A stretch of 64,000 nt of DNA, taken from positions 224 through 64,223 of the forward strand of contig CAZVWJ010000012.1 of the NCBI GenBank assembly GCA_964631325.1, written 5' to 3'. This DNA comes from an uncultured bacterium (GTDB lineage Bacteria > T1Sed10-126). Made by a program: the position numbers and the translations under genes. Shown piece after piece: positions 1 to 64,000 of this stretch. Positions within the stretch are counted from its first letter, which is position 1; each line of letters begins with the position of its first letter. The notes under the pieces were generated by a model. That model was given only the letters and a program-made list of their open reading frames with translations, was not told where the DNA came from and ran no database searches.

Positions 1-194
1 AAACGGAAAATTTGAGCCACTGGATAGTCGCGAGAGTTGTGAAATTTTCGTCTGTCATTATCTCTGTTTTTGCTACTTCAATCGGTCCTTGATAATTCAC
101 GCCTTCGTGATTCAAGCTGGAGGAAACGAACTTTCCTTGCGCATTTAATCTCAATCTCCATCCTGGGAAATGAATAACTTTTTCATTTTGTGTT

Positions 195-265
195 GTTGAA
201 CAACCTTATCCCCGGAAATTTTTCGATATTTGGAATAACTTAAAAACTTAAAGTACGATACCCCG
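195..265. repeat. ~60-bp direct repeat (copy A) matching 2535-2605
   Basis: ccggaaatttttcgatatttggaataacttaaaaacttaaagtacgataccccgtttta vs ccgaaaatttttcgatattttgcaataacttaaaaagtaaaagtacgagacccggtttta. Confidence 0.7.
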
Positions 266-1113
266 TTTTATCCTTCTTGTAAGGGATCAAATGAAGAAGC
301 TGACCGTCCGCCAGACCGGGAACGTCCTCGTAGAACTGAATAATCATCTGAATAACTGGCCTCCGCCTTATCCGCTACCAGAACTCAACTAAATACACAA
401 CAATCTATCCAAAATTTTGAACTACCGAATAACTAACTGTTACGCTTAAAGACTGAGTATAAGAAGATTTTGATCTTAAATAGGTTTATTTAACAACTTC
501 ACACTCGCATTTGTTCTTCAGTAGACATCTTACTCAGGAGGGGCTCAATATTCATAATTATCACATCACTAAAAAGTTTACCCTAACCCTGAATAAAAGT
601 CCAATTTTGATCCAAACTCATAGAATAGATTTTGCCCCTTCTTAAACTTCGGTCAAATTTTCATTACGTGCGCACAAACTTAAGAAAGGTGTTGACCCCG
701 GGGCAACAAAATTGGTAGGATAGGAATACAGTCAAAGAAAAATGAAGCAAGCGGGGTCACCCGCTCTTTTTTCATGTACACTTTCCTGGCCGGCCTTTTA
801 TCTTTCACTTCTCCCAATATCCCGAAAACTTCCAGCCACTGAAGATGCTAATCACACCCGGAGAACCTGGCAAACCCGTGCAGGTTTTCACAATTGTGAA
901 CAGGTGCACGGGTATAGACTGGAGGATGGGGAAATATTGGCCAATTTTTCAACGATTTGTCGGTGTAAACCTAAAACCTGGAAGGCTGGCACTGGAGTGA
1001 AGGCTGGTATTAAAGTTCAACTACGACCCAAATCTATTAGCGACATCCATTGGAATCTCAAATCTCAACCTCCGTCCCAAGAAAGAACCCGCGAGAGGAT
1101 TATCTTTCCAAAA

Positions 1114-1476
1114 TTAACTGCTTTTGTTTCTCTCTTGAAAAAAACTTCTAATAGCCCTAAAAACTTCTCCTCTATCCCTAAGCGTAAACCTATTAAAATC
1201 ATTCAATTCTAATACTGTTCTTTCAAAGGTATCTTCTTCTTTGGTTATTATCCATCCCCCATCAGGTCCACCAGACAGTTTAAATCCACCAGTTATTGAT
1301 CTCTCTACATTTTTAAAATCAATCATTTTTAAACAATTTAAATTTTTGCCAGTAAATGATATTTCCAATCTATAAAGATCTTCCGACGGTCCAGGATCAT
1401 ACCAAGTCAACTTTGTATTATTTCCTATATAAAGTTCATTTGTGCCCCAAAATTTAATTTTAGAATCCATTTTCAA
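1114..1476 (-). CDS. hypothetical small protein (AT-rich accessory segment)
   Basis: 120-aa ORF in a ~30% GC segment; no recognisable motif. Confidence 0.3.
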   Translation of the reverse strand: MKMDSKIKFWGTNELYIGNNTKLTWYDPGPSEDLYRLEISFTGKNLNCLKMIDFKNVERSITGGFKLSGGPDGGWIITKEEDTFERTVLELNDFNRFTLRDRGEVFRAIRSFFQERNKSS

Positions 1477-1493
1477 TCTCCCACTCTATTCAA

Positions 1494-2018
1494 TTAGTAC
1501 TTCCCGGCAATTAATCGATGATCACGTAAATCTTCAAGATACTTTATACATTGTTCGATATATTTGTTAAACATCCCTAATGATTCTTTTAATTTTGAAA
1601 ACTTGGCTTCTGTCTCTTCAGCAGGTAGATAAATATTTATCAACATTAAAACCGAATCCAACCATATCAATTCAATTAAATTCAGGTTCGGATATTGTGG
1701 TCCAAAAGTATTTATTACATATTGGCACCGCCTTAATGATTGATTAACTAAAATTTCAAATTTTGGCAAATCAGAGGGGGGGTCTTTCAAATAATCAAGG
1801 TACGTTTTAAGGACATTTCGATGCAAAGCAATTAATTCTTTACGCCATTCTTTCTCTTTGCCTGTTGGGGTATCTTCCAGAAAAATAATATCCGGTTTTT
1901 TCCTGGGGACATTACTATTCTTTCCATATATCCCTTGTAGATCTATAGCAAATGAAATTAATTTTTGATTATCTGACAATATTTCTTTACTTATTTCGGG
2001 GAGATCGAGTTCAGGCAC
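1494..2018 (-). CDS. hypothetical protein
   Basis: 174-aa ORF, AT-rich, no recognisable motif; 17 bp downstream of the previous ORF on the same strand. Confidence 0.35.
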   Translation of the reverse strand: MPELDLPEISKEILSDNQKLISFAIDLQGIYGKNSNVPRKKPDIIFLEDTPTGKEKEWRKELIALHRNVLKTYLDYLKDPPSDLPKFEILVNQSLRRCQYVINTFGPQYPNLNLIELIWLDSVLMLINIYLPAEETEAKFSKLKESLGMFNKYIEQCIKYLEDLRDHRLIAGKY

Positions 2019-2534
2019 ATAAGCCCCTCCTGATTGAAAATTATTAATATTTTATTTTGTTTGGCACCAGTTTTAATAGATATCACAAAAGACTCAGAGT
2101 AGTTAACCAGAACTACTGCTTGCAAGGAGACTTCTAATTGTAGAATAAAAAAAGTTAGATCCAATAACTACCAAATATCCAAACGTAGTATTCAATTCGA
2201 TGATGGATCGATTAGAAATTCTAGCATCTACAATTAATTATTCAGAACATTTTCTAAGTTCTCGTCTGCCGATATTACCCAAAGCATTAGTTTCCCCCGC
2301 GAAGCTCCCGTGTAGTATTCTTTCGTGTATTCATCTCGCAGCTTTGGATTTATTAAAAATACTACGTCTGCTTCTAAGCCTTTAAATGCTTTAATCGTTG
2401 AAAAGGGTATTTGACTTTAACTCCTAGGACGAGTCGTGAATTTGCTTAAACTTTGCTTCCCTGCAAAATCAAATTTATCATAGTTTAAGCGGGTATGCAA
2501 AACCATTGGTGATCTCCGACTCTATCTGCCAAGG

Positions 2535-2605
2535 GATAATTCACCGAAAATTTTTCGATATTTTGCAATAACTTAAAAAGTAAAAGTACGAGACCCGGTT
2601 TTAGA
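2535..2605. repeat. ~60-bp direct repeat (copy B) immediately 3' of the KAP NTPase gene
   Basis: see copy A; ~85% identity. Confidence 0.7.
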
Positions 2606-2660
2606 AACAAATTGAGATATATCTTCTAAATCCATATTTTTCTCCATTTACATAAAAACT

Positions 2661-5564
2661 TCAGTTTTCTATTCCGGTTATAGTTTTCATGTATTTCCCA
2701 AACTCTTGGACCTTCTTAATACGGCTATTTTGAAGGTCCTTTATAAACTCTCTCCATTTCTTTGTTTGTTCCCCAGACAAATCATCATAAATAATACCCA
2801 GACATTTTAAGTACCCCGCTGATCTACTGGGTATATCATCTCTTTCCATACGGTCTTTTTGGGTAGGGCTAGCGACCTTATAAATTTTTGAAGACAACTC
2901 GTTAATAGAATCTTCATCTGGATCAATCTCACTTTTCATTTGTTCGTATATCCTACCCAAATAATATACTTTCATTTCTTGTTCAGTAGCGCTATTAATT
3001 CTATTTACGGACTTGGCAAATCTTTGTGTAAAATATTGTTTGACTTCTTCAGTCAGCTTTAGTTCATCTACCATCTCGTCAGTAACGTAATCTATAACGT
3101 CTTGACTGGCATCTAAATTTGAAGAAATTGGTATTTTAAAAATGAAATCTATTAAAAACTTGGTTCTTGGTGCTCCCTTATCTCCTTTGTAAAAATGAAA
3201 GCAAGGTATTAAGAGTCTATTGTTATTCACATCCTTTAAGATTCGCGCGGTTTTACTCAGTAGCTTTTCAAACGCTTCTAAATTAATTTGGTTTTCTAAA
3301 GCTAATATCGAAGCAAAAATGTGATCTGTCTCATCTTTCTTATATCTATCATCTTCATCTTTAAACTCGTCCGCTAAATCAAGCATCTTCGAAATCATGT
3401 TTGAGCGAACTTTAACTGCTTCATCCCCTTCGAGGTAAGAATCAAGTTCCTGGTAATTGTCAAAATACTTTATTTTTCCTGGGACTGGAGCATCTGGATC
3501 AGGCTCTAACGTATCCGCATAATCCTTAAACATTACTGGCTTAACATACTTCGCAACTGCCTTTTCCTCTTCTTGTAATATTTCAATTGCCTTGTCAAAA
3601 CGGGGAGCCGGGTGATCTACGAAGAATTCACTAATACTTTTTGAAATCGTTTCAGAAACGTCGCTGTTAGGCACACTTTCGTGATGTGAAACAAATGCTC
3701 TTAGAATTTCTTCATTAAAACTATTTTCAGCTTTTTCTGAACTTATTAATCGAGCCAAATAGACAAATACCTCTTTCGAATCAACTCGATTTACTGATAG
3801 AATCTCAAAGAGGGGATTAATAGGAAAATCTGTTAAATACTCAGGATCCTGCTGAATCAAGGTGATCAGTCGATCGATTACAACTTTATAAATTTCTGTC
3901 TTCCCTTCTTTATAATCTGAAGCAAGTTTCGCTGACGAAATAAGAATATCCTTCAAATCTTCAAATCTTTCATTCTTATAACATTCGAAAAGCTCTTTCC
4001 GTAAAACCGAAGTGTATGGTTCGATATATTTGATTTCTTCAGGATGGAAATCATTCCGGAACCCTTCTGAATCATAGATAGCTTCCTGGAATACGGATAT
4101 ATTTTCCGAATCTTTATGGGATGGATCAGCGAGATCAATAAAGGGGTCAAGATCCTCCACGTCATTAACTCGGGTTTCTCTCAGAAATGACTTCAACGTG
4201 GCTCCAAGAGATTTGTTTGTAGCATGAACAGGATCATTAAGAGTCTTGTGGAGTGGCTCATACTTTTGCTCTCGCTCGTCTACATTTAAATCAAAGTAAT
4301 CCCTCAGATCTTTTAGTAGAAATTTGTTTTTTTCCAGCCTTTGATAAAAACTCGGGAAAAATTCCTGCAGAACCAAAATTTTTGCTAAAAAATCGAGATT
4401 ACTTGTCACAACATTCCTTTTAATTTCTGGTTCTTCATCATCTTCAGATGTTTCAAGCTTTTCAGCCAATTCTCTCAAAACAACAATATTGTTAAGTATT
4501 TGCTTTATTTTTCTGGGGTTTTTAATTTTTGCCTTGTATAGGACATCTAGAACCTCGTGGGGGAGTTTCACTTGGAGAGTATCGTTCTGTTCATCGATAA
4601 ATTCTTCTGTGTTTTCCGCTTCCAATTTCGGTATGCGGAGCTGAGTTTGGAACATCTTTCTTAAAAATTCTCTACCAAATTTTTCATCAGCATTTGCCTT
4701 TTGTGATATATGAGAGATGAGAGCTTCCTCATCACAAGTAATCACAAATATGCAATCTTCATTTTCCATAAAAGTTTTGACTGAGATTAAAACTTCATAA
4801 GCAATTTCTGGCTCACATCTATCTAAATTGTCAATACCTATTATCAATTTCTCGAAATTCCCTTCCCTGTTTAAGGATTTATTTACAATTGACTGAAAAA
4901 TTTTCTCGTAAGCTCCAGACCATTCTTTTCTCGGATTTAAGGCTCTAATTTGAGGCTTGGCAACATACGAAATCAATTCCTTGATAACAGATATCCCAAT
5001 AATGGTACTTATGATTCCCAGAGATTGAGCAAGACTTCCGTACCAATATGCTATACCGGCTACGACAAAACCTACCGTATAAAGTGTTACGTAAAGTATT
5101 AATTTAGGAGGATTTTTGACTAAATTTTTCCACAAAGTACTTAAATTTGACTGAATTTCCTCAGTGACATCGTATAGTTGAGAAGTAATATCGCTTTCCC
5201 CTAATATCCCATCAGATTCCCCCAATTCATCTCCAATTAATTCATCTATTTGTAAAAGTAGCTCAGTCCGAACAGAGCCCTCGGCGTGCTTCCAAGCGTC
5301 AAAGTTAACACAAATATATTCATTATTTTCTTCTTTGAGTCTATTGAATAATAATTTGACTACTGAACTTTTACCGGACCCCCAAGGACCAAAGAGACCT
5401 ATATTGAATGGAGGATCAACTTTCTCAATTATGGTTTTAAGTGTTTTGGCATATTTTTTTCTCCCAAACTCATCCTCGCCGGGTGAGCCAATTTCTTCGT
5501 CGGGTAAAAGATAATATTCCTCATTGCCGCCAACTTCATTTTGAGAGCTACTCATCAATAACAA
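2661..5564 (-). CDS. KAP-family P-loop NTPase (PifA/Kidins220-like) with transmembrane insert
   Basis: Walker A GLFGPWGSGKSS near N-terminus; hydrophobic helices (LILYVTLYTVGFVVAGIAYWY..IISTIIGISVI) inserted in the NTPase domain as in KAP NTPases; 967 aa. Confidence 0.8.
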   Translation of the reverse strand: MLLMSSSQNEVGGNEEYYLLPDEEIGSPGEDEFGRKKYAKTLKTIIEKVDPPFNIGLFGPWGSGKSSVVKLLFNRLKEENNEYICVNFDAWKHAEGSVRTELLLQIDELIGDELGESDGILGESDITSQLYDVTEEIQSNLSTLWKNLVKNPPKLILYVTLYTVGFVVAGIAYWYGSLAQSLGIISTIIGISVIKELISYVAKPQIRALNPRKEWSGAYEKIFQSIVNKSLNREGNFEKLIIGIDNLDRCEPEIAYEVLISVKTFMENEDCIFVITCDEEALISHISQKANADEKFGREFLRKMFQTQLRIPKLEAENTEEFIDEQNDTLQVKLPHEVLDVLYKAKIKNPRKIKQILNNIVVLRELAEKLETSEDDEEPEIKRNVVTSNLDFLAKILVLQEFFPSFYQRLEKNKFLLKDLRDYFDLNVDEREQKYEPLHKTLNDPVHATNKSLGATLKSFLRETRVNDVEDLDPFIDLADPSHKDSENISVFQEAIYDSEGFRNDFHPEEIKYIEPYTSVLRKELFECYKNERFEDLKDILISSAKLASDYKEGKTEIYKVVIDRLITLIQQDPEYLTDFPINPLFEILSVNRVDSKEVFVYLARLISSEKAENSFNEEILRAFVSHHESVPNSDVSETISKSISEFFVDHPAPRFDKAIEILQEEEKAVAKYVKPVMFKDYADTLEPDPDAPVPGKIKYFDNYQELDSYLEGDEAVKVRSNMISKMLDLADEFKDEDDRYKKDETDHIFASILALENQINLEAFEKLLSKTARILKDVNNNRLLIPCFHFYKGDKGAPRTKFLIDFIFKIPISSNLDASQDVIDYVTDEMVDELKLTEEVKQYFTQRFAKSVNRINSATEQEMKVYYLGRIYEQMKSEIDPDEDSINELSSKIYKVASPTQKDRMERDDIPSRSAGYLKCLGIIYDDLSGEQTKKWREFIKDLQNSRIKKVQEFGKYMKTITGIEN

Positions 5565-8500
5565 CTTCTCAGGACGAGGTTTAGGCGCCAGAGGGGGGCG
5601 GCTTGCTCAATTGGTAGGTACCAAACGAATTTATTGATACCATCCCGGAAAAGCGGAGCCATCTCAGGCCAAATTCTTACAATCTCTTCCATTCTTTCAC
5701 CGAATCGAGAAGCTGACTCTTCTGGTTCTCCTTCAGAAATTGAGGAGGATAGTAGAGCCTCAACTATTGACTCAGCTTCACCGGTTAAATTATTGTCTTC
5801 CTTTGAAGGTAATGGCTTATCAGTTTCTTCAGAAGCCTTTTCTGCTCTTTTTTTAAGATGTTTAAATAATTTCTTTCTTAGATCTTCTTCATCTAAATAC
5901 CCTATCTGTGTGCCAAAGAATTCTAACGCCAGTCGGGAATTAATATCCTCAATCTCAAAAAGTTCATCAAAATCAAATTTTTCAATAACCTCCAGCAACT
6001 TTCCCCTTAACTCTGGATACATTGACCTATGGCCGACAATGGCATTTAACAAAGTCCACGCAATATCTTTACCTGGTTCTTCAATTACATCATTAAGAGC
6101 CTGTCTTGTATATTTTTTCATTAGATCCGACGAGACTAAAAACCCCATGTCTTCTCCAAAAGTCTCTTCGACTACATCATTTCTTGCCCGACCAAGAAAT
6201 GAATTTAAAGCATTCTCCCCAAGAGATGGGTCATTCATAAATTCAGGGTGAATCGATCTTTCATCTTCCTCTCCAACCATGAAGTTTGAAACCAATTCTT
6301 CTTCTACATCCATATCTTCTATCAGGTCAATCGGGAATTTTTCATATCTTGAAAATAAGCCCATGAATAAGAAAGTTCGCTTCTTTACTTCCCTCGGATA
6401 TGCCACATCGTTCCATAACTCAAAGTCCCGATCGAATGTAAGAAGATCAGTTTGTTCCATATTAATCCTAAAATGCTTAAAAATTTGCTCATTATTTATA
6501 CCCGAACGGAGAATAATATTCTGTAATTGAGAAGCGTGTATCCAATTCGCCAGCAAGTATTCCTCTTTGGTTAGCTGTTCGTGATATTGAAGACGGTTCA
6601 GTTCTCGATTCACCCATTTAAGCGTAATCATGAATGATTCGGTATGTAGAGAATCAGGATTCAAGAGCCCGTCTAAAATTTCCTCAGCTTTCTCCAAGGT
6701 CCAGGGATCGTCTTCTTGAAATTGCATTACCAAATTAAACAGGTGAATTAATCGAACAGCCGAAGCCCATTGATCCGATAAATTCTGCAATAAATCAACG
6801 CGATCATCCGAAGACAAGTTTTGTAATTCTTGATAGAGAGGGGCAGGAAAATGTTTTGGAAGATGTGCGAACCGATGGAATGCTTCTTCAAGACCCTCTT
6901 GATTGATTAGTTTTCGTGCTGCCTCTTCTAAAGATTCGTCTATTTCAGTAGCGTCAACTTCTTCATATCGAAGGAAATTTCTGAAAGACTCGGCTTCGGG
7001 AGGGATAAAATCTTCCCTTTTTAATGTTTGCGGCTCTGTGCTGGCCTGAGATTGTAGTTCAAAGTGGTAGAACGGAAGTGATTTCTCACGATATCTATGA
7101 ACTTGTTCCATTCGTTCTTTTAACGAATCTGCTTCTAACAACTCATCTAAGACGTCTTCAAACTCTTGCCTATCTCTATCGAACCACTCCGACCAGGTTT
7201 GTTCCAGAACATCCTCGATAACTCCTTCATCCCTCGACAAAAATCCACATTCAATACTTTCAAACGTAAATTCCTCATCTGTATCTTGATCCACAAATTT
7301 AATGCTATCGCAAAATTCATATTGGGAGTCCAATTCGTTTGGAGAAATTAAAAAAGTTTTCCGACCGGTCCTATCTTGTAACTCTACCTGTTCACTCTCT
7401 CTGTTTACTATAGTTGCGAGCGTCGGCCAAATTTCATTTGGCTTAAATTCGAATCCTGCAAACTCTATGGTTCCTTGAGGCTCTAAAGCAAGTGGATCGG
7501 CTATTCCAGCTAAATTTATATTTTTTTGAATTTTGACTGGCAAATCCCGAAAGAACCGCTGAAGTTGTGCCCGCATAGTTTTCTCTCGCGATTCATCTTC
7601 TAAATCCTCGTCTAAAAAACTAATTAAAAATTCTCGTATCGCTTCCCCCACAGAATTAATGAGAACCCCTTCGTTTAATTCTCTCGGAGCTAACATCCTA
7701 TTGTACAGCCATTGTAAATAATTTTTTCGAAATTTTGACTCCACTTGTGAATCCCCGTGAGTTATTTGAATAGCGTTGCACATAACCCTTCCTATATTTT
7801 GTCCATAAAAGACAAGATCATCCTGTTCATACTTCGTGAGTTCAAGAATTCGACGTATACCAAGCATATCAACAAACAGATTCGAAAATATCCAATTACT
7901 ATATGCTCGCTTCTCATTTTTATTTAAATTACCACTCGACCATATTTCAATTAATACAGCAGATATTTCATGAAATAGATTCATCGTATATCTTACTTCC
8001 CCCATTGAATTTTCAGCTTCAGTATCACTGGGGAATTGCAAATTGTCTTTGTCAATTTGAGTCCCACTAACGTATCGTCTTAAAACTTCAAGTTCATCTG
8101 TTCCTTCCACTGATAGCCCAAATCTATTTTCTTCAAAACTACTCTCATTAAGCCAATACAATATTTCCTCTGAATCTACGGGTAGATACCGTAAATCAGC
8201 TTCCCGCATATAAATCAAGTCACGATAGTAATGCTCTTCACTATAAAAATTATCTATCGTTGATTCAGATGATTCATCTTCTTGATACCTTTCTTCATGG
8301 CTTTGTCTTATCTTCTTTAAAACCTCTGGCATGCCGACAATTGGATTGCCCTGTATGTTCCCATGCCCACTTACATATCTATCATCAGTACAAACGACAC
8401 TCTCTTCTGAAAAATCACCGGTTAAAAGATCCACAAGTACTCTATAATTTGGTTCACGCATTTGTTCATTACTTATTTTTCCTTCCTGATCTTCGGCTAG

Positions 8501-10000
8501 TTCAAGGAACTGATACTTTTCTGGCTGATTTTCCTGAATATGATCGATCAGCGTTTCAATTTCTCCAGCCAGTGATAATCCCTGTTCGATACGCTTTAAA
8601 TTTTGTTCGATTTTCTGTTTTTCATTATTCGTAATAAAAACATTTGGGAAATACTCCAAAACCGACTCCAAAATCCCTTGTCTTTCAAGTTGTTCAATAG
8701 TGTTTCCGCCAAAGTACAAATCATCTTCAAGACTGGGAAGAACATCGTGGTCAACTTCTTCTCCATAACCACCTAAATCTTCTACCTTTGTTTCATACTC
8801 TTCTTCTGACCATTCACCAGATTCATAAATAGCTTTAAGAATTGTTTTGTTATTAACTACCAATTCTTCATATTCCCCAAGTTTGATTTCAGTCAAATTA
8901 CCATGATCATCTCTGACTGGAAGATACTCCACAATAACCCCATCTTTCTTCTTTGCTGTTTCGGCCATATGGATCCAGTCAATATCTTTAACGTCTTGAA
9001 AATCATGCCCTTCATATTCACTCTCGGAAGCATCTAAAACTTTAATTTCATCCTCTTTTATCCGCTCGGATAATCTCTCAAAATTTTCCTTTTGTATCGG
9101 TTGGTGCTTTGACTCACTTTCGGCCTGCTGTTGTAAAAATAAGATTGCAGACTTTGGCAATTTGATAGTTTCAAAGATCTGTTCGATGTGTTCAATCACT
9201 TCCAATTTCCAACCAATCAGTAAACTTGTCATATCCATCACAAATTTTTCAGTTCCTCGATCAATGAATGGATCAGTTCTGTGAGTTAAATCCCTTTGAT
9301 CGGAGGTTAATGATAGCGTTCCGTGTCGATTCATGATTGGAAAAGTCTTCCAATGGCTTTTCAATTGAGTATTTTCATCAAACACTTCCCAGAAAATATA
9401 CGGAAGGGTCGTCCCCATCGCCCCAATCCAAAAATGAAGCGGCATCTTCCCCTGATAATATCGATTCAATATTTCTCTATTTCTTTCTTTTTGCTCCTCC
9501 AGCATTTCCTTTGTTTCTTCAAGGGAGACTGCTCTTAATACATCTGGATCTTCTCCGGCGGACTCTCTCATCTTCTGAAACAGTTCCTTCATCTCATCAC
9601 TATCGTCAAGCCCCAGATTTGTACCGACCGTTACAGCACTTGCGATTAATTGAGGCGTATCAATTTCAAACTCTAAAGCTTTTTCCCAAAGTCGTTTGCT
9701 AATTACTCCCTCATCACCATCTTTTGGTAATAAATGTGCCACTCGTAGTAATAAAAAGGGATCTTCTAACTCCTGAGCTTGACCAAGCAACTCTTCACCG
9801 ATCCTGACAATTTCTTCCTCATCCCCCTTGTAAAGCAGTGATTCAATGTAAAGGTGATAATTCTGGGAGGTAGGCTTATCATCAACTAAATCTTTTGCCT
9901 CACTCTCTGCCTGATCAAAGTTACCAATTTGCAAAAGGGACTTAATTTTTACCTGCCGAAGTTGATTATCCATTTGAAGTTTATTCGTCATAGTACTCAC
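5555..10000 (-). CDS. giant hypothetical protein (1481 aa), acidic, predicted helical/TPR-like N-terminus, no catalytic motif recognised
   Basis: long uninterrupted ORF overlapping both neighbours by 10-20 nt (translational coupling); no Walker A, no nuclease/protease motif found by eye. Confidence 0.6.
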   Translation of the reverse strand: MSTMTNKLQMDNQLRQVKIKSLLQIGNFDQAESEAKDLVDDKPTSQNYHLYIESLLYKGDEEEIVRIGEELLGQAQELEDPFLLLRVAHLLPKDGDEGVISKRLWEKALEFEIDTPQLIASAVTVGTNLGLDDSDEMKELFQKMRESAGEDPDVLRAVSLEETKEMLEEQKERNREILNRYYQGKMPLHFWIGAMGTTLPYIFWEVFDENTQLKSHWKTFPIMNRHGTLSLTSDQRDLTHRTDPFIDRGTEKFVMDMTSLLIGWKLEVIEHIEQIFETIKLPKSAILFLQQQAESESKHQPIQKENFERLSERIKEDEIKVLDASESEYEGHDFQDVKDIDWIHMAETAKKKDGVIVEYLPVRDDHGNLTEIKLGEYEELVVNNKTILKAIYESGEWSEEEYETKVEDLGGYGEEVDHDVLPSLEDDLYFGGNTIEQLERQGILESVLEYFPNVFITNNEKQKIEQNLKRIEQGLSLAGEIETLIDHIQENQPEKYQFLELAEDQEGKISNEQMREPNYRVLVDLLTGDFSEESVVCTDDRYVSGHGNIQGNPIVGMPEVLKKIRQSHEERYQEDESSESTIDNFYSEEHYYRDLIYMREADLRYLPVDSEEILYWLNESSFEENRFGLSVEGTDELEVLRRYVSGTQIDKDNLQFPSDTEAENSMGEVRYTMNLFHEISAVLIEIWSSGNLNKNEKRAYSNWIFSNLFVDMLGIRRILELTKYEQDDLVFYGQNIGRVMCNAIQITHGDSQVESKFRKNYLQWLYNRMLAPRELNEGVLINSVGEAIREFLISFLDEDLEDESREKTMRAQLQRFFRDLPVKIQKNINLAGIADPLALEPQGTIEFAGFEFKPNEIWPTLATIVNRESEQVELQDRTGRKTFLISPNELDSQYEFCDSIKFVDQDTDEEFTFESIECGFLSRDEGVIEDVLEQTWSEWFDRDRQEFEDVLDELLEADSLKERMEQVHRYREKSLPFYHFELQSQASTEPQTLKREDFIPPEAESFRNFLRYEEVDATEIDESLEEAARKLINQEGLEEAFHRFAHLPKHFPAPLYQELQNLSSDDRVDLLQNLSDQWASAVRLIHLFNLVMQFQEDDPWTLEKAEEILDGLLNPDSLHTESFMITLKWVNRELNRLQYHEQLTKEEYLLANWIHASQLQNIILRSGINNEQIFKHFRINMEQTDLLTFDRDFELWNDVAYPREVKKRTFLFMGLFSRYEKFPIDLIEDMDVEEELVSNFMVGEEDERSIHPEFMNDPSLGENALNSFLGRARNDVVEETFGEDMGFLVSSDLMKKYTRQALNDVIEEPGKDIAWTLLNAIVGHRSMYPELRGKLLEVIEKFDFDELFEIEDINSRLALEFFGTQIGYLDEEDLRKKLFKHLKKRAEKASEETDKPLPSKEDNNLTGEAESIVEALLSSSISEGEPEESASRFGERMEEIVRIWPEMAPLFRDGINKFVWYLPIEQAAPLWRLNLVLRSCY

Positions 10001-12182
10001 CTAGCATTCGCAACGTCTCGCGAGGCCTCCCACTGTTAAAAGCCCCCGCCACAGCCATTCTTTTAGCGCTATCAGTCATAACCTTTTCAATCAACTTTTG
10101 TTTATGATCATAAACAAATTCCCAGTCTCCCTGCTGGGCCTTCAACTCGCATAATTCATACAAAAAATCCCCTCGCTCTGTTTCTTTATATTTGGATTCG
10201 AGATATTCTTCCAAATCCTCATACTTTTCGTCTTCATAACCTTTTCGGTGATAAGACATATTTTGAATCTGTTCAAAATAACTGAGATCTTGACATGACT
10301 GGACGGTATCTAAAGCCTTTTCATATTCTCCTTGGAGCAATAGAATTCTGGCTTTCCAATATTTCCATAATTCTTTTGAATCCCCACCAAATATTTCTTT
10401 ACTTTCTTCATGCAGCCAAATGGCATCATCTATATTCCCTCTAGATAATAAAGCAACCAATAATCCAATTACTTCATTAACCCCAGGAGAATATTTTTCA
10501 AAACGCTGAATTACTTCATTAGCGGTAAGTTGGTTAACTACATTAAAATCTCTGGCTGTCCCCCAAATAAAAGCCCCATAATGAATCGAATTTTCGGAAA
10601 GCAATTTTTCAGCGTAATTATTAGCACTTTCTGTATTGCCGGGGTCTTCCAACTCATCTAAATTTGCCTTACAGGCTAATTTCCAGACTTCTAAATCTAC
10701 TGCCTCTCTTTCATTTTCAGTTGCAATATCAATCAATTCATCAAAAGTATCCTGGGCTTCCTGAAGTCTCTCTCGAATATCTTCGTCTTTGATTAGATAA
10801 TGTCTGAAGACAGGCATGGGGGGATTTAAAGGCTGATCTGGGAGAATGACAGGAGAGAAAGCTGAATGATAATAAATTATTCCTTTAGTCCGCTGAACTT
10901 CAAAATTGTCTGGCTCCTCTTCCGCAATTTTCTCGATTTGGTCATATGCCTTTCCTAAATTTTCTTGTAATAAAAATGCTATAGCTTTTAATCGCTTGGT
11001 TTCATAATTTAAGGTGAACTCATCTTCAAATTCATCAAGGCGACTCCAAAAATCTTTGATTTCATTCATTTCCAACAAACAGGCAAGTATTAAATTACCT
11101 GCTTCTATAGTGGAGGGGTCTTCTAGTTGATTTAAAACCTTGCTAGGATTTTCTTCATGGTATAGTACTACAAATTTTTCGTATTCAGTGTTTATATCAA
11201 CCTGTAATTGATCAATTTCTTCGAAAATTTTTCTTGCTTCCGGAAAATCTTCCTCAATAGTGGCTTTTAAAACAGCTTCAATTTTTAATATTTCTGCTCT
11301 AACTTCATTATCATTTAGAAATTTTTCATTTTCTCGGAGGTTTAAAATTTGTTCATATGCACGTCGTGTCCTACCTTGTTTTAGAAGATTTTTCACCTCC
11401 TGAAGTTCTTCAAAAGTCATTTCGGTAATTCTTTCGAAAGCTTGCTCGTTAACAATATTTTTCTTTTTTAATTTTTGTTTTAAGTTTCTATCTGTATTTG
11501 GATTTTCCTCACAAATTACATTAATCCAATGATCTGCCGGTTCCAAAAAACGAGCAACTATATGAGGATGGTCCATCAATTTATCTTTTAATTCTCTAGC
11601 TGACCAAACTTCAAAATCAATTCCATGTTTTTTTAATCTTTGTATTTGGTTTTCAATTACATCATGCACTTGAGTCCGTTGGATATCACTCGCTAAAAAT
11701 AAAATAATTTTCTTAACTCGCTCAAAATCCCAATGATCTTCATTTTCTTCTAATATTCGATTCACAACATTTGTAATAAGTTTTGGTTCTACTTCTACAT
11801 GAGATTTACATTCACCTAAAATAATCTGGTCTTCTGAAGTAATTGCTTTAAGATCAACTCCAAAATCAGATTGGCCTTCTATACCATATAACTCACAAAA
11901 CTCGATATGATTCTCTTTTCTAAGAATATTTAGACAAAGTTTTTCAAATCGTTTTGGAGTCAATTGATAAAAAGGGGGGGATAAATCTAGTTTTATATTC
12001 GGGGTAATAAACTCAGCTTCATCATAAATTGGAAAATCCTCAGGATTAGATTTAGAGTTCTGAAAAACTTTACTACTTGCCTTTTTGTTATAATTTTTAT
12101 CCATTTTTTTCACCTCAGGATCACTGTTATGATCTTTTCTTTTCAATTTTTTCATTGAGTTCACTAAGCGACTCACATTCAT
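9981..12182 (-). CDS. Mrr-like PD-(D/E)xK restriction-endonuclease domain fused to C-terminal TPR/helical repeats
   Basis: N-terminal FEKLCLNILRKENHIEFCELYGIEGQSDFGVDLKAI...ILGECKSHVE matches Mrr_cat (D...E-x-K) pattern; remainder TPR-like; true start may be the internal MDKNYNKK. Confidence 0.65.
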   Translation of the reverse strand: MNVSRLVNSMKKLKRKDHNSDPEVKKMDKNYNKKASSKVFQNSKSNPEDFPIYDEAEFITPNIKLDLSPPFYQLTPKRFEKLCLNILRKENHIEFCELYGIEGQSDFGVDLKAITSEDQIILGECKSHVEVEPKLITNVVNRILEENEDHWDFERVKKIILFLASDIQRTQVHDVIENQIQRLKKHGIDFEVWSARELKDKLMDHPHIVARFLEPADHWINVICEENPNTDRNLKQKLKKKNIVNEQAFERITEMTFEELQEVKNLLKQGRTRRAYEQILNLRENEKFLNDNEVRAEILKIEAVLKATIEEDFPEARKIFEEIDQLQVDINTEYEKFVVLYHEENPSKVLNQLEDPSTIEAGNLILACLLEMNEIKDFWSRLDEFEDEFTLNYETKRLKAIAFLLQENLGKAYDQIEKIAEEEPDNFEVQRTKGIIYYHSAFSPVILPDQPLNPPMPVFRHYLIKDEDIRERLQEAQDTFDELIDIATENEREAVDLEVWKLACKANLDELEDPGNTESANNYAEKLLSENSIHYGAFIWGTARDFNVVNQLTANEVIQRFEKYSPGVNEVIGLLVALLSRGNIDDAIWLHEESKEIFGGDSKELWKYWKARILLLQGEYEKALDTVQSCQDLSYFEQIQNMSYHRKGYEDEKYEDLEEYLESKYKETERGDFLYELCELKAQQGDWEFVYDHKQKLIEKVMTDSAKRMAVAGAFNSGRPRETLRMLGEYYDE

Positions 12183-12564
12183 CAGCCAATTGTTTTAATT
12201 CTTCCCAATCTGTATCTTGAACAGTCTCTTCTGTATCACTTGGATTTGAATCCGGGGTATTATCTGGAGCGAAATTCTGTCTTAGTTCTTCCCCAAACCA
12301 ATTCTCGGTAAATAAAAAAATATTTACTTGGGGTGTATCTTTTCCATCGCTTTTTAAAAAAGGTATAGAACTCCAATCTAAACGAGCTTTCCCAACTTTA
12401 CATAACCAGAAAATTAAGCAAAAAACTAATAAATGAATAAATAAATGTGAAAACCAACGAATATTGTATCCTTCTGGATAAACAAGATCGCTATAGTAAA
12501 ACCTCACCTCATCAATAAATCGAGGTAAACCAAATTGCTTATACTTAATCGTATTGATCCTCAA
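12127..12564 (-). CDS. small membrane protein (one TM helix, acidic tail)
   Basis: 145-aa ORF with hydrophobic segment HLFIHLLVFCLIFWLC; overlaps MTase stop by 20 nt and next gene start. Confidence 0.35.
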   Translation of the reverse strand: MRINTIKYKQFGLPRFIDEVRFYYSDLVYPEGYNIRWFSHLFIHLLVFCLIFWLCKVGKARLDWSSIPFLKSDGKDTPQVNIFLFTENWFGEELRQNFAPDNTPDSNPSDTEETVQDTDWEELKQLADECESLSELNEKIEKKRS

Positions 12565-15500
12565 TTATTTGAATTTCTTCATTTGTGAGTCCATATAGCT
12601 CATAAACTATCCGATCAATTTCTTGGTCGGTTTCTTCGATTTTTTTCTCAATGTTTAATTTTTCGGAGTCCGATGTTACTTGAGTAAGACTTCCATGTAA
12701 ACTGAGCATCCTATCGGCTTTTTCGGCGATTTGATCGCGCAGTTCAACTTCAGTTGAGTTCGATTCATCGATTTGTTTGATGGGGAGTTGCTCCATGTAT
12801 TGGTAGATATAGCGAAGATATCCGCCTCGGTAAGATGAACAGATGTTTTCGTAATAAAAGGCAAGTAGTTTCGAGTTGAGTAAACCCAGTAAATAAGGAT
12901 CGTCACTGGATATTATGTAAGCCGTGTTTACACAATAATAATTGCCATCTCGATCCAGTGTGAAGTTACCCCTTTCAGCAATATCTGGAACTATTAATTT
13001 GGGCTTTTCAAATTCATCGTAATAATCGCAGGCTCGAAGTTCCCACCAGTATTCTCCTTGATCGTATCGTTCCCGAGCTCTTTCCTCATATTGACTCAGG
13101 TATCCGGTAATAGCTGGATACTGTTGCTTCAACCATTGCCATTCATCCGCGTCTTTTGGAGCATTTTCATTAGTCCAACCGTTGGGGAAGAAAATTAGAT
13201 AATGTTCTGGTGACAAGGATGCATATCGCTTGATATCGCGGCCCTTCAAAAATGGTTTAAGCCGTTCATCGCTGGCTGGGTTTTTATCAATTAATTCCTG
13301 ATACTTAGCCGAGTCAATTACAAAGGCTTTGTTCAATCCTGTTTTAATCCCGTAGTGAATTCCACCATTTACGACTTTTTTTAAAGGCTTGGACTGATCC
13401 CTTACTTTACGAAGCAAATCTTGAGTTTCTTTACCTACAAGTGTCCAACTTCCTCCCGTTAGGAATTCCTTATTCATAGGAAATGAATCTTCCCGGAAGA
13501 GAACAGATAAATCTCCGAGAATATCGTCTTGTTCATTGGCAACGTCGAGGGCGGTGAATTCACCATTAAAAGAAGTCGGAGACATCATCAGAATACAGGG
13601 GTAAGTCGTGGCGGTATCGAAAACTGTATAATCGCCGAAATTGATCAGTTTTCGAATCGGTTGGTCATCGAGCCAACTGCGAAGATTCTTTCCGTATTTG
13701 GCTCGCATCCATTTGTTGGACACAATGTAGCAGAAGGTCCCCTCCTGGTTCAATAACTTGTAACCACGTTCGATGAAATAAGTGTAGAAATCCGCGGTGC
13801 CATAATAAGTTTCATAATGATTCTTAAAATATTCTTTCTGTTCTCCCAAGTCCTCCTGTCTGACGTAGGGCGGATTAGCGATAACTACATCAAACCCGTT
13901 ATTTTCCAGGAAGACTTCGGTGAAGTAGAGTTCCCAGAGGAAGAACGGGCGACGGCGGGACTGTTTTATTTCTTCGAGTTCTTTTAGTTTTTCTTCTTCG
14001 TCGTGTTCCTCCAGGGTGGCTTCAATGAGTTCCCAGTGTAGCTCTTCAATTTCTTCGCGTAATTCTCGTTTTTCGCTCTTGCGGACGGCATCCGCGAATT
14101 CTTTTTGAAGTTGATCCAATTCTTCTGCCTTTTTACGGGCCTCACTGTGGCGCTGGAAGAGGTCAGGGGTTCCATGCTGGTTTTGTTGTTCACTCTCTAA
14201 ATTTCCTATTTCTTTTTTTATCTTTTCCAATTCATTGTCCAAACGTTTCTGTTCGGCTGATGGAAGATTACCGGACTGGTGGCGGTCTATATATTGTTTT
14301 TCAAGGGACCGTTGTTTCTCTTTTAATTCTCGGCGGCGGGCTTCGGTATCGGCTTGCCGGTCACGGATAAGTTCGGAGTCAAACAGTTCAATCCCCTCGT
14401 ATTCCTCGACCAGCGAGTCGCCCTGCATAATTCGGTACTCGAGGTTGGGTAGGGGTTTAATCTCTTCATAGTCTTCCTCATCAACGACCAGGGAGAGCCA
14501 GAGGCGGAGCTTGGCGATATCAACGGAACTGGGATCAATATCAACGCCGTAGAGATTATGTAAAATAGCGTGGCGCTTGAGCTCATACTGGCTGCGATCT
14601 TCACCGGAATCAAGATAGGGAGTGAGCAGGCGGCGCAGTTTGACGATCTCCTGCATCAGGCCGACCGGGAAGGCGCCGGAACCGATTGCCGGGTCGCAGA
14701 CTTTAATCTCGGCAAGTAGCGCGTCAATTTTGTTGACCCGCTCACGGATAGAATCGGGAATTTTTTGTTGGCGTTCGGCAAGATCACCTTCCGCAACGGC
14801 CGCTTCGTGTTGAAGCAGAAGATCACCGTGTTCAACGACTAATCTTATGTCCGCTTCAGGAATGTCCCCCCCATCTGTATCTTCCCCCACCGGGGGGGAA
14901 GAGCTTTCACCCTCACCCCGGCCCTCTTCCATCGAGGGAGAGGGAGTTTGGTCCCCCTCATCCGCCCTGCGGGCACCTTCTCCCACCGGGGGAGAAGAAT
15001 CACCCCCATCTTGCTCTTCCCCCATCGAGGGGGAAGAGCTTTCACCCCCACCTGTGTCCTCCCCCGTCGAGGGGGAGGAGATGTTTTTGCTATCTGGGGA
15101 GAGATTATTTTTATTGTTCAAATGTGTGGAGAGGTAATTGACCAGGCTTTCCTGGCACATGTAGTGGACTATTTCGCGGGGGGTGTAGAAAGCGCCCTTT
15201 GATTTGCGGTCCTCGACGTCAAGCATGCGCTCGTAGACCTTGCCCAGCATCTCGGGATCAACGGCGACTTCTTTTTCCAGCGGTTCATCCTCGCGGATGG
15301 TGAAGTTGTAGCGGTCGAAGGTGTCAAAAATCTCGGCGAAGAGTTCGTCGGGGAGGGTGAGTTCAGTCTCGTCCCAGGCGTAGTTATTTATCGGTTCAAA
15401 TAAACCGCCGTTTAAAAAGGGAATGCGGCACTCCAGTTTTGAATCCATGGCGCCCCGGCCGCGGTCGACGGCAAGCGAGTTGTAGAACAGGTGTTCGAGC

Positions 15501-16402
15501 ACGTCGTTGTAAAAATTGTCGTAAGCACAGTATTCGCCCGCAAAGAGCCGGCGGAGAAAATCTTTCGGACCGGTGCCCCACTCGTGGAAAGAGCCGGAAG
15601 CATCGCGTTCGACGCCCAGCCAGCCTTTTTTCTGAATAAAATAGAGGAAGACAATCTGGCCGAGGAGCTTCTTGGCAAAACTGGTCGGGGTAATATCCTT
15701 CTTGTCAAACTCCGCCCGGATTTTATCGTCCGCCGTTAATACCTCTTCGGTGGCCTCTTTGGCTTCCAGGAACAGCTCCCGGTATTGCTCGAAGAACTCG
15801 TCGGAAACCGGTTCAACGCTAAAGGCTTCTTCAAGTTCAGCCAGGCTGGGTTTGCTCTCCTGATCAAGAACCCGGGCGAGCTGTTTCTGGGCCGTATGAT
15901 TTGGTTCGTTGGCCCCGACAAGATAGGAAAAGCGCTTGGCCGGCGATAGCTCCCGCCGGGGCCGGGTCTTCCCGGCCTCAGTTTCCTGGAGGCTGTAGTC
16001 AACCTTGACCAGGGAAAACCGCCAGTCGGGGTGGCCCTCGGTGTGAAAGGCAACCAGCGCCCCGTCCTTCTGATAGCCCCGGCTGTCCCGCAGATACCAG
16101 CCAACAAAATTACGCTGGGCGGTGCGGGCGCGGCGCAGGTTGGAAACCTGGTTGAGATGGACAACCAGCACATGGATGTATTTACCGTTTGGTTCGTCGT
16201 ATTTTCCGAGGCGGCGGTAGGACTTGACGTATTTTTTGTAGGCTTCGGGGATGTTGTAGCCGGACATACTTTTCTGGGCTTCCTCGGAATCATCAAAATC
16301 GCGCTGGAGGAGGTTATTGATAAAGTTATGGTAGCGGGCCTCGTCAAACGGTTGGTCGAAGGTGTTTTTAATAACGTTTTTCGTGGCTTCCTGAACAGTC
16401 AT
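12545..16402 (-). CDS. gamma-class N6-adenine DNA methyltransferase, PglX / Type IIG (Eco57I-MmeI)-like, with TaqI-C-like target recognition region and internal acidic tandem-repeat linker
   Basis: motif I VCDPAIGSGAFP; motif IV DVVIANPPYV; C-terminal GIHYGIKTGLNKAFVI typical of TaqI_C-type TRD; 1285 aa; repeat SPS/PVGE-D/E-GG-ESS inserted upstream of the MTase core. Confidence 0.8.
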   Translation of the reverse strand: MTVQEATKNVIKNTFDQPFDEARYHNFINNLLQRDFDDSEEAQKSMSGYNIPEAYKKYVKSYRRLGKYDEPNGKYIHVLVVHLNQVSNLRRARTAQRNFVGWYLRDSRGYQKDGALVAFHTEGHPDWRFSLVKVDYSLQETEAGKTRPRRELSPAKRFSYLVGANEPNHTAQKQLARVLDQESKPSLAELEEAFSVEPVSDEFFEQYRELFLEAKEATEEVLTADDKIRAEFDKKDITPTSFAKKLLGQIVFLYFIQKKGWLGVERDASGSFHEWGTGPKDFLRRLFAGEYCAYDNFYNDVLEHLFYNSLAVDRGRGAMDSKLECRIPFLNGGLFEPINNYAWDETELTLPDELFAEIFDTFDRYNFTIREDEPLEKEVAVDPEMLGKVYERMLDVEDRKSKGAFYTPREIVHYMCQESLVNYLSTHLNNKNNLSPDSKNISSPSTGEDTGGGESSSPSMGEEQDGGDSSPPVGEGARRADEGDQTPSPSMEEGRGEGESSSPPVGEDTDGGDIPEADIRLVVEHGDLLLQHEAAVAEGDLAERQQKIPDSIRERVNKIDALLAEIKVCDPAIGSGAFPVGLMQEIVKLRRLLTPYLDSGEDRSQYELKRHAILHNLYGVDIDPSSVDIAKLRLWLSLVVDEEDYEEIKPLPNLEYRIMQGDSLVEEYEGIELFDSELIRDRQADTEARRRELKEKQRSLEKQYIDRHQSGNLPSAEQKRLDNELEKIKKEIGNLESEQQNQHGTPDLFQRHSEARKKAEELDQLQKEFADAVRKSEKRELREEIEELHWELIEATLEEHDEEEKLKELEEIKQSRRRPFFLWELYFTEVFLENNGFDVVIANPPYVRQEDLGEQKEYFKNHYETYYGTADFYTYFIERGYKLLNQEGTFCYIVSNKWMRAKYGKNLRSWLDDQPIRKLINFGDYTVFDTATTYPCILMMSPTSFNGEFTALDVANEQDDILGDLSVLFREDSFPMNKEFLTGGSWTLVGKETQDLLRKVRDQSKPLKKVVNGGIHYGIKTGLNKAFVIDSAKYQELIDKNPASDERLKPFLKGRDIKRYASLSPEHYLIFFPNGWTNENAPKDADEWQWLKQQYPAITGYLSQYEERARERYDQGEYWWELRACDYYDEFEKPKLIVPDIAERGNFTLDRDGNYYCVNTAYIISSDDPYLLGLLNSKLLAFYYENICSSYRGGYLRYIYQYMEQLPIKQIDESNSTEVELRDQIAEKADRMLSLHGSLTQVTSDSEKLNIEKKIEETDQEIDRIVYELYGLTNEEIQIIEDQYD
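14860..15085. repeat. intragenic imperfect tandem repeat (encodes SPSxGE(D/E)xxGG(E/D)SS units) with C7 and G7 homopolymer tracts
   Basis: repeated tcttcccccatcgagggggaagagctttcaccc-like units visible in the sequence; tgtccccccc and caccggggggg tracts. Confidence 0.7.
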
Positions 16403-16454
16403 GTGAAACTCCTCAAAACCATTATTGGACAGGATTTACAGGATAAACAAGATC

Positions 16455-16540
16455 TTAATTTAACGCAAAGGCGCAGAGGCGCAAAGAAGTATCTCCGTGG
16501 GGACGGAGGTTGATTATTGATTAACTTTTTTAGCTCGCGG
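16455..16540. repeat. dispersed intergenic repeat cluster (aacgcaaaggcgcagaggcgcaaag + ggggacggaggttgattattgattaacttttttagctcgc)
   Basis: same motifs recur at ~21980-22155, 28329-28354, 28707-28750 and partially at 25558-25600. Confidence 0.75.
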
Positions 16541-16658
16541 GTGGGCGCTGATTAGAGATTAACTCCTCTGCACTATTGCGCGATTATACAAATTTTGCGT
16601 CCGAGCCTGCTGAAGTTTTTTTCGGAGACAATCATTCATTAGATTCTCAAACATGTAA

Positions 16659-16900
16659 TCAGTCAAGCTGAAGTTCCCAGTGCCCCTCTTTTCTGCCGCC
16701 AATACGTTCTAATACATCCTTTTCTCTCAATTTCCTGATATTTTTCTGCACAGCTCGCTGACTTATTCCTATATCTTCAGCAAGTTCCGAAATCGTTGTT
16801 TCTTTATTTTGTCCAATCAATCCCAGAATTTTCTTCTCACTTTTCCCGAATCTTTCCCCGTTAAGTACCCTGGCATGTATTCCATCAAGTATCCTGTATC
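16659..16900 (-). pseudogene. 3'-terminal winged-helix fragment of an AlbA_2-family gene (no start codon, upstream in-frame stop)
   Basis: translates to ..GKSEKKILGLIGQNKETTISELAEDIGISQRAVQKNIRKLREKDVLERIGGRKEGHWELQLD*, aligning with the C-terminus of the 505-aa AlbA_2 protein at 25693-27210; stop and 3' flank (~85 bp) are identical to that gene. Confidence 0.55.
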
Positions 16901-16930
16901 AATGTTTCAGTCAATATCCAGCTCACCTTT

Positions 16931-16978
16931 TACTGTGACATTACTGTGACATTACTATGACATTTACTATGACATTAT
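16931..16978. repeat. 11-bp tandem repeat x4 (tactgtgacat / tactatgacat)
   Basis: directly visible immediately 3' of the AlbA_2 gene stop (16987). Confidence 0.7.
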
Positions 16979-16986
16979 GTTCAAAA

Positions 16987-18402
16987 TTAGTTTGGAAATT
17001 GATAAAACGCAGTTGGGTCAGTTTCCGATTCTGCCTTTCTTTCCAAAACACCTTTTTCCTGTAAACTTGTTAGTTTTCTATTCACAGTTCGCTTTACTTT
17101 CCCTATCAACTCAACGGCTTCCTTAGTGGTTATTTTTTGATTTTTTTGGATGTAATTAACAATTTTTTGCTCATCCTCATCAAGATCAACCTCATTTATC
17201 CCGTCATTTATCCCGTCATCCTTCTTTGTCGGTTTCAGTGGAATAATGGTCTTAAAAATGTCATCCTCAATTAATTTCGGGGTGGCCCCGGAAGTATAGA
17301 TTCCACAGTATTTAAAGGTATTGCGGACGCCGGAACCAAGCTCATCAGCACGTCCAATCTCCTTGAAAAAACTGGCAATCACCGGGTTCTTGGGATAGGG
17401 CGAGAAATTATCCGGGTTGATTTCCCCCACGTTGCGGGTGCGGTTGGCGTTCTCCGTCAGAACTCTGTCTTCCTCAATGATCAACTTAGCTGGATAGGGA
17501 TTCGTGTATTCCCGGTGAATCAACAGGTTCCCGATGACTTCGTGAAAAATAAGATCACGGACGCTTATTCGTTGATCGCCTTCGTTGTAGTATTTATCGG
17601 GAAGATGCTTTTTCACGAAGGCCATGAGCCGATCGTAACTTTCAATTAAATTCGTCCGCACGTCATCTCTGTCGTCGTAGCGATCCTTATTTTCAACCCG
17701 CTTGATCGCATCCGTCCGGTGATGTGGACACACGTCCCGAATAACCTCGTCCTTTCCCAGCAACAGAACGGCTGCCAACGTATACCCGGATTTGTTTGAC
17801 TGGCGGTCCTCCCGGTAAAGACCGGCTGAACGAAGAAGCTCCCGGTCCTCCAATTCCAGCCACGGATGGTTCTTACGTTCACTACGGGCAAGCTTCCGTA
17901 TTCGCTCAAACAGATCGTTTTTGAAATCGCCCATTTCTACAAACGGGTAAATCTCGTTCTCCGTGTAGGTCGACTGCTTGCGCCTGTAAAGCTTACTTAC
18001 CTGCTCAGGCTGGTCCGTTATATCCAGATCCCCGTCCTCATTACGGTCATAGATTTCCCCACATGTCCGGTGGACCTGTGAGCTTTCCGGCACGAAAGTG
18101 TGGAGGACGTGCTTTCCCTCGTATTCAATGGTCTCCGGGGACAAATAAAATGGCGGATTGAGTTTTTGTGAATTGTTGGCATTGTTCACGATGCTGTTAA
18201 TGACATCCTGAACACATTGTTCCAAAACGCCCACTACTTCCTTGTCGTCATTGATTCCCAGGAACAGGTGACCTCCGTTGCGGTTAAGGAAGGCACAAAT
18301 CGTTTCAAAGGCGTTCTCATTGAGTTTCGAGCGGGATTCCTTGAACTCAACCTCAATTCCCTCGCCCGCCTGGAGATATTGCTCGAGTTCTTCCGGTTCC
18401 AT
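16987..18402 (-). CDS. AlbA_2 (Schlafen-like divergent AAA/putative DNA-binding) domain protein with HATPase_c_4-like and C-terminal wHTH regions
   Basis: N-terminal VEFKESRSKLNENAFETICAFLNRNGGHLFLGINDDKEVVGV matches AlbA_2 pattern; C-terminal HTH; abuts helicase gene (stop 18403 / start 18402). Confidence 0.7.
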   Translation of the reverse strand: MEPEELEQYLQAGEGIEVEFKESRSKLNENAFETICAFLNRNGGHLFLGINDDKEVVGVLEQCVQDVINSIVNNANNSQKLNPPFYLSPETIEYEGKHVLHTFVPESSQVHRTCGEIYDRNEDGDLDITDQPEQVSKLYRRKQSTYTENEIYPFVEMGDFKNDLFERIRKLARSERKNHPWLELEDRELLRSAGLYREDRQSNKSGYTLAAVLLLGKDEVIRDVCPHHRTDAIKRVENKDRYDDRDDVRTNLIESYDRLMAFVKKHLPDKYYNEGDQRISVRDLIFHEVIGNLLIHREYTNPYPAKLIIEEDRVLTENANRTRNVGEINPDNFSPYPKNPVIASFFKEIGRADELGSGVRNTFKYCGIYTSGATPKLIEDDIFKTIIPLKPTKKDDGINDGINEVDLDEDEQKIVNYIQKNQKITTKEAVELIGKVKRTVNRKLTSLQEKGVLERKAESETDPTAFYQFPN

Positions 18403-21400
18403 TTAATCCGCCCCCCGTTGCCCGGAATTTTCAGCGTTAACCAAATACTCGGAGAGGATTATTTCCCGGGGCTGATCCTCCCGGCTACTGCCCGGGGACT
18501 CCTTTTCCAGCAGGCCGTCCGGGATGTGACAGCGGAGAACTTCTAAAATTTTTAGGGGATTGCCGGTTGGATTATCAAGCGACTCCAATTTCTGTTTTAT
18601 TTTCCGGGTTGTCTGCCGGGCCGGACGCGCCCCCTGGACAAGATCTATTACCGAGCGAATGTATTGTTGATCGGATTCAGTAAATTTATCGTGGTTTTCC
18701 ACCGCCTGTAGATACTGGACGATGAACTGTTCATTTGTTTGCCCGCCCTGGCGCGAATGTTCAACTTCTTCCTGAAAAAGCTCCTTGAACTGCTGTTTGT
18801 TCTGATTTAATTTTGAATAATAATCGTCCGGCAAATCAAGCCGCTCGGTGCCCTGTTCACATTCCATCAGCGTGGCCGCCCTGTAAAAAGGAAGCGCCTG
18901 GGCCCCGTCCTCTTCGCAGAGGTAGAAACTCTTAACATTCCCCTTGCGAAAAAAGGACAGCAGGCCGGAAGCGGAATTGTCGCCGGTTATTTCTCGAGCT
19001 GTGCGGGCTTTCTTCGGCAACTTCTTGAGCCGGTCAAATAACTCCGGGTTTTGATCACGAACCTCGCGGATTTTGGCCAGGTAATCAAGTTCCGGCGAGG
19101 CTTGATCGCCGCCCTTCTCGTAGGTCTCGGGATCATTGAGCTTCTCATACAACTGTTCCCCGAAAAAACTGTGCGTGGTAACTTCCTCCGCTTCCGTCAG
19201 ATATTTGGCGTCCTCGCCGAGGATATCGTGGAAGGATTGCAGTTTACTGGTCACAATTGCCTCAAGGTTCAAATGTTCCTCCGCCTGGCTGGTCGGGAAG
19301 AAATTAAAAATGTGGATCTCTTCAAAAGGGGTGCCAATACGATTGACGCGGCCTGAACGCTGAAGAACCTTGGTCGGATTCCAGGGTAAATCGTAATTTA
19401 CAATTAAATTCGACTGGTGCAGATTAATTCCCTCGGAGAGAACATCAGTGGTGACAAGGAAACGGATTTCGTCCGCTCCGTTTTCCGGTTCAATACCGGG
19501 ATCAAAATTCTCCCGAATCCTGTCCCGGGCCACCCGCTTGCCCACGGTAGCACCCTGGTAAAGTCTTCGGCTGCTGGAATAAAACATCACCCGGTCCGGG
19601 TAACGCTCGTTAAGCTCCTCGTATAAATACTCCCCCGTCTCCGCGGACTCGGTAAAAATTACAGCAGGACTTTTAGAAAATAGCTCGTTTGATTCAATCT
19701 CTTCCAGCAAACTCTCCAGCTTGGGATCAGTGGTGACATTATTCCAGAGGTGTTTGATTTTCCGGAGAAGCTGGAGATCTTTATTAATGTCAGCAATGAA
19801 ATTATCCGAGAATTTTTCCGCCGCCCAGCGCTTGGCCTTATCCTCCTCAACCAGCTCCAGGAGCCGGGCTTCATTGTCTGCTTCCGCCGAATCCCAGAGT
19901 TCATTTATATTCACGTCTTTACTTACGTAGACTGCTCCCGATTCATACATATCAACAAAATTTTCGTAGGACTCAATAAACCGGCCGAGAGTATTCTTGA
20001 ACGCCAGAAAGCTGCTCTCAAGTCTTTTCACAATTAAACTTTTCATAAACCCCCGAATATTTCGCTGGGACTGCTTCTCGAACTCTTCGACCGGTTCTTC
20101 CAGGTATAAGAGGGGCACATAACGGGCATAGTCCATTTCCTTCAACAACTGAATTGTTTCCTCGAAAACTTCCTCGGTTCCGGAATCAAAATTATATAAG
20201 AGCCGGTGGGGAGGCTTGACCTCGGGGAACTGCACGCCCCGCTTTTCCAGGTCTTCCTTGTAATGTTTTTCCACGTCGGAGCGGGTCCGGCGAATCATTA
20301 CATACTTGAGAATCTTTTCCCTGACCTCTTCGGCCACTTCATCCAGGACATCCTGGTAGCCGGGATCATCGGGGTCGTAATTGCGTTTGCGTTTTTCCAA
20401 TCCTTTGAAAAATTTATGGAGATTTTTGACCCCGGGAATGGTGCTCTGCTTGGGCTCCTGGAATAACTTCAACTGCCGGTAAATATCCTGTTCCGTGTTA
20501 TTGAATGGTGTGGCGGTGACAAGGATAACATCTTTGCCCCAGCAAATCTCCAGCAATTTTTCGTATTTTTCCGTCTGTTCATTACGGAAGCGGTGCGCTT
20601 CATCAACAAGGATTGTGCTGTATTTATCGGGGTTGTTTCTGAGAACGTGATGGAGCTTACCGTGGGACTGGACTTTATAACCCCGGACGCCAAATTCCCG
20701 GAAAGTATCTTCCCAGTAATCCTCCAGCACAGGAGGACAGAGGATTAGTTTCTGCCCTTTCATTTTCTGTGCTAAGAGAGCGGCAATAAAAGTTTTACCC
20801 AAACCGACCACGTCGGCGATAAAAACTCCGCCATATTCATTTAGGATTCTTTGGGCCTGGGCAACCGCCTGTTTCTGATACTCAAGGTCGATGTAGCCCG
20901 GCGGCAGATAATCATCAAAGTCGCGGTCAAGATTGATTTCTTCCTCAAAATATTCGTATAAAAATTTGAGGTACAGCTCATAAGGAGTGATTTCATCATT
21001 CAACCAGGTCTTTCGCGGAATTTGCTCGACAAATTTTTCTGTTATTTCCGTGGATTCCTTCCAGAGCTGTTCAAACTGGTCCTCGGCAAAACGGACGTCC
21101 TCTCTATTTTTAAGCTCCACGTTAAATTCCCGCCGGCCAACCAGACCGGACTCGGAGAAATTGCTGGAACCGGTTATTACCCGACCATAATCCCGGTCAG
21201 CTTCGGAAAAACGGCTGATATAAACCTTGGCGTGGATATCTTCAGAGGGATAGACTCGGAGTTTCAATTTGCCGGACTGAAGCCAGTTGATAAAGGTCCG
21301 GATTCCCGTTTCAACTTCAGGTGCGTCCTCGGAAAGCTCCAGTTCTTGTTGGACCTGCTGTAAATACTGTTCTTCGGCCTGGGTAAAGTTCTCCATATCA

Positions 21401-21648
21401 AGTTTTCGCTGGGCCGACTGATAATGTTCAAAAGTCTTTTGGCCCACGTTGATTCCAACTAAAATATGAATTTCCTCGACGGACTCCAGGTGTTCGTAAA
21501 GGCGATGGAAACCGGAAAGACGAAAATAGCCGACGAGGACATCAAAAGTTCTGGCGTCGGGGAGTGTACTTACAAAGCGATCCAGCAGAGAGGAATGTTC
21601 CTGGTTGGTGAAGAAGGTCAGGTCAGTATCGGTTTCTGAACCGTTCAC
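18403..21648 (-). CDS. PLD-family nuclease domain fused to SNF2-family (DEAH) helicase
   Basis: HxK PLD motif DIHAKVYISRF...GSSNFSESGL; helicase motif I GLGKT, motif II VDEAHRFRN, C-terminal helicase motifs (QRSGRVNRIG); 1081 aa. Confidence 0.8.
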   Translation of the reverse strand: MNGSETDTDLTFFTNQEHSSLLDRFVSTLPDARTFDVLVGYFRLSGFHRLYEHLESVEEIHILVGINVGQKTFEHYQSAQRKLDMENFTQAEEQYLQQVQQELELSEDAPEVETGIRTFINWLQSGKLKLRVYPSEDIHAKVYISRFSEADRDYGRVITGSSNFSESGLVGRREFNVELKNREDVRFAEDQFEQLWKESTEITEKFVEQIPRKTWLNDEITPYELYLKFLYEYFEEEINLDRDFDDYLPPGYIDLEYQKQAVAQAQRILNEYGGVFIADVVGLGKTFIAALLAQKMKGQKLILCPPVLEDYWEDTFREFGVRGYKVQSHGKLHHVLRNNPDKYSTILVDEAHRFRNEQTEKYEKLLEICWGKDVILVTATPFNNTEQDIYRQLKLFQEPKQSTIPGVKNLHKFFKGLEKRKRNYDPDDPGYQDVLDEVAEEVREKILKYVMIRRTRSDVEKHYKEDLEKRGVQFPEVKPPHRLLYNFDSGTEEVFEETIQLLKEMDYARYVPLLYLEEPVEEFEKQSQRNIRGFMKSLIVKRLESSFLAFKNTLGRFIESYENFVDMYESGAVYVSKDVNINELWDSAEADNEARLLELVEEDKAKRWAAEKFSDNFIADINKDLQLLRKIKHLWNNVTTDPKLESLLEEIESNELFSKSPAVIFTESAETGEYLYEELNERYPDRVMFYSSSRRLYQGATVGKRVARDRIRENFDPGIEPENGADEIRFLVTTDVLSEGINLHQSNLIVNYDLPWNPTKVLQRSGRVNRIGTPFEEIHIFNFFPTSQAEEHLNLEAIVTSKLQSFHDILGEDAKYLTEAEEVTTHSFFGEQLYEKLNDPETYEKGGDQASPELDYLAKIREVRDQNPELFDRLKKLPKKARTAREITGDNSASGLLSFFRKGNVKSFYLCEEDGAQALPFYRAATLMECEQGTERLDLPDDYYSKLNQNKQQFKELFQEEVEHSRQGGQTNEQFIVQYLQAVENHDKFTESDQQYIRSVIDLVQGARPARQTTRKIKQKLESLDNPTGNPLKILEVLRCHIPDGLLEKESPGSSREDQPREIILSEYLVNAENSGQRGAD

Positions 21649-21733
21649 ATTTCCAACCTCAAATATATTTTTAAAATGATTAGCTCTTCATGCCTAACTC
21701 CGTAAGAACAACATTCAATATTTTAACATCGGA

Positions 21734-22160
21734 AAAAGCTAAATCGAGGATTCTGTCACGGTAAATCAATCTTACCTGATTTTTGGGGGAATTTTAATTA
21801 TTTTTATTGAGGGACAAAGGGGAGCGTGATGGGGGGACCGTCGCAGAGGCGACATAGCGCAGAGGCGGAGAGGCGAAAGAGCATTAAACCTCGTGATGAG
21901 GGAAAATCAAAGGCAACGGCAAAGTCAAAATGGATTGCCGGGTCAAGCCCGGCAATGACGTCGTTGTATGGATTTCCGTGGGGACGGAGGTTGATTATTG
22001 ATTAATTCTTTTAGCTCGCAGATTAGCGCAGAAAGTGCGGATTTATTATTTTTGTAAATCAAGTTCAAAACCTTCGGATCCTCAGATTAGTGGGATTACA
22101 CGGATTGAAGTTCAAATTCAAAGGCAAGATAACGCAAAGGCGCAGAGGCGCAAAGGAAAT
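21734..22160. repeat. composite intergenic repeat block (several repeat families, hairpin ccgggtcaagcccgg)
   Basis: 21734-21810 recurs at 27408-27482; 21860-21960 recurs at 28550-28644; 21980-22020 and 22131-22155 recur at 16461-16536 and 28329-28750. Confidence 0.75.
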
Positions 22161-22412
22161 TCAATTGAGTAATTGAAAAATTTTAACCCTTAGTTTTTCT
22201 ACTTCCAGAACATCTTGAACATTATTTTGTTGACGAATTTGTTCCAGGGAGAGCAAAGTTTCCAGTTTTCAGTTTAAAGTTTCAAGTTACAGGTTGAAAT
22301 TCAAAATCAATAAGGATTTTGTTCAGGCCGAAGAACTTATTGAAAATTTTACCGAGCATGGGTTCCCCCCAACATACTCCGATTATATTTTCCGCTTCCA
22401 AACCAAGAGCTG

Positions 22413-23171
22413 TTAACCGTTCAACTGGAGGCCTTCTTTGACGCCGAACTTCTTCTCCAGTTCCGGTTCTTTTTCGCCTTTGACGATAATGAGCAGATAG
22501 TCCCCGGTTTCCAGTGTCTCCGAACCCTCCGGATTCTTGATCAGTTCCCGCCCACCGTCACCGTTAGCCTTACTCATCCCCACACAGACACAATTTTGCT
22601 CGTTTTTAATTTCCCAGAAAGCTTCGTCGTAGGTAGAATTAAGATACTTGCATTCCTCAGAAATTAAATACTGCTGTAAATCATAATCCTCATCCCGCTG
22701 GGTACCCCGTAAGATATCATCCTCGAAGAGAGCCACGTCAGACTCATACATATAACTCGTGACCAACTTAGAAGCAACTACAAACTTGGAGACAGCGTAA
22801 GAGACACCGGCATTTTTAAAGGTCTGCTCCAGGTCGTCGTTTTCAAGCACAGCTACGTATTCCAGTTCTTTGTAGTGTTTTTTCATATTCAAAATAGCGA
22901 TCAGGCTCTCATCGTCGGTGTCAAGATTAACAAACACCCGGAGCGAAGCTTCTATGTTAAACTCGGAAAATTTTTCAAATCCGGTTAACTCCCGGTGAAC
23001 AGCGTGGACGTATTCTCCGGGAAATTCTTCTTCTATTTCATCCACGAACTCCGGCTCCTTGGCGACTACAACAACGTTACGGCGCGACGCCACTAAACGC
23101 TGGATAATCATTTCACTGAATGCATCCCAGCCTAAAATAACGACGTGATTTTCAAGTTCTTGCGGTAACAT
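22413..23171 (-). CDS. soluble RCK/TrkA-N + TrkA-C domain protein (K+ channel regulatory subunit)
   Basis: HVVILGWDAFSEMIIQRLVASRRNVVVVAKE Rossmann-like RCK start; no TM segments; 18 bp downstream of the channel gene. Confidence 0.65.
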   Translation of the reverse strand: MLPQELENHVVILGWDAFSEMIIQRLVASRRNVVVVAKEPEFVDEIEEEFPGEYVHAVHRELTGFEKFSEFNIEASLRVFVNLDTDDESLIAILNMKKHYKELEYVAVLENDDLEQTFKNAGVSYAVSKFVVASKLVTSYMYESDVALFEDDILRGTQRDEDYDLQQYLISEECKYLNSTYDEAFWEIKNEQNCVCVGMSKANGDGGRELIKNPEGSETLETGDYLLIIVKGEKEPELEKKFGVKEGLQLNG

Positions 23172-23189
23172 TGAATTCCCTCCGGAAAA

Positions 23190-24245
23190 TCAGAATTTAA
23201 TTCCCTGACTGACTCCAAAAAAAGCTTCAATTTCCTCCATGTTTTCGCCCGTAGCAATTAAAACGAGATAATCTCCCGCCTGCACCTTTACATCGTCAGG
23301 CGGGAGTTTTAACAGCCGGTTATCTTCGGGCTGATTCTTACGGAGCCCGACAACCGGTTCACCATATTCCTCGTAAAAATTTTTAAAAACTTCTCCATAA
23401 TTTCTGTCGTCAAATTCACAATTTTCCGTAACCTGGTATTGCTGGAACTCATGGTCACCATTTTGAGAAATAGAGGCCATTAAATCATTCAGATAATCCG
23501 CCACGTCCGGCTCAAAAATGTAGCTGGCAATCACGCCGGAGGCCGCATCATGTCTGGAAATAACATAGTCAGCACCATTTTCCTTCAGCGTGTCCACCAG
23601 CTCAACATTTTCAACAGTAACAACGTACTCCGGCTGAGAGAATTCGTCCCGAAGATTCAACAAGCCAACCAGAGTATCAGTATCACTATCTGGACTGATC
23701 AGGACCCGGGCCGCTTCATTGACATTGACTTTGGAATAATTATCAAAGTTGTCAAGATCCGTGAACAGGGAAAAAACTGTGTCCCGGTCGAACTCGTTGC
23801 GGATTAAATCAATACTATCCCGGCTATCAGTGATGATCGCCACTTTTTTGCCGGAAAGGACTAACTCCCGGACCACGAGCTCGGTAAAATTATTCCAGCC
23901 GATGACTACGAAATGGTTTACAAAATCAGTGCCATCGTAACCGAGCCGTTTGCGTTCCCGATACTCGGCAAACTTATCCCCGATTTTGCCAACAAGGAAG
24001 CCCAAGAAGCCAAGGCTGGCGAGCACGAAAGCGCCACCGATTATTCTACCGTAGAGCGAGACCGGAAAGTAGTCCCCGTAGCCAACCGTGGTCAGGGTGA
24101 CCAATGAATACCAGAAAGCGTCTCCAAAATTTTGGATATTGGAATCAGCATAAGGTTGTTCAACCACAACCAGCAGTTTCAACAGTAGGAAATAAGCAAC
24201 CACACCCAGAATGCAGTAAAGGGTTCTCTTTACTTTTTTATCCAT
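23190..24245 (-). CDS. RCK-gated K+ channel (2TM pore + TrkA-N/TrkA-C), MthK-like
   Basis: selectivity filter TLTTVGYGDYFP between two TM helices; RCK domain VVIGWNNFTELVVRELVLSGKKVAIITDS. Confidence 0.8.
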   Translation of the reverse strand: MDKKVKRTLYCILGVVAYFLLLKLLVVVEQPYADSNIQNFGDAFWYSLVTLTTVGYGDYFPVSLYGRIIGGAFVLASLGFLGFLVGKIGDKFAEYRERKRLGYDGTDFVNHFVVIGWNNFTELVVRELVLSGKKVAIITDSRDSIDLIRNEFDRDTVFSLFTDLDNFDNYSKVNVNEAARVLISPDSDTDTLVGLLNLRDEFSQPEYVVTVENVELVDTLKENGADYVISRHDAASGVIASYIFEPDVADYLNDLMASISQNGDHEFQQYQVTENCEFDDRNYGEVFKNFYEEYGEPVVGLRKNQPEDNRLLKLPPDDVKVQAGDYLVLIATGENMEEIEAFFGVSQGIKF

Positions 24246-24246
24246 T

Positions 24247-25323
24247 TTAGAATCGCAGCCCCTGTTCTACCTGGAAATAATTTCCAACCGCGCCCATTAT
24301 TTCATTGGTCACAATTAGAACCAAATAATCCTCCGCCTGGATCGTATCTGCGTCAGAAGGTAAAATTTCTAAATGTCGTTCTTCGTCCCCGGGCCGGCTA
24401 TAACCAACCAGCAAACAGCCAAGCTCATTGTACAAGAATTCAAATGCTTCTCCGCAATTTTCACCAACCAATTCACAGTCAGGTTTCACATAATATTGTT
24501 GCAATTCATGATCCCCTTCCGATTCTACGGAGGTCATAAGGTCATTGAGGTAAGCGGCCGCATCCGGTTCAAAAATATTACTGGCAATCAGCCCGGAAGC
24601 AGCGCGGTAACGTGAAACTACATAGTCAGCTCCATTTTCTACCAGAGTCTCCTCCAAATCCTCATTACGCACGGTAACTACGTATTCGGGGCCGTCATAG
24701 TCATCCTTCAAATTCAAAAGGGTGACCAGTGTATCGGAGTCACTGCCGGGACTGACCAGAACCCGGCTGGCAGCTGAAATATTCACCTTTTCAAATCTTT
24801 CGTAATTATCCAACTCCGTAAATAAAACAAAAACATCCTCGGTCCCGTACTCATCGTAAATAAGGTCAATATCGGCTTTGCGATTGGTGACGACTGCAAC
24901 TTGCTGATTGGATTTTAGCAGCTGTTTTACAACCAGCTCAGTAAATTGATTCCAGCCGATAATTAAATGGTGATTTTCAAAATCAGTTCCCGCGTAACCG
25001 AGCCGACGATATTCACGATACTCATTGAACATGTCACCAATTTTACCAATAAACACACCGAGCATCCCCAGACCGGTAAGGACAAAGACCACGGAAATAA
25101 TTTTGCCGAAAAAAGTCGAAGGAAAGGTCATGAAATTACCAGCGCTCCCCAAGCCGGTCGGATTAAGAACTACATACCAGAGGGAATCAACCAGAGTGGC
25201 ATCAGGCTGGGAAGGAGAGAATTGTTCGAATTGAAAATAAGTATAGACGAGTAACACGTAGACAACCAGGACAAGGACAGCATACAGACAATATTTGAGC
25301 CACTTTTTATGCTGAGGGGACAT
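24247..25323 (-). CDS. paralogous 2TM+RCK channel subunit with degenerate selectivity filter
   Basis: same architecture as neighbour but filter region reads VVLNPTGLGSAGNF instead of TVGYGD; 1-bp intergenic gap to the next gene. Confidence 0.7.
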   Translation of the reverse strand: MSPQHKKWLKYCLYAVLVLVVYVLLVYTYFQFEQFSPSQPDATLVDSLWYVVLNPTGLGSAGNFMTFPSTFFGKIISVVFVLTGLGMLGVFIGKIGDMFNEYREYRRLGYAGTDFENHHLIIGWNQFTELVVKQLLKSNQQVAVVTNRKADIDLIYDEYGTEDVFVLFTELDNYERFEKVNISAASRVLVSPGSDSDTLVTLLNLKDDYDGPEYVVTVRNEDLEETLVENGADYVVSRYRAASGLIASNIFEPDAAAYLNDLMTSVESEGDHELQQYYVKPDCELVGENCGEAFEFLYNELGCLLVGYSRPGDEERHLEILPSDADTIQAEDYLVLIVTNEIMGAVGNYFQVEQGLRF

Positions 25324-25557
25324 ATTTAATGCTCCCTTCGGAAGCCAAAATCATTCACCTATGTGAACGGTCTAGCAGACATCAGTCAAAAGGCAGACAA
25401 CTCGTGGAGCGTTCCGGTTTACAAACTGATTCCTCTTTATAGAGTCACTCTTCTTTGGATTTTATACTCTACCTGAATATTTTAGATAAAAATTCAAATA
25501 AGGAAAACACTTTCTTGGTTGGGGGATTGAGGAAAAATTTCAAATTCCTGTCAGAAG

Positions 25558-25690
25558 CTCGCAGATTGGGGCGGGTGGACGCAGATTAATGATTAATTTC
25601 TCTGCACTATTGCGGGATTATACAAATTTCGTGTTCGAGCCTGCTGAAGTTTTTTATGGAGACAATCATTCATTAGATTCTCAAACATGT
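25558..25690. repeat. intergenic repeat (ctcgcag...tctgcactattgcgggattatacaaattt...) shared with 16536-16660
   Basis: near-identical block continuing into the 3' end of the AlbA_2 gene. Confidence 0.7.
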
Positions 25691-25692
25691 AA

Positions 25693-27210
25693 TCAGTCAA
25701 GCTGAAGTTCCCAGTGCCCCTCTTTTCTGCCTCCAACTCGCTTTAAAATTTCTTCCTCCCTGAGTTTTTTAATATTCCTCTCTACTGACCGCGGGCTTAT
25801 TCCAATGTTATTTGCGAGCTTTTGAATGGTAATGTTTTCATTCTCGTATATTTCCTGGCATATCTCTCTTTGGTTTTGATTCATCCTAGCCCAATTTTTC
25901 CCAACCTTTTCCGACGCTTTTCCGACGCTTTTCCGACGCTTTTCCGAACCTGTGTCCACACCTTTAAATTCAGAATGAATGGGTAGGGTTGCAAGAAAAT
26001 AAGTGCGATTTCTGTCCGTTTCAAAGCGGGCCTCCGGAGAACCATTTTGTTGCATGTTTCTCCGGATCTTGGGGACGCCTGTGCTGCGGCCCTCGGAGAG
26101 GTCCAGTTCCTTGAGGAAATCACCAATTCTGCGATTGCGGTAGCGCCGGGCGATGACTTTTCCCTTCTCAAAATCCTCCATATTTACGGAGCGAACCGGT
26201 CCCGGAATACTCAGGACATTGATTTCGTTCGGGGATATCCGGACCTCGATCGGTTCCCGTTCCTGGTAACTCCGGTGGTAGGCCGCGTTAACGATAACCT
26301 CTTCCAGGGCGGGATAAGGATAGTTGTAGAATCGTTCGGCTTCGGCCCGGTCATCGTGCTTAATGACCCGTTCCTCGATAACGGAGTTTTTCAAGTATGA
26401 GAGGGTTTGCTGGATCTGATGGTCCAGCGGCCCCTGGAAAATCTTCTCGTCGAAGACGTCTCCGCCTTCCTGGTCGCGGAAGTGGACTACTTCAATTTGT
26501 GCTGTCGGAAAGTATTCGTGCGGTTCCGGCGTGAAGAAAAGAAGGCCAACGTTCCGGGGAGCAAGATGGGAGTTTATTTTATCGGCAATTTCCATCTGCT
26601 GACAGAGTTCACCAAACGGAACGTCATCGATGTCCTCATACAGTTCACTATTGACTTTTTTCAGAAATTGGCGGATCAGTTGCTTGTCCAATTCATCAAC
26701 GTCAACACGCTGATTAATCCGATCATCAAAAGGTATGTTGGCTGTTAACTCAATTAACTCCGTCCGAGTTTGGCCGCGAGCTCTAACCGTTTCGGCCCCC
26801 TGGCGGATATAATATTCATAGTCGGGGTTGTCACCAAAAGAATCTGGTGCCTGATAGGGACGATTCTGGCCGCCGGGAATCCAGATGACAAGGATGTTTT
26901 TGCCGTCGTAGACCTCAGGAACCGGGCGAGGTTGATACTCCGGATCGAGCCGTTTGCATTTTCCACGCAGTTCCTTCTGAATCTGCTCGATCTCGGTGGG
27001 ATTTAATCCGGCAGGAGGAAGCACCGGCTGACCGCTGTCACTGTCAATACCGAGAATTACGTAACCACCGCCCAGGTTGTGAAAATCATTAGCGAAAGCA
27101 CAGATTTCCTGGATGGTAGAAAGAGGCTGCCAGCCCTTTTTGAATTCGAGCCTTTCCGACTCCACCGCTCGGCCGTGGATAAGACCATCCAAGCTAACTG
27201 GTAAACTCAT
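25693..27210 (-). CDS. AlbA_2 (Schlafen-like) domain protein with HATPase_c_4-like and C-terminal wHTH (paralog of 16987-18402)
   Basis: LEFKKGWQPLSTIQEICAFANDFHNLGGGYVILGIDSDSGQPV; EEVIVNAAYHRSYQEREPIEVRI; C-terminal HTH ...GGRKEGHWELQLD. Confidence 0.7.
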   Translation of the reverse strand: MSLPVSLDGLIHGRAVESERLEFKKGWQPLSTIQEICAFANDFHNLGGGYVILGIDSDSGQPVLPPAGLNPTEIEQIQKELRGKCKRLDPEYQPRPVPEVYDGKNILVIWIPGGQNRPYQAPDSFGDNPDYEYYIRQGAETVRARGQTRTELIELTANIPFDDRINQRVDVDELDKQLIRQFLKKVNSELYEDIDDVPFGELCQQMEIADKINSHLAPRNVGLLFFTPEPHEYFPTAQIEVVHFRDQEGGDVFDEKIFQGPLDHQIQQTLSYLKNSVIEERVIKHDDRAEAERFYNYPYPALEEVIVNAAYHRSYQEREPIEVRISPNEINVLSIPGPVRSVNMEDFEKGKVIARRYRNRRIGDFLKELDLSEGRSTGVPKIRRNMQQNGSPEARFETDRNRTYFLATLPIHSEFKGVDTGSEKRRKSVGKASEKVGKNWARMNQNQREICQEIYENENITIQKLANNIGISPRSVERNIKKLREEEILKRVGGRKEGHWELQLD

Positions 27211-27407
27211 AAAAACCTCTTCTCAATCCTGGTGGACAATGGAATTTTTTGATCTTTTTATAGAAAGACAGAACCAACCTGGAAAATACACACACCACCA
27301 GAACTCCGGGCTCAAACAGTCTTTTAGTTCCGGATTGGCGCGTTAAAACCAACAATGACAAATCGTTAGAAGACTCCGCTTGTGAGACATCAACTATTTT
27401 AGCATTG

Positions 27408-27482
27408 AAAAAAACTAAATCGAGGATTCTGTTACGACAAACACAATATTACCTGATTTTTGGGGGAATTTTTAATTATTTC
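27408..27482. repeat. intergenic repeat (aaactaaatcgaggattctgt...acctgatttttgggggaatttttaattatt) shared with 21734-21810
   Basis: direct visual alignment, ~85% identity. Confidence 0.7.
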
Positions 27483-27582
27483 AGGGGTGCAACGGCTATT
27501 TATTTTATTGCCGCAGGCCCAGGATTTAGAAAATTCTGAGTTGAAGGTGGAAAAATTAAGAGCTAAATAGCTATAATATAAT

Positions 27583-27843
27583 TCAGGCGAGTTTTTCTGT
27601 CTGGTGAGAAATAAATCTTAGGAAAATTCTCTGTTCTCTGTCAGTTAATTCTTCGAAACGTTCCTTGAATTCAGACGGAGAGAGATTATTTAGTTTTATA
27701 TCCCCCTGCAGAGCATCCACCGGAGCCGGCAGAGTCTCCGCGGTTACTTCTTCGTAGTTTTCCTCGAAGTAATTGGTTTCAGATTCTATCTGCTCCCGCT
27801 CATTCTCCCAGTAACGCACATCCGAATCATCAATCATCATCAA
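27583..27843 (-). CDS. small acidic hypothetical protein, possible antitoxin-like partner
   Basis: 86-aa ORF overlapping upstream small ORF by 4 nt (ATGA). Confidence 0.3.
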   Translation of the reverse strand: MMMIDDSDVRYWENEREQIESETNYFEENYEEVTAETLPAPVDALQGDIKLNNLSPSEFKERFEELTDREQRIFLRFISHQTEKLA

Positions 27844-28121
27844 CTCTCCCAGGCCGTGATAAAATCACTGGAGTAAAATTCTGTCTCCGGTAATAGTTTA
27901 ACACATACTGTTAGCCTTTTTCCACTTTGTGTTTGTCCTTTAACAACATAATCCGCGGCGGCTCTTCTTTTATTCTTATAAACTGAGCGGTTTGGGTCTT
28001 GTAAAACTTCAACAATATCCTCAGGCGTAATATGACCTCGCCCTGATTTTTTCCGGACGTGTTGTATCCGTTTTTGCCGAATTTTAACCGGCATAAAATC
28101 AATTTTCAAAATTAACTCCAC
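27840..28121 (-). CDS. small basic protein, DUF4258-like (toxin-like) candidate
   Basis: 93 aa; pattern H..KK.GRGHITPEDIVEVL....V......AADYVVKG....GKRLTVCVKL resembles DUF4258 small proteins; assignment from memory only. Confidence 0.35.
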   Translation of the reverse strand: MELILKIDFMPVKIRQKRIQHVRKKSGRGHITPEDIVEVLQDPNRSVYKNKRRAAADYVVKGQTQSGKRLTVCVKLLPETEFYSSDFITAWES

Positions 28122-28328
28122 CCTTTTGATATTTTATCCCCGGAAGCTTCCACAATTCCTTCCTAATTACTTTCTAAAATCGGGGCTCCCCCTGTAGATT
28201 AATTTTACCTGACTCCCAGAAAAATTTAAATTTTCACGGAAATAAATAATTTTTTAGAGGAACGAGGGGATAAAATCGTGCTGCGGGTTCTGAGTTGCGG
28301 GGTGGAGATCAAGTTCAACACCAAGGAT

Positions 28329-28750
28329 AACGCAAAGGCGCGGAGGCGCAAAGGGGAACGTGATTGAGTGACGAGGGGAAACCGTATACCGTGACGAGGT
28401 GATGGGGGAACTGTCGAAGAGGCGAAGATGCGAGCAGGCAGAGAGGCGGAAGAGCATTGAATCTCGTAATTGAGTAATTGAGTGATTGAATAAAAGCAAA
28501 GGCAAAGGGAACGCGGAAGAACTCGGAGAGGCGAAGATGCGAGCAGGCGGAGAGGCGAAAGAGCATTAAACCTCGTGATGAGGGAAAATCAAAGGGAACG
28601 GCAAAGTCAAAATGGATTGCCGGGTCGAGCCCGGCAATGACGGTCTTTCGTATTCTGAATTCCGGGAGCAAACCCCGGAATGACGTGCTTAATGCTGGAT
28701 CTTCTCGGGGGACGGAGTTTGATTATTGACTAACTTTTTTAGCTCGCAGT
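28329..28750. repeat. composite intergenic repeat block with internal ~115-bp duplication and hairpins (ccgggtcgagcccgg, ccgggagcaaaccccgg)
   Basis: gaggcgaagatgcgagcaggc(a/g)gagaggcg... unit appears twice (28395-28460, 28508-28575); 28550-28644 matches 21860-21960; 28707-28750 matches 16497-16536. Confidence 0.75.
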
Positions 28751-28899
28751 TTGGGGCGAATAGAGACAGCTTTTGGTCGAAATTTATGACTTTTTGTAAT
28801 ATTTGTAGGTTATAGCCTATTAATTCTTGACTTTTAAGTAGGTTTTAGCCTACACTTTTAGTGATTTAATGAAAGTTATAACCTAAGGAGCTGATATAT

Positions 28900-29370
28900 A
28901 TGTCTGAAAGAATGAATAAACTAGCCCTACGGCAGATGGAAAAAAAATTAGATAAAATTAAATTTGATGCCAAAATCCCGGACAAGGGCTGGGTGCGCTC
29001 TATCCGGAAAGCCCTGGGAATGACTTTAAAGCAATTAGCAAAACGAATTGGTGTGACCAGGCCAACGGTTTCCGAATATGAAAAACGGGAGGCGGCAGGT
29101 ACGATTACGCTCAACAGTCTCAGAAAAGCGGCAGAAGGGCTGGGCTGTCGGTTCAGGTATGCCCTGGTGCCGAAGGATAGTAGCTTGAAGGAATTCCGTG
29201 AAAAAGCCGCCCGGAAAGCGGCCGCGAAGCTGGTTGAAAATACTTCCCGCTCGATGGCCCTTGAAGACCAGGAAGTTTCAGAATCGGAAAAAGAGAAGCA
29301 GGTGGAAGAACTAAAACAGGAATTTCTTAATGAGTGGGATAATTCAATCTGGGATGTTGAAGCCGAGTAA
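28900..29370 (+). CDS. XRE-family HTH protein (mobile mystery protein A-like)
   Basis: GWVRSIRKALGMTLKQLAKRIGVTRPTVSEYEKRE HTH; overall resemblance to TIGR02612-type proteins is from memory. Confidence 0.5.
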   Translation: MSERMNKLALRQMEKKLDKIKFDAKIPDKGWVRSIRKALGMTLKQLAKRIGVTRPTVSEYEKREAAGTITLNSLRKAAEGLGCRFRYALVPKDSSLKEFREKAARKAAAKLVENTSRSMALEDQEVSESEKEKQVEELKQEFLNEWDNSIWDVEAE

Positions 29371-29477
29371 TGGTTCCCCCGGACGAAGCGACGCCTTTAG
29401 CGCCGGAGGAACTCGTTTGGGCTGGTTTGTGGTCCAGATTAAAGTCCGGAAATGACAAACTTTAGAAACAAGCTGGG

Positions 29478-31880
29478 TTAGAGGGTTTCGATGGTGGAGC
29501 CCCTGGTTTCGGTGCGGGTGGTGAGCATAACATTTTCCAGGCGATCTTTGACGTCTTCAGCGTGGGTGATGAGGAAAATCTGGTCGAACAAATCATCCAG
29601 GTTTTTGAGGGCCTGGAGAATTTTCAGGCGGCGCTGTTCGTCCTGACTGCCAAAAACTTCGTCAAGGGCAATGAATTTAATTTCCCGGCCGGCCCGGCGA
29701 GCTACCAGCTCGGATACAGCGACCCGCAGGCAGAGGTTAACCAGGTCAGTTTCACCGCCGGAGAAACGGCCGAGCGAGTGCCATTCACCGGAATCTTTTA
29801 CCTGCACATCGTAGTCTTCGCCTATCTTTACTTCGCTGTAGAGACCGCCGGTTGTCCGATCCAGCAGACGGGAGGTCCGGCCGGCCAGGGCGGGACGAAT
29901 CCGCCGGAGTAAATTTTGCCGGAAATCTTCCAGGTAATTTTTGACCCGGTGAAGATGCCGGGACTCCTCACGCAGACGTTCAATCCGGCCCTGTTTTTCC
30001 CGTTCTTCTTCCAGCCGCCTGGCCGTCTGTTCAACCTCTTTAGTCGTGCCGGCAAGGGAGCTTTTTAATTCACTTAACTCCTCCGTCAGTTCTTCTTTTT
30101 GGGAACGAATTTCGTCGAGTTTTTGGCGGGATTCTTTAAATTCAGCCTCATCAAAATCCAGCTCTGTAGTTGCGGTTTTTAGTTCTTCAATTGTTTCCCG
30201 GGTTTCTTCCACTGTCTCCTCGCGGCCCTCAATCTTTTCTTCCAAATCGTCAATTCGTTCAGTTTCAGTTGCCAAATTCTGATAAGTTTCGTGAACCTCT
30301 TCAAGCTCCTCGAATTCACGGGAGACAGCCGCGTAATTTTCTTCGTCAAAATCCACCTCGCCTATTTCTTCAAGTTCAGTTTCCAGGTTTTCGATTATCT
30401 TTTTCAGTTGTTCAATATCTTCCTGGAAAGTATCACGGCGACTTTTAAGATTTTCAAATTGCTGACTTTGTTCACGCAGTTCATCCAGCTTATTATTTTC
30501 CGCTTCCAGGGACTCTTTCAGGCTGGATTTCTCAGCTTCAAGTTCTTCAATTCCTTCCTCCAGCTCGTCGATCTTAGCTTGTTTTTCCTCGATCTCTCTG
30601 TTGAAATGGCCAATCACTTCTTGATAGTCATCACCCAGTTTCTGGGTACAGACCGGACATTCTCCGTCTTCCCCAATATTTTCCACTTCTTCCCGGTCCC
30701 CCTGCAGAGTCTCGACCTGGTTTTCAAACGTTTCAATTTGCTGGCGGTTGCGACTGATTGCTTCCCGAACGTTGGCAACTTCTGTTTCCAGTTCGCCGAC
30801 GGTTGCTTCCTGGTCCTGCAATTTCTCTTCCAGTCCGGCAAAATCTTCAAGGTAATTCTCAACTTCATCCCGGTTCTTTATCTTTGCATTTAATTCCTCT
30901 TTCCGTTCTTCAAGCTGATCAATTTTGTTCTGACGCCTGTGGTAATCGTCCCGGACTTTTTCCAGCTTGTTTTTACGTTTCTTCAGTTCCCGGTAGCGTT
31001 TTTCCCGGTCCTCTAATTCCCCCATTTTTTTCCGTTTTTTCTTAAGCTTTTGCAGTTCGTCTCTTTCGCTTTGTAATTGATTGCTGGTCTCTTCGAGTCT
31101 TGTTTTCTCAGTTTTTAAATCTGCGGCCAGGTCCCGGTAGTGATCGCGAGTTTCAGCAAGCTCGTCGTGGCTTTCCTTTCGGGCTTCGAGCTTATTCTTG
31201 ACCTCCTCCAGCTCCTCTTCCCTGTTCTTTACCTTTTTCTCCTGTTTTTCCGCTTTTTCCTTGAGGGCAGTGAGCTTTTCCTCTAATTCATCAAGATCAC
31301 GCAGGTCTTCTTCCTTGCTTTCAGCGGCCTCACTTTTTGTCTTTGCGTCCCGGCGAGCCTGAAGACGGGCCTCCTTAATCTGGTCAATATCGAGCATCCG
31401 ACTGAACATCTCGCGGCGTTTTTCAGCATTAGCTTCGGAGAGAGCGGCGACTTTTTTCTGCTTGGAAAAAACGCTCTTAAAAAAAGAATCACTCTCCATG
31501 TTTAACATTTTATTTTCGACGTATTCATTCACCCCGGAGACCGACTCCGCGACTTTATTACCGGCGGAGTTTTTCACCCAGCCATGGGGAGTAAGGCTCT
31601 TACCCCGAAAGGACCGTTGGACTTCATAGGGTTCGCCGTCAATTTCAAGTTTCAAAGTGACACGACATTCCGCTGATTCCCCGGCCCCGTCGTAGCGAAT
31701 GGCCGCCTTATCCGTGCGGGAACCGGAGGAACCATACAACACCCAGGCCAGCGCCTCCAGGATTGAGGATTTCCCGGAGCCATTAGGTCCGAGAATTCCG
31801 ACCAACCCATAGGGAAACTCCAGGACTTCCTCTTCAAAACAGCGAAAGTTCTTCAATTCAAGTTCACGGATTTTCATCAA
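29478..31880 (-). CDS. sbcC: SbcC/Rad50-family ATPase (DNA double-strand break repair)
   Basis: N-terminal Walker A GILGPNGSGKSS; long coiled coil; zinc hook GECPVCTQ; C-terminal ABC signature/D-loop (FSGGETDL...LDEVFGSQD). Confidence 0.85.
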   Translation of the reverse strand: MMKIRELELKNFRCFEEEVLEFPYGLVGILGPNGSGKSSILEALAWVLYGSSGSRTDKAAIRYDGAGESAECRVTLKLEIDGEPYEVQRSFRGKSLTPHGWVKNSAGNKVAESVSGVNEYVENKMLNMESDSFFKSVFSKQKKVAALSEANAEKRREMFSRMLDIDQIKEARLQARRDAKTKSEAAESKEEDLRDLDELEEKLTALKEKAEKQEKKVKNREEELEEVKNKLEARKESHDELAETRDHYRDLAADLKTEKTRLEETSNQLQSERDELQKLKKKRKKMGELEDREKRYRELKKRKNKLEKVRDDYHRRQNKIDQLEERKEELNAKIKNRDEVENYLEDFAGLEEKLQDQEATVGELETEVANVREAISRNRQQIETFENQVETLQGDREEVENIGEDGECPVCTQKLGDDYQEVIGHFNREIEEKQAKIDELEEGIEELEAEKSSLKESLEAENNKLDELREQSQQFENLKSRRDTFQEDIEQLKKIIENLETELEEIGEVDFDEENYAAVSREFEELEEVHETYQNLATETERIDDLEEKIEGREETVEETRETIEELKTATTELDFDEAEFKESRQKLDEIRSQKEELTEELSELKSSLAGTTKEVEQTARRLEEEREKQGRIERLREESRHLHRVKNYLEDFRQNLLRRIRPALAGRTSRLLDRTTGGLYSEVKIGEDYDVQVKDSGEWHSLGRFSGGETDLVNLCLRVAVSELVARRAGREIKFIALDEVFGSQDEQRRLKILQALKNLDDLFDQIFLITHAEDVKDRLENVMLTTRTETRGSTIETL

Positions 31881-31923
31881 TAACCCTCGTTAAAAACTCA
31901 CAGATAGAGGCGAATCAAGCAGA

Positions 31924-33090
31924 TCAAACTTCGTCTTCATCACCAAGAGCCCGGCCGAGGTATTTTCGGCCGGTTTCCAGAATAGCCTCTGCTTCCTCGG
32001 CCTCGGCCAGTTCACAGTTATTAATATAATTTTCAAATTCCTGGCGCAAGTCCTGAAATTCCAGGTCCTCCCCGGTGGTCAGCTCTCCTTCTGCTCCGAT
32101 TAACCTAATTTCGCTCTCAAAGACTTGCGTTCTCAGCTCCTGAAGATACTGTTCCTCCAGCAGTGACTGGGTACTCGTATCAAGGTTTTTCACTGTTAAG
32201 GAGAGGAGAGCCTCCGCCCGGGCGATCGTTTCCGGCCACTGATTTTCAATAGTTTCGATCAGTTCATCGACGGAAGATTCAGCCGCATCGATTTGTTCTA
32301 TCCGCAGGAAAGGTCGAGTTTCGATCGGGTGCTCAGTAATTGAGATATCTTCGGCCAGGGTCAATTCCAGAAAACCGGGCTGATAATCAGATTCATTAAA
32401 AGAAAATCGTTCAGTCGCACCACAATAACGGGCATTGATCCGCTTGCTCACTGGCATTCGCTTATGATAATGGCCGAGCGCCAGATAATCCATATCCAGT
32501 GATTCCAGCAGTTCCAGGGGGACGTAGTGTTCGTTAAACTCACCGGAATAGACCTGGTCCCGGACCTGGCGGACGCCGGCGTGCAGGACGAGGAGGTTCC
32601 ATTTAGCTTCCGGGTCCGGCTGGACGGATTTTAACCGCGCCTCGAGCTGATCAGATACAGGAGCGTCAGCAACGGCGTGAACGGTTATTTCTCCCAGTTT
32701 GAAGTCCTGGTAGCCCTCTCCCCGGCTGGTCGGATCGGAAGTTACGGCATTTATTCCGGATAACTGATCAAGCGACTGCATAATTGTGCCAGTAGTGGCC
32801 ATTTTCGGGGTATCGTGGTTACCGGCAATTACGACGGTGGGAATTTCTGCCCGGGATAATCGGGCAAACTGATTAGTGGCTACATTTATTGCCCGGTTGG
32901 TGGGCCGGACCGTATCAAACAAATCGCCGGCGTGCAGAACAAGATTGGGGCCGAGACTAATAATTTGATCAACCGCCCGTCCAAATGCATTATAGACGTC
33001 CTGCTCGCGCTGGTTGACCCCGGTTTCCGGGTCTATTTTATGAAACTGTCGATAACCGAGATGGGTATCGGAGAGATGGATAACTTTCAC
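31924..33090 (-). CDS. sbcD: SbcD/Mre11-family nuclease
   Basis: calcineurin-like phosphoesterase motifs IHLSDTHLG, HAGDLFD, GNHD; immediately upstream of sbcC. Confidence 0.85.
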   Translation of the reverse strand: MKVIHLSDTHLGYRQFHKIDPETGVNQREQDVYNAFGRAVDQIISLGPNLVLHAGDLFDTVRPTNRAINVATNQFARLSRAEIPTVVIAGNHDTPKMATTGTIMQSLDQLSGINAVTSDPTSRGEGYQDFKLGEITVHAVADAPVSDQLEARLKSVQPDPEAKWNLLVLHAGVRQVRDQVYSGEFNEHYVPLELLESLDMDYLALGHYHKRMPVSKRINARYCGATERFSFNESDYQPGFLELTLAEDISITEHPIETRPFLRIEQIDAAESSVDELIETIENQWPETIARAEALLSLTVKNLDTSTQSLLEEQYLQELRTQVFESEIRLIGAEGELTTGEDLEFQDLRQEFENYINNCELAEAEEAEAILETGRKYLGRALGDEDEV

Positions 33091-33168
33091 TAAAAATCCC
33101 TCAAAAAAATCTTAAAGTTTGGCGGCTGGACTATAACCGTACAAAAAGCTTACGTTCTTTACGCAGTT

Positions 33169-33384
33169 TTAAACGGATAGATACAGATATTCTAATTGAC
33201 CCCGGGGGAAAATTAAACTGTTCCGGCAACTACAATTCTGTTTTTCTTCTTTACGGAAAGCTTCTTTACGGCGAGCTTGAAAGTCATTAGCCAGCAAATC
33301 AAAGATATAATAAGAAACTAAAAAACCGGCCAGCAGAACGAGTAAAGAATAAAAATATAGTTTAAACTTAGAAATCCGAGACAT
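33169..33384 (-). CDS. small membrane protein (single TM), uncertain
   Basis: 71-aa ORF with hydrophobic helix upstream of sbcD. Confidence 0.25.
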   Translation of the reverse strand: MSRISKFKLYFYSLLVLLAGFLVSYYIFDLLANDFQARRKEAFRKEEKQNCSCRNSLIFPRGQLEYLYLSV

Positions 33385-33538
33385 AATTTGTCACCGGAGA
33401 TATTTTTTTCTTGCTTTAAATTTGGTATAATTTGTTTATTGTTTATTGAATGAGTGGCAAGATTTAGTAATGCCTATGTTATTGATTTTATCACAGAACT
33501 TTGAGCTTTGAATAGTTTACGATATGAGGTGCTTTAAA

Positions 33539-33901
33539 ATGCAAATAGAAGTATTAAAAGGAAAAATTCACCGGGCGACGGTGACGGACGCTAATTTAAA
33601 TTATACCGGGAGTATAACTATTGATAAAAAGCTAATGGACGAAGCAAATATTTATCCCCATGAACGAGTTCAGGTAGTTAATATTACTAACGGTGAACGC
33701 CTGGAGACTTACGTGATCGAAGGAGAGAAGAACTCCGGAGTAATCTGTCTCAACGGGGCGGCCGCCCGCAAAGCTGCTGTCGACGACAAGGTTATTATTC
33801 TTTCCTATGCCTCAATTGATCCCGCCGAAGCTGAAAATTTCAATCCGAAATGCGTGTGGGTTAACGGAGCAAACGAGATTGCCGACCGGCGGAAGCTCTG
33901 A
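33539..33901 (+). CDS. panD: aspartate 1-decarboxylase (pyruvoyl-dependent)
   Basis: [29 protein letters not shown]... aligns closely with E. coli PanD including Gly-Ser self-cleavage site. Confidence 0.85.
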
Positions 33902-34110
33902 GTGAATTCTAATTCGGAAAACTGAAAGTCTTATAGATCACAGATAAACGCAATGTACGGAAAGGAAAAAGCGCGGACAAGTCTAAATACAAAAATCTCT
34001 TAAAACTAAATGAGTCCACTCTAAAAAGGTATTAAACCAATTTTTAAAATCCCAGAAGGACTTTAAAACCCGTTTCCCCCCCATCTAAATAACACGTACG
34101 CGTCACAGGT

Positions 34111-34130
34111 CTTCCCCCCTCAGGGGGGGA
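34111..34130. terminator. GC-rich hairpin (cccccc-tca-ggggggg) between convergent panD and carbamoyltransferase genes
   Basis: seen in sequence; convergent gene ends at 33901 and 34348. Confidence 0.35.
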
Positions 34131-34145
34131 TAATTTTTAGAGGGA

Positions 34146-34193
34146 GCTAATACTCTAATACTTGAAAAATTTTTCAAGTATTAGAGTATTAGC
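34146..34193. repeat. perfect 48-bp palindrome gctaatactctaatacttgaaaaa|tttttcaagtattagagtattagc
   Basis: exact inverted repeat with no spacer, in convergent intergenic region. Confidence 0.8.
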
Positions 34194-34347
34194 CCAGATC
34201 ACCCACGATATTTTAGAATTTTGTGGATGATGTGTATCTACGATACAGCACTCAAGACTGTATGAGCGAATAAATTAAGTTGTAATATTGGCCCGAAAAA
34301 TTACAGTTGTTTTTAATTATATATATTCTCTTTGCTTGAGTGCTGGT

Positions 34348-35265
34348 TTAGTCGGTAGTGACGGTTCCGAGCAGATATTCGAGGATCGCCTGCTGGCTGT
34401 GCATCCGGTTCTCGGCCTGTTCAAAGATCCGGGAGTGCGGGCCGTCCATTACCTCATCGGTCAGCTCCTCGCCTCGATTGGCCGGCAGGCAGTGCAAGAC
34501 AATACATTTCTCTTTTGCCTGTTCAAGCAGAGACGAGTTAACCTGGTAAGGGCCAAAAGTCTCGTACCTCTGCTCGGCTTCGTCCTCGTCCCCCATACTG
34601 ACCCAGACATCCGTGTAGATGGCATCGGCCCCGCTAACTGCGGCCTGCGGATCAGTAGTTACCTCGATCCCGGAATTTCTTTCCTGCATTGGTTTTAGGA
34701 CTTCGTCTTTTGGAGCAAACTGTTGGGGGGCGCAGACAGTAAGGTCAAAACCAAATATTCCGGCGGCATTAATCAGGGAATGGCAGACATTATTTCCATC
34801 GCCGATATAAGTTAATTTAGCCTCTTTCAGACTGCCGGTAACTTCTTCCTGGATAGTCATCACGTCCCCCATTGCCTGGCAGGGGTGACAGAGATCTGTC
34901 AGGCCGTTAATCACGGGAATACTGGCACCGGCGGCAAGATCCTCAACATCACTGTGCTCAAAAGTACGGATCATCATAATATCCACGTAACGGGAGAGGG
35001 TTTTACCCGTATCGCCGATAGTTTCCCCACGAGAGAGCTGAAGTGTTTCTTCGCCCAGGTACATCGACGTTCCTCCCAACCGATGCATAGCCATGCGGAA
35101 GGAAACATTGGTCCGGGTAGAAGGTTTAGTGAAAATCATGGCCAGAGCTTGATCTTCACCCCGGCGTGGAGTTGCTCCCTGTTTTAGTTCAATGGCTCGA
35201 TCAATAATTGACTGCAGGGTTTCCCGTTCATAATCGGTCAGAATAACAAGATCACGTTTACTCAT
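34348..35265 (-). CDS. argF: ornithine carbamoyltransferase-family protein
   Basis: STRTR motif (FTKPSTRTNVSF), HPCQ, HCLP motifs; 305 aa. Confidence 0.75.
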   Translation of the reverse strand: MSKRDLVILTDYERETLQSIIDRAIELKQGATPRRGEDQALAMIFTKPSTRTNVSFRMAMHRLGGTSMYLGEETLQLSRGETIGDTGKTLSRYVDIMMIRTFEHSDVEDLAAGASIPVINGLTDLCHPCQAMGDVMTIQEEVTGSLKEAKLTYIGDGNNVCHSLINAAGIFGFDLTVCAPQQFAPKDEVLKPMQERNSGIEVTTDPQAAVSGADAIYTDVWVSMGDEDEAEQRYETFGPYQVNSSLLEQAKEKCIVLHCLPANRGEELTDEVMDGPHSRIFEQAENRMHSQQAILEYLLGTVTTD

Positions 35266-36455
35266 GTTTCAAGCACCGCCTCAACGTCTTTTAATCCATT
35301 CCCGGTAACCAGACAGACAGCGGGAGTGGGTATTTCGCCTTGATTACTGCTGAATTCTTTTAAACCGGTAATACTGGTTACACCAGCCGGTTCGGCAAAA
35401 ATTCCGGTACTGCTGGCCAGTTCCGGAATCGTATCCAAAATCTCATCGTCAGAAACTGTAACAGCGTCTCCTCCGGTTTCAACCACGGAACGCACGGCCG
35501 CGACACCATCGCTGGGTGAATCTACGGCAATAGAATCGGCCCGGGTGGAAGCAGAAACAGTTTCCATTTCAAAATCCTCCGAAGTTTCCCGGCCGGAATT
35601 AATCTTTTCCACAGTCCGGGCAATTGCGGCGGAAGAATCGCTCTGAACCGCAAAGATTGCCGGGAGCGAGTCAATTAATCCCAACTGCTTGAGGTCGCGG
35701 AAACCTTTCCAGACACCGCTGATAATATTTCCATCCCCGACCGGAACAAAGACTGAGCCGGGGGCCTGGAAACCAAGCTGTTCCCAGATTTCAAAAGAAA
35801 CAGATTTTTTACCTTCGCGGGTAAAGGGATTAAACCCGGTATTCCGGTTAAAATACCCGTGTTCCTCGCATTCCTCCACACAGAGCTGGAAAGCCTCGTC
35901 ATAAGTGCCGTCAACTTTGCGCACGTCAGCGCCATACACTTCCAACTGGGCAATTTTTGCCTTCGGAGCAGAAGCGGGCACAAAAATAATCACAGGCATA
36001 CCGCAAGCGGCTCCCATGCAGGCCCAGGAACAACCGGCATTCCCGGTAGAGGCGCAGGCGACTTTATCAATCCCTTTCTCAATGGCCACAGTCATCACCA
36101 CACTGCTGGCTCGGTCTTTAAAAGAAGCAGAGGGCATTCGGGAGTCATCCTTAAGATAGACAGCACCGGTCCCGGTTTTATTTTCCAGGTCACGAGCCCG
36201 GTAAAGAGGAGTAACTTCCATGTAAAGACGCGGCACATTTTCCACGTCGGCAAAGGGAAACAGGGGACTATAGCGCCAGACCTGGCTGTTGTAGTTTTGT
36301 TTTAAGACCTCAACCGAAAATTCCTCTGAGATTCCCTGGTAATCGTAGTCAGCGTCAAGTTTACCGGAGCATTTACTGCAGATGTAGTCCGCGTAATCAG
36401 CAGGATATTCGGCTCCACATTCCAGGCAGGTAAATCCGGTGTGATAATTAGCCAT
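35262..36455 (-). CDS. threonine-synthase-family PLP-dependent enzyme with N-terminal zinc ribbon
   Basis: PLP-lysine motif SFKDRASS; ASTGNAG motif; N-terminal CLECGAEY...CSKCSG. Confidence 0.65.
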   Translation of the reverse strand: MANYHTGFTCLECGAEYPADYADYICSKCSGKLDADYDYQGISEEFSVEVLKQNYNSQVWRYSPLFPFADVENVPRLYMEVTPLYRARDLENKTGTGAVYLKDDSRMPSASFKDRASSVVMTVAIEKGIDKVACASTGNAGCSWACMGAACGMPVIIFVPASAPKAKIAQLEVYGADVRKVDGTYDEAFQLCVEECEEHGYFNRNTGFNPFTREGKKSVSFEIWEQLGFQAPGSVFVPVGDGNIISGVWKGFRDLKQLGLIDSLPAIFAVQSDSSAAIARTVEKINSGRETSEDFEMETVSASTRADSIAVDSPSDGVAAVRSVVETGGDAVTVSDDEILDTIPELASSTGIFAEPAGVTSITGLKEFSSNQGEIPTPAVCLVTGNGLKDVEAVLET

Positions 36456-36458
36456 GGG

Positions 36459-37403
36459 TTAAGGCCTCACAGTGGTTCCGGCTTCCCCTTCAAGAGCAGA
36501 TTCAATTTGTTCGGGGGAAGTAATGATAGCCTCTTTGCCGCCCTGTTCCAGGTAATCAACAGCAGCTTTAACCTTGGGTTTCATACTGCCGGGGGCAAAG
36601 TGACCTTCTTCGGTGTACTGCTTGGCCTCAGCGACGGACATTTCGTCGAGTTCTTCTTCGTCGGGCTCGCCAAAATTAAGGCAGACCTTATCGACGGCCG
36701 TAGAAATCAAGAAAAGGTCGGCGTCGATATTAGAGGCCAACACAGCCGAAGCTGCGTCTTTATCAATCACAGCTTCAATACCAGCGGTAATTCCGTCTTC
36801 CCGTTCATAGACGGGAATTCCGCCTCCGCCAACGGCAATAACCGAGTCACCGCGATCAACAAGCGCGTTAATTTGGTCTTCTTCAATTATTTCTTCAGGC
36901 TTGGGTGAAGGAACAACTCGCCGGTAGCCACGGCCAGCGTCTTCAACCACGTCCCAGCCGTCTTCTTCTTCGTGCTGGTTTGCTTCATCTTTTTCCATGA
37001 AAGGACCAATCGGCTTGGAAGGATTGGAGAAAGCCGGATCATCTTTATCGACTTTGACCCGGGTGACTACGGTGACAGCGTCCTGGTCAATATCACGGCG
37101 ATCAAATTCGTTTTTCAGAACCTGCTGAAAGGTATAACCAATTGCGCCCTGGGTATCGGCAACGCAGGAGTCCAGGGGAACCTTGTGAAGACCAGCCTGT
37201 TTCTGAGCCAGTTCAGCCCGCAGGAGAATGAAACCAACCTGGGGACCATTTCCATGGGTAACAACCACATTCCAGCCCTTCTCTATCATTCCGGCAATAT
37301 GTTTTGAAGTTGCAACCACGGCCGAATACTGGTCGGGAACACTTTCCTTACCTTCCTCGGCGATTAATGAATTTCCTCCAACTGCAATTACTGCTGTAGG
37401 CAT
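36459..37403 (-). CDS. arcC: carbamate kinase
   Basis: N-terminal AVIAVGGNSL...VVTHGNGPQVG typical of carbamate kinase; 314 aa. Confidence 0.85.
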   Translation of the reverse strand: MPTAVIAVGGNSLIAEEGKESVPDQYSAVVATSKHIAGMIEKGWNVVVTHGNGPQVGFILLRAELAQKQAGLHKVPLDSCVADTQGAIGYTFQQVLKNEFDRRDIDQDAVTVVTRVKVDKDDPAFSNPSKPIGPFMEKDEANQHEEEDGWDVVEDAGRGYRRVVPSPKPEEIIEEDQINALVDRGDSVIAVGGGGIPVYEREDGITAGIEAVIDKDAASAVLASNIDADLFLISTAVDKVCLNFGEPDEEELDEMSVAEAKQYTEEGHFAPGSMKPKVKAAVDYLEQGGKEAIITSPEQIESALEGEAGTTVRP

Positions 37404-37515
37404 TATTTTGCCTCCTTAGAATAAATTAATTTTCTTCGCACACAAATATTCAATCAAGTTAAGCATTAAGAGATTCGTTAAAACAAACCAGTAAAAGAGA
37501 TATATAAGACAATAA

Positions 37516-37557
37516 GATGGCTTGCCCGGACCGGCTGAACCGGTCGGGCAAACCATC
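37516..37557. terminator. long GC-rich hairpin between carbamate kinase and upstream carbamoyltransferase genes
   Basis: gatggcttgcccggaccggctgaaccggtcgggcaaaccatc, ~17-bp stem. Confidence 0.35.
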
Positions 37558-37594
37558 TTAGTTACACAAAAAAGGGGCAGGGTAAAATCTAAAC

Positions 37595-38632
37595 TTAACC
37601 CATCGAAAGAGCCATGTAAGCTTTCTGGACGTGAAGCCGGTTTTCGGCAATATCCAGAATAATCGAACGCGGGCCGGAAGCAACTTCATCAGTTGCTTCG
37701 TGGGTCCGGTCCACGGGCATTGGATGGGAGAAAACGCCATCGTCAGTAAGCTTCATCTTCTCCTCGTCACAGATCCAATCCGTGTATTGCATGGCCTTTT
37801 CGATCTCTTGTTCTTTCTTAAATTCACCGTCCTGGTAAGCATCTTCGCTCATCCAGTTCCGAGAATAAACAATGTCCGCGTCCTCGTAAACGTCGACGGG
37901 ATCGTGAGAAATGTCAAAACTGGTCCCGTTTTCCTTGCAGTTCTCCCGGGTCCAGCTGACAACCTCCTCGTCAAGCGCATAGCCTTTCGGGTAGGCGGTG
38001 CGGACATTCATTCCCAACCGGGAACTAATGAGCATACTTTCCTGGACGGAACAGTGGGACCGGGCAAGAGCGCCATGGCCCCAGACGTGGGCAATCGTCA
38101 AGTCCTCGAGATCTTTATCGAAGTGCTTGCGGTAGCCCATCACGTCGGCCAGGCCCTGGCAGGGATGAAACCTGTCGTGGGCAAAACTGACCAGCGGTTT
38201 ATCGAGGTACTTGTCGTATTCCCGAAGCACCTCGTCACCGCGTCCGTAGTAATCAATTTTATCCTCGAGCATGCGGATCCCGACACCGGTTCCGTAGCGG
38301 TTCATCACACCGGCGACGTCTTCAATCGTTTCTCCGCCCTGCTTTTCGGCGTCTTCGTCCAGGGATTCCAGACGCATACTGCCAGGTTCAATGTAGAGTC
38401 CGTGTCCGCCCAGCTCGGTCGCAGCAATCTCAAAGGACTGCCGGGTGCGGACGGAGGGATTGTAAAAGAACATGAGGAAGCTTCGGTCCTGGAGGACAGA
38501 ATTATACTTGTCCGAATACCGGTCCTGCTGCATTTCCTCAGCCAGTTCCACAATCTCCATAATTTCATCGCGAGAAATATCCTGAGTAGTAATCAGGGAC
38601 TTGCCGTTTAAACTGCTATCGCGCAAGGTCAT
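37595..38632 (-). CDS. YgeW-like (knotted) carbamoyltransferase paralog
   Basis: FYNPSVRTRQSFE, HPCQ motifs; 345 aa. Confidence 0.7.
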   Translation of the reverse strand: MTLRDSSLNGKSLITTQDISRDEIMEIVELAEEMQQDRYSDKYNSVLQDRSFLMFFYNPSVRTRQSFEIAATELGGHGLYIEPGSMRLESLDEDAEKQGGETIEDVAGVMNRYGTGVGIRMLEDKIDYYGRGDEVLREYDKYLDKPLVSFAHDRFHPCQGLADVMGYRKHFDKDLEDLTIAHVWGHGALARSHCSVQESMLISSRLGMNVRTAYPKGYALDEEVVSWTRENCKENGTSFDISHDPVDVYEDADIVYSRNWMSEDAYQDGEFKKEQEIEKAMQYTDWICDEEKMKLTDDGVFSHPMPVDRTHEATDEVASGPRSIILDIAENRLHVQKAYMALSMG

Positions 38633-38634
38633 CG

Positions 38635-39675
38635 TTACATCAGCGCTCCCATTACTGCTTTTTGAGCATGCAGTCGATTTTCGGCCTGGTCAAAGACAAC
38701 AGACTGATCGCCGTCCATTACTTCATCAGTGACCTCGAAGCCACGGTCAGCCGGCAGACAATGCATGTAATAGGCATTATCCTTAGCCTTGGCCATCTTC
38801 TCCTGGTCACACTTCCAGTCCTTGTTAGCTTCAAACAGTTCCGTCATCCCGGAATCATCTCCGGCGGCGACGTTCTGAAATTCGTCCTTGGCGCCCCAGC
38901 ACTTGGGATAAACCACGTCGGCGTCTTCGAAAGCCTCGTCCATGTCGTAAGAAACTTCAAAGCTACCGCCGGAATCCTCCGCGTAAGTGTCACAGGCGTC
39001 AAGAATGTCATCGTCCAGTTCGAAGCCTTTCGGCTGAGCCTGGACAACGTCCATTCCCATCTTCGAAGCGGCAATAATAGCCGACTGCGGCACACTCAGC
39101 GGTTTCTCGTAGGAAGGAGAATAGGCCCAGGACATCACAAACTTCTTGTCCTTCAAACTGCCCAGCTTCTCCTTCATTGTCATAACGTCCGTGAGTGCCT
39201 GACAGGGATGGTATTTGTCACATTCCATGTTGAGAATTGGAACGTCAGTCCAGCGAGCAAATTCTTCCATGTAGTTGCTGGCCCGGCCGTAAACCCAGCC
39301 TGTCGGGGGACCATACATCCGGATGGCAATGGCATCCCCGTAACGTTCCAGGACCCGGGCGACGTCGGAAACGCGTTCCGTAGAATACGCTTCCTCATCA
39401 CCTTCTACGGCGGGTGTGTAAATCTTGTCAGAAGCCAGGTAGTGAGCATGGCCACCGAGTTGAGTCATTCCGGACTCGAACGAATTACGGGTCCGAAGCG
39501 ACTGGTTATAAAAAATCATGTAAAGTGATTTATCCTCGAGAAGATGCGAATGCTTCTCCTCCAGGGCAAATCTCCTCTTCAGGTCAAGTCCCAGGTCAAT
39601 AAAAGTACCAATCTCTTCCTGGGAAAAATCCCTTAAGGTAAGAAAATCACGACCACGTAAACTTTTCGTTTGCAT
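38635..39675 (-). CDS. YgeW-like carbamoyltransferase paralog
   Basis: FYNQSLRTRNSFE, HPCQ, HCLPADRG motifs; 346 aa. Confidence 0.7.
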   Translation of the reverse strand: MQTKSLRGRDFLTLRDFSQEEIGTFIDLGLDLKRRFALEEKHSHLLEDKSLYMIFYNQSLRTRNSFESGMTQLGGHAHYLASDKIYTPAVEGDEEAYSTERVSDVARVLERYGDAIAIRMYGPPTGWVYGRASNYMEEFARWTDVPILNMECDKYHPCQALTDVMTMKEKLGSLKDKKFVMSWAYSPSYEKPLSVPQSAIIAASKMGMDVVQAQPKGFELDDDILDACDTYAEDSGGSFEVSYDMDEAFEDADVVYPKCWGAKDEFQNVAAGDDSGMTELFEANKDWKCDQEKMAKAKDNAYYMHCLPADRGFEVTDEVMDGDQSVVFDQAENRLHAQKAVMGALM

Positions 39676-39877
39676 ACAAAAAGCCTCCTTAAAAAAGTAA
39701 GTGTTTTAAAAATAAGATTTGGTCCAGTGTTTCGTGGGCAGTACAGGGGAAATACTGGCCAGAAGCAAACAAGAGTATAAGAAGATAGGAATAATTACTC
39801 AAACTGTCAAGCACAATCCCTGCAAAAGCCAAAAATTGTTCAATTTTCTCAATAGTAAAAAATTGAATACTAATATT

Positions 39878-41260
39878 TTAGGAAATCACCAGAATCAGAT
39901 AATCGTAAATTAAGTTTGGTAAAAATCCCAGCACCAGCACTACCCCTGCTGCGGTAAACAAAACCGCTTTATTGCTCCAGTATTTTTTTTCATCCATTTT
40001 TAGTTCTCCAGCCTCATTTTTCTCCGAAAATAGCAAAGGAGAAAGTAGTCTAAAATAGCAGGAAACCACAATTAACAGACTGACTAAAGCAAGACCGGTA
40101 AAAACAAAAAAATTAGCCCCAATGCCTGCCAGACATACGATTGTTTTTGCTGCAAAACCTGCCAGAGGCGGGAAGCCGGCCAGGGAAAGAAAAAGAATCC
40201 CCCCGGAGAAGGAGATTAATTTATTAGCTGACGGAAGTGAACTTATTGTGGCTATTGCAATTTTTTCTTCGCTTTCGGATTTAATTAACTGCAGGAGACC
40301 GGCAACCCCCATAAAAGCAGAAGTCGAGACGGTAAGGTAAAAAAGAACAGCCCGAGCGCCAGGTAAAGTCCCGGTTGCAAGTCCCAGTGTAACAAAACCG
40401 GAACGAAAAACTACCGTCCAGGCCAACAACCGTTTAAAATAATTTTGAGCAAAAGTGAAAAGACTACCTACAAGCAGTGAAATTATTGTAAAAAACAGAA
40501 ACAAATAAATCCAGGCAACGGGTATACCAGGACGTAAATAAAGCATCACTCTCAAAAGGAAACTTATTAAAGCAATTTGATAAGAGGTGGAAAGGAGAGC
40601 AAAAAGTGGCAAGGGTATCCCTTCCAGAACATCAGGTAGCCAGAAATAAAACGGTCCCAGACCAAGTTTTATCGCAACTCCGGTAACTACAATTAAAACC
40701 GAAAAGGTTACAACCGGAGACTGTGCACCGGTAAGAGCTGCTAACCCGGCCGAATGGGTGGCCAAATAAAATAAGACAATCCCCAGTAAAACAACTGCGC
40801 TGCCAATAAGATTAAAAAGATAAAATTTCAATCCAGCTTCAACAGTATGATTGCCGGGTTTATAAAGACAAAGAAAATAAAAAGCAACGGACACAAGTTC
40901 CGCTCCTACCAGGAAAACAAAAAGATTTTCAGTATAAACTACAGCAAGCAGTCCAACAGTAAGTGAAAGAACAAAAAATGACCATTCGCTATAGTTGAGT
41001 TTGTGGGTCTCCAGGTAAGGATAAGAATAGCCAAGCACCCCCAACTGAGCAACCAAAACAAGCACTCCCGCATAATTAGAGAGAGGAGAAAATTTAAATC
41101 CGGAGATGGAACCGGTAAAATTTACAAGAGTCAGACCTATTGCGATAACAATTGCAACCCCGGCCCAGACAAGAACTGTTGGAGTATCCGAGGCCACAGT
41201 TCGCCAGAGCAAAATGGCAAGAGCAGTAAAAATAATTATCCCGGGGGCAAATAAGCTCAT
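39878..41260 (-). CDS. nuoN: complex I antiporter-like subunit N
   Basis: polytopic membrane protein; position and size (460 aa) in nuo operon. Confidence 0.6.
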   Translation of the reverse strand: MSLFAPGIIIFTALAILLWRTVASDTPTVLVWAGVAIVIAIGLTLVNFTGSISGFKFSPLSNYAGVLVLVAQLGVLGYSYPYLETHKLNYSEWSFFVLSLTVGLLAVVYTENLFVFLVGAELVSVAFYFLCLYKPGNHTVEAGLKFYLFNLIGSAVVLLGIVLFYLATHSAGLAALTGAQSPVVTFSVLIVVTGVAIKLGLGPFYFWLPDVLEGIPLPLFALLSTSYQIALISFLLRVMLYLRPGIPVAWIYLFLFFTIISLLVGSLFTFAQNYFKRLLAWTVVFRSGFVTLGLATGTLPGARAVLFYLTVSTSAFMGVAGLLQLIKSESEEKIAIATISSLPSANKLISFSGGILFLSLAGFPPLAGFAAKTIVCLAGIGANFFVFTGLALVSLLIVVSCYFRLLSPLLFSEKNEAGELKMDEKKYWSNKAVLFTAAGVVLVLGFLPNLIYDYLILVIS

Positions 41261-42810
41261 AGAGTGTCCCCGCCCTTCAAACTATATCCCCGGGTAAAAT
41301 GGACCGGTCTCCGGGCCCGGGAAGGAAGCTGGTGAGGTAACTGTTGAATACTTTGATTGCGGGTAATAATCCTATTCACAACCGGTCGCAGAGGTTGGTA
41401 AAGATATTGAGGAGCAACTCCCAACCAGAGGATCAAAAAAACAAAAATGGCCAGAAGAACATATCCCAATCTGGAAACCGGTTTATCTTTAAGAATACAT
41501 TCAGAACCGGATACAAAAACCGCGTGGTGAATAAATTTTAAAGCAAAGGGAAGCGACAGAAGAACAGTCAGCAAACTGGCGCCCAGCAGGAGAGGATTTG
41601 CAGTTAAAGTCGAAAAAATTGCCACTCTCCCGATAAAACCGGAAGTGCCAATCAAACCTATAGAAGCAAATAAAAGAAAAATAAGAATAGCAGCCATTCC
41701 CGGGTGTGAGTCAGCCAGGCCCTGAAAAACCGATAAATTAGCAGGGGCGGCGCGATTTCTAAAAAATCCAACAAAGAAAAATAAACCGGTAACAATTAAA
41801 CTATAACTGAGCGCCTGATACAGGGCTCCGGTAATACTGCTGGTTGAGAGGTTGAACAGTCCCAGAAATACAACCCCCAGTTGTCCGTAAGCCGAATAAA
41901 TTATCAATTTTAAATAATTATCCTGCAACCAGGCAGCCAAGAAACAATACCCGGTCTGAAATATAGCCAGTAAACTCAGCCACCAAGTATAATCTACCAG
42001 CCAGGAATAGGTCAGGGGATATAAAAAACGGACAAAACCATAAATACCGGTATTAATAACAATACCGACGAATAAAACCGCAAAAGCCGGAGAAAGCTCT
42101 TTTAACAAAGCAGTAGTTTTACCATGCAGAGGAAACAGGGCTGACCTGAGTCCAAAGCTCAAAAGCAATCCCAAAAATATCCAGCCCGTGCCGGGCACTT
42201 CAAGGGCGGAAAGCTCAGAAAATCTCAAACCACTTCCCGCAAGCTGTTGTAAGTTCAAATAGTAGATAAACATAACTACAAAAAATAGCAAAAAGCTGCC
42301 GGCCAGTGAACGAATCAGGTAACGGTGAGCCACTTTTTCATCACTTGACCGAACAACGAGCAAGTATACAGGAATGAGCAAAAATTCCCAGAAAAAGTAA
42401 AAAAGGAATACGTCCCGGGAAAAATAAAGTCCAAACAGGGTTCCGGCAGCCAGAAGGAAAGCCGGATAAAAATAAGCGGGCTGTTCAAGTTTTTCCAGGA
42501 GAAGATAAAGGAGGACAAGTAAAAGTAAAAAAACTGTAAAAAAGAAGAAAACAGAGCTGAGCAAGTCAGCAGCCAGAAGGAATTTTGAGTCAAGTGGAGC
42601 GAGAAACCAGTTGAAATTTACCGCTGACCAGAAACCAATCAGAGGCCGCGAACTGTGGGCGGGAAGCCAGCTCCAGACCACAGCTCCAACCACTCCCGGG
42701 AGCCCAACCGCCAAAAATGTCCACCAAATTGAGTAGCGTTCCGCCGGTGAAAAATAAAAAAGAGCCGTGGCAATTAGATAGGGAAACAAAACAATAAACA
42801 AAAGTAACAT
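41257..42810 (-). CDS. nuoM: complex I antiporter-like subunit M
   Basis: 517-aa polytopic membrane protein, operon position. Confidence 0.6.
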   Translation of the reverse strand: MLLLFIVLFPYLIATALFYFSPAERYSIWWTFLAVGLPGVVGAVVWSWLPAHSSRPLIGFWSAVNFNWFLAPLDSKFLLAADLLSSVFFFFTVFLLLLVLLYLLLEKLEQPAYFYPAFLLAAGTLFGLYFSRDVFLFYFFWEFLLIPVYLLVVRSSDEKVAHRYLIRSLAGSFLLFFVVMFIYYLNLQQLAGSGLRFSELSALEVPGTGWIFLGLLLSFGLRSALFPLHGKTTALLKELSPAFAVLFVGIVINTGIYGFVRFLYPLTYSWLVDYTWWLSLLAIFQTGYCFLAAWLQDNYLKLIIYSAYGQLGVVFLGLFNLSTSSITGALYQALSYSLIVTGLFFFVGFFRNRAAPANLSVFQGLADSHPGMAAILIFLLFASIGLIGTSGFIGRVAIFSTLTANPLLLGASLLTVLLSLPFALKFIHHAVFVSGSECILKDKPVSRLGYVLLAIFVFLILWLGVAPQYLYQPLRPVVNRIITRNQSIQQLPHQLPSRARRPVHFTRGYSLKGGDTL

Positions 42811-42879
42811 TTAAGTCCTCCGAATCAGCCAGATAAATTCAACAGCCAAGTGCAACATAAAACATCAACGACTTCCACT

Positions 42880-42990
42880 ATAGCTCCCCTCCCCTGATGG
42901 GAGGTAATTAAGGGAAGGGGGATGATAACGTGAACAGTGTTCACCCCCACCTAACCTCCCTCATCAGGGTGAGGGATGTTGGAAGGGAAA
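42880..42990. repeat. GC-rich hairpin repeat in nuoM-nuoL intergenic gap (related copy at 60375-60535)
   Basis: cccctgatgggaggtaattaagggaagggggatg vs cccttgatgggggaggactaaggtgggggtgaaa; local hairpins ccctca..tgaggg. Confidence 0.5.
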
Positions 42991-43056
42991 TTGTTGCATT
43001 TGTTAATTGAATCCAAGGCTCATAATTTAACGCAGACACACATATTATTTACCACT

Positions 43057-44895
43057 CTAATACAAACAAAGTAAGTACAGGCACAGAATTATAAAAGTAA
43101 GACCGAAAACACAAAAGCGGAGATACCGGCTAAGCTGACCTGGCTGTTGAAATCGAAGCAAAGTGCTGCACACTCCGAGAATTTTTTCCACACTGTTCCA
43201 GGCCGGTTCAATAATATTTTTCTCGCTAATTTGTATACTTTTTCGAGTAAAATTTTGAACCGGATAAACGAAAATCCCAGTAATCATCTGTCGTGGGGAA
43301 AAATTAAAAATGGATATTTTCTGAGACAAACCTCTAAAACTACTTGTAAATCGAAGCCAATTTACTTCCCGAACATAAAGTAAATAAGCAATAAAAATAA
43401 TCCCAATTTCAAACATTACTTCCAACAGAAGGAAATAACCGTTTAGAGCCCAAAAATTTAAAAAAGTGAGCGGGAAATAAATAGTTCCCATCAAAAATCC
43501 CCCGAAAATAGCGAAAGGAGATAATCCCAGGATAGAATAACGAAGTAATTTTCTATCTTCATGTACGGTGCCGGGGGGACGGCGGTTACTGACAAACAAA
43601 ACAAAGATAAGCCGAAAAGAATAAAAGATAGTCAGGTAGCGAACAACCAGAAGACCAACAAAATAGATGAAATTAAGGCCGCTGAAAATTTTCCCCACGG
43701 CTGGAAACAAAGAGATGTAGGACCAGAAGCCACCAAACGGAGGAATACCGGCGAGACTGAGAGAACCAACAATTGTTCCAAAGGCAGTTACCGGAACAAT
43801 CTTTCCCAGCCCCCCCAGTTCAAATAGATCGTATTTTTGACAGGTCAAAGTTAGCACTCCAAGGGAAAGAAAAATCAATATTCTCGCAAAAGCCTGGTTT
43901 AGTAAATGAAAAATTGCGCCGGAAAACAAGCTATTTCCGACCACGGCAAACAATAAACCAAGCTGACTCAGGGAAGAAAAAGAAAGGAATTTTTTCAAAT
44001 CTCGTGCCCTGGCGGCAACCAAAGCTCCGAAAATTGCCGTTACTAATCCTACGGGAACAATTATCCTTTTAAACCACAAGAAGCCTGAGAATATAAAATC
44101 AAAACGATGCAGAAAATAAATACCGCAAATCGGCAAAATAACAGTTTGAATAAAGCCGCCGCCCGGGAGGGGTCCGGAAAGGGTATTAGAAAGCCAGGCA
44201 TAAAATGGAAACTGAGCAGTTTTAATAATTATTCCAAACAACAAAAGTGTTCCCAAGTAAAATTGAGTCGCGGGCTGAAGTTCGGAAATTAAACTGACCA
44301 GCCCATCTATTTGCGTGCTTCCACCAAGTTCAGCAAGGTAAATAAAACCGGCAAACAAGAATACTGAACCCAGTAGATTAAACGAAAAAGTTACGTTGGA
44401 ACGGGCTCCAGTCTCTTCGCTCTGATTCCAGTAGCCGGAAAACAGGTAAAGGAACACAGACAGCACTTCCCAGGTTAAAAGAAGGAGAAAAAGATCACCG
44501 GCGGCAAGAAAAAAGAGAAAATTCACGGTCAATAAATTTAAAAACGTAAAATAGGTCGAGGGACGAGAAGATTCAACAAAATCAAGTGAATAAAACTGAA
44601 CGAAAAAATTAACAGTGGTTACAACCGTGTAAAATATCAGAGTGTAAACAGTAAAAGAAAAAGTAAAGGTAAAAGTGAATTCATCGAGTTGAATCAGTTG
44701 ATAGAAGGGCCAGGGATCAGTAGCACCAACTCCAACTAATAGTGATATCCAGGCAAGGAGAGCAGCAACACAGGCTCCGGTAACTGAAAGTCGTGATTTC
44801 AACCTGAAGTCATAGGCGTTAAAATTCACCAGGTTGAACAGAGCCGGATAAACAAGAGCGAGTGTCATCAAGATAAAAAAGATTAATGTGACCAA
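43057..44895 (-). CDS. nuoL: complex I antiporter-like subunit L
   Basis: 612-aa polytopic membrane protein, operon position. Confidence 0.6.
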   Translation of the reverse strand: MVTLIFFILMTLALVYPALFNLVNFNAYDFRLKSRLSVTGACVAALLAWISLLVGVGATDPWPFYQLIQLDEFTFTFTFSFTVYTLIFYTVVTTVNFFVQFYSLDFVESSRPSTYFTFLNLLTVNFLFFLAAGDLFLLLLTWEVLSVFLYLFSGYWNQSEETGARSNVTFSFNLLGSVFLFAGFIYLAELGGSTQIDGLVSLISELQPATQFYLGTLLLFGIIIKTAQFPFYAWLSNTLSGPLPGGGFIQTVILPICGIYFLHRFDFIFSGFLWFKRIIVPVGLVTAIFGALVAARARDLKKFLSFSSLSQLGLLFAVVGNSLFSGAIFHLLNQAFARILIFLSLGVLTLTCQKYDLFELGGLGKIVPVTAFGTIVGSLSLAGIPPFGGFWSYISLFPAVGKIFSGLNFIYFVGLLVVRYLTIFYSFRLIFVLFVSNRRPPGTVHEDRKLLRYSILGLSPFAIFGGFLMGTIYFPLTFLNFWALNGYFLLLEVMFEIGIIFIAYLLYVREVNWLRFTSSFRGLSQKISIFNFSPRQMITGIFVYPVQNFTRKSIQISEKNIIEPAWNSVEKILGVCSTLLRFQQPGQLSRYLRFCVFGLTFIILCLYLLCLY

Positions 44896-44899
44896 AATA

Positions 44900-45196
44900 T
44901 CACCATTTTAACTCCGAATAACAATCCGGATCCGGGACTTCTCCAACCCGGGTTAAATACACCATCAACAGAGAACCACAAACAAAATTACAGAAAAAAG
45001 CAGTAAGAATAAAAAGGACATACCCCCGGTCAGATTCAAGGGCAAGAAACTGGGCCATGACACTGACTAAAAAACTGAGTGCAATTATCATAAGTTCGGC
45101 GGAAAGCAAAATATTCAATAAATTTTTCCGGTAAAATAGACCAAAAAAACCTATTAAAAAGAGCAACAATCCAAGCAGTAGATAATAAAAATACAT
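44900..45196 (-). CDS. nuoK: complex I subunit K
   Basis: 98 aa, 3 TM, operon position. Confidence 0.6.
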   Translation of the reverse strand: MYFYYLLLGLLLFLIGFFGLFYRKNLLNILLSAELMIIALSFLVSVMAQFLALESDRGYVLFILTAFFCNFVCGSLLMVYLTRVGEVPDPDCYSELKW

Positions 45197-45213
45197 TATT
45201 GCTTACTCCTCCC

Positions 45214-45726
45214 CTACTCTTCCCCGGAAAAATCAAGTAAATATATACTGCCCACGAGGGTGACAACCAGCAAGAGGGCAAGTAATGAAAATACGGCAAA
45301 ATAATTTTGAGCGGCTAATTCGGCTGTAAACTGTAATGCTCCGCCACCGGCCAGAGAAAAAGCAAAATCTCCAGGCAATCCGGGAGCGTAACTTAATTTC
45401 AAAAAGATAAGTAAAAGGAGCAGTCCCAGAAGTAGAACTTGGAGAAAGATAAAAAAATTCACAGCGTCTAAACGCAAAAAAGTTTCACCAGATGATTGTG
45501 AACACAAAAGTATAGCAAAAACAAAAGCACCACTGGTGCCCCCACCAAAAAATACCATCAAAAACAATCCCAGAAAAGGACGGTTCAACAGAAAAAAAAG
45601 TACCCCGAGGCCAAATAGTACTACCAGCAGACCGAGTAAATTCTGAAAAAACGAACGGCTAAAGATTACAACGGTTGCTCCAACAAGAGAAATTAAAGCC
45701 ATGAGAAAAAATAAAAGCTGTTCCAT
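45214..45726 (-). CDS. nuoJ: complex I subunit J
   Basis: 170 aa membrane protein, operon position. Confidence 0.55.
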   Translation of the reverse strand: MEQLLFFLMALISLVGATVVIFSRSFFQNLLGLLVVLFGLGVLFFLLNRPFLGLFLMVFFGGGTSGAFVFAILLCSQSSGETFLRLDAVNFFIFLQVLLLGLLLLLIFLKLSYAPGLPGDFAFSLAGGGALQFTAELAAQNYFAVFSLLALLLVVTLVGSIYLLDFSGEE

Positions 45727-46934
45727 TATTTTTCACCTGACCGTGCCCGTCGAGGTTCTATCAATTTAACAGTATTCGTATTATCAGGATAAAGTTGCCC
45801 TGAAACAAGGCTCAAAAAAATAATTACAAGCCAGACAAGTTGAACAGACACCCAGTAAAAAACTGAAACGGGAAAAATCAACTTAAGCAGCCCGGCTAAC
45901 AAAAGATTACACCAGGTCAGAGGAATTAAATACTGCCAGCACAAATTCATTAATTGAGGATATTTTAACCGGGGGTAAAAAGTAGCGAGCCGGACCAGTA
46001 AATAAATAATCAGCCCTGTTTTAAGCCCAAACCAACCAAGGTGCCAGAATAAATTAAATCCCGGAAAAAAACCATCAATGACCGGGGGAAACAAACTGCT
46101 TACCGGGGGGACCCAGCCACCGAGAAATAGAACCGTAAACAAACTGGCCTGTGCAAATAAGACAAGATACTGAGTAAACACAGTAAAAAAGCTAATTTTA
46201 CGGTTGACCGAAAATTCAGGTTCTAATCCTTCTAAATAGAAAGTAAAACGCCGGTGGAAGAAAAAAATGATAATTAAATAAAGAACAGCTAACAGAGGCT
46301 GATAAAACAATAACCACCCCTGGTTCAGTTGATATTTAACAATTTGAAACAAATTAAGGGAGCCGGAGCAAATTACCAGACCGGGGAGAACGAAAACCCA
46401 GGCAAACAAGAGGGAAAACAGTAAAGCCAACTCCCGGATTTTACTCCACCCTGACTCCGAGCTCCAGAGCCTGGGGAGCTGGCCGAGAAAAAACAGAAAC
46501 ACACAGACCACCACAATGAGCAGACCTAATTCGGGAGTGGCGACAACAAGTAGAGGAAACTCGGATAGTCCGGGATGTAGTTGTGATAGTGAGAGGCTAA
46601 CTCGACCAAACGGAAGCACAGCAAACAGAAAAAGAAAACCAGTGACTGAAATTACGTTTCCAAGTCGAACAAATAAATGGTAATTGGCCGATTTAGTTCC
46701 GGTTTCATCCAGCCTCCCCGGGTTATTCGTTCCAACTGGAGGCAACCACTTTTGAGAATTAAATGGGGATATTATAAAGTCAGTAACTTTTATTTGAGCG
46801 GAGAAAAAATAAACCAACCCCCCGATTATGACTAAAATTAAAATTAAAAAAAACAGGGATTTAGAGACCAGGGCAATGCAAAATAAAAACCAGTAATAAA
46901 TTTTAACCACTTCCCCCGGAAATCGTAAGGTCAA
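45726..46934 (-). CDS. nuoH: complex I subunit H with N-terminal extension
   Basis: C-terminal LVRLATFYPRLKYPQLMNLCWQYLIPL matches NuoH R-x-PR-x-R-x-DQL motif; 402 aa. Confidence 0.7.
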   Translation of the reverse strand: MTLRFPGEVVKIYYWFLFCIALVSKSLFFLILILVIIGGLVYFFSAQIKVTDFIISPFNSQKWLPPVGTNNPGRLDETGTKSANYHLFVRLGNVISVTGFLFLFAVLPFGRVSLSLSQLHPGLSEFPLLVVATPELGLLIVVVCVFLFFLGQLPRLWSSESGWSKIRELALLFSLLFAWVFVLPGLVICSGSLNLFQIVKYQLNQGWLLFYQPLLAVLYLIIIFFFHRRFTFYLEGLEPEFSVNRKISFFTVFTQYLVLFAQASLFTVLFLGGWVPPVSSLFPPVIDGFFPGFNLFWHLGWFGLKTGLIIYLLVRLATFYPRLKYPQLMNLCWQYLIPLTWCNLLLAGLLKLIFPVSVFYWVSVQLVWLVIIFLSLVSGQLYPDNTNTVKLIEPRRARSGEK

Positions 46935-48039
46935 AACTTGAAATTATGGCCCGACTATCGGCAAGGCTGGTAGCTTCAACTAATTTTTGTAAAACAAAGT
47001 AATTATGGGATGCCGGATTTCGTTGGTAGAACCGAAGACAATCAGATTGGGGGCGGGATTCGACAGACCAACCTAATTCTCCGGCCGGGGCTTCCAGACA
47101 ATAATAAAATTCCCCGGTCGGAAGGTCGTTATCTTTAACCTCAAGAACAAAATCGTCGGATTTTTTAATGTTGGTTAACGGCCGGAGTGCTCGACCAGAA
47201 TTCAGCGGTCCCTCCGCCTCTATATTCTCCAGACACTGCTCAAGAATATATAGGCTCTGCTGGATTTCCTTGAATCGAACCAGAAACCGATCATAACTGT
47301 CCCCGTGTTCCCCGACGGGAAGACTGAAATCAACAGAGTCAAACATAAAATAAGGTTCAGCAGAACGCAAATCCCAATTAACCCCCGTAGCCCGCAAACA
47401 TGGACCGGTTAACGACCAGTCGAGCGCCGGCTCAATCGCCAGTTCACCCACCTGCCGGGTGCGTTTTTTAAAAAAAATGGAGAAAAAGTATCTCTTTTCA
47501 AAAAACTGTAAAGAAGAAGTGAGTTGATCCAGAACAGATTGAAAAACTGAATGAAAGTTTGTGGGTAATGGTCCTTTGAAACCACCCATTCGAACCAGGT
47601 TCTTACCAAAGGGGGTGCTATTAATTTGAGCAAGTGCCCGGGAAATAACCTGGTGGGCTGAGAGAAGATTATCTGCCGGTAAAGCTGCTCCTAAATTTCG
47701 AAATCCACCGGCCAATAAACTCAGATGAGCCCGGATTCGAAACAATTCACTAAAAAATGTCCGCAGCCAACTGGCCCGGCGGGGAATTTTCCGGTCCAGA
47801 AAATTTTCAAGCGCCATAACCAGAGCCAGTTGAGACCAGGAAAACTGTTGCAGGTCCGGAGACTCAGGAGGCTGTTTTTCAGTCGACGCCGCAGTAGATA
47901 TTTCTACCGGGAGTTTAGCGGCTTCTATAAACTCAGCAGTCTTTACCCGGCCATTTTTAAGATGAAGTTTAATTGCCCCGGCTTGATTGTTTCCCGGTAA
48001 AGGAACCAGAAAAGTTGAAGCTTCAACTTGAGTAATCAT
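46903..48039 (-). CDS. nuoD: complex I 49-kDa subunit homolog (NuoD-like), divergent, lacking conserved quinone-site His/Tyr
   Basis: aligns with Nqo4 over ALENFLDRKIPRRASWLRTFFSELFRIRAHL, VRMGGFKGPLP, LTGPCLRATGVNWDLR, PTGEFYYCLEAPAGELGW; N-terminal GPQHPxxHG replaced by LPGNNQAGA. Confidence 0.7.
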   Translation of the reverse strand: MITQVEASTFLVPLPGNNQAGAIKLHLKNGRVKTAEFIEAAKLPVEISTAASTEKQPPESPDLQQFSWSQLALVMALENFLDRKIPRRASWLRTFFSELFRIRAHLSLLAGGFRNLGAALPADNLLSAHQVISRALAQINSTPFGKNLVRMGGFKGPLPTNFHSVFQSVLDQLTSSLQFFEKRYFFSIFFKKRTRQVGELAIEPALDWSLTGPCLRATGVNWDLRSAEPYFMFDSVDFSLPVGEHGDSYDRFLVRFKEIQQSLYILEQCLENIEAEGPLNSGRALRPLTNIKKSDDFVLEVKDNDLPTGEFYYCLEAPAGELGWSVESRPQSDCLRFYQRNPASHNYFVLQKLVEATSLADSRAIISSFDLTISGGSG

Positions 48040-48515
48040 TTTGATTTATTTTTTACCAGATTAATTTCGAATGGTTCAGAAGAACTCACTTTGCCAGCTT
48101 CAAGGGGAGACAATTTTTCCGTTACTTCCAGGTTGAAACGATGACTGATTTTTGCTTCGTACTGGCGGGCCCCGGGCCAGAGAGGAGAAACCGAGGGGAA
48201 CCGACCCCGGGCTTCCAACGTAGTAGAGACGACAGCTCGGCCGGCTAAATTAAACGAATAGAGCCAGTAAAAGAGTTCAATCAAGTTATTTTCGGGAACA
48301 GTTACAGCAGCACTAATAGTTGAAAGATGGAGAAAATAATAAGGTTTACCATCTTTAAGCGTCCGGCAGACCGGCAAGATATTTTCAGCAGAGACCTTAA
48401 TTTTAACTATATTTTGGGGAGTAAGAGTAGTTTTTAGGGAACCAGAGTCAGCCAGCTTTTCCTCAAGAAAATCAGCTATCCTGGTGGGGGATAAAAAATC
48501 CTCGGAAGGACACAT
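48036..48515 (-). CDS. nuoC: complex I 30-kDa subunit homolog
   Basis: PSVSPLWPGARQYEAKISHRFNLEV matches NuoC core. Confidence 0.6.
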   Translation of the reverse strand: MCPSEDFLSPTRIADFLEEKLADSGSLKTTLTPQNIVKIKVSAENILPVCRTLKDGKPYYFLHLSTISAAVTVPENNLIELFYWLYSFNLAGRAVVSTTLEARGRFPSVSPLWPGARQYEAKISHRFNLEVTEKLSPLEAGKVSSSEPFEINLVKNKSK

Positions 48516-48544
48516 TTAATTTTGCGCTAACGTTTTATTAAACT

Positions 48545-48889
48545 TCATTCCCACTGAAAGACACCATGTTTCCAGGCATAAAGATAGCCAGCCGTAAAAC
48601 TAATGGCCAGGGGGAGAAAAGCAGTGACAATGACCGGTTCAGTAAAGAGGGAGGAATTTAAGAGGAGTGCCCATCCAAAAACAAAAATTAGAGAAAAACT
48701 AAGGAGCAAGCAAACAAACCAAAATTTTAAAAAATCGCCAAAAAAATTAATGCGCGAAAGAGAGAACGTAAAACCAGGGGCCTTGCTTTCCCGGAAACAA
48801 AGCGTTACCAGTGGAAAGCAGACCAAGAATGCAACAGCAATAATAAATATAACCACTGGAAGCCAGGTGAGAATTAGTTCCTGTGTCAT
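48545..48889 (-). CDS. nuoA: complex I subunit A
   Basis: 114 aa, 3 TM, first gene of cluster. Confidence 0.55.
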   Translation of the reverse strand: MTQELILTWLPVVIFIIAVAFLVCFPLVTLCFRESKAPGFTFSLSRINFFGDFLKFWFVCLLLSFSLIFVFGWALLLNSSLFTEPVIVTAFLPLAISFTAGYLYAWKHGVFQWE

Positions 48890-50644
48890 TCACAATTTAC
48901 CGACAGTTTTTTGCCAGAATTCTGGTAAAATATCTGAGAACTTACGATCTTTTATTTCTCCAATATTGTCCGCGTCTTTGTTTGCTTCAACAATTTCCCT
49001 GGTTTTTTCTTCCCGGATATCAATATATTCTTCCAGTTCAATAATAGCCCGGAGCATTTTATCCTTGTTCCAGTTTTCCCATAAACCACGACCAAATAAT
49101 CGGCCCAGGAGAGCCACTTTTGAAGATTTAAGAACATGTAGTTCAGGGATTTTATCTTCAATACCGGCATAACTTCCCTGGACCAAACTTTTAATCAGGT
49201 GGTGAACCGGCCAGGAAGAAAGTTGATTCTGAGCAATAAATCTAACCATTTTAAAGCAGGAAAGAATATTAATCCCTCCGTGAAATTCCCTGTCTCTAAG
49301 AGCCGGGTAATTTTTAAGAGCGGGAAGCCAGTGTTCAATCAACTTGCTCTCGTCAACCGCTTCACACCGAAAATAAGGACAATCAGTTAACACTCCGTCC
49401 TCATACATTTTTTGAAACCAGCGCGAGGCAACGGGGCGATCAGCTATTTTTAACATCTCCTCGGTTATTCGTTCTTTGCTCACAGTTTCCAGGCGAGAAA
49501 TATTTGAACGAATATTTTTCTGAAGCTGTTCGGAGAAGTTCAACTTATGATCAGCCGCGAGGCGGTAAGCACGAAGGATTCGAAGAGGATCATTTTCCAG
49601 GGCATCCTCCCGGGTAAGACGGAGAACCCTCTGGTCAGCATCAGCCCGCCCCTCCACAGGATCAACCCAGGCTTCCCTGTCCATATCAAGGGCAATGCTG
49701 TTAATAGTAAAATCACGACGGCGAAGATCATCAACAACTTTTTCTTCACCTACCACGGTTAAATCCACCTGAGTTTTATCACCCGGCAACCGGTACATTT
49801 GACGCTCCTCATCAAGAGTAAACCACTTGCCGGCCAGTTCATCAGCCAATTTATTCTGCACTGATTCCGGAAATTCTGAGGCCATCAGATCGTAATCTTC
49901 CGGCTGTTTACCGGTAAGTAAATCGCGAATAGTCCCACCAACCAGAAAAACTCCAATATCCTCGTCCAGAAAGGGACGGGTAATTACTTCAATTCTTTCC
50001 CGCTCCTCACGAGCAGTCCGGTCAGCCAGGCGGAGTGGCTCAGGGAGACGGGATTTTTCAGAAAGCAGGGGCTCAATCACTTCCGGAATATAATTGGGCT
50101 CAATCATGTGGCCCGGGGAAAGAAATATGGGGGAGGCGCCTGCCTGAGACCGGACAGCAAAACCGACCGGTTCACCGTCCCAGATTGAAGTATGCTCCCC
50201 TACCTCTTCTCCCGGTTCATCGCACTCGCCCACCAGAATATTTTTTGCACAACCAATGGAGGGGGTATCAAGGAACAATCCCACGTGGGAAGCAAGGCCC
50301 ATGCGCCGGGGATGCGCGTAACCATGGCCGTCAATTAGAAAACAGTCCGGTTCCGTCTCCAAACACATTGCCGCGTCAATCATCGGGGGAGCTTCCCGAA
50401 AGGCAAGCAAACCGGAAATATAGGGGAAATTTAACTCAGAAATCAGGACAACTTTTTCGTGGATTCTATGGTCAGCGACGGAGTAGTTAATTGCCGAAGC
50501 GATGCAAATCCGGCTCTCGGGATAAAAAGAAACGTCCAGCGCAGCAATTAGATTAATATCCGGTTCACCTTTGAGGAGACAATCTTCAGCCAACTCTTCC
50601 TGCAACATGCGAGCCTCGTCTTCATTCAGGTCCCAGGGGTGCAC
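48890..50644 (-). CDS. fusion protein: N-terminal endonuclease V (Nfi) + C-terminal class II tRNA nucleotidyltransferase (CCA/poly(A) polymerase head-neck-body, no HD domain)
   Basis: DGHGYAHPRRMGLASHVGLFLDTPSIGCAK aligns with E. coli Nfi [30 protein letters not shown]; then VGGTIRDLLTGKQPEDYDLM (GGxVRD...DxD) and RRDFTINSIALDM of pol-beta-type CCA enzymes; 584 aa. Confidence 0.75.
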   Translation of the reverse strand: MHPWDLNEDEARMLQEELAEDCLLKGEPDINLIAALDVSFYPESRICIASAINYSVADHRIHEKVVLISELNFPYISGLLAFREAPPMIDAAMCLETEPDCFLIDGHGYAHPRRMGLASHVGLFLDTPSIGCAKNILVGECDEPGEEVGEHTSIWDGEPVGFAVRSQAGASPIFLSPGHMIEPNYIPEVIEPLLSEKSRLPEPLRLADRTAREERERIEVITRPFLDEDIGVFLVGGTIRDLLTGKQPEDYDLMASEFPESVQNKLADELAGKWFTLDEERQMYRLPGDKTQVDLTVVGEEKVVDDLRRRDFTINSIALDMDREAWVDPVEGRADADQRVLRLTREDALENDPLRILRAYRLAADHKLNFSEQLQKNIRSNISRLETVSKERITEEMLKIADRPVASRWFQKMYEDGVLTDCPYFRCEAVDESKLIEHWLPALKNYPALRDREFHGGINILSCFKMVRFIAQNQLSSWPVHHLIKSLVQGSYAGIEDKIPELHVLKSSKVALLGRLFGRGLWENWNKDKMLRAIIELEEYIDIREEKTREIVEANKDADNIGEIKDRKFSDILPEFWQKTVGKL

Positions 50645-50802
50645 TTTTTTTCACCTTTAAATTATAAATTTTGTTCTGAATTTAACTTTTCTACAATCAA
50701 AATAAAATAGAGAGTCAAATATTGCTTTCAAAAGATAATAAATTTTATCCTAACCAGACAAAAAAAGACAGCGGAAAATAATATTTCTCAAGACAAGTAA
50801 AA

Positions 50803-51186
50803 TTAAATTTTTAAGCTCCTGGTAGCAATCACATCCGCTCCGGTGTCGCAAACGTTGTGTATGAGTGTTTCTCCCCGCTTAACCGGTAATTCAGGCCGGT
50901 ATTTATTAATTTCTCTATATACTTCACATATTTTTTCGCGAGGAACCGGTTGACTGGTAAGGACACTGGTAACTTTGTTTCTTTGGGATTTTATGGGAAG
51001 CACGGTCATTACCGACCGACGGGGATTGAGCAATTCCTCCACGGCATAGTCTTCACCGCGGGAACAAACGCAGTTTTCTACTGTTAGAATCTCTTCTTTC
51101 TTCGGCGCGTATTTTACTTTTAAATTACAGGCGTTGGGACAAAGTGTGCAAGTTAAAGAGAGCCATTCAGGCATATTATTTTTCAT
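50803..51186 (-). CDS. DUF1667-like Cys-rich protein
   Basis: CTLCPNAC...CVCSRGEDYA Cys pattern; downstream partner of two FAD oxidoreductases; start trimmed to internal Met. Confidence 0.55.
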   Translation of the reverse strand: MKNNMPEWLSLTCTLCPNACNLKVKYAPKKEEILTVENCVCSRGEDYAVEELLNPRRSVMTVLPIKSQRNKVTSVLTSQPVPREKICEVYREINKYRPELPVKRGETLIHNVCDTGADVIATRSLKI

Positions 51187-52423
51187 CCTTTTCGAGATAA
51201 ATACTGACTTCTTCAAGCGATGAATTTGCTTCAATTTCTACCTGCTTCATTTCAGCGGGCAGGAGGGTGGAATAACTGTTTTCAAAAAGAGTTTCCGGAC
51301 CTTTACTGACAACCAGACGAACGTTGCGGCGCGGACGATCCACGCGAAATTTCAAAGTTGTGGAACGACAATCAACCCGTAAATATTGGGGAAGCACGTA
51401 TTGAATTCCCCGTCCGGCATGAAGGGGATGCTTTTGAGACTGGCTCCAAACCTGTCGGACAAAATTCACTGCCGCTTCTCCGGCTTCATAGCCTTCAAAC
51501 ACAGCATAATCGGCGACGTCGTGGATGTGGAGCACGTTGCCGGTACTGAAGATTCCGGGAACAGTAGTTTCGTAGTTATTATCAACCCGGGCGCCGCCAG
51601 TCAGCGGCGAGATCTCCACGCCCGCCTGGCGAGAGAGTTCATTTTCCGGAATCAGGCCGACGGACAGCAGCAGCGTATCACAGGAGACTGTTCGCTCAGT
51701 CTCCGGCAACGGCTGATAGTCACTATCAAGGTCGGCCACAGTTATTTCTTTCAGCCGGTGCTTGCCCTTTATCTCCGTTACCGTGCTCGAAAGATGAAGG
51801 GGAATGTCAAAATCATCGACGCACTGGACCTTGTTTCTCAACAAGCCCCCGACGTAGGCTTCCCGTTCAAAAATCCCCTTAATTTTCATCCCCTGTTCGA
51901 GCGCGACATGGCGAGCCATAATCAGACCAACGTCCCCGGAACCGAGAATTACGACCTCGTTACCCGGCTTGATATTTTTCAGGTTCATCAGATTCTGGGC
52001 CGTGCCGGCGGTAAAAATTCCGGCCGGCCGACTGCCGGGAATTTCTACGGCGCCACGGGGTCGTTCACGACAGCCCATGGCAAGAATTACCGCTCCCGCC
52101 TCGATCTCCCGCAACCCCTGCTCGGTCGCCACCCGGAGGTGCCGCTCCGGGGTTAACTCCAGCACCATGCTGTTGGTCAAAATATCAACGCCGGCCTCTC
52201 CGGCCGCTTCCGCAAGGCGGCCGGCATACTGGGGGCCGGCCAGCGATTCCCCGTAATGGTGCAGACCAAAACCATCGTGGATACACTGGGGCAAAATCCC
52301 GCCCAGCCAATCGTTGCGCTCCAGCACCAGGGCCGCCGCCCCGGCTTCGCTGGCTGCGGTAGCCGCGGCCAGGCCGGCCGGCCCGGCGCCAATAACGACT
52401 ACGTCCACTTCAATTCTGCGCAC
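51176..52423 (-). CDS. NAD(P)/FAD-dependent pyridine-nucleotide-disulfide-type oxidoreductase
   Basis: VVVIGAGPAGLAAA dinucleotide fold at N-terminus; second Rossmann VVILGSGDVG. Confidence 0.7.
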   Translation of the reverse strand: MRRIEVDVVVIGAGPAGLAAATAASEAGAAALVLERNDWLGGILPQCIHDGFGLHHYGESLAGPQYAGRLAEAAGEAGVDILTNSMVLELTPERHLRVATEQGLREIEAGAVILAMGCRERPRGAVEIPGSRPAGIFTAGTAQNLMNLKNIKPGNEVVILGSGDVGLIMARHVALEQGMKIKGIFEREAYVGGLLRNKVQCVDDFDIPLHLSSTVTEIKGKHRLKEITVADLDSDYQPLPETERTVSCDTLLLSVGLIPENELSRQAGVEISPLTGGARVDNNYETTVPGIFSTGNVLHIHDVADYAVFEGYEAGEAAVNFVRQVWSQSQKHPLHAGRGIQYVLPQYLRVDCRSTTLKFRVDRPRRNVRLVVSKGPETLFENSYSTLLPAEMKQVEIEANSSLEEVSIYLEKDEK

Positions 52424-52428
52424 TAAAA

Positions 52429-53898
52429 TCAGTCCTTAATATAGCCCCGGAAAAGTTGTGATTCCCGGTTGTTTTTAAATATTTCGGCGGGCTCCCTGTC
52501 GTATTTTTCGATTAACAGGCGGGCAATTCGCGGCCCGCAGAAGCCCCCCTGACAGCGGCCCATGGTTGGACGAGCACGACGTTTAATAGCGTCCAGGGAC
52601 TGAACCCCGAGGGGGTTTTCAATGGCCCGGATAACTTCCGCCCGGGTTACCTGTTCACAGCGGCAGTCAATTATCCCGTGTTTCTCGTTTTCCTCAATTA
52701 ACCGGACCTGTTTTTCCGGGGGAAGGTGGGCGAACCGGACCGGCTGTTCCCGCTCCGGATTAAAATCCTCCCGTAACTGGAGAGAGCGCTGTTCACCGAT
52801 TATTTCGGCCACGTCCTCGGCAATCGCCGGAGCGGCGGTAAGGCCGGGGGACTCGATCCCCAGCAGTTCGATGAACCGGCTGAACTGCGGATTTTCGCGG
52901 ATTACAAAATCAGCAGTTTCCCCGCTATCGGGCGGAGTTAACTTGGGTCGGATGCCGGCGTAGTTACGGATGAAATTAACCTCCGCAAGCGGCGGCAGGT
53001 AATGTTCTATCTCTCCCTTGATGGTCTCCATGATTTCGCGGGTACTGGCCGTATCCTCGCGTTCCTCTATGTACCGGGCCGAAGGCCCGAGCAGGATATT
53101 TCCTTCAACCGTCGGGGTAAAATGAATGCCCAACCCGGCCCCGTCCGCCGGGGGCACGGGATAGACGAGTCGCTCCAGTTTCTCGGGAGCCTTGTCGGTG
53201 ACATAGTATTCACCCCGGCAGGGGTAGTGCTGGTATTCCGTCTCCCCGAGCAAGCCGGAGACCCGGTCGGCCTGGATGCCGGCCGCATTAATCAGCCAGC
53301 GACAGCGAAAACTCGCGCCGGTTGAAGTTTGCAAACGGAACCCCTTCTCGCACTGGCTGAGCGTAGTAACTTCAGTTTCAAAGTTAAACTGGACGCCGTT
53401 GGCGTGAGCGTTCTCGGCCAGGGCAATAACAAACTTGTAGGGCTTGATAATTCCGGTTTCCGGCGAATAAAGGGCGTATTTGCCCTTGACCCCCGGTTGG
53501 AGTTTTTTAAGCTTCTTTTCCCCGATCAGCTCGAGCGGCGGACAGTCGTTTTTCTGTCCCTGCTCGTAAAGTTCTTCCAGCGTAGCCTTCTCGGCTTCAT
53601 TCTGAGCGACGACGACTTTGCCGGGTGTTTCCATACGAAAGCCAAGCTCCGCAGAAAGCTGTTCAAAACGACGCAAACCGCGGACGTTGGTTTCCGCCTT
53701 CTTGCTCCCCGGTTTTACGTTAAACCCGGCGTGCAGGACCCCGCTGTTTGCCTTGGAAATCCCGCTGGCCACGTCCTCTTCCTTCTCCAGCACGAGGATA
53801 TCTTCGGTGTAGCGGGCCAACTCCCGGGCAATCGCACAGCCAATTACCCCGCCGCCGATAATGATAAAGTCAGTTAAATTATTCTGTTCAGAAGCCAT
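52429..53898 (-). CDS. FAD-dependent oxidoreductase (GlpA / L-2-hydroxyglutarate-oxidase-like) with C-terminal BFD-like [2Fe-2S] domain
   Basis: FIIIGGGVIGCAIA; C-terminal CRCEQVTRAE...GRCQGGFCGPRI. Confidence 0.7.
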   Translation of the reverse strand: MASEQNNLTDFIIIGGGVIGCAIARELARYTEDILVLEKEEDVASGISKANSGVLHAGFNVKPGSKKAETNVRGLRRFEQLSAELGFRMETPGKVVVAQNEAEKATLEELYEQGQKNDCPPLELIGEKKLKKLQPGVKGKYALYSPETGIIKPYKFVIALAENAHANGVQFNFETEVTTLSQCEKGFRLQTSTGASFRCRWLINAAGIQADRVSGLLGETEYQHYPCRGEYYVTDKAPEKLERLVYPVPPADGAGLGIHFTPTVEGNILLGPSARYIEEREDTASTREIMETIKGEIEHYLPPLAEVNFIRNYAGIRPKLTPPDSGETADFVIRENPQFSRFIELLGIESPGLTAAPAIAEDVAEIIGEQRSLQLREDFNPEREQPVRFAHLPPEKQVRLIEENEKHGIIDCRCEQVTRAEVIRAIENPLGVQSLDAIKRRARPTMGRCQGGFCGPRIARLLIEKYDREPAEIFKNNRESQLFRGYIKD

Positions 53899-53960
53899 TT
53901 AACAGAATTCACCTTAACCAAAATATTAGTCCAAAATGCTTCTTAACATCAGTTTTACTT

Positions 53961-54392
53961 CTATTCGGGCGGGGGAATGTTTTTCAGTTTGGTTTTTAGA
54001 TACTCATGTATTCTCCGCAGCACTTTTCGGCTTTCCTGTAAAATTTCTGTTACTTCCTCAGAGGTAAAATCGTTCCGAGCAGCATAATCCGCCTGGATTC
54101 TATTCTCCATTAACTTTTGAAAAACAGCAACATAATCAGGCTCCACCTCACCGGTTTTCACAAAATGTTGACTGAACAGGTTAACACTTCCCTGGTGAGA
54201 CTTGGGATGTTTACCAATTAGCACCAGGCAGGCCTGCACAGCGTAAAAGACTGCGTAATAGGCCCGGTCAATCGCTGTTTCGAGGTGGCCACCTTCAAAG
54301 TTGAAGTGCGCCGCCGAATCAGCTTCAAGTGCCTGTTGCCAGCGACTTTGTGCTTCCCGCTTCTCGCTGGTAGAGCCGGAGGCCACGTTCAT
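53961..54392 (-). CDS. HEPN-domain protein (toxin-like)
   Basis: ENRIQADY-type HEPN motif; 143 aa; paired with MNT. Confidence 0.65.
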   Translation of the reverse strand: MNVASGSTSEKREAQSRWQQALEADSAAHFNFEGGHLETAIDRAYYAVFYAVQACLVLIGKHPKSHQGSVNLFSQHFVKTGEVEPDYVAVFQKLMENRIQADYAARNDFTSEEVTEILQESRKVLRRIHEYLKTKLKNIPPPE

Positions 54393-54954
54393 TCACCTCG
54401 CTTTTAAAATTAGAAGAGTCGCCTGCCCATTCATTCACCGTATAAACCTGCAGTGAAACATAAATGTCAGTTGATAATAAAATATCCTGCAGTTCCCGGT
54501 AGAATCGGAGCCACCAGCGCTGTTTACTGAGACGGTCTGTTCGGACAACAATCGCCAGGTCCAGGTCACTGTCTGCCCGGGCCTGAACTCGGACGGTAGA
54601 CCCATAAAGAAAAATAGTCTCGATAATTTCCGGGGCAAGCTCGGCCAGCTTTTCTGTAATTTGAGTGGCCAACTCAAGCCGTCGCAGGGCGGGCAGAAGA
54701 ATTTCTTTCTCTTTACTATCCTGATAAAAAACAAGATCACTGCTGACACCCAACACCTCCAAAAAGCGACTTAAACGGGCCAGGGTCAGTCCGCTTTCAC
54801 CACGTTCCACTTCTCCAACCGCCTGGGCGCTAATTCCCAGCCGCCTTCCCACTTCCTCCAGGGTTAAATTTTCCGCCTCTCGAATATCTCGTAGTTTTTT
54901 TCCTATATCTCCAACAGCATTGGTGGTTAGTTCTAATTTTCGCATACCTGCCAC
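54325..54954 (-). CDS. XRE-HTH fused to minimal nucleotidyltransferase (MNT antitoxin-like)
   Basis: N-terminal HTH LTLEEVGRRLGISAQAV; NTase motif LYGSTVRVQARADSDLDLAIVV. Confidence 0.7.
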   Translation of the reverse strand: MAGMRKLELTTNAVGDIGKKLRDIREAENLTLEEVGRRLGISAQAVGEVERGESGLTLARLSRFLEVLGVSSDLVFYQDSKEKEILLPALRRLELATQITEKLAELAPEIIETIFLYGSTVRVQARADSDLDLAIVVRTDRLSKQRWWLRFYRELQDILLSTDIYVSLQVYTVNEWAGDSSNFKSEVNERGLRLYQREAGSTKSLATGT

Positions 54955-55077
54955 CGCCCACTTGTTTCAGTCAGTTAAAATACTTTTTGAAACTCAAAAT
55001 AGTTTCTTACTATAAATTTAACCTACTATGCCAAAAAAATAAAGTTATAACTTTAAAAATATAGTAAAATTACTATA

Positions 55078-55495
55078 ACCTAAATTGAGCGATTCTATGG
55101 TGAGTCTGCAAGATATCACCTGTTTCTATCATTCTCGCAATTAGCCATTGAGGCTGTCTCAACTACGGTGATAGATAAGGTCAATGTTATTCTGGCCAAA
55201 AGCCGTACATTGAATACGTCACCGGGGACTCCCCGGTCGTGTCGTCTCCGAGGTATACAGCCCCTGGACCGCCTCCTGCGGCCCAATACAGGGCTGTATA
55301 AATCCAGAAACAGGACATCTTACATCCTCACCATAGCGGTGAAGAGAAGAACATATTGCTCTCCGGTGGATTTTTGTATTCCTCTGGATTCATGAGGAAT
55401 CCGAATAGAGGAATACATACCTCAGAGCAGCCCGGATGGCTGCGAGAATGAATCCGGAGAGTGATGTGTTCTTCGATAATAATCGCTCAATTTAG
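55078..55495. other. ~415-bp hairpin-rich non-coding element bounded by 13-bp terminal inverted repeats (aaattgagcgatt / aatcgctcaattt): candidate structured ncRNA or MITE
   Basis: inverted 13-mers at 55081-55093 and 55482-55494; nested stems tatacagccc..gggctgtata, attcctct..agaggaat, ggattc..gaatcc, ccggg..cccgg. Confidence 0.45.
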
Positions 55496-55555
55496 GAATA
55501 AATTAACAAAACCTGCTGATTGAACTGAAAATATAGATCTAAAGGATGGTTTCAA

Positions 55556-56515
55556 ATGCGCGAGTTAATTGAGCAGTTTAAAGAGTTAAAAGTTGCGGTG
55601 GTAGGGGATTTGATTCTTGACAAATACACCTGGGGAGAAGTGGGGCGAATCAGTCCGGAGGCCCCTGTTCCCGTCGTCCGGGTGCAACGCAAAAATGATA
55701 AATTGGGGGGAGCCGGGAACACGGCCCAGGTAATAAATGCTCTTGGTGCGAATCTTACCCTGTTTGGCCGGTTGGGAGATGACCGGGGCGGCCGGGAGTT
55801 TAAACAACTTCTGGCTGAACATGGGATTGATTTTCAGCCCCTGCCCAACGATGATCATCATCCGACCACGGTGAAAACCCGGGTGATTGCGGAAGGACAG
55901 CATGTGGTCCGGATTGATGAGGAAATCCACTCTCCGATCAAAGAAAGCAGTTTGCGAAAAAAACAGGCAGAACTTGAGGAAAACCTGGAGAATTTTGACG
56001 CCCTTCTGCTGTCCGATTATGGCAAGGGAGTCTTTTCGCCTGCTACTTTGCCACTCTGGCTTTCCGCGCTTCAACATTTAGATTTACCCACTGTGGTGGA
56101 TCCTTATACTGAACATTTCCCCAGTTACCGGGACGCAACTATTCTTACTCCAAACGAGGCTGAATTTCGCACTGGCCGCCGGCTTCGCGAGTCAGATACT
56201 ACGCCGCTCTCGGAACTGGCTGAGCACGGATTGGCTGACCTCAACCTGGAAGCTTTGTTAATCACCCGGGGCGAGGAAGGGATGACTCTGTTTGAAGCTG
56301 AACGTTCCGAGTTTCACCTGGATACTGAGGCCAGGGAAGTCTATGATGTCACCGGGGCCGGCGATACTGTTGCCGGGATCGTCGCTCTTGGTGAAGCACT
56401 GGAAGCTGATCGCCGGGAAATAGTCAAATTGGCTAATATTGCTGCCGGTCTGGTGGTTGGTCGGATGGGCACCGCGGCGGTTACTGTGGAAGAATTGGAG
56501 GAGGAACTGGACTGA
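55556..56515 (+). CDS. hldA: D-glycero-beta-D-manno-heptose 7-phosphate kinase (RfaE domain I, PfkB family)
   Basis: VAVVGDLILDKY...GGAGN; C-terminal DVTGAGDT. Confidence 0.8.
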   Translation: MRELIEQFKELKVAVVGDLILDKYTWGEVGRISPEAPVPVVRVQRKNDKLGGAGNTAQVINALGANLTLFGRLGDDRGGREFKQLLAEHGIDFQPLPNDDHHPTTVKTRVIAEGQHVVRIDEEIHSPIKESSLRKKQAELEENLENFDALLLSDYGKGVFSPATLPLWLSALQHLDLPTVVDPYTEHFPSYRDATILTPNEAEFRTGRRLRESDTTPLSELAEHGLADLNLEALLITRGEEGMTLFEAERSEFHLDTEAREVYDVTGAGDTVAGIVALGEALEADRREIVKLANIAAGLVVGRMGTAAVTVEELEEELD

Positions 56516-57012
56516 TGGCTCTTATTTCCCGGAAACAGGCCGGTGAAAAATGCGAACGGCTTCGTGAGGCAGGAGAACGAGTGGTTTTTACCAATGGTTG
56601 TTTTGATTTGCTTCACAGCGGTCACGTCCAGCTTTTTCGTCAGGCCGCCGAGCAAGGTGATTATTTGATAGTTGGTCTGAACAGCGATAGTTCGATTCGA
56701 GATTTAAAAGGTCCCCCACGGCCCCTGCTGCCGGAGACGGAGCGCGGGGAACTGCTCGATGCCCTGGGATTTGTAGACGATGTGACAATATTTTCCGAGA
56801 CAACTCCCCGGGAATTAATTGAGGCTGTAAAACCGGATGTTCTGGTGAAAGGGGAGGACTACGATAAATCTGAGATTGTCGGAGCTGATTTTGTTGAATC
56901 CCGGGGGGGAACTGTTTACCGGGCTCACCTGAAAGAAGGCCGGGGAACCACTGAATTAATTAACAAAATTTTGGCCGCCCATGACCGGAAGCAGGCAGAA
57001 ATTAATGAGTGA
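56515..57012 (+). CDS. hldC: D-glycero-beta-D-manno-heptose 1-phosphate adenylyltransferase (RfaE domain II)
   Basis: FTNGCFDLLHSGHV cytidylyltransferase-fold motif; 165 aa. Confidence 0.8.
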   Translation: MALISRKQAGEKCERLREAGERVVFTNGCFDLLHSGHVQLFRQAAEQGDYLIVGLNSDSSIRDLKGPPRPLLPETERGELLDALGFVDDVTIFSETTPRELIEAVKPDVLVKGEDYDKSEIVGADFVESRGGTVYRAHLKEGRGTTELINKILAAHDRKQAEINE

Positions 57013-57727
57013 TGTTGAGGTGCTGGGTGTTATCCCCGCCCGTTATGGATCAACCCGGTTTCCCGGCAAACCACTGGCCGAAATCAAAGGTCGGCCAATG
57101 ATCTACTGGGTGATTGAGGCGGCTGAACAGGCTGCGGAAATTGATCAGGTTGTAGTGGCTACTGATGACGAACGAATTCTTGAAGCCGTGAAGTCTACCC
57201 CGGCCCGGGGACAGATGACTTCGGCTGATCATACTTCCGGCAGTGACCGGGTGGCGGAAGTCGCTGCTGACTCAGACGCTGAAATAATTGTCAATGTCCA
57301 GGGAGATGAGCCTTTAATTAAGGGAGAACAGTTGGACCGGGGAGTGCGGGGTTTAAAACAAAATCATGGTCTTCCTGTAGCTACTTTTAAAGCTCCCTGC
57401 CCGGAATCTGAGTATGATGACCACGATGTTGTAAAAGTGGTTACTCGCTCCGACGGTCGCGCTCTCTATTTTAGTCGTTCTCTGGTTCCTTTTCCCCGGG
57501 GGGAGATAAAACACGAGGTATATAAACATATTGGTATTTATCTCTACCGGCGCTCCGCCCTGCTTGATTTTGTCAGTAATTCTCCCTCACAGCTTGAAAA
57601 AATTGAGTCGTTGGAACAGCTTCGACTGTTGGAAAATGGTCAGGAAATCCTGGTAATTGATTTACCCGAACCGACCCTCGGGGTGGATCGTCCGGATGAC
57701 ATCCCTCCTGTTGAAGAGCGGCTCTAA
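56981..57727 (+). CDS. kdsB: 3-deoxy-manno-octulosonate cytidylyltransferase (CMP-Kdo synthetase)
   Basis: VIPARYGSTRFPGKPL, NVQGDEPLI, YKHIGIYLYR, LEQLRLLENG align with E. coli KdsB; true start may be internal MSDVEV. Confidence 0.8.
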   Translation: MTGSRQKLMSDVEVLGVIPARYGSTRFPGKPLAEIKGRPMIYWVIEAAEQAAEIDQVVVATDDERILEAVKSTPARGQMTSADHTSGSDRVAEVAADSDAEIIVNVQGDEPLIKGEQLDRGVRGLKQNHGLPVATFKAPCPESEYDDHDVVKVVTRSDGRALYFSRSLVPFPRGEIKHEVYKHIGIYLYRRSALLDFVSNSPSQLEKIESLEQLRLLENGQEILVIDLPEPTLGVDRPDDIPPVEERL

Positions 57728-57731
57728 ATTT

Positions 57732-59372
57732 ATGAATTCTTTCTTTCGTCGTTATCTTTTTCCTTTTGACATAAATGAATTACCTCAGTCTACCGTTGAG
57801 GTGGCGGTGATTGGGTCCGGTGTGGCCGGTCTTCAGGCGGCTCGTAAATTAGCTGATGTGTATTCAGTCCGGGTATTTACCAAGGGCGACCCGCGGGATT
57901 CTAATACCTGGCGGGCCCAGGGGGGTGTTGCTGCTGCACTGAACGAGGACGACAGTCCCCGGCTTCATTATGAGGATACCCTGGAAGCCGGAGCCGGGCT
58001 CTGTGATCAACCGGCCGTTGACTTGCTGGTTAATGAGGCTCGGGAAAAGGTTAGAGATATTGTTCGGGCCGGGAAAGAGTTTCATTACGGCGATAATGGC
58101 CTGGAACTGAGCCGGGAAGGGGGGCACAGTAAAAATCGTGTTGCTCACGCCCGGGGAGATGCAACCGGGGAAGAAATAGAAGAGGTTCTTCTTAAAAAAG
58201 TTAAAGAAAAGCATACCGTTCAGTTCTGTCCTCGGACAATGGTGGTTGATTTTCTCGTTGACGCCGGCCGGGTTTGTGGTTTGCTGGTTTTAGCGGAAGA
58301 CAACCTTGAGGTGGTCTGGACACGGGGAGTTGTTTTGGCTACGGGGGGGCTCGGCCAGCTTTACCGGGAAACTACGAATCATCCCGTGGTTACCGGGGAT
58401 GGCCTTGCTGCGGCTCTCCGGGCGGGTCTTTCGCTGGAAGACCCGGAGTTTATTCAGTTTCATCCGACTGTGCTTTACCTGGCCGGAGCACCGCGGTTTT
58501 TAATTACTGAGGCTCTGCGTGGTGAAGGCGGTCTTCTGCGGGATATCAACGGTGAGCGGTTTATGGACTCGGTTCACCCCCGGGCTGAGCTGGCCCCCCG
58601 GGATATCGTTAGTCGGGCTATCCTGGACCGTATGATTGCCACAGATTCTTCTTACGTTTACCTGGATGTAACTGAATTGTCCCCCCGGAAATTACAACAG
58701 CAATTTCCCACTGTAACTTCTATGTGTGCCCGCTATGATATTGATGTTACCCGCGACTTTATCCCGGTTCGTCCCTGTGAACACTACTCAATGGGAGGAG
58801 TAGAAGCTACTATCCACGGTGAAACAGGACTTGATAATCTTTATTGTGCCGGAGAAGTGGCCTGTACAGGGGTCCACGGGGCCAACCGGTTGGCTTCCAA
58901 TTCCCTCCTTGAAGGACTGGTTGTCGGGGCGGAAGCGGCTGAAAAGATGAAGCAGGGCCTGCCGGAAGTAAAGAAAATAGAATTTTCAGAAACTACGGAA
59001 ATTGATCCCGATTATCAGCTTGACTTTTCAGATATGCGAAAATCATTGCAGAGCTTACTCTGGCGGAATGCCGGTATTCTGAGAGAAAAGGAAAAATTAC
59101 TGCTTGCCCGGAGCCAGATAAATAAATGGTTTTCCATGATTAACCAGGTTTTTCCCACCGACAAAACTGAGCTGGAGACGGTTAATATGGTTTACCTGGG
59201 AGCCGCAGTGATTAAAGCGGCCCTGGCCCGGGAAGAAAGTCGTGGTGCCCATTACCGTAAGGATTTTCCTGAGCCCGAGGAACAGTGGCGTAAGCACACT
59301 ATGCTTTCACTCGGTGAGGAAAGAAATTCGCTGGAAGTGGACTATAAACCGATTGCCACACTTGCTGATTAA
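57732..59372 (+). CDS. nadB: L-aspartate oxidase
   Basis: VAVIGSGVAGL, RAQGGVAAAL, LTREGGHS, ATGGLGQLY, HYSMGGV, GEVACTGVHGANRLASNSLLE align with E. coli NadB; start moved to internal Met after kdsB stop. Confidence 0.65.
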   Translation: MNSFFRRYLFPFDINELPQSTVEVAVIGSGVAGLQAARKLADVYSVRVFTKGDPRDSNTWRAQGGVAAALNEDDSPRLHYEDTLEAGAGLCDQPAVDLLVNEAREKVRDIVRAGKEFHYGDNGLELSREGGHSKNRVAHARGDATGEEIEEVLLKKVKEKHTVQFCPRTMVVDFLVDAGRVCGLLVLAEDNLEVVWTRGVVLATGGLGQLYRETTNHPVVTGDGLAAALRAGLSLEDPEFIQFHPTVLYLAGAPRFLITEALRGEGGLLRDINGERFMDSVHPRAELAPRDIVSRAILDRMIATDSSYVYLDVTELSPRKLQQQFPTVTSMCARYDIDVTRDFIPVRPCEHYSMGGVEATIHGETGLDNLYCAGEVACTGVHGANRLASNSLLEGLVVGAEAAEKMKQGLPEVKKIEFSETTEIDPDYQLDFSDMRKSLQSLLWRNAGILREKEKLLLARSQINKWFSMINQVFPTDKTELETVNMVYLGAAVIKAALAREESRGAHYRKDFPEPEEQWRKHTMLSLGEERNSLEVDYKPIATLAD

Positions 59373-60346
59373 ACTTTTCTCATTTCTTCGGCCAGTTTTA
59401 TGGCATTGTCAATGTTTCTCATTCCCGTGAAGCTTATGTTTATTCCCATGGGAATGGAAATAGAGAGTTCTTCGTTTGTTTTCTGGATTCTGGACCAGAT
59501 GTTCTTGGCGTGATCAATAGAGGCTTCGACCGGGGTGTCGCTTCCAAGAATTTTTTCTTCTACTTCATCCGGTATTTTAACTCCCAGCCAGCGCATAAAA
59601 TTCACATCTTTCTGTTTGGCAATTGGAGCAAAACTCCAGAAGAACATCGGGGGGCTCAGTTTTTCCTGCTGGAGTTCTTCCTCCAGGTCCTTAAGAAGAG
59701 TTACCGTAGACTCCGCTTCCTGCAGAATCTGAGTGGTGAAAAAATCGGTTCCCGCTTTTACTTTGTAAGAGATACGCTGGGGCTCATCGAGTATTTCCAG
59801 CCGTCGCGTGGGAATGCAGATGTTTCCAATTAAATAATCAGTGGCCGGCTGTTTTTCGTTCACTAATTCTGTTTCCCCGTAATTTAATTTCTCCTTGATT
59901 AAGCTGTCTCCTTCCGGCACGGAAAGACCGTCGTATGCATCGGCCTCTTTTTCGCCCCCCACTAACACGAGGTTGTGGATTCCGTACTCGTTTGCCGTTT
60001 CCAGGAACCATTTTTCCTGGTTTCGGGCGGAATCGTGGACAATCACCCGGCAAATTACGTATTCCGTCTCCAGGTGTTCACTGAGTTGATGAGCGTATTC
60101 TCTCGGGGCAACCCGGGGAGCAAAATCGCTTTTTCTCTCCCCCTCGTCGCTTTTAGCCGATTCCTCCCGGACTTCCGGCAGGTTGATTCCGTCCACTTCA
60201 ACTCGCGCAGTCAATTCCTTCAACTTGTTTATTCGCCGGTCAAGTACCTCGGGCTCCGCTCCCTTCTCCGGGGGGATGATCTCAAAGAGCAGAGGTTCTT
60301 CAGAAAATCTCCTTTTAACTTCCTTTATCCGCGGTTCGTTTTGCAA
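59369..60346 (-). CDS. methylenetetrahydrofolate-reductase-family protein (tentative)
   Basis: LFEIIPPEKG...LDRRINKLKEL resembles MetF N-terminal FxxFPP pattern; weak. Confidence 0.4.
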   Translation of the reverse strand: MQNEPRIKEVKRRFSEEPLLFEIIPPEKGAEPEVLDRRINKLKELTARVEVDGINLPEVREESAKSDEGERKSDFAPRVAPREYAHQLSEHLETEYVICRVIVHDSARNQEKWFLETANEYGIHNLVLVGGEKEADAYDGLSVPEGDSLIKEKLNYGETELVNEKQPATDYLIGNICIPTRRLEILDEPQRISYKVKAGTDFFTTQILQEAESTVTLLKDLEEELQQEKLSPPMFFWSFAPIAKQKDVNFMRWLGVKIPDEVEEKILGSDTPVEASIDHAKNIWSRIQKTNEELSISIPMGINISFTGMRNIDNAIKLAEEMRKV

Positions 60347-60652
60347 AATTTACAGCCTCCTTATTAAAGCTGGATAACTACTCACCTAATCTTTTCCCCC
60401 TTGATGGGGGAGGACTAAGGTGGGGGTGAAAAAGGGTTTTGAAAGGCCCTTAAACTCAGCTATTTTGTCGAAAAAGCTGGGTTGTCCCTCTCACCCTGGC
60501 CCTCTCCCACCAGGGGAGAGGGAATAGTGAGTAGTTACAAAATAGGATATTCCGTGTAAAATTACCTGTGTTATTATAAAATTTAAGTCCAGCTTCTGAA
60601 AGAGATTAACGACTGATGGTTTTACAGTTATATTTTCCGGAGGTAATTTTTT

Positions 60653-60997
60653 ATGTATTTGTTATTTGCTACTTCTGCTCATGCAATGGCCGGCGGAGAC
60701 GTTGGTGGAGGAAACAGTATTGTTTCTTACGTGTTGATGATTGGGATTATTTTTGCGATATTTTACTTTCTGGTAATCCGTCCCCAGCAAAAGCAACAGA
60801 AAGAACACCAGAATATGCTCAATCAGTTAGAGAAAGGGAATCGGGTTGTTACTGCCGGCGGTATTCACGGTAAAATAACTTCTGTTCAAGAGGATACAGT
60901 TAAGTTGCAGGTTGCCAAGGATTTTAAACTGACCATGAACAAGTCCTCAATTTCTACGGTCAAAGGAGCCACTTCAGAAGATGTGGAAGGAACTTAA
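60653..60997 (+). CDS. yajC: preprotein translocase subunit YajC
   Basis: single TM then QQKQQKEHQNMLNQLEKGNRVVTAGGIHGKI typical of YajC. Confidence 0.75.
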   Translation: MYLLFATSAHAMAGGDVGGGNSIVSYVLMIGIIFAIFYFLVIRPQQKQQKEHQNMLNQLEKGNRVVTAGGIHGKITSVQEDTVKLQVAKDFKLTMNKSSISTVKGATSEDVEGT

Positions 60998-62129
60998 TTA
61001 TTTGCTGAGGCGACCGCTATCGGTTTTGTTGGTTTGCTTTGTGCTGTCCAGTCTTTTAATGGTGCCAGCTTCGGCCTCTACTTTTCAGGAAGGACTGCAC
61101 AATTATTTTCGTGAAAATTTTGAAAAAGCTCGTCGGAAATTTCAACAGGCGGTTCAGGCAAATCCGAGAAAACCAAAGTATCATTTTTTCCTCGGGAATG
61201 TCTTTAACCGGCTGGATGATGTAAACCAGGCTGAGTTGGCCTATAAAAAGGCGCTGGAACTTGACACTACATATACGACCGCTCGCCGCCGGTTGGCTTT
61301 CCTCTATTTCAACAGCCGGCAGTGGAAGGAAGCAGCCGCTCAGTTCAAACACCTGTTGTCCTCCAATCCGCAAAATTTTGAATATCGCTTCCACTACGGG
61401 GTTGTCCTCTTCAAGCAAGGAAAATACGAGTTGGCCCGCGGGGAACTTCTTCGGGCGCGAGAAATCCGGCCTGAAGCTGCCGAGGCCCATTATTATCTGG
61501 GTCGGATAAGTCTGGACCGGGGACAGAAGTTAAACAGCATCAGTCGATTTGCCCGCGCAATTGAACTTGACCCTTCCACGGGAAAATATTACTTTTACCG
61601 GGGGGTGGCTTACTTTAGGAATGAAGATTACCGGGCCGCACCGGGGGCCCGTTTTAATTCAGCTCAAAATTTTAGGAAGGCAGTTGAACTGGAGTTTAGC
61701 CTCTCCCGATCCCGTTTTATGCTGGGGAATTCTCTGCTGAGCCGGGGGCTTTATTTGCTCCGACAGGAAAAAGCAAAAAACGGAATTGATTTTCTCAAGC
61801 GGTCTGTCCAACAGTTTCGATTTGTTCTCCTCGATGACGCCCGGGCCAGCAATGCTTACCATAATATGGGCATAGCCTACCTGGGGATTGGCAAGCTGGA
61901 GTTGGCCCGCCAGGCTTTTCGTGAAGCTATCGGAATTGAACCTTCGGTAGCTTTTTTTCACGACAGTCTTGGTCTTGCTCATTATCGGCTTGGTAACTTT
62001 AAACAGGCCCTCAGTAGCTGGACGTTTGTTCATGAAATAGACTCTGATTATTCCGGTCATCCATTCAAGAACTTGCTCGGTATAAAACCGCTTGATAAAC
62101 GCCTCCGGGAGGCCCGTATTCGGAATTGA
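60981..62129 (+). CDS. secreted TPR-repeat protein
   Basis: signal-like N-terminus; multiple TPR-like 34-aa units (AELAYKKALELD..., EAHYYLGRISLD...). Confidence 0.6.
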   Translation: MWKELNYLLRRPLSVLLVCFVLSSLLMVPASASTFQEGLHNYFRENFEKARRKFQQAVQANPRKPKYHFFLGNVFNRLDDVNQAELAYKKALELDTTYTTARRRLAFLYFNSRQWKEAAAQFKHLLSSNPQNFEYRFHYGVVLFKQGKYELARGELLRAREIRPEAAEAHYYLGRISLDRGQKLNSISRFARAIELDPSTGKYYFYRGVAYFRNEDYRAAPGARFNSAQNFRKAVELEFSLSRSRFMLGNSLLSRGLYLLRQEKAKNGIDFLKRSVQQFRFVLLDDARASNAYHNMGIAYLGIGKLELARQAFREAIGIEPSVAFFHDSLGLAHYRLGNFKQALSSWTFVHEIDSDYSGHPFKNLLGIKPLDKRLREARIRN

Positions 62130-63382
62130 TTACTCGCCGTTTTGTTGTTTCTTTTTTCGTTGTATTTCTGTTGCTGACTTTGGGGTTTTACTGCACTTTG
62201 AAACCCGTCTATGCCAGCCCACAAGGTTCCCCCTTATTTAACCTCCGTAATCAACCTGCCGGCTCCCCGGAAGATACAGTCCCTCAAGAATTGGAAGAAA
62301 AGGTTTCCTCTGTCTCTTCGGTTTCAGATACTTCTGTTACCGGCGAAACTTTGCCGGCTGATACCGCTTTTCCTTCGGATACGTCCACTATTCCGGCTAT
62401 CTCTGATACAGAAGCAAAAGGTGATACTGCTTCAGTGCCGGGGGTTGAAAAAGCTGATACGCCGGTAGGACATCAGAAACAGCCATCGTCCCAGGCCACC
62501 GGAGATACTCCGGTTACGGGTTCCGAAAAGAAATCACCAGGGGAAATAGCAGCAGAAACAATCAAACCCGATTCACCGGCAAAACTTGAAAAAACGGATC
62601 AGAAAAAAGAAATTTCGCCCGTTCAGGCAGTAGATGAATCAACCCACCCGGTCAAGGAAACAGCCCCTTCCACCACTCTATCTTCCCCCGGAAAATCCGA
62701 CAAGACCACGGCAGATAAACCGGTTCAAAAAGAGGAACCGGCCCCGCCGCCGGTGCGCGAGATAACCGGTGGAGAGACGTCTATAACTGCTCCCCCCTTA
62801 CCCGGGCCGCTCTGGGCTGATTTGGGAGATACCGTTGGGCAATTGGTAACTACCCCGGAAACGTTTAGCTGGCCAAAAGCCGGAGCTGCGGAGACTCTCC
62901 CTCCTGCGCCTGCCGCCAGCCTTGATCAGCCCACGCGAACTTCAAATTTGGGGACCTGGGGCTGGGGAGTTGGTAGTGCTTTTGGTATTGGGATATTTTT
63001 GTTTGGAATTTATCTCTGGCTCAGACTTTCACGCCCCCGGGTTTTTGACTCCTCCTTTGGAAAGAGCAGTTCAAGTTCCACTACAACAGTCTCTTCCCGG
63101 ACCTCGGTGCCGCCGTCTGCTCCTCGAAAAAAGAAGACCAAGCCGGTTCAAAGTTCGGCCAGTCAGGAGTCAGAGACAAAAGAAACTGGCCCCCGGGTAC
63201 CAATCTGGCGGTATCCTGATGAAAAATTGGAAGAGCTGGGAATTGATCCCAAATACAGGGAAGTATTTAAACTTTACTACGGCCGGGATAAATCAATAGA
63301 AGAGATCGCCGGTGAAACGGACTTTGGTGCCGGCGAAGTAGGACTGGTCCTCAATTTAAGCGATTTAATCAGCAAAACTTAA
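62126..63382 (+). CDS. membrane protein with S/T/P-rich low-complexity region, second TM and short C-terminal sigma70-region-4-like segment
   Basis: N-terminal hydrophobic helix, PT-rich stretch, TM WGWGVGSAFGIGIFLFGIYLWL, C-terminal KYREVFKLYYGRDKSIEEIAG. Confidence 0.4.
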   Translation: MITRRFVVSFFVVFLLLTLGFYCTLKPVYASPQGSPLFNLRNQPAGSPEDTVPQELEEKVSSVSSVSDTSVTGETLPADTAFPSDTSTIPAISDTEAKGDTASVPGVEKADTPVGHQKQPSSQATGDTPVTGSEKKSPGEIAAETIKPDSPAKLEKTDQKKEISPVQAVDESTHPVKETAPSTTLSSPGKSDKTTADKPVQKEEPAPPPVREITGGETSITAPPLPGPLWADLGDTVGQLVTTPETFSWPKAGAAETLPPAPAASLDQPTRTSNLGTWGWGVGSAFGIGIFLFGIYLWLRLSRPRVFDSSFGKSSSSSTTTVSSRTSVPPSAPRKKKTKPVQSSASQESETKETGPRVPIWRYPDEKLEELGIDPKYREVFKLYYGRDKSIEEIAGETDFGAGEVGLVLNLSDLISKT

Positions 63383-64000
63383 GACATGTTTTCTCGAAGA
63401 TACCGGGTTGCTTCTTCCGGGGAAGTAGGGTTAATGTAAAAGCCGGTTCCCCATTCAAAACCGGCTACCCGCGTAATTCGTGGGATAATTTCCAGGTGCC
63501 AGTGGTAATCGTTTTCTATCGTGGCGAAATATCCCGGCCGTTCACTTTTTAGATTGGGGTTGGGGGCGGTATTAATCAAGTAATTATATGGCGGGTACTG
63601 TAGAGCTTTGTTTAGCCGGTCCACGGTTGATTGTAAAACTTCTCCAAATTTTTTCCGCAACCGCTCATCAATGTTGGCAAAATCGTGGTTGTGTTTGCGG
63701 GGAAGAATCCATGTTTCAAACGGGAACCGGGCGGCAAACGGGGACCAGACCACGAAATCTCGGTCCTGATAAACTATCCTTTTTTCTTCCTCTGTTTCCT
63801 CGCTGATAATATCACAGAAGATACAGCGCTTTTTATCATAATAGTGTTTCCGGGCTCCATCTAATTGTTCTTTGACCCGCTTCGGGGTTACTGAAAGGGC
63901 TATAATCTGACTGTGGGGATGTCGGAGAGTTGCCCCGGCTTTCTGACCGTGGTTTTTGAAAATAAGTATGTATCGGAACCGGCTGTCTTTGCGTAAATCT
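63379..64000 (-). CDS. galT: galactose-1-phosphate uridylyltransferase (HIT family), 5' end beyond window
   Basis: FETWILPRKH and HWHLEIIPR motifs; reading frame continues without stop to window edge (..KRCIFCDIISEE..). Confidence 0.7.
   Translation of the reverse strand, partial: DLRKDSRFRYILIFKNHGQKAGATLRHPHSQIIALSVTPKRVKEQLDGARKHYYDKKRCIFCDIISEETEEEKRIVYQDRDFVVWSPFAARFPFETWILPRKHNHDFANIDERLRKKFGEVLQSTVDRLNKALQYPPYNYLINTAPNPNLKSERPGYFATIENDYHWHLEIIPRITRVAGFEWGTGFYINPTSPEEATRYLRENMS

Follow-up and report, generated by a model that had tools for sequence, protein, structure and literature searches.

A PLD-Swi2/Snf2 helicase-nuclease paired with an MmeI-like adenine methylase: a widespread, unnamed candidate for a two-gene ATP-dependent restriction-modification-like module

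Two large genes in the 64,000-nucleotide stretch of bacterial DNA analysed here (the window) encode a PLD(HKD)-Swi2/Snf2 helicase-nuclease and a gamma-class N6-adenine methylase, and we consider it likely that they form a self-contained ATP-dependent restriction-modification-like module. The module is widespread among bacteria and unnamed. Judging from its sequence, the methylase probably marks host DNA, and the helicase-nuclease probably cuts unmarked DNA in an ATP-driven manner. The original prediction had proposed an RM-like system of this kind outside DISARM and BREX, with the methylase marking self and the PLD-helicase restricting; synteny, translational coupling, co-evolution and intact motifs support it.

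The ORF listing of the window shows three minus-strand ORFs, each exactly where it was expected. The helicase-nuclease (18403-21648, 1081 aa) is the predicted ATP-dependent restriction subunit and the methylase, which is MmeI-like (Type IIL/IIG-like; 12545-16402, 1285 aa), is the predicted specificity/modification subunit. Between these two core genes lies a Schlafen/AlbA_2-HATPase_c_4-wHTH accessory gene (16987-18402, 471 aa). Coordinates and Pfam domains agree with the earlier description of a PLD-SNF2 protein and an adenine methylase on the same strand with an AlbA_2 gene and a gene fragment between them. The remainder of the window holds no ORF longer than 612 aa.

The helicase-nuclease is matched in Pfam by PLDc_2 (aa 108-196), SNF2-rel_dom and Helicase_C, and weakly and partially by ResIII. 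A single HKD/PLD nuclease domain (21049-21561, aa ~30-200; PLDc_2 and RE_NgoFVII matches) is followed by the Swi2/Snf2 ATPase core (19219-20901, aa ~250-810; SNF2-rel_dom, ResIII and Helicase_C matches) and a C-terminal region (18406-19218, aa 811-1081), all on the minus strand. The AF2 model resolves this last region into β-sheet and helical domains, and Pfam finds no domain in it, nor a DUF3427/SRA-like reader. H139-x-K141 and G160-S-S-N163 (GSxN) of the PLD domain are invariant in 21 aligned orthologs, and the helicase motifs GxGKT, DEAH and QRxGR are likewise invariant among orthologs. Since each chain carries one HKD motif, the PLD active site would be formed by a dimer, by analogy with BfiI and MtsD.

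The best Foldseek matches to the helicase are RapA, CSB and Chd1 (E 1e-12 to 1e-13), with RapA as the best overall PDB match over ~1070-1150 alignment columns. In PADLOC it matches 'C3a139 HKD+Snf2' (7e-58) and also the DrmD (1e-41), BrxHII and HmaA models. Every NCBIfam match lies below its cut-off: the DrmD models give 147 bits (cut-off 610) and 96 bits (cut-off 950), and phospholipD_antiphage (NF042964) gives 179 bits against 1100, which makes the window helicase a homolog of MtsD and not an equivalog. Its orthologs, which measure 1056-1098 aa and share ~50% identity with it, occur in many phyla; the family as a whole is very large (>7500 matches).

The methylase is matched in Pfam by Eco57I (E 7e-47), TaqI_C (E 1e-18) and MmeI_Mtase, and motif I (DPAIGSGAF), motif IV (NPPY) and a C-terminal target recognition domain (TRD) follow one another in the gamma-class order. 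The PADLOC model REase_MTase_IIG matches it at E 6e-235 with 781 bits, against 3e-47 and 159 bits for DrmMI, far under the cut-off, and the NCBIfam PglX models reach 77-95 bits versus cut-offs of 400-900. Along the minus strand, the chain begins with a restriction-endonuclease-like fold (15908-16240, aa ~55-165), which is catalytically degenerate in the window protein, and a helical domain common to MmeI, PglX and HsdM (15119-15895, aa ~170-428). These are followed by a Ser/Pro/Gly/Glu-rich low-complexity insert (14828-15118, aa 429-525) unique to the window protein, the catalytic core (13523-14827, aa 526-960), comprising motif I, a ~140-aa coiled-coil insert and NPPY, and the TaqI_C-type TRD (12548-13522, aa 961-1285). 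Positions 1-171 of the Eco57I profile are spread across aa 615-928. The low-complexity insert includes a 42-nt tandem repeat at 15000-15080, and ~25 of its 97 positions are alignable to orthologs. Further into the gene lies a GC break near 14350, which suggests past recombination; conservation drops at the same point, past aa ~690.

In the nuclease-like fold of the window methylase, R90 and S137 occupy two positions of the acid/acid/Lys pattern. This pattern is not conserved across orthologs and is lost in most; an E-D-E-K pattern is kept in a minority of three, whose methylases might be able to cut by themselves. Because the catalytic residues of this fold have been lost here, the likely nuclease of the module is the PLD-helicase. 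The methylase N-terminal domain is represented by 1338 sequences at E<=1e-30.

The association of the two genes is far beyond chance. In the neighbourhood comparison of the PLD-SNF2 protein that the original prediction advised, a methylase with the same N-terminal domain comes after the helicase gene in 26 of 26 informative orthologous loci (37-49% identity). These span Bacteroidota, Acidobacteriota, Clostridia, Alpha-, Gamma- and Deltaproteobacteria, candidate-phyla-radiation bacteria, Melainabacteria and one Woesearchaeote (archaeon). The gap between the genes is -28 to +12 nt in most of them, and four (L014, L019, L024 and L028) depart from this through a gene insertion, a wider gap or a split in the methylase. 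PLD-helicases at 25-34% identity are also directly adjoined, upstream or downstream, by a large Eco57I-family methylase, and the same direct adjacency is observed on Haloferax, Thermus, Parabacteroides and Prevotella replicons. There is no third conserved gene; the next gene varies from locus to locus and is unrelated among orthologous loci. The surroundings of these loci are horizontally mobile and resemble defence islands, with AlbA_2 and TIR genes and IS elements among them. Across the 26 systems, helicase divergence tracks that of the methylase N-terminal part (aa 1-428) with r=0.88, as opposed to r=0.19 for the TRD, whose mean identity among systems is 0.20. An adjacent pair, a family-specific methylase N-terminus and the lack of a conserved third gene are the features by which we propose to define a two-gene family; the 26 informative loci show them, as do distant clades and plasmids, and in the window an inserted accessory gene separates the pair.

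Adjacency of such helicases and methylases has been mentioned in passing in the literature, and no name or characterisation for the pair was found in the searchable literature. Pin17FIII of Prevotella intermedia, a putative relative, when expressed alone in E. coli, produces m6A at the asymmetric site GGYGAB. Its locus is described with the same layout as that of P. nigrescens, where the SNF2 helicase lies upstream, a partial cassette is present in inverted orientation and the methylase N-terminus is 39% identical to that of the window protein; we infer from this sister-species layout, and not from its own sequence, that Pin17FIII belongs to the family. The related HVO_A0079 of Haloferax volcanii has no detectable methylation; its PLD partner is truncated beside an IS element and is without Helicase_C.

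Type III and Type ISP enzymes offer a framework for the mechanism. In both, a methylase with its TRD reads an asymmetric site, long-range communication depends on ATP use by an SF2 ATPase-nuclease, and the hemimethylation logic of Type III and of the Type ISP enzymes LlaGI and LlaBIII favours inverted site pairs. The window pair has the same division of labour and fits neither type. The Type III Mod is beta-class and Res carries a C-terminal PD-(D/E)xK nuclease, in contrast to the gamma-class Eco57I-family methylase and N-terminal PLD found here; Type ISP enzymes are single chains with an Mrr-type nuclease, whereas two ORFs and a PLD are present in all 26 loci. With one gamma-class core and one C-terminal TRD, as in MmeI, PglX and MtsC, the methylase would read a short asymmetric site and methylate one adenine on one strand, thereby marking host DNA. 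Its N-terminal part, consisting of the degenerate nuclease fold and the MmeI/HsdM-like helical domain, co-evolves with the helicase and may therefore serve as a docking or coupling surface. The PLD-Swi2/Snf2 dimer would be drawn to unmethylated sites to which the methylase is bound, move along DNA using ATP and then cleave. If Type III, Type ISP and MANTIS are a guide, inverted pairs of unmodified sites would most likely promote cleavage.

The window departs from the usual layout in that the accessory gene separates the pair. Here, 2 kb of inserted sequence splits the two core genes, yet both ORFs are intact and full length. Besides the AlbA_2-type accessory gene, the intervening region holds a wHTH relic and a terminator-like hairpin. 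The hairpin, CTCCGTccccACGGAG, forms part of a 61-nt repeat (16491-16551) that scored as terminator-like on both strands in a terminator-like scan and lies ~90 nt upstream of the methylase start; a second copy, upstream of the helicase gene (21972-22032), is 87% identical to it, and these are the two copies in the window. No sigma-70-like promoter was detected before the methylase in the promoter/terminator scan. The insertion, relic and hairpin interrupt the operon, so the methylase may be transcribed separately from the helicase, and the split, the hairpin and the lack of a detected promoter together make co-expression of the window pair uncertain.

These observations bear on the possibility that the window module is decoupled or decaying, with an orphan, possibly regulatory, methylase and a helicase that is coupled to AlbA_2 and is silent or newly paired. 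The 2-kb insertion with its hairpin and the AlbA_2 ATG that directly abuts the helicase stop codon (TAAATG) are what such decay might leave behind, as are the GC break inside the methylase gene, with the recombination that it suggests, and the unique 97-aa low-complexity insert. We nevertheless regard this as unlikely, since both ORFs run to full length and retain every catalytic motif, an ORF6N gene is comparably inserted between the pair in L028, and AlbA_2 genes accompany intact pairs elsewhere. Moreover, an active PLD-helicase targeting unmethylated sites would still need the methylase.

It is rather improbable that the two genes are independent neighbours, namely a complete single-chain Type IIG/IIL enzyme and a stand-alone defence nuclease such as a SauUSI-like Type IV enzyme. 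The PADLOC check advised by the original prediction bears on this: given the E 6e-235 match of the Type IIG model, automated tools would take the methylase for a single-gene Type IIG RM and give the helicase no assignment. REBASE-style annotation and the literature derived from it name such methylases Type IIG as well. The single chain does combine a gamma-class methylase with a C-terminal TRD, as in the MmeI family, and its N-terminal domain is REase-like in fold, with the E-D-E-K pattern present in three orthologs. Nonetheless, most members and the window protein are without a conserved PD-(D/E)xK triad, no active N-terminal nuclease of this kind is predicted in the window chain, and the separate helicase-nuclease that is obligately linked here has no counterpart in MmeI. 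Independence is also at odds with the strict and often overlapping adjacency in all 26 loci and in distant clades, and with the co-evolution of the helicase with the methylase N-terminus. As to the helicase, SauUSI likewise places an N-terminal PLD before an SF2 ATPase, forms a dimer with one PLD site, and serves as the structural reference for MtsD; such PLD-SF2 proteins work alone. SauUSI differs in carrying a C-terminal DUF3427/SRA-like reader, in attacking modified DNA and in lacking a partner methylase. The window helicase has no match to such a modified-base reader, its C-terminal region is RapA-like according to Foldseek, and SauUSI is absent among its best 50 Foldseek matches. A Type IV enzyme fixed beside an active adenine methylase would, in addition, risk self-cleavage.

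The pair shares a core of SNF2 helicase and PglX-like methylase with MANTIS/BR type 2, BREX and DISARM. Its closest characterised relative is MANTIS, also known as Gao_RL (Gao_29) or BREX-related type 2 (MtsA-MtsB-MtsC-MtsD), which the original prediction had not considered. Experiments show MANTIS to be a hemimethylating defence that is directed by its MTase and depends on the PLD-helicase; nuclease activity of MtsD has yet to be reconstituted in vitro. As in MtsD, an N-terminal HKD/PLD is fused to an SF2 (Swi2/Snf2-type) ATPase in the window effector, an N6-adenine methylase is predicted to set specificity, and short asymmetric sites are expected to be hemimethylated and unmodified DNA restricted in an ATP-dependent manner. 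MANTIS differs in that it needs a DUF499 AAA+ ATPase (MtsA) and the small MtsB, named DUF3780 in one source and DUF3870 in another, to load and activate the methylase. No DUF499 AAA+ protein was found in the window or among the scanned large neighbours of related loci; no MtsB counterpart is present in the window, where p145 (12127-12564), the sole small ORF of the operon, is matched by no Pfam, PADLOC or NCBIfam model, and the third genes of orthologous loci are mutually unrelated. The methylase here also has a long MmeI-like N-terminal extension and fits Type IIG rather than PglX/BR models.

DISARM class 1 similarly sets an SNF2 helicase beside a large adenine methylase and includes a PLD nuclease, although this is the separate DrmC and is not fused to the helicase. 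The pair is without DrmA (YprA helicase) and DrmB (DUF1998), and neither DrmD nor DrmMI is matched at equivalog level with the scores given above. BREX type 3 (BrxHII and PglXI), Hma/BR type 1 and ARMADA (ArmA and ArmB) combine a RapA-like Swi2/Snf2 protein with a PglX-like methylase; unlike the window helicase, theirs has no N-terminal PLD, and they need further core genes (BrxC/PglZ, DUF499 or YprA helicase).

Pfam, PADLOC and NCBIfam return no match to PglZ, BrxC, DrmA, DrmB or DUF499 in any flanking gene, and DUF499, DUF3780, PglZ, BrxC, DrmA and DrmB are found in none of the 26 orthologous loci or the distant loci scanned. The earlier observations that the DrmA/DrmB core is absent and that PglZ and BrxC are not evident therefore hold: no neighbour matches DUF1998 or YprA, the sole PADLOC match to DrmA falls on the generic helicase region of the PLD-SNF2 protein itself, and neither the window genes scanned nor the scanned neighbours of related loci match the PglZ phosphatase or the BrxC/PglY ATPase. 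With these genes absent, the pair is not MANTIS/BR type 2, BREX or DISARM. That it could be a non-functional remnant of MANTIS/BR type 2, DISARM class 1 or BREX type 3, stripped of the ATPase and other cores, would account for the shared core and for the DrmD, BrxHII, HmaA and HKD+Snf2 matches of the helicase. This is very improbable, as the extra genes are missing from all loci scanned and the family is very large (helicase matches and methylase N-terminal representatives alike) with conserved catalytic motifs, which points to selection on the pair itself. Just as doubtful is a remodelling role, in which the PLD domain binds without cutting and the helicase helps the methylase to reach its sites in epigenetic regulation: the closest structural and sequence matches are indeed Swi2/Snf2 proteins such as RapA and DDM1, and methylation by MANTIS requires an ATPase, but the HKD His and Lys and the GSxN motif do not vary, expression of the related Pin17FIII by itself was enough for DNA methylation, and the loci lie in defence-island-like mobile contexts.

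Joint action with the downstream KAP operon, as once envisaged, is not supported: a homolog of that operon is absent from all 80 related loci, and its GC content differs. The KAP operon is unrelated to the pair.

The 471-aa protein contains SLFN_AlbA_2, a weak HATPase_c_4 match and a wHTH according to Pfam, an architecture described in the literature as frequently accompanying BREX and BR loci. It was dismissed as a core component: the gene is an accessory that has entered between two normally abutting genes, and no AlbA_2-type gene occupies this position in orthologous loci. Beside the pair, AlbA_2-type genes do occur in L004, L009, L012 and on a Parabacteroides plasmid. The gene fragment noted earlier between the AlbA_2 gene and the methylase is real; this 53-aa ORF (16659-16820, minus strand) is the wHTH C-terminus relic of another AlbA_2-type gene and resembles the C-terminus of the AlbA_2-type protein encoded at 25693-27210.

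An ORF check confirmed the gene and domain content of the original prediction, with all genes on the minus strand at the coordinates given here. In the PLD-helicase (1081 aa, 18403-21648), Pfam places a single PLD/HKD domain at aa ~30-200 and a Swi2/Snf2 ATPase core at aa ~250-810; a C-terminal region of ~270 aa follows. The gamma-class N6-adenine methylase (1285 aa, 12545-16402) matches Eco57I (E 7e-47), MmeI_Mtase and TaqI_C (E 1e-18) in the same database, and its sequence contains motif I DPAIGSGAF, NPPY and a C-terminal target recognition domain (TRD). A Ser/Pro/Gly/Glu-rich low-complexity insert of ~97 aa in the methylase (14828-15118), partly encoded by a 42-nt tandem repeat (15000-15080), is present in none of the orthologs examined. 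Between the two genes are situated a 471-aa Schlafen/AlbA_2-HATPase_c_4-wHTH gene (16987-18402), the ATG of which abuts the helicase stop codon (TAAATG), a 53-aa wHTH relic (16659-16820), and one copy (16491-16551) of a 61-nt repeat with the hairpin CTCCGTccccACGGAG; the second copy lies upstream of the helicase gene (21972-22032). The two copies share 87% identity and resemble terminators on either strand; they may be marks of the recombination by which the AlbA_2 segment came in. Octamer runs (CGCAAAGG/CGCAGAGG) are observed upstream of both core genes, with a similar run at 28331; the repeat and octamer-run stretches occupy 16461-16551, 21847-22032, 22130-22155 and 28331-28348.

The PLD-helicase family counts more than 7500 matches, and full-length orthologs of ~1065-1080 aa and ~50% identity are found in many phyla. 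Eighty genomic loci were fetched, 28 of which are orthologous (37-49% identity) and 26 reach past the helicase gene. A homolog of the methylase N-terminus is located directly downstream of the helicase in all 26 informative orthologous loci, usually with a gap of -28 to +12 nt. In one locus (L028) an ORF6N gene sits between the two, resembling the insertion in the window, and in another (L014) the gap is ~500 nt and the methylase is split in two ORFs, as it also is in L024. The hosts include Bacteroidota, Acidobacteriota, Clostridia, Bacilli, Alpha-, Gamma- and Deltaproteobacteria, Melainabacteria, Peregrinibacteria, and one Woesearchaeote. Among PLD-helicases at 25-34% identity, an Eco57I-family methylase of 1090-1460 aa adjoins either upstream or downstream, and the adjacency is also seen on annotated replicons, namely Haloferax volcanii pHV4 (HVO_A0079 and a PLD protein), a Thermus oshimai plasmid, a Parabacteroides plasmid and a Prevotella nigrescens replicon. 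What follows the methylase varies between loci (ABC/AAA ATPase, AlbA_2, pentapeptide repeats, ORF6N, RhuM-like genes, among others), so that no third component is conserved. A match on an E. coli plasmid was set aside as another system, which looks Type III-like and consists of SNF2, DUF4391, a site-specific DNA methyltransferase and a DEAD/DEAH-box helicase. The N-terminal domain of the methylase recovers 5696 cluster representatives at E<=1e-3 and 1338 at E<=1e-30. The top matches of a word-indexed search were all <=745 aa, suggesting split genes or assembly breaks; this was rejected as a prefilter artefact, because the exhaustive search with the methylase N-terminus gave mostly proteins of 1030-1300 aa. 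Two further observations concern individual loci. On pHV4, the PLD-helicase that accompanies the "Type IIG" methylase HVO_A0079 is just 777 aa long, is devoid of Helicase_C and abuts an IS4 transposase; this truncation may bear on the reported absence of HVO_A0079 methylation. In Clostridium guangxiense, a 1166-aa protein with a match to RNA-dependent RNA polymerase (PF05183) is encoded ~850 nt downstream of the pair (L027, 17564-21064).

Which of the two proteins supplies the nuclease can be judged from residue conservation. The sole arrangement resembling PD-(D/E)xK in the methylase N-terminal domain, E90...D126...E135-x-K137, has been kept by three of 25 partner methylases (L002, L004, L021). 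The rest show various substitutions, distant clades have lost it entirely, and in the window methylase it reads R-D-D-S. Invariant positions here are Y68, R93, R97, N98, W127, R128, S130, and R157, a set more in keeping with a binding surface than with an active site. HVO_A0079-type "Type IIG" proteins without recognisable N-terminal nuclease similarity were described by Ouellette et al. In the helicase, the His and Lys of the HKD motif, the GSxN motif, Walker A, DEAH, and QRxGR are invariant. The nuclease-like motif of the methylase is thus degenerate and the motifs of the helicase are invariant; therefore, the conserved nuclease of the pair is the PLD domain. Foldseek searches with a full-length helicase model of moderate quality (pLDDT 70) place the ATPase firmly within Swi2/Snf2, with RapA best overall, followed by CSB, Chd1, and ISWI. 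These structural neighbours favour the unlikely reading of the PLD-SNF2 protein as a remodeller without nuclease function, against which stand the invariant HKD residues. By sequence, the helicase matches only a generic SNF2 C-lobe in the PDB; the search found no close relative of the helicase or the methylase, and no MtsD structure. The RapA-like structure agrees with the description of BREX-related (BR) helicases as RapA-like Swi2/Snf2, the "Type-2 BR" form carrying an N-terminal HKD nuclease.

The original prediction had placed the module outside DISARM and BREX, and this placement stands. The flanking genes, downstream p145, p733, p1481 and the KAP NTPase, and upstream TrkA/K+ channel genes, a second AlbA_2-type gene and SbcC/SbcD, were scanned with Pfam, PADLOC, and NCBIfam. 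PglZ, BrxC, DrmA, DrmB/DUF1998, DUF499, and DUF3780 were detected in none of them, the 1481-aa and KAP proteins included, and the neighbours of the related loci searched likewise lack DUF499, DUF3780, PglZ, BrxC, DrmA and DrmB. The remaining 28 kb of the window contains no ORF >612 aa. These scans speak against the reading of the pair as a remnant of a larger system, which is unlikely: likeness to the effectors of such systems is evident, and their other components are absent from the genes covered here and at the related loci. The helicase best matches "C3a139 HKD+Snf2" (7e-58) in PADLOC, followed by DrmD (1e-41), and its NCBIfam scores are far under every equivalog cut-off (phospholipD_antiphage, 179 versus 1100 bits; DrmD, 147 versus 610). 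The best match of the methylase is a Type IIG model (6e-235), while PglX models reach 77-95 bits, their cut-offs being 400-900.

Schlafen-type RNase domains with a minimal histidine-kinase-like ATPase and wHTH have been reported as a frequent BREX/BR accessory, in at least 1017 taxa, and AlbA_2-type genes flank the pair in three of the fetched loci (L004, L009, L012) and on the Parabacteroides plasmid. The AlbA_2 gene between the two core genes is read as a back-up or regulatory accessory rather than a core part. This inserted gene is the unusual feature of the module, which is otherwise an ordinary family member. Judging from sequence features, the AlbA_2 insertion, the relic and the terminator-like repeat may uncouple methylase transcription from that of the helicase. 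No sigma-70-like promoter was found upstream of the methylase, a type that may not be that of the host. Such disruption could be taken to mean that the module is locally decayed, a less likely reading; the helicase motifs are those invariant in the family.

The relation between the two proteins was examined by pairwise comparison of helicase identity with that of methylase segments in 26 systems. Helicase identity correlates strongly with that of methylase aa 1-428 (Pearson 0.88; 0.86 among close orthologs), more weakly with aa 526-690 (0.73), and not with the TRD (aa 961-1285; 0.19), the mean identity of which is 0.20. The N-terminal half of the methylase is thus inherited and evolving with the helicase, and the specificity domain is freely swapped. 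In the window, GC falls sharply from 0.51-0.62 to 0.38-0.47 near 14350 (methylase aa ~685), where conservation drops and the helicase-co-evolving part gives way to the variable catalytic-C/TRD part, suggesting that recombination has replaced the C-terminal half. A TRD shufflon or silent cassette of the Prevotella kind was rejected for the window, which contains neither a second copy of the methylase C-terminal part nor significant inverted repeats. Shared inheritance and recurrent adjacency leave little room for the reading of the pair as two independent systems.

The original prediction that the methylase marks self and the PLD-helicase restricts is upheld by the conserved pairing, the co-evolution and the invariant helicase motifs, and an RM-like unit, in which the methylase provides specificity and the PLD-helicase restriction, is the probable nature of the pair. 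The literature search found no paper naming or testing the two-gene pair as a system, the adjacency having been noticed in passing. The list of programmed-inversion loci of Milman et al. has a Type II RM CDS adjoined by one CDS for phospholipase D and SNF domains, and Johnston et al. reported a SNF2/RAD54 helicase upstream at the Prevotella intermedia Pin17FIII locus and m6A at GGYGAB with Pin17FIII alone in E. coli. The P. nigrescens locus (L086; NZ_CP082843.1, 379667-388187) has the same layout, with HTH, PLD-SNF2, methylase and, behind it, an inverted partial Eco57I/TRD cassette, and its methylase N-terminus is 39% identical to that of the window (E 2e-61). This likeness suggests that methylases of the family need no loader ATPase. 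Programmed inversions have been reported for loci of this type (PMC9881135), and the inverted cassettes of some members and the split methylases of L014 and L024 would fit them.

In the definition of Rakesh and Krishnan (NAR 2026), the hallmarks of a BREX-related system are a DUF499 ATPase, an N6-methylase and a Swi2/Snf2 helicase, with BR Type 2 adding DUF3780 and having an HKD-helicase. Shaw et al. (bioRxiv 2026) renamed Gao_RL, which is BR type 2, as MANTIS (proteins MtsA-MtsD), and reported hemimethylation of 6-bp asymmetric sites, loading and activation of the methylase that require MtsA and MtsB, and restriction that requires all four proteins and is strongest when two sites are inverted relative to each other. 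MtsD forms a dimer that has a single PLD site, the cleavage by which was not reconstituted. The pair has the same effector architecture and overall logic as MANTIS; in contrast, the loader proteins are missing and the methylase is MmeI/Type IIG-like. The pair is best described as a minimal form of the SNF2-plus-PglX-like-methylase defences, its effector being nearest to that of MANTIS and its methylase architecture to that of MmeI.

In the most likely mechanism, the methylase would read a short asymmetric site via its single TRD and methylate one strand, and its N-terminal adaptor would hold or recruit a PLD-Swi2/Snf2 dimer. At an unmodified site the motor would hydrolyse ATP and travel along DNA, and the single PLD site would cut, probably favoured by two unmodified, inverted sites by analogy with Type III, Type ISP, and MANTIS. 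A more tentative proposal, somewhat short of even odds, is that the pair represents a distinct, very widespread two-protein class of ATP-dependent RM, in which a hemimethylating MmeI-like methylase with a dead nuclease fold as motor adaptor and a PLD-Swi2/Snf2 motor-nuclease do without an AAA+ loader what the four-gene MANTIS does, and on which, as a minimal core, BREX type 3, DISARM class 1, BR/Hma, and ARMADA were also built. If true, it would be the simplest system for reconstituting PLD-helicase restriction, so far unsuccessful with MtsD.

Defences combining a SNF2 helicase with a PglX-like methylase (BREX, DISARM, Hma/BR, ARMADA, MANTIS) are intensely studied, and their restriction step is poorly understood. 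The two-gene version, with a fused PLD nuclease and no loader ATPase, is the simplest member of the group and occurs in thousands of bacterial and archaeal genomes. Databases at present split the pair, and tools report a single-gene Type IIG enzyme next to an unannotated "helicase-related protein". Its recognition would correct many annotations, account for many REBASE "Type IIG" entries without a nuclease motif, and offer a tractable model of a methylase steering a motor-nuclease; the interest would be greater if the two-protein mechanism were confirmed experimentally.

The original prediction had further suggested that the downstream KAP operon acts with the pair. This low-GC block (2661-12564, minus strand) comprises four genes, encoding p145, a 733-aa protein with weak Mrr_cat and TPR matches, a 1481-aa protein with an HTH_upst_double_PIN match, and a 967-aa KAP-family NTPase that is QatA-like but far under cut-off. 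The link is rejected because tblastn found no homolog of any of the four in the 80 related loci and the GC of the block (0.30-0.38) differs from that of the module (0.45-0.55). The block has the look of a candidate defence module of its own, acquired horizontally. Upstream of the pair, a second Schlafen/AlbA_2-HATPase_c_4-wHTH gene (505 aa, 25693-27210) shares ~20% identity with the first, and an SbcC/SbcD pair is located further upstream (29478-33090). We also note a strong plus-strand AT skew (+0.33 to +0.37) at 40000-47000, across five minus-strand ORFs.

Follow-up and report, generated by a model that had tools for sequence, protein, structure and literature searches.

The long gaps between the defence genes of this island are a patchwork of two described kinds of repeat, arrays of an octamer and duplicated gene flanks. 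Within the window, the 64,000-nt stretch of DNA that was analysed, the five long spacers at 16.4-28.9 kb are probably mosaics of REPs, solo terminal inverted repeats (TIRs), octamer arrays and the flanks of AlbA_2-wHTH genes. Two of the five repeat units, b and c, were shown at the level of sequence to belong to classes described in 2013, namely TIRs of the TIRYT type and CGTC-tagged REPs.

Distribution of the repeats in the window

Five repeat units (a-e) had been proposed in an earlier note on this DNA to recur between the gene modules of a defence island. All five were located where the note had placed them, at a frequency far above chance expectation, and the gene modules matched their description; the second AlbA_2 gene (16987-18402) was grouped with the helicase. 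The window has sixteen spacers of at least 150 nt, of which units a-e fill five consecutive ones, a pattern with a rough and after-the-fact probability of about 0.003. A self-BLAST of the whole window placed all copies of a-e within 16.4-28.8 kb and none in the remaining eleven long spacers, and the order of the units differed between junctions. That the repeats delimit every module is true as a description, but it is mostly what would be expected, largely because intergenic repeats sit between operons.

The hairpin of unit c is a CGTC-tagged REP

Two copies of unit c (21863-21960 and 28545-28642), 98% identical, end in a hairpin that also occurs a third time.

21931..21960, minus strand: CGTC REP hairpin 1, the 3' end of unit c, CGTC-ATTGCCGGG-CTTGA-CCCGGCAAT-CCA
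28613..28642, minus strand: CGTC REP hairpin 2, loop CTCGA
28656..28685, minus strand: CGTC REP hairpin 3, a variant, CGTC-ATTCCGGGG-TTTGC-TCCCGGAAT-TCA, missed as a separate unit in the earlier note

CGTC-tagged REPs were defined by an unpaired terminal CGTC (variants TGTC and CCTC), a stem of 8-9 bp with complementary A/T at stem positions 1 and 2, a loop of 4-5 nt of few major types and a short unpaired tail with the consensus CCA (PMC3733652). Such REPs are interspersed in large numbers within a genome, usually paired head-to-head as dimers, in a super-family that takes in Neisseria dRS3 and Rickettsia RPE-4 and RPE-6, and no transposase link was found for them (PMC3733652). Read as sequence, the c hairpin agrees with every feature of this definition. 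The tag was CGTC in all three hairpins of the window and TGTC in the contig L002. The stems, with 5' arms ATTGCCGGG (twice) and ATTCCGGGG, have nine pairs starting AT, with one G-T pair in the third hairpin; the loops are CTTGA, CTCGA and TTTGC, of which CTTGA is also the loop of the alphaproteobacteria-like copies, and the tails are CCA, CCA and TCA. Across eleven REP copies the tag, loop and tail were fixed, seven of the nine stem pairs varied on both sides, and 98% of the stem cells were paired. We know of no enzyme that mobilises CGTC REPs.

A 26-mer of the c hairpin was found exactly in 18 IMG/VR contigs of 60-71% G+C, and near-matches fell in unannotated stretches of alphaproteobacterial replicons and of a Sulfurovum plasmid. 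The three copies in the 64 kb examined were single or head-to-tail, none being head-to-head, and the related locus L041 carried five CGTC REPs in 10.7 kb, one facing pair among them. Like the described elements, the hairpins combine the terminal tag with a 9-bp stem opening A-T, T-A, a 5-nt loop (CTTGA) and a CCA tail, are extragenic, show compensating stem changes around fixed tag, loop and tail, and lie in mosaic spacers among other repeats, as described for Neisseria (PMC3733652). They differ in that the host is an uncultivated bacterium of 45% G+C rather than an alphaproteobacterium, in their arrangement and low number (three in 64 kb), and in lying 20-60 nt from a TIR of transposase type.

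The core of unit b is a solo terminal inverted repeat

Unit b occurs in three good copies and one decayed copy, and a TIR of a second type occurs once.

16499..16526, plus strand: unit b core, copy 1, GGGGACGGAGG then TTGATTA twice, a solo TIRYT-type terminal inverted repeat
16491-16551, plus strand: whole unit b, copy 1, including the tail TTTTTTAGCTCGC...
21980..22006, plus strand: second copy of the unit b core, with a CGTC REP 20 nt away (whole unit 21972-22032)
28708..28735, plus strand: third copy of the unit b core, with a CGTC REP about 23 nt away (whole unit 28700-28760)
25520..25600, plus strand: degenerate copy of unit b, core decayed (GGGGGATTGAGG...), tail AGCTCGCAGATTGGGGC kept from about 25556
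1052..1078, minus strand: solo TIR of the second type, GGGACGGAGG then TTGAGAT twice, the type that flanks the L039 transposase gene

The core copies were 95% identical, and a 22-mer of b at up to three mismatches occurred three times in the window against none in 100 shuffles. The core (GGGGACGGAGG and two TTGATTA) matched 27 of the 29 nt of a TIR around a transposase gene in L003, a related MAG, where a perfect 29-nt inverted repeat (GGGACGGAGGTTGATTATTGACTAACTGG, 100% complementary) brackets an ORF of 315 aa. This ORF matched Pfam Y1_Tnp (1.3e-9), as an IS200-like HUH tyrosine transposase, and H60, H62 and Y119 were invariant in 19 of its homologues; C-terminally, an HTH gave Pfam matches to HTH_23, HTH_24 and Bac_DnaA_C. 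The enzyme scored 34 bits against the NCBIfam RAYT equivalog model (cut-off 80) and is therefore not a canonical RAYT. Four more homologous loci (L039 to L043, three distinct genes) had flanking inverted repeats of the same design, and a G-rich head followed by two tandem heptamers was present in four TIR types. Tyrosine transposase genes between long TIRs (TIRYTs), with a GGGGWSAS head motif and moderately abundant families of solo TIRs, have been described (Di Nocera, De Gregorio & Rocco 2013, PMC3733652). Seven of the eight positions of this motif agree with the b head GGGGACGG and all eight with the L043-type head GGGGTCAG. Judged from these matches, the b core belongs to an HUH tyrosine transposase of RAYT-like kind as its terminal inverted repeat, and so to the TIRYT/TIRtron class.

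Points of likeness to the TIRtrons and TIRYTs (PMC3733652) are the HUH/Y1 enzyme, present as one copy per contig between housekeeping genes, the flanking inverted repeats of 25-30 nt with a G-rich head near GGGGWSAS, and the solo copies scattered in spacers. Points of difference are the C-terminal HTH of the enzyme, the TIR body of two tandem heptamers, and a window that holds solo TIRs only, the b copies all in one orientation and each with a lineage-specific tail. No Y1 transposase gene or remnant was found in the window. The TIRtron and TIRYT systems are related to the REPtron/RAYT systems (Nunvar 2010; Bertels and Rainey 2011).

Solo TIR copies were also located downstream of unrelated genes in L001, where one follows an LRR protein gene, and in L002 and L041. 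High copy number is a hallmark of REPs; the b core was rare in public data, with three matches in 185,579 GTDB genomes, and a metagenome scan for it gave no relevant match. A REPIN, reportedly defined by Bertels and Rainey as two inverted REPs a short distance apart that form one long hairpin, was considered and rejected, as neither b nor the c hairpin has an inverted partner in the window. The TIR of the second type, at 1.08 kb, sits where G+C drops from 40% to 33%.

Octamer arrays and duplicated gene flanks

Arrays of an octamer with the consensus about CGVARAGG make up unit a and the 5' part of c, and a period of 8 was reported by TRF at every a and c site.

16459..16487, no strand assigned: unit a, copy 1, CGCAAAGG, about three octamer units
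22128..22156, no strand assigned: unit a, copy 2
28326..28354, no strand assigned: unit a, copy 3
21826..21930, no strand assigned: 5' part of c, copy 1, array CGCAGAGG (21842-21875) and conserved spacer
28508..28612, no strand assigned: 5' part of c, copy 2, array CGGAGAGG (28524-28557) and spacer
28399..28470, no strand assigned: partial third copy of c, array CGAAGAGG (28415-28454), without REP, absent from the earlier note's list

The copies of unit a were 96-100% identical, and similar purine-rich words accompanied the REPs in the spacers of L041. Units a and d had no counterpart outside the window, and an 18-mer of d gave three viral-contig matches, about the number expected by chance. 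Units d and e adjoin AlbA_2-wHTH genes.

21711..21804, minus strand: unit d, copy 1, ending 63 nt upstream of the start codon (21648) of the helicase
27387..27481, minus strand: unit d, copy 2, ending 177 nt upstream of the start codon (27210) of AlbA_2-505
16576..16711, minus strand: first copy of the unit e block, made up of ~50 nt from the end of a wHTH coding sequence and the ~90 nt that follow
25610..25745, minus strand: second copy of the unit e block, located where the intact AlbA_2-505 gene (25693-27210) has its 3' end
16659..16898, minus strand: remnant of the C-terminal wHTH of an AlbA_2 paralogue, ending ...GGRKEGHWELQLD*, with stop codons upstream

The two copies of d aligned at 21719-21803 against 27395-27481 with 87% identity, and alignment of the two upstream regions showed TGnTAAAAT, a putative extended -10 element, kept in both. 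The e block was 87-100% identical among three copies and is contained in a longer duplication (16537-16808 against 25571-25842) that extends into coding sequence and shows 92% identity across the first 166 nt. These alignments, together with the identity profile of e and the translation of the remnant to which one e copy is attached, showed that neither e nor d is a free-standing repeat: both are duplicated flanks of operons that contain AlbA_2, e on the 3' side and d on the 5' side.

Folding and searches for known elements

The repeats had been described as stem-loop-containing, which holds for the c hairpins and partly for b. The first and second c units folded with z = -2.8 and z = -1.8, and a 5' hairpin was present in two of the three b copies, in one of them clearly better than in its shuffles; units a, d and e folded no better than shuffled sequences. 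The description of the units as MITE- or REP-like similarly stood for the b core and c hairpin as REP-like elements and for none of a, d and e. MITEs have terminal inverted repeats at both ends of a unit of 100-400 nt and a target-site duplication. A MITE reading of any unit fails because no unit in the window is bounded by a pair of inverted repeats or has an inverted partner there. Rfam 15 gave no match at gathering score in the window, E values up to 5 yielding noise only.

Proposed origin of the mosaic spacers

Under the mosaic reading, the TIR and REP modules would have entered the lineage as non-autonomous elements, a Y1 transposase serving in trans from a gene that would now lie elsewhere in the genome or have been lost. 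Octamer arrays probably travel together with REP and TIR, the three forming a composite of about 200 nt. Within the island, the copies have common flanks that reach far past the 27-nt core, so their multiplication was probably due for the most part to segmental duplication and homologous recombination. The window copies of the b core have one orientation, extended common flanks and a clustered position within one 12-kb stretch, which fits local duplication better than dispersal by transposition. The modules would be tolerated in, and would lengthen, the spacers between co-directional operons, where hairpins rich in G+C may end transcripts or make them more stable and recombination could gain a foothold at the repeated patches.

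Mosaic intergenic elements are known as BIMEs in E. coli, NIMEs in Neisseria and RIMEs in Rhizobium, and BIMEs bind IHF, gyrase or Pol I. The spacers resemble these in joining REP-type palindromes to other short motifs in variable order between co-directional or convergent operons, but the partner motifs here are octamer arrays, a TIR and its tail.

An alternative is that the b/REP composites are dedicated cassette-junction sites where defence cassettes would be put in, cut out or exchanged by a recombination system that might be the Y1 transposase itself, comparable to integron attC sites or to the repeat-flanked "minimal mobile elements" of Neisseria. Breakpoints of homology at b suggest a possible role of this kind: the part of the window that is homologous to L002, a contig of another MAG, takes in b, e and the AlbA_2 gene, with one limit at the outer edge of b and the other 5 nt ahead of the start codon. 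One block of b, e and gene end is present in two places in the window, an AbiEi/AbiEii module in L041 is bracketed by solo TIRs of the same orientation beside a TIRYT gene, the G+C step at 1.08 kb carries a TIR of the second type, and the units are restricted to the island. We nevertheless consider dedicated junction sites unlikely. The ORFs scanned in the window included no integrase, recombinase or transposase, the unit order varies by junction, and the supposed cassettes are large operons, two of them with a putative upstream segment (unit d) of their own. The same repeat classes lie between the housekeeping genes gcvP and lplA in L041, the LRR protein gene of L001 is followed by a solo TIR, and the closest AlbA_2 homologues in other contigs are without any unit. 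attC arrays lie close to an IntI tyrosine recombinase, and their junctions combine R''-L''...L'-R' symmetry with the core GTTRRRY. Repeats between co-oriented modules, one of them a small toxin-antitoxin-like pair, recall such arrays; unlike them, the window has no integrase, no R''/L''/L'/R' architecture, no GTTRRRY core and no attC site that could be found, while its operons reach 4.7 kb, two share an upstream segment and the units change order. An attC assignment for b was rejected, its palindrome GTTGATTATTGATTAAC, as read from the sequence, misfitting RYYYAAC/GTTRRRY, and no recombinase being among the scanned ORFs.

It is very unlikely that the repeats are by-products of local segmental duplication during island growth with no ancestry in mobile elements, even though flanks are shared past the cores, the units are clustered and 87-100% identical, and e and d are plainly duplicated gene flanks. 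For b and c this account is contradicted by their presence in other genomes in unrelated contexts and by the b core elsewhere bracketing a transposase gene as an inverted repeat; a 26-mer in 18 contigs and a perfect 29-nt repeat are neither chance nor contamination. It is also very unlikely that the units are cis-regulatory or small-RNA elements, whether AlbA_2-wHTH operators, 3'-UTR RNAs or terminators selected at operon boundaries. In favour, each of three pairwise comparisons, one of which spans genomes, found higher conservation in the e block (87-100%) than in the wHTH coding sequence next to it (60-67%), TGnTAAAAT precedes two AlbA_2-containing operons, and the REP hairpins are stable in the c units. 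Against such a role, e, d and a fold like shuffles, no Rfam family matched even at the relaxed E value, promoter-like and terminator-like sites were not commoner than in shuffles, and the REPs have no T run directly after them.

A related and quite improbable extension of the mosaic reading is that CGTC REPs are coupled to the TIRs of Y1 TIRYTs as a composite (array, REP, ~20 nt, TIR, tail) that may serve the import, duplication or exchange of cassettes by the transposase or by host recombination. A REP lies 20-60 nt from a TIR head twice in the window and once each in L002 and L041. This adjacency bears on what moves CGTC REPs and comprises these four cases only. If the composite were real, a mobiliser for CGTC REPs would be identified and an assembly of defence islands linked to an HUH transposase described.

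Implications for annotation

The two repeat classes of 2013, CGTC REPs and TIRYT-type TIR families, extend with this finding to a poorly sampled lineage of low G+C, where they occur next to each other between the genes of a defence island and mark the ends of duplicated or transferred segments. The repeats account for the over-long spacers and the spurious small ORFs within them, and for a break in the short-read assembly at one unit. The stretch at 16.66-16.90 kb was flagged as a gene remnant.

Repeat units between the defence-gene modules

The five repeats (units a to e) that an earlier note had placed in the spacers between defence-gene modules were all recovered at their sites by a repeat search of 15-30 kb and by self-BLAST of the whole window, together with a partial copy of unit c (28399-28470) that had gone unlisted. 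The units and the genes between which they lie are as follows.

16459-16487, 22128-22156 and 28326-28354: unit a
16491-16551, 21972-22032 and 28700-28760: unit b, with a tail-only copy near 25556
21826-21960 and 28508-28642: unit c, the final 98 nt being 98% identical
21711-21804 and 27387-27481: unit d, 87% identical
Two copies, both where the earlier note had claimed them: unit e
Minus strand: Type IIG restriction-modification enzyme gene
Minus strand: HKD-Snf2 helicase gene and an AlbA_2-wHTH gene
Minus strand: three TrkA/K+ channel genes
Minus strand: second AlbA_2-wHTH gene, 505 aa
Minus strand: DUF4258 small pair
End of the gene series: divergent HTH gene, then sbcCD

Copies of units a to e were confined to 16.4-28.8 kb of the window, where they filled five consecutive spacers of the 16 that were at least 150 nt long (p ~0.003, a rough estimate made after the fact), and the remainder of the window consisted of housekeeping genes. 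A 22-nt pattern from unit b, allowing at most 3 mismatches, occurred three times compared with none in 100 shuffles. The repeats are real, and are best filed as described repeat classes (units b and c) in mosaic spacers, plus duplicated flanks of AlbA_2 genes.

Other identities were considered and rejected. The units had been likened to MITEs, a reading that failed as neither the repeat search nor self-BLAST found inverted partners, and the same lack removed REPINs from consideration. An integron attC or cassette array was discounted with no integrase among the ORFs scanned and no attC core, an Rfam search found no known RNA family, and scan counts of sigma-70 promoters and intrinsic terminators equalled those in shuffles. 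The stem-loops claimed for the units were borne out in the unit c hairpins but not in units a, d and e, which folded no better than shuffles; a small RNA or structured 3' UTR was set aside for these three on that ground.

Unit c carries a CGTC-tagged REP hairpin

Read on the minus strand, the hairpin of unit c is CGTC-ATTGCCGGG-CTTGA-CCCGGCAAT-CCA. CGTC-tagged REPs are defined by a terminal CGTC (or TGTC) and a CCA tail, and have stems of 8-9 bp in which A/T pairs nearly always come first and loops of 4-5 nt (Di Nocera et al., PMC3733652). Both unit c hairpins agree with this description in every part (tag, stem, loop and tail), as does a third hairpin at 28656-28685 with small deviations, and on its sequence the unit c hairpin is accordingly assigned to the CGTC REPs. 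Further variants were present in L002 and L041, two related loci. Across 11 copies, positions G2, T3 and C4 of the tag were invariant while the first base was C or T, the loop and tail were largely conserved, and seven of nine stem pairs were changed on both sides with 98% pairing, a value partly built in since several of the copies came from a scan that demanded pairing. That requirement has no bearing on how constant the tag, loop and tail are.

The exact 26-mer of the hairpin was found in 18 IMG/VR contigs of 60-71% G+C, often with an inverted partner hairpin having another stem and identical loop and flanks. Unannotated parts of Shinella, Sinorhizobium and Skermanella replicons and of one Sulfurovum plasmid contained near-matches. 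Megablast with the hairpin alone gave no match, and a literature search on its sequence or its spurious peptide found no papers.

Unit b has the sequence of a transposase terminal repeat

The core of unit b was present at three loci in one scan of public genomes; a metagenome scan gave three loci, all unrelated, and a viral scan gave no matches. In L003, a locus of a related metagenome-assembled genome, a 315-aa ORF lies between the two arms (1949-1977 and 2952-2980) of a perfect 29-nt inverted repeat formed by the core. This ORF matched the Pfam Y1_Tnp and C-terminal HTH models, and the NCBIfam RAYT model only below cut-off. Homologues of this ORF were 45-59% identical, occurred in one or two contigs each and, where fetched, lay between housekeeping genes; H60, H62 and Y119 were invariant in 19 of them. 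At four fetched homologous loci (L039 to L043; three distinct genes), inverted repeats of one common design stand on either side of every gene: two tandem heptamers preceded by a G-rich head, which is GGGACGGAGG, GGGACGGGGG or GGGGTCAGAC. The window core, GGGGACGGAGG followed by two copies of TTGATTA, shares this design. Tyrosine transposase genes between long terminal inverted repeats (TIRs) have been named TIRtrons or TIRYTs, with a common GGGGWSAS motif, and solo TIRs in moderately abundant families have been described as well (PMC3733652). On its sequence, unit b is a transposase TIR; no TIR-flanked Y1 transposase gene was found within the window.

A different type of solo TIR was identified at 1052-1078 on the minus strand, GGGACGGAGG followed by two copies of TTGAGAT, with exactly the design of the TIR beside the L039 Y1 transposase gene. 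At this point, where the low-G+C part of the island has its left boundary, the G+C content declines from 40% to 33%.

The Y1 TIRYT genes of L041 (3855-4926, and likewise L042) and L043 (9905-10996) are inserted between gcvT and gcvH and between a DAPDH gene and thrS, respectively, with TIRs doubled on one side or both. In L003, L041/L042 and L043 the right TIR overlapped the ORF at its 3' end; in L039/L040 it abutted the last ORF base.

Units e and d as flanks of AlbA_2 genes

An alignment of 16455-16990, 25520-26060 and L002, with a sliding identity profile, placed unit e in a block of ~135 nt (16576-16711 corresponding to 25610-25745) that was 87-100% identical in all three pairs and comprised the final ~50 nt of wHTH coding sequence together with the following ~90 nt. 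The adjoining wHTH-coding stretch was only 60-67% identical next to the block, and 30-67% over 25760-25895, 16726-16861 and L002 440-575. Further 5', the 16.5-kb remnant lacks homology, so that identity of 77-93% was limited to the 505-aa gene and L002. The stretch is a DNA-binding segment of the AlbA_2 paralogues that has diverged between sequences that stayed conserved. The 16.5-kb copy of unit e is joined to a wHTH remnant (ending ...GGRKEGHWELQLD*, with stop codons upstream), and the L002 AlbA_2 gene is likewise decayed. Unit d aligned upstream of the helicase operon and upstream of AlbA_2-505, the 505-aa protein gene, with TGnTAAAAT, a putative extended -10 element, kept in both copies. 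From these alignments, units e and d are identified as gene flanks. Exact-protein look-ups found neither AlbA_2-505 nor P0124 on record, and units a to e were absent from L007 to L017, the loci of the closest AlbA_2 homologues.

Tandem arrays of 11 nt were seen just downstream of the stop codon of the helicase-associated AlbA_2-471 (TTACTATGACA, 4.3 copies, 16930-16977) and inside the AlbA_2-505 coding sequence (CTTTTCCGACG, 3.8 copies, 25906-25947). The counterpart of the latter in L002 (565-625) differs in sequence and extent.

Mosaic spacers and the origin of the repeats

The b copies of the window and L002 have in common ~12 nt to the left of the core and the tail TTTTTTAGCTCGCAGATTGGSGC on the right. 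A distance of 20-60 nt separates the TIR head from a CGTC REP on its outer side in two window copies, in L002 and in L041. Unit a and the 5' part of unit c are period-8 arrays (CGCAAAGG, CGCAGAGG, CGAAGAGG, CGGAGAGG), and module order differs among the three large spacers of the window. Since L041 has purine-rich words, REPs and TIRs in the same style, including in the gcvP-lplA spacer, this class of spacer is not peculiar to defence genes. Viral scans gave no matches to unit a and three to an 18-mer of unit d, about chance expectation, and plasmid BLAST with the composite spacers gave no match.

The TIR and REP modules probably entered the lineage as non-autonomous elements of the REP/RAYT world and, because copies share flanks, orientation and neighbourhood, would have multiplied within the island mainly inside larger duplicated segments. 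They would lengthen the spacers between co-directional operons, where transcripts may be influenced by the stable hairpins and homologous recombination could use the repeated patches as substrates. The evidence for recombination at the units and for their use as junctions is suggestive: L002 homology stops at the outer edge of unit b, a block of unit b, unit e and gene end occurs twice in the window, and an AbiE module of L041 is located between solo TIRs, although the same would be expected just as much of any repeat situated between operons.

An independent short-read (Logan) assembly, L044 from run SRR12088346, was identical to window 17008-21796 and covers the helicase and AlbA_2-471 with 100% identity. 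The contig stops within unit d on one side and ~30 nt beyond the 16930-16977 array on the other, and both stops look like assembly breaks caused by repeats.

Other features of the window

The intact Type IIG restriction-modification ORF contains four perfect G+C-rich hairpins (14868-15080; stems e.g. TCTTCCCC, GCTCTTCCCC). Their position, about aa 440-511, is between the N-terminal region that matches the Type IIG profile and the methyltransferase domain, and related copies occur at 60395-60431 and 60500-60522 in a housekeeping spacer. These hairpins seem to represent a third family of REP-like repeats, one that inserted into the gene without shifting its frame. A 60-nt direct repeat (212-270 and 2544-2603, 88% identical) flanks 2.3 kb of low-G+C sequence, in which two small ORFs lack a Pfam match, and may mark where a small inserted element begins and ends.

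The NuoD-like (Complex1_49kDa) protein encoded at 46903-48039 matched only itself at E <= 1e-60 among 5.8 billion proteins, a threshold that was too strict, and the result suggests that the lineage is very sparsely sampled or that the protein is an unusual paralogue. A perfect 48-nt palindrome (34146-34193; 20-bp arms, 8-nt centre) is located in the spacer from panD to an ornithine/aspartate carbamoyltransferase gene. Three carbamoyltransferase (OTCase/ATCase-fold) paralogues, two of them adjacent, were present within 5.5 kb (34348-35265, 37595-38632 and 38635-39675).

What the first reader, a model, noticed from the sequence alone, without database searches (positions are those of the whole stretch)
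22413..25323. Two tandem RCK-gated K+ channel genes (one with degenerate selectivity filter) plus a soluble RCK protein embedded in the defense island
23190-24245 encodes a canonical 2TM channel with a TVGYGD filter and RCK domains. The upstream paralog 24247-25323 has the same fold, but its filter is replaced by NPTGLGSAGNF. A separate soluble RCK-domain protein follows. The cluster is flanked on both sides by island repeats and AlbA_2 genes. A heteromeric channel containing filter-dead subunits would be non-selective or regulatory. Ligand-gated channels are a known type of abortive-infection effector (membrane depolarisation), so this could be island cargo rather than housekeeping K+ transport.
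Basis: partly seen in the sequence, partly recalled or inferred. Interest (0 to 1): 0.6.

Follow-up and report, generated by a model that had tools for sequence, protein, structure and literature searches.

The report
Split RCK-gated channel with altered pore
Three co-transcribed genes in a salt-loving bacterium encode a normal potassium channel, a sister channel whose ion filter has been replaced by a different but strictly conserved loop, and a free regulatory domain that partners the altered channel; the cassette is rare, moves between genomes and often sits beside anti-virus genes, but its role is untested.

Summary
Three tightly packed minus-strand genes encode ALT (24247-25323, pore loop LNPTGLGSAGNF), CAN (23190-24245, TTVGYGD) and a soluble RCK protein, sRCK (22413-23171).

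ALT is not filter-dead. It belongs to a rare clade (about 16 distinct proteins found) in which N-P-T-x-L is the most conserved stretch: 87% against 42% overall.

ALT's constant partner is sRCK, not the canonical channel. The two genes are adjacent in every locus recovered, co-inherited (mirror-tree r=0.95), and naturally fused in two proteins. This points to an MthK-like channel whose gating ring is built from four tethered and four separately encoded RCK domains.

A K+-selective channel is usually adjacent but of varying type. Only this window has a 2TM-RCK paralog, and its RCK half matches ALT's.

The cassette is accessory. It occurs on Salinibacter ruber plasmid pSR76 and next to defence genes (PD-T4-3, KAP NTPase, HKD-Snf2, type IIG RM) in five of eight informative lineages. 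Two lineages show no defence context. No known defence model matches the three proteins.

Physiological role is unresolved: ion adaptation about 0.4, abortive infection about 0.35.

The parts
24247..25323 (-). ALT: 2TM + RCK channel-like protein (358 aa) with a non-K+ pore loop; first gene of the operon
   Evidence: ORF. Pfam TrkA_N and TrkA_C, with Ion_trans_2 below its cut-off. 53% identical to CAN. MthK is the best solved relative. Orthologs.
25120..25179 (-). ALT pore helix end and pore loop, WYVVLNPTGLGSAGNFMTFP; W49, N54, T56, L58 and P68 are invariant in the clade
   Evidence: Translation. Alignment A3. Segment 54-58 has 87% mean pairwise identity against 42% for the whole protein.
23190..24245 (-). 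CAN: canonical 2TM + RCK K+ channel (351 aa); second gene, starting 1 nt after the ALT stop
   Evidence: Its RCK and TM2 half nests in the ALT clade, while its TM1-pore half is of canonical type.
24072..24092 (-). K+ selectivity filter TTVGYGD of CAN
22413..23171 (-). sRCK: soluble RCK protein (252 aa, both RCK lobes, no TM); third gene
   Evidence: It falls in a distinct sRCK clade that mirrors the ALT clade. It is fused to ALT in P0017 and P0018.
23172..23189 (-). 18-nt spacer between CAN and sRCK, containing a GGAGG Shine-Dalgarno-like sequence
   Evidence: Sequence printed.
25324..25692 (.). Upstream intergenic region (presumed promoter region); its distal part belongs to island repeat copy C
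   Evidence: The sigma-70 consensus scan was not above chance.
21649..22412 (.). Downstream intergenic region carrying composite island repeat copy B (about 21700-22160)

Best explanation
The operon encodes an MthK-type, RCK-gated tetrameric cation-channel system in split form.

Shown:
- ALT and sRCK form a conserved two-gene unit.
- They are co-inherited and are fused into one polypeptide in some lineages.
- ALT keeps the 2TM/pore-helix/inner-helix/RCK scaffold.
- The K+ filter is replaced by an invariant N-P-T-x-L loop followed by a variable, 3-residue-longer Gly/Ser/Asp-rich stretch.

Inferred assembly: four ALT subunits plus four sRCK subunits build a hetero-octameric gating ring. This is the arrangement MthK reaches with an internally initiated soluble RCK, and BK and GsuK reach with fused RCK1-RCK2. 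Binding of a cytoplasmic ligand opens the inner-helix gate. That ligand is not the MthK Ca2+ site and not a GxGxxG nucleotide site.

Inferred permeation: the pore conducts but is not K+-selective. Most likely it is a short, NaK/CNG-like non-selective cation filter.

CAN supplies a K+-selective pore on an RCK/TM2 chassis that matches ALT's. It probably draws on the same sRCK pool and may co-assemble with ALT in this organism.

The host has an acidic proteome, which suggests a salt-in halophile (inferred). In such a cell, opening both pores would dissipate the K+ and Na+ gradients and the membrane potential.

The cassette is horizontally mobile accessory cargo. My estimates for what the gradient dissipation is used for are: accessory ionic or osmotic adaptation about 0.4, abortive-infection defence about 0.35, something else about 0.25.
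For: Architecture: Pfam domains. The AF2 model has TM1, pore helix, TM2 and an RCK fold, with mean pLDDT 75.6. The best PDB relatives are MthK, then GsuK and Slo1.

ALT-sRCK unit:
- Same-strand adjacency, from 17-nt overlaps to 113-nt gaps, in L002, L007, L009, L012, L013, L016, L017, L019, L024 and L026.
- Natural fusions P0017 (681 aa) and P0018.
- sRCK forms its own clade whose topology mirrors ALT's.
- Pairwise-identity matrices correlate at r=0.95, with 0 of 5000 Mantel permutations reaching that value.

Functional pore loop: invariant W49, N54, T56, L58 and P68 across sequences 35-53% identical. The NPTxL segment is 87% conserved against 42% overall. TM2 plus linker is 53-63% conserved.

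Shared chassis in the window: ALT against CAN is 62% identical in TM2 plus linker and 59% in RCK-N, but 28-29% in TM1 and pore. This RCK identity is higher than ALT shows to its own ortholog P0002, at 50%. CAN's RCK is sister to ALT's.

Accessory and mobile status:
- Located on S. ruber SP38 plasmid pSR76 beside a tyrosine recombinase.
- Only one locus found among 185,579 species genomes.
- Seven motif-bearing representatives among the top hits of 1.84 billion proteins.
- Acidic proteins, pI 4.2-4.8, in nearly all loci.
Against: - No experiment supports any of this. Stoichiometry, conduction and selectivity are inferred.
- The AF2 pore loop (residues 57-66) has pLDDT below 50, so the filter geometry is unknown.
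- Position 57 (G/N/A/D) and position 59 (G/T) vary, so even an NaK-like half filter is not guaranteed. ALT could be non-conducting.
- The RCK ligand is unknown.
- The window has two channel genes but one sRCK gene, so the assembly scheme here is ambiguous.
- L020 shows a canonical TVGYGD pore on the same chassis with an sRCK partner. The sRCK partnership is therefore not specific to the altered pore.
- The context tally rests on eight lineages and short contigs, with no proper background control. One of two canonical relatives examined also sits beside an integrase.
Confidence: 0.6

Rival explanations
1. Anti-phage abortive-infection cassette. The RCK ring senses an infection-induced change in ions or metabolites. 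It opens the non-selective ALT pore, together with the neighbouring K+ channel, and this depolarises the cell and stops phage replication.
For: Defence genes lie within one or two genes of the cassette in several independent lineages:
- Window: HKD-Snf2 (PADLOC C3a139, 7e-58), type IIG RM (6e-235), KAP NTPase and LmuB/SbcC-like genes.
- L013/14: PD-T4-3 (1.4e-42), a WYL regulator and a ZorB-like protein.
- L016: PD-T4-3 (4.5e-97).
- L007/8: DUF4357/RAMA and a KAP NTPase (PDC-S20, 1.5e-36).
- S. ruber pSR76: a PDC-S37 fragment, a Cas4-like DUF2779, a nuclease and DUF3578.

Ion-channel effectors are an established defence principle, for example RexB, the CBASS 2',3'-cGAMP-gated channel and Zorya (papers listed).
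Against: - None of the three proteins hits any PADLOC model, including candidate systems.
- No conserved infection sensor or signal-generating enzyme accompanies the cassette.
- Two lineages lack defence neighbours. L002/L010/L018 sits among FG-GAP/PKD, Rieske and glycosyltransferase genes. L026 sits beside a P-type ATPase and an M50 peptidase.
- No copy was found on phage or viral contigs.
- There is no literature precedent.
- The sample is small and there is no background control.
Confidence: 0.35
2. One reading: ALT and CAN are obligate partners in one heterotetramer, and the altered subunits make the pore non-selective or regulatory.
For: - The two genes are separated by 1 nt.
- TM2 plus linker is 62% identical and RCK-N 59% identical. 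This exceeds ALT's RCK identity to its own orthologs and is consistent with co-evolving interfaces.
- There is only one sRCK gene for two channel genes.
Against: - The tandem 2TM pair occurs only in this window.
- In L007, L009, L013, L016 and L024 the neighbour is a 6TM Kv-type channel without an RCK. In L002 and L011 it is a Kv-RCK protein with its own extra RCK partner, and the two are fused in L011.
- L026 has no K+ channel at all.
- The ALT-sRCK fusions indicate a self-sufficient ALT/sRCK unit.
Confidence: 0.2
3. ALT is a non-conducting pseudo-channel. It would act as a membrane-anchored RCK scaffold or sensor that regulates the adjacent K+ channel or sequesters sRCK.
For: - The G-Y-G signature is lost, and Ion_trans_2 scores below its cut-off.
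- Positions 57 and 59 of the loop vary.
- The pore loop is modelled with low confidence.
Against: - NPTxL is the most conserved stretch of the protein.
- The inner helix with its glycine hinge is conserved and nearly the same as in CAN. This is hard to explain unless the pore region still does something.
- L026 has ALT and sRCK with no channel to regulate.
Confidence: 0.15
4. Ordinary housekeeping K+ uptake or efflux genes that happen to lie in an island.
For: - CAN is a bona fide K+ channel.
- The wider canonical family is common in Bacteroidota and other chromosomes. L021 shows one as a single stand-alone gene.
- The composition of the three genes (GC 0.44-0.46, pI 4.3-4.4) resembles that of the host.
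Against: - The ALT/sRCK unit is extremely rare and patchy. It is found on a plasmid and at different loci in different lineages.
- In the window it sits between repeat-bounded cassettes of defence-type genes.
Confidence: 0.05

Closest known systems
MthK (Methanothermobacter Ca2+-gated K+ channel)
   Same: Same 2TM pore plus a single C-terminal RCK (TrkA_N and TrkA_C lobes). It is the best sequence and fold match in the PDB. It needs four extra soluble RCK subunits to complete an octameric ring. The first-strand motif GW(S/N/D) replaces GxGxxG.
   Different: MthK makes its soluble RCK from an internal start codon of the same gene, so the ring is homo-octameric. Here a diverged, dedicated gene (32% identical) supplies it. 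The Ca2+ triad D184/E210/E212 reads N(S)/T/R in ALT. ALT lacks the TVGYG filter.
GsuK and BK/Slo1 (tandem RCK1-RCK2 channels)
   Same: The gating ring is built from two non-identical RCK types per subunit. The natural fusions P0017 and P0018 (ALT-sRCK) and the 770-aa Kv-RCK-RCK protein of L011 reproduce that architecture.
   Different: In the window the two RCKs are on separate polypeptides. ALT's pore is not K+-type. No nucleotide-binding motif is present, whereas GsuK binds NAD+ and ADP (PMC3510474).
NaK (Bacillus cereus non-selective cation channel, filter TVGDGNF)
   Same: A 2TM K-channel fold in which the upper filter is remodelled while the residues aligned to the T and V of TTVG are kept (T56, L58). 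The window's ALT even ends in GNF.
   Different: The motif differs (NPTxL). The loop is 3 residues longer and variable. NaK has no RCK. The selectivity of ALT is untested.
CASTOR/POLLUX/DMI1 (plant nuclear RCK-gated channels)
   Same: These are a precedent for an RCK-ring-gated tetrameric channel of K-channel ancestry whose changed filter gives non-K+ selectivity. CASTOR is Ca2+-selective (PMC6697748, found).
   Different: The filter sequence is unrelated, the RCKs are tandem and fused, and the proteins are eukaryotic. No conserved acidic ring is visible in ALT's loop.
KtrAB / TrkAH K+ transporters
   Same: A membrane pore with degenerate P-loops is regulated by a separately encoded soluble RCK ring.
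   Different: KtrB and TrkH are 8TM proteins with four fused P-loops. KtrA and TrkA bind nucleotides through GxGxxG. NCBIfam TrkA models hit sRCK only far below their cut-offs.
Ion-channel effectors of anti-phage systems (RexB, the CBASS cGAMP-gated channel, Cam1, ZorAB)
   Same: If the defence reading is right, the output is the same: membrane depolarisation. The genes share a genomic habitat with defence islands.
   Different: There is no sequence or fold relationship and no PADLOC hit. No associated sensor or cyclase is present. A defence role is untested.

Membership tests
K+-selective P-loop channel | Signature filter T-[VI]-G-[YF]-G-D after the pore helix (tested on CAN) | tested here: met
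   TTVGYGD at 24072-24092. Ion_trans_2 scores 56.1 bits against a 22.5-bit cut-off.
K+-selective P-loop channel | Signature filter T-[VI]-G-[YF]-G-D after the pore helix (tested on ALT) | tested here: not met
   The loop reads LNPTGLGSAGNF. Ion_trans_2 scores 21.5 bits, below the 22.5-bit cut-off. All clade members lack GYG.
MthK-type RCK-gated channel | Two TM helices with a pore helix, followed by one RCK domain (TrkA_N plus TrkA_C) | tested here: met
   Pfam domains. AF2 secondary structure. MthK is the top match by HMM (8.7e-10) and by Foldseek (1.5e-19).
MthK-type RCK-gated channel | A soluble RCK copy that completes an octameric gating ring | tested here: inconclusive
   A soluble RCK exists, but as a separate diverged gene. 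Association is inferred from adjacency, co-phylogeny and fusions. Ring assembly was not tested.
MthK-type RCK-gated channel | Ca2+ site 1 triad D184/E210/E212 | tested here: not met
   In the profile alignment to MthK, these positions read N (S in the window), T and R.
KTN / nucleotide-binding RCK (TrkA, KtrA, GsuK) | GxGxxG dinucleotide-binding loop after the first strand | tested here: not met
   ALT has IIGWNQF, CAN has VIGWNNF and sRCK has ILGWDAF. TrkA NCBIfam scores are 15-31 bits against cut-offs of 289 bits or more.
Tandem-RCK channels (BK, GsuK) | RCK1 and RCK2 on one polypeptide | tested here: not met
   The two are split in the window. They are fused in relatives P0017 and P0018 and in the L011 770-aa protein.
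NaK-type non-selective channel | Filter TVGDG and non-selective monovalent cation conduction | not testable with these tools
   The sequence motif differs. Selectivity needs flux measurements or electrophysiology.
Known anti-phage defence systems (PADLOC 2.0) | Match to a defence-system protein model | tested here: not met
   No hit for ALT, CAN, sRCK or the S. ruber homologs.
Candidate defence system (guilt by association) | Most family members lie next to known defence genes | tested here: inconclusive
   Five of eight informative lineages do: the window, L007/8, L013/14, L016 and L024. L009 is weak. L002/L010 and L026 do not. The sample is small and there is no background control.
Candidate defence system | Protection against phage when present | not testable with these tools
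   This needs a phage challenge.

The most novel reading that the evidence does not exclude
ALT with sRCK, usually alongside a K+ channel, is a previously unrecognised, self-contained abortive-infection system of halophilic bacteria. A split RCK gating ring detects an infection-induced cytoplasmic change. It opens a non-K+-selective pore of K-channel ancestry, which collapses the very steep Na+/K+ gradients of salt-in cells.
Probability: 0.3. Interest if true: 0.85.

Novelty: new variant of a known kind. Interest (0 to 1): 0.6.

Why it matters
For channel biology:
- The N-P-T-x-L loop is a new, strictly conserved natural replacement of the K+ selectivity filter on an MthK scaffold. NaK and CASTOR were informative for selectivity for the same kind of reason.
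- The family captures split, duplicated and fused states of the RCK pair side by side. These are ALT with sRCK, ALT-sRCK fusions, Kv-RCK with an extra RCK, and their fusion. Together they form a natural series for how hetero-octameric BK-type gating rings arose from MthK-type rings.

For microbial genomics:
- This is an unannotated mobile cassette. Databases call the proteins 'NAD-binding protein' or 'voltage-gated potassium channel'.
- It recurs in defence islands of halophiles and is present in a culturable organism (S. ruber SP38, plasmid pSR76). The defence-versus-ion-adaptation question can therefore be tested directly.

Tried and rejected
- Phage records and IMG/VR viral contigs contain no relative. 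A phage-borne origin is rejected.
- The genome-contig scan gave one locus and the metagenome scan four.
- There are no tRNA or Rfam features in the window. Promoter and terminator scans were at chance level.
- The host could not be identified. All looked-up window proteins, including the ornithine carbamoyltransferase-type (OTCase) protein, are singleton clusters without names. I infer only that it is a bacterium (GGAGG ahead of sRCK) with an acidic, halophile-type proteome.
- The GIY-YIG gene adjacent in L013 and L016 first looked like a possible fourth component. It is the known single-gene system PD-T4-3 and is absent from the window. I treat it as a neighbour, not a part.
- The 248-aa gene next to canonical relative P0007 is not an sRCK.
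- Canonical channels P0216, P0217 and P0220 scored well against the sRCK profile. They are ordinary 2TM-RCK channels, not tethered sRCK partners.
- An alignment meant for modelling the fused P0017 placed the sRCK rows on the first RCK domain (A5), so I did not submit it. A second structure job was not used.
- There is no sign of recent gene conversion between ALT and CAN at the DNA level. The best repeat is 161 nt at 71%.
- Literature searches for the motif, and for RCK or K+ channels in phage defence, found nothing relevant. The S. ruber genome paper does not discuss these genes.
Full report
**1. The observation**

The region 22413-25323 holds three minus-strand ORFs with almost no spacing.
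- ALT (24247-25323, 358 aa) and CAN (23190-24245, 351 aa) both have two N-terminal hydrophobic helices around a pore helix, followed by TrkA_N and TrkA_C.
- CAN carries TTVGYGD and passes the Ion_trans_2 cut-off.
- ALT carries WYVVLNPTGLGSAGNFMTFP at the same place and falls just below the cut-off (21.5 against 22.5 bits).
- The two are 53% identical (E=4e-115).
- sRCK (22413-23171, 252 aa) has no membrane part and aligns over its whole length with the RCK half of CAN (32%, E=2e-51).
- The ALT stop and the CAN start are 1 nt apart. sRCK follows after 18 nt and is preceded by GGAGG.

The flanks are as described, with one qualification. One AlbA_2-wHTH gene is directly upstream. The other lies beyond an HKD-Snf2 helicase gene. 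The two AlbA_2 proteins are only distantly related. Composite intergenic repeats bound the cassettes of the island.

**2. The altered filter is conserved, not degenerate**

Homology searches recovered a small set of ALT orthologs that are 35-53% identical.
- In an exhaustive HMMER search of 1.84 billion representatives, seven of the top hits carry the altered loop. Everything below them is TVGYGD-type or a soluble RCK.
- Across eleven ALT sequences, W49, N54, T56, L58 and P68 are invariant, and L53 and P55 nearly so.
- The five residues N-P-T-x-L have 87% mean pairwise identity, against 42% for the whole protein. That makes them one of the most conserved stretches.
- The loop that follows is three residues longer than in K+ channels. 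It is variable and rich in Gly, Ser, Thr and Asp.
- TM2, with its glycine hinge, and the linker are well conserved and nearly the same as in CAN.

ALT is therefore a distinct clade under constraint in its pore region, not a decaying paralog. The clade is monophyletic in a neighbour-joining tree. No paper in the searchable library mentions the motif.

**3. The constant partner is the soluble RCK protein**

In every locus where sequence downstream of ALT is available, the next gene on the same strand is an sRCK of 250-307 aa.
- The loci are L002-L006, L010 and L018; L007 and L008; L009; L012; L013 and L014; L016; L017; L019 and L024; and L026.
- In L015 the sRCK appears split.
- Two proteins, P0017 (681 aa) and the truncated P0018, are ALT fused to an sRCK-type second RCK.
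- In an RCK-domain tree the sRCKs form their own clade, and its branching mirrors that of the ALT RCKs.
- The pairwise identity matrices of the two proteins over eleven loci correlate at r=0.95. None of 5000 label permutations reaches that value.

Adjacency, co-inheritance and Rosetta-stone fusion together make a physical ALT-sRCK complex the best-supported inference.

The closest solved relative is MthK (HMM E=8.7e-10, Foldseek E=1.5e-19). From established knowledge, its gating ring is made of four tethered RCKs and four soluble RCKs translated from an internal start. Here the soluble half is a separate, diverged gene. In the fusions the arrangement becomes the RCK1-RCK2 tandem of GsuK and BK.

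The MthK Ca2+ triad is not conserved and the GxGxxG nucleotide loop is absent. The ligand is unknown.

**4. The K+ channel neighbour varies**

A canonical K+ channel is adjacent in seven of eight lineages with enough flank, but its architecture differs.
- A 6TM Kv-type protein of 235-322 aa occurs in L007, L009, L013, L016 and L024.
- L020 also has a Kv-type neighbour, but no ALT; its middle gene carries a canonical pore (see below).
- A 6TM Kv-RCK protein (514 aa) plus a further 230-aa RCK-like protein occurs in L002 and L010. These two are fused into one 770-aa protein in L011.
- L026 has none.
- Only the window has a second 2TM-RCK gene, and it has no Kv gene.

A general ALT/K-channel heterotetramer is therefore unlikely.

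In the window, however, CAN is a mosaic.
- Its TM1 and pore are of canonical type: 28-29% identical to ALT, but 62-83% identical in the pore to other canonical channels.
- Its TM2-linker (62%) and RCK-N (59%) are closer to the window's ALT than ALT is to its own ortholog P0002 in RCK-N, 50%.
- Its RCK is sister to ALT's inside the ALT clade.

L020 shows the same chassis carrying a canonical pore, with an sRCK downstream.

I infer that the pore module has been exchanged on a common TM2-RCK chassis. CAN in the window probably uses the same sRCK, and ALT/CAN co-assembly here is possible but not shown.

**5. Genomic habitat**

The host proteome is strongly acidic in both island and housekeeping genes, with pI 4.3-5. 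Nearly all related cassettes are acidic too, across GC contents of 0.41-0.60. The family therefore looks largely confined to halophile-type, acidic-proteome organisms, though the habitats of most source samples were not checked.

The window from 1 to about 33 kb is an island of defence-type genes. It holds a KAP NTPase, a 1481-aa double-PIN-associated protein, a type IIG RM, an HKD-Snf2 helicase, two AlbA_2 genes, a DUF4258 gene with an overlapping small ORF, and SbcC/LmuB-like and phosphoesterase genes. Arginine-pathway and complex I genes follow.

Cassette neighbours elsewhere:
- PD-T4-3, a WYL regulator and a ZorB-like protein in L013/14.
- PD-T4-3 in L016.
- DUF4357/RAMA and a KAP NTPase in L007/8.
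- A weak SbcC/mad3-like hit in L009.
- On the 76-kb plasmid pSR76 of Salinibacter ruber SP38: a tyrosine recombinase, a PDC-S37 fragment, a Cas4-like DUF2779, a nuclease and DUF3578.

Two lineages differ. The L002/L010/L018 population has the cassette among FG-GAP/PKD surface proteins and Rieske, glycosyltransferase and glutaredoxin genes, on a 1.7-Mb contig. L026 has it beside an M50 peptidase and a P-type ATPase.

None of the three proteins matches a PADLOC model. No copy is on phage or viral contigs.

Of the two canonical relatives examined, both are single genes without an sRCK. One (L021) lies among ordinary genes. The other (L022) lies next to an integrase. The background rate of mobile neighbours is therefore not negligible, and I could not measure it.

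**6. Interpretation**

What is shown:
- A conserved, mobile two-gene unit (ALT and sRCK), usually accompanied by a K+ channel.
- An MthK-like scaffold.
- A constrained non-K+ pore loop.

What is inferred:
- A 4+4 hetero-octameric gating ring.
- Ligand-gated opening of a pore that is not K+-selective. It would resemble NaK, in that the residues aligned to the T and V of TTVG are retained (T56, L58) while the upper filter is remodelled. CASTOR shows that RCK-gated channels can change selectivity (PMC6697748).
- Dissipation of cation gradients when the pore opens together with the K+ channel.

The use to which the cell puts this is open.
- Ion adaptation (about 0.4). The family descends from ordinary K+ channels, appears restricted to halophiles, and has two non-defence contexts. 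From my own knowledge, K+ transport genes occur in hypersalinity islands of S. ruber.
- Abortive infection (about 0.35). The cassette lies next to defence genes in five of eight lineages, including two independent PD-T4-3 adjacencies, and it occurs on a plasmid.
- Against the defence reading: no sensor component is conserved and nothing has been tested.

**7. Verdict**

- 'Island cargo near defence genes' holds up comparatively.
- 'Filter-dead subunit in a heteromer with the canonical paralog' should be replaced. The better description is a conserved altered-pore channel whose obligate partner is the soluble RCK protein.

I rate it a new variant of a known kind, with moderately high interest. 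The main reasons are the new conserved pore motif, the split/fused RCK series, and the existence of a culturable host for testing.

Noticed in passing
window 16440-16830, 21700-22170, 25480-25870, 28300-28780: A family of composite intergenic repeats separates the island's gene cassettes. A core of about 190 nt (GGCGGAGAGGCGAAAGAGCATTAAACC...GGGGACGGAGGTTGATTATTGATTAA...TTTTAGCTCGCAG) is nearly identical at 21.84-22.03 and 28.52-28.76 kb. None was seen in the housekeeping half of the window. They could be recombination or regulatory modules.
   Followed up: partly
window 16540-16830 versus 25575-25870: A stretch of about 165 nt is nearly identical between the two places, apart from a handful of mismatches. 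It includes the last codons of the AlbA_2 gene 25693-27210. At 16.7-16.8 kb it continues at lower identity, which suggests a remnant 3' end of a third AlbA_2-like gene and past recombination between cassettes.
   Followed up: partly
window 14865-15080 (also 34111-34132, 60389-60522): GC-rich palindromic repeats (CTTCCCCCACCGGGGGGGAAGA and variants) lie in frame inside the 1285-aa type IIG RM ORF. They sit between its N-terminal and methylase parts. Related copies occur in two intergenic places.
   Followed up: no
window 1-12200: A low-GC block (0.34-0.38, against 0.45-0.55 elsewhere) carries a KAP NTPase (967 aa), a 1481-aa protein with only an HTH_upstream_double_PIN hit, and a 733-aa protein with no confident domain. 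It is probably a separately acquired defence-like module.
   Followed up: no
L013 7857-15516: Downstream of PD-T4-3 lie a ZorB/MotB-like OmpA protein, then 493-, 139- (membrane) and 570-aa proteins and a >970-aa protein, none with a Pfam or PADLOC match. The 570-aa protein has a GGGTGAKV motif that resembles a tubulin/FtsZ signature by eye (untested). This may be an undescribed system.
   Followed up: no
L020 389-1453: A 2TM-RCK protein whose TM2 and RCK belong to the ALT subclade, but whose TM1 and pore are canonical (TLTTVGYGD). An sRCK follows it. This looks like a natural pore-module swap on the same chassis.
   Followed up: partly
L011 329-4683; L002 11943-14170: Both partner pairs are fused in one lineage: ALT-sRCK (681 aa) and Kv-RCK-RCK (770 aa). 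In L002 they are four separate overlapping genes.
   Followed up: partly
L007 722-1660, L013 3439-4317, L024 14543-15511, L020 6-263: The Kv-type channels next to the cassette share a C-terminal (I/H)(Q/H)(Y/H)CPHCG motif that looks like a zinc ribbon by eye. The S. ruber copy has GYGN instead of GYGD.
   Followed up: no
window 48890-50644: A 584-aa ORF combines an Endonuclease V domain with a poly(A) polymerase/CCA-adding head domain. This is an unusual fusion.
   Followed up: no
window 34348-35265, 37595-38632, 38635-39675: Three OTCase/ATCase-family paralogs lie within 5.5 kb, together with an amino-acid kinase and a PLP-dependent enzyme.
   Followed up: no
window 27583-28121: Two overlapping small ORFs, one of them DUF4258 (93 aa), sit between repeat elements and look like a toxin-antitoxin pair. 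A DUF4258 gene also appears near the cassette in L003.
   Followed up: no
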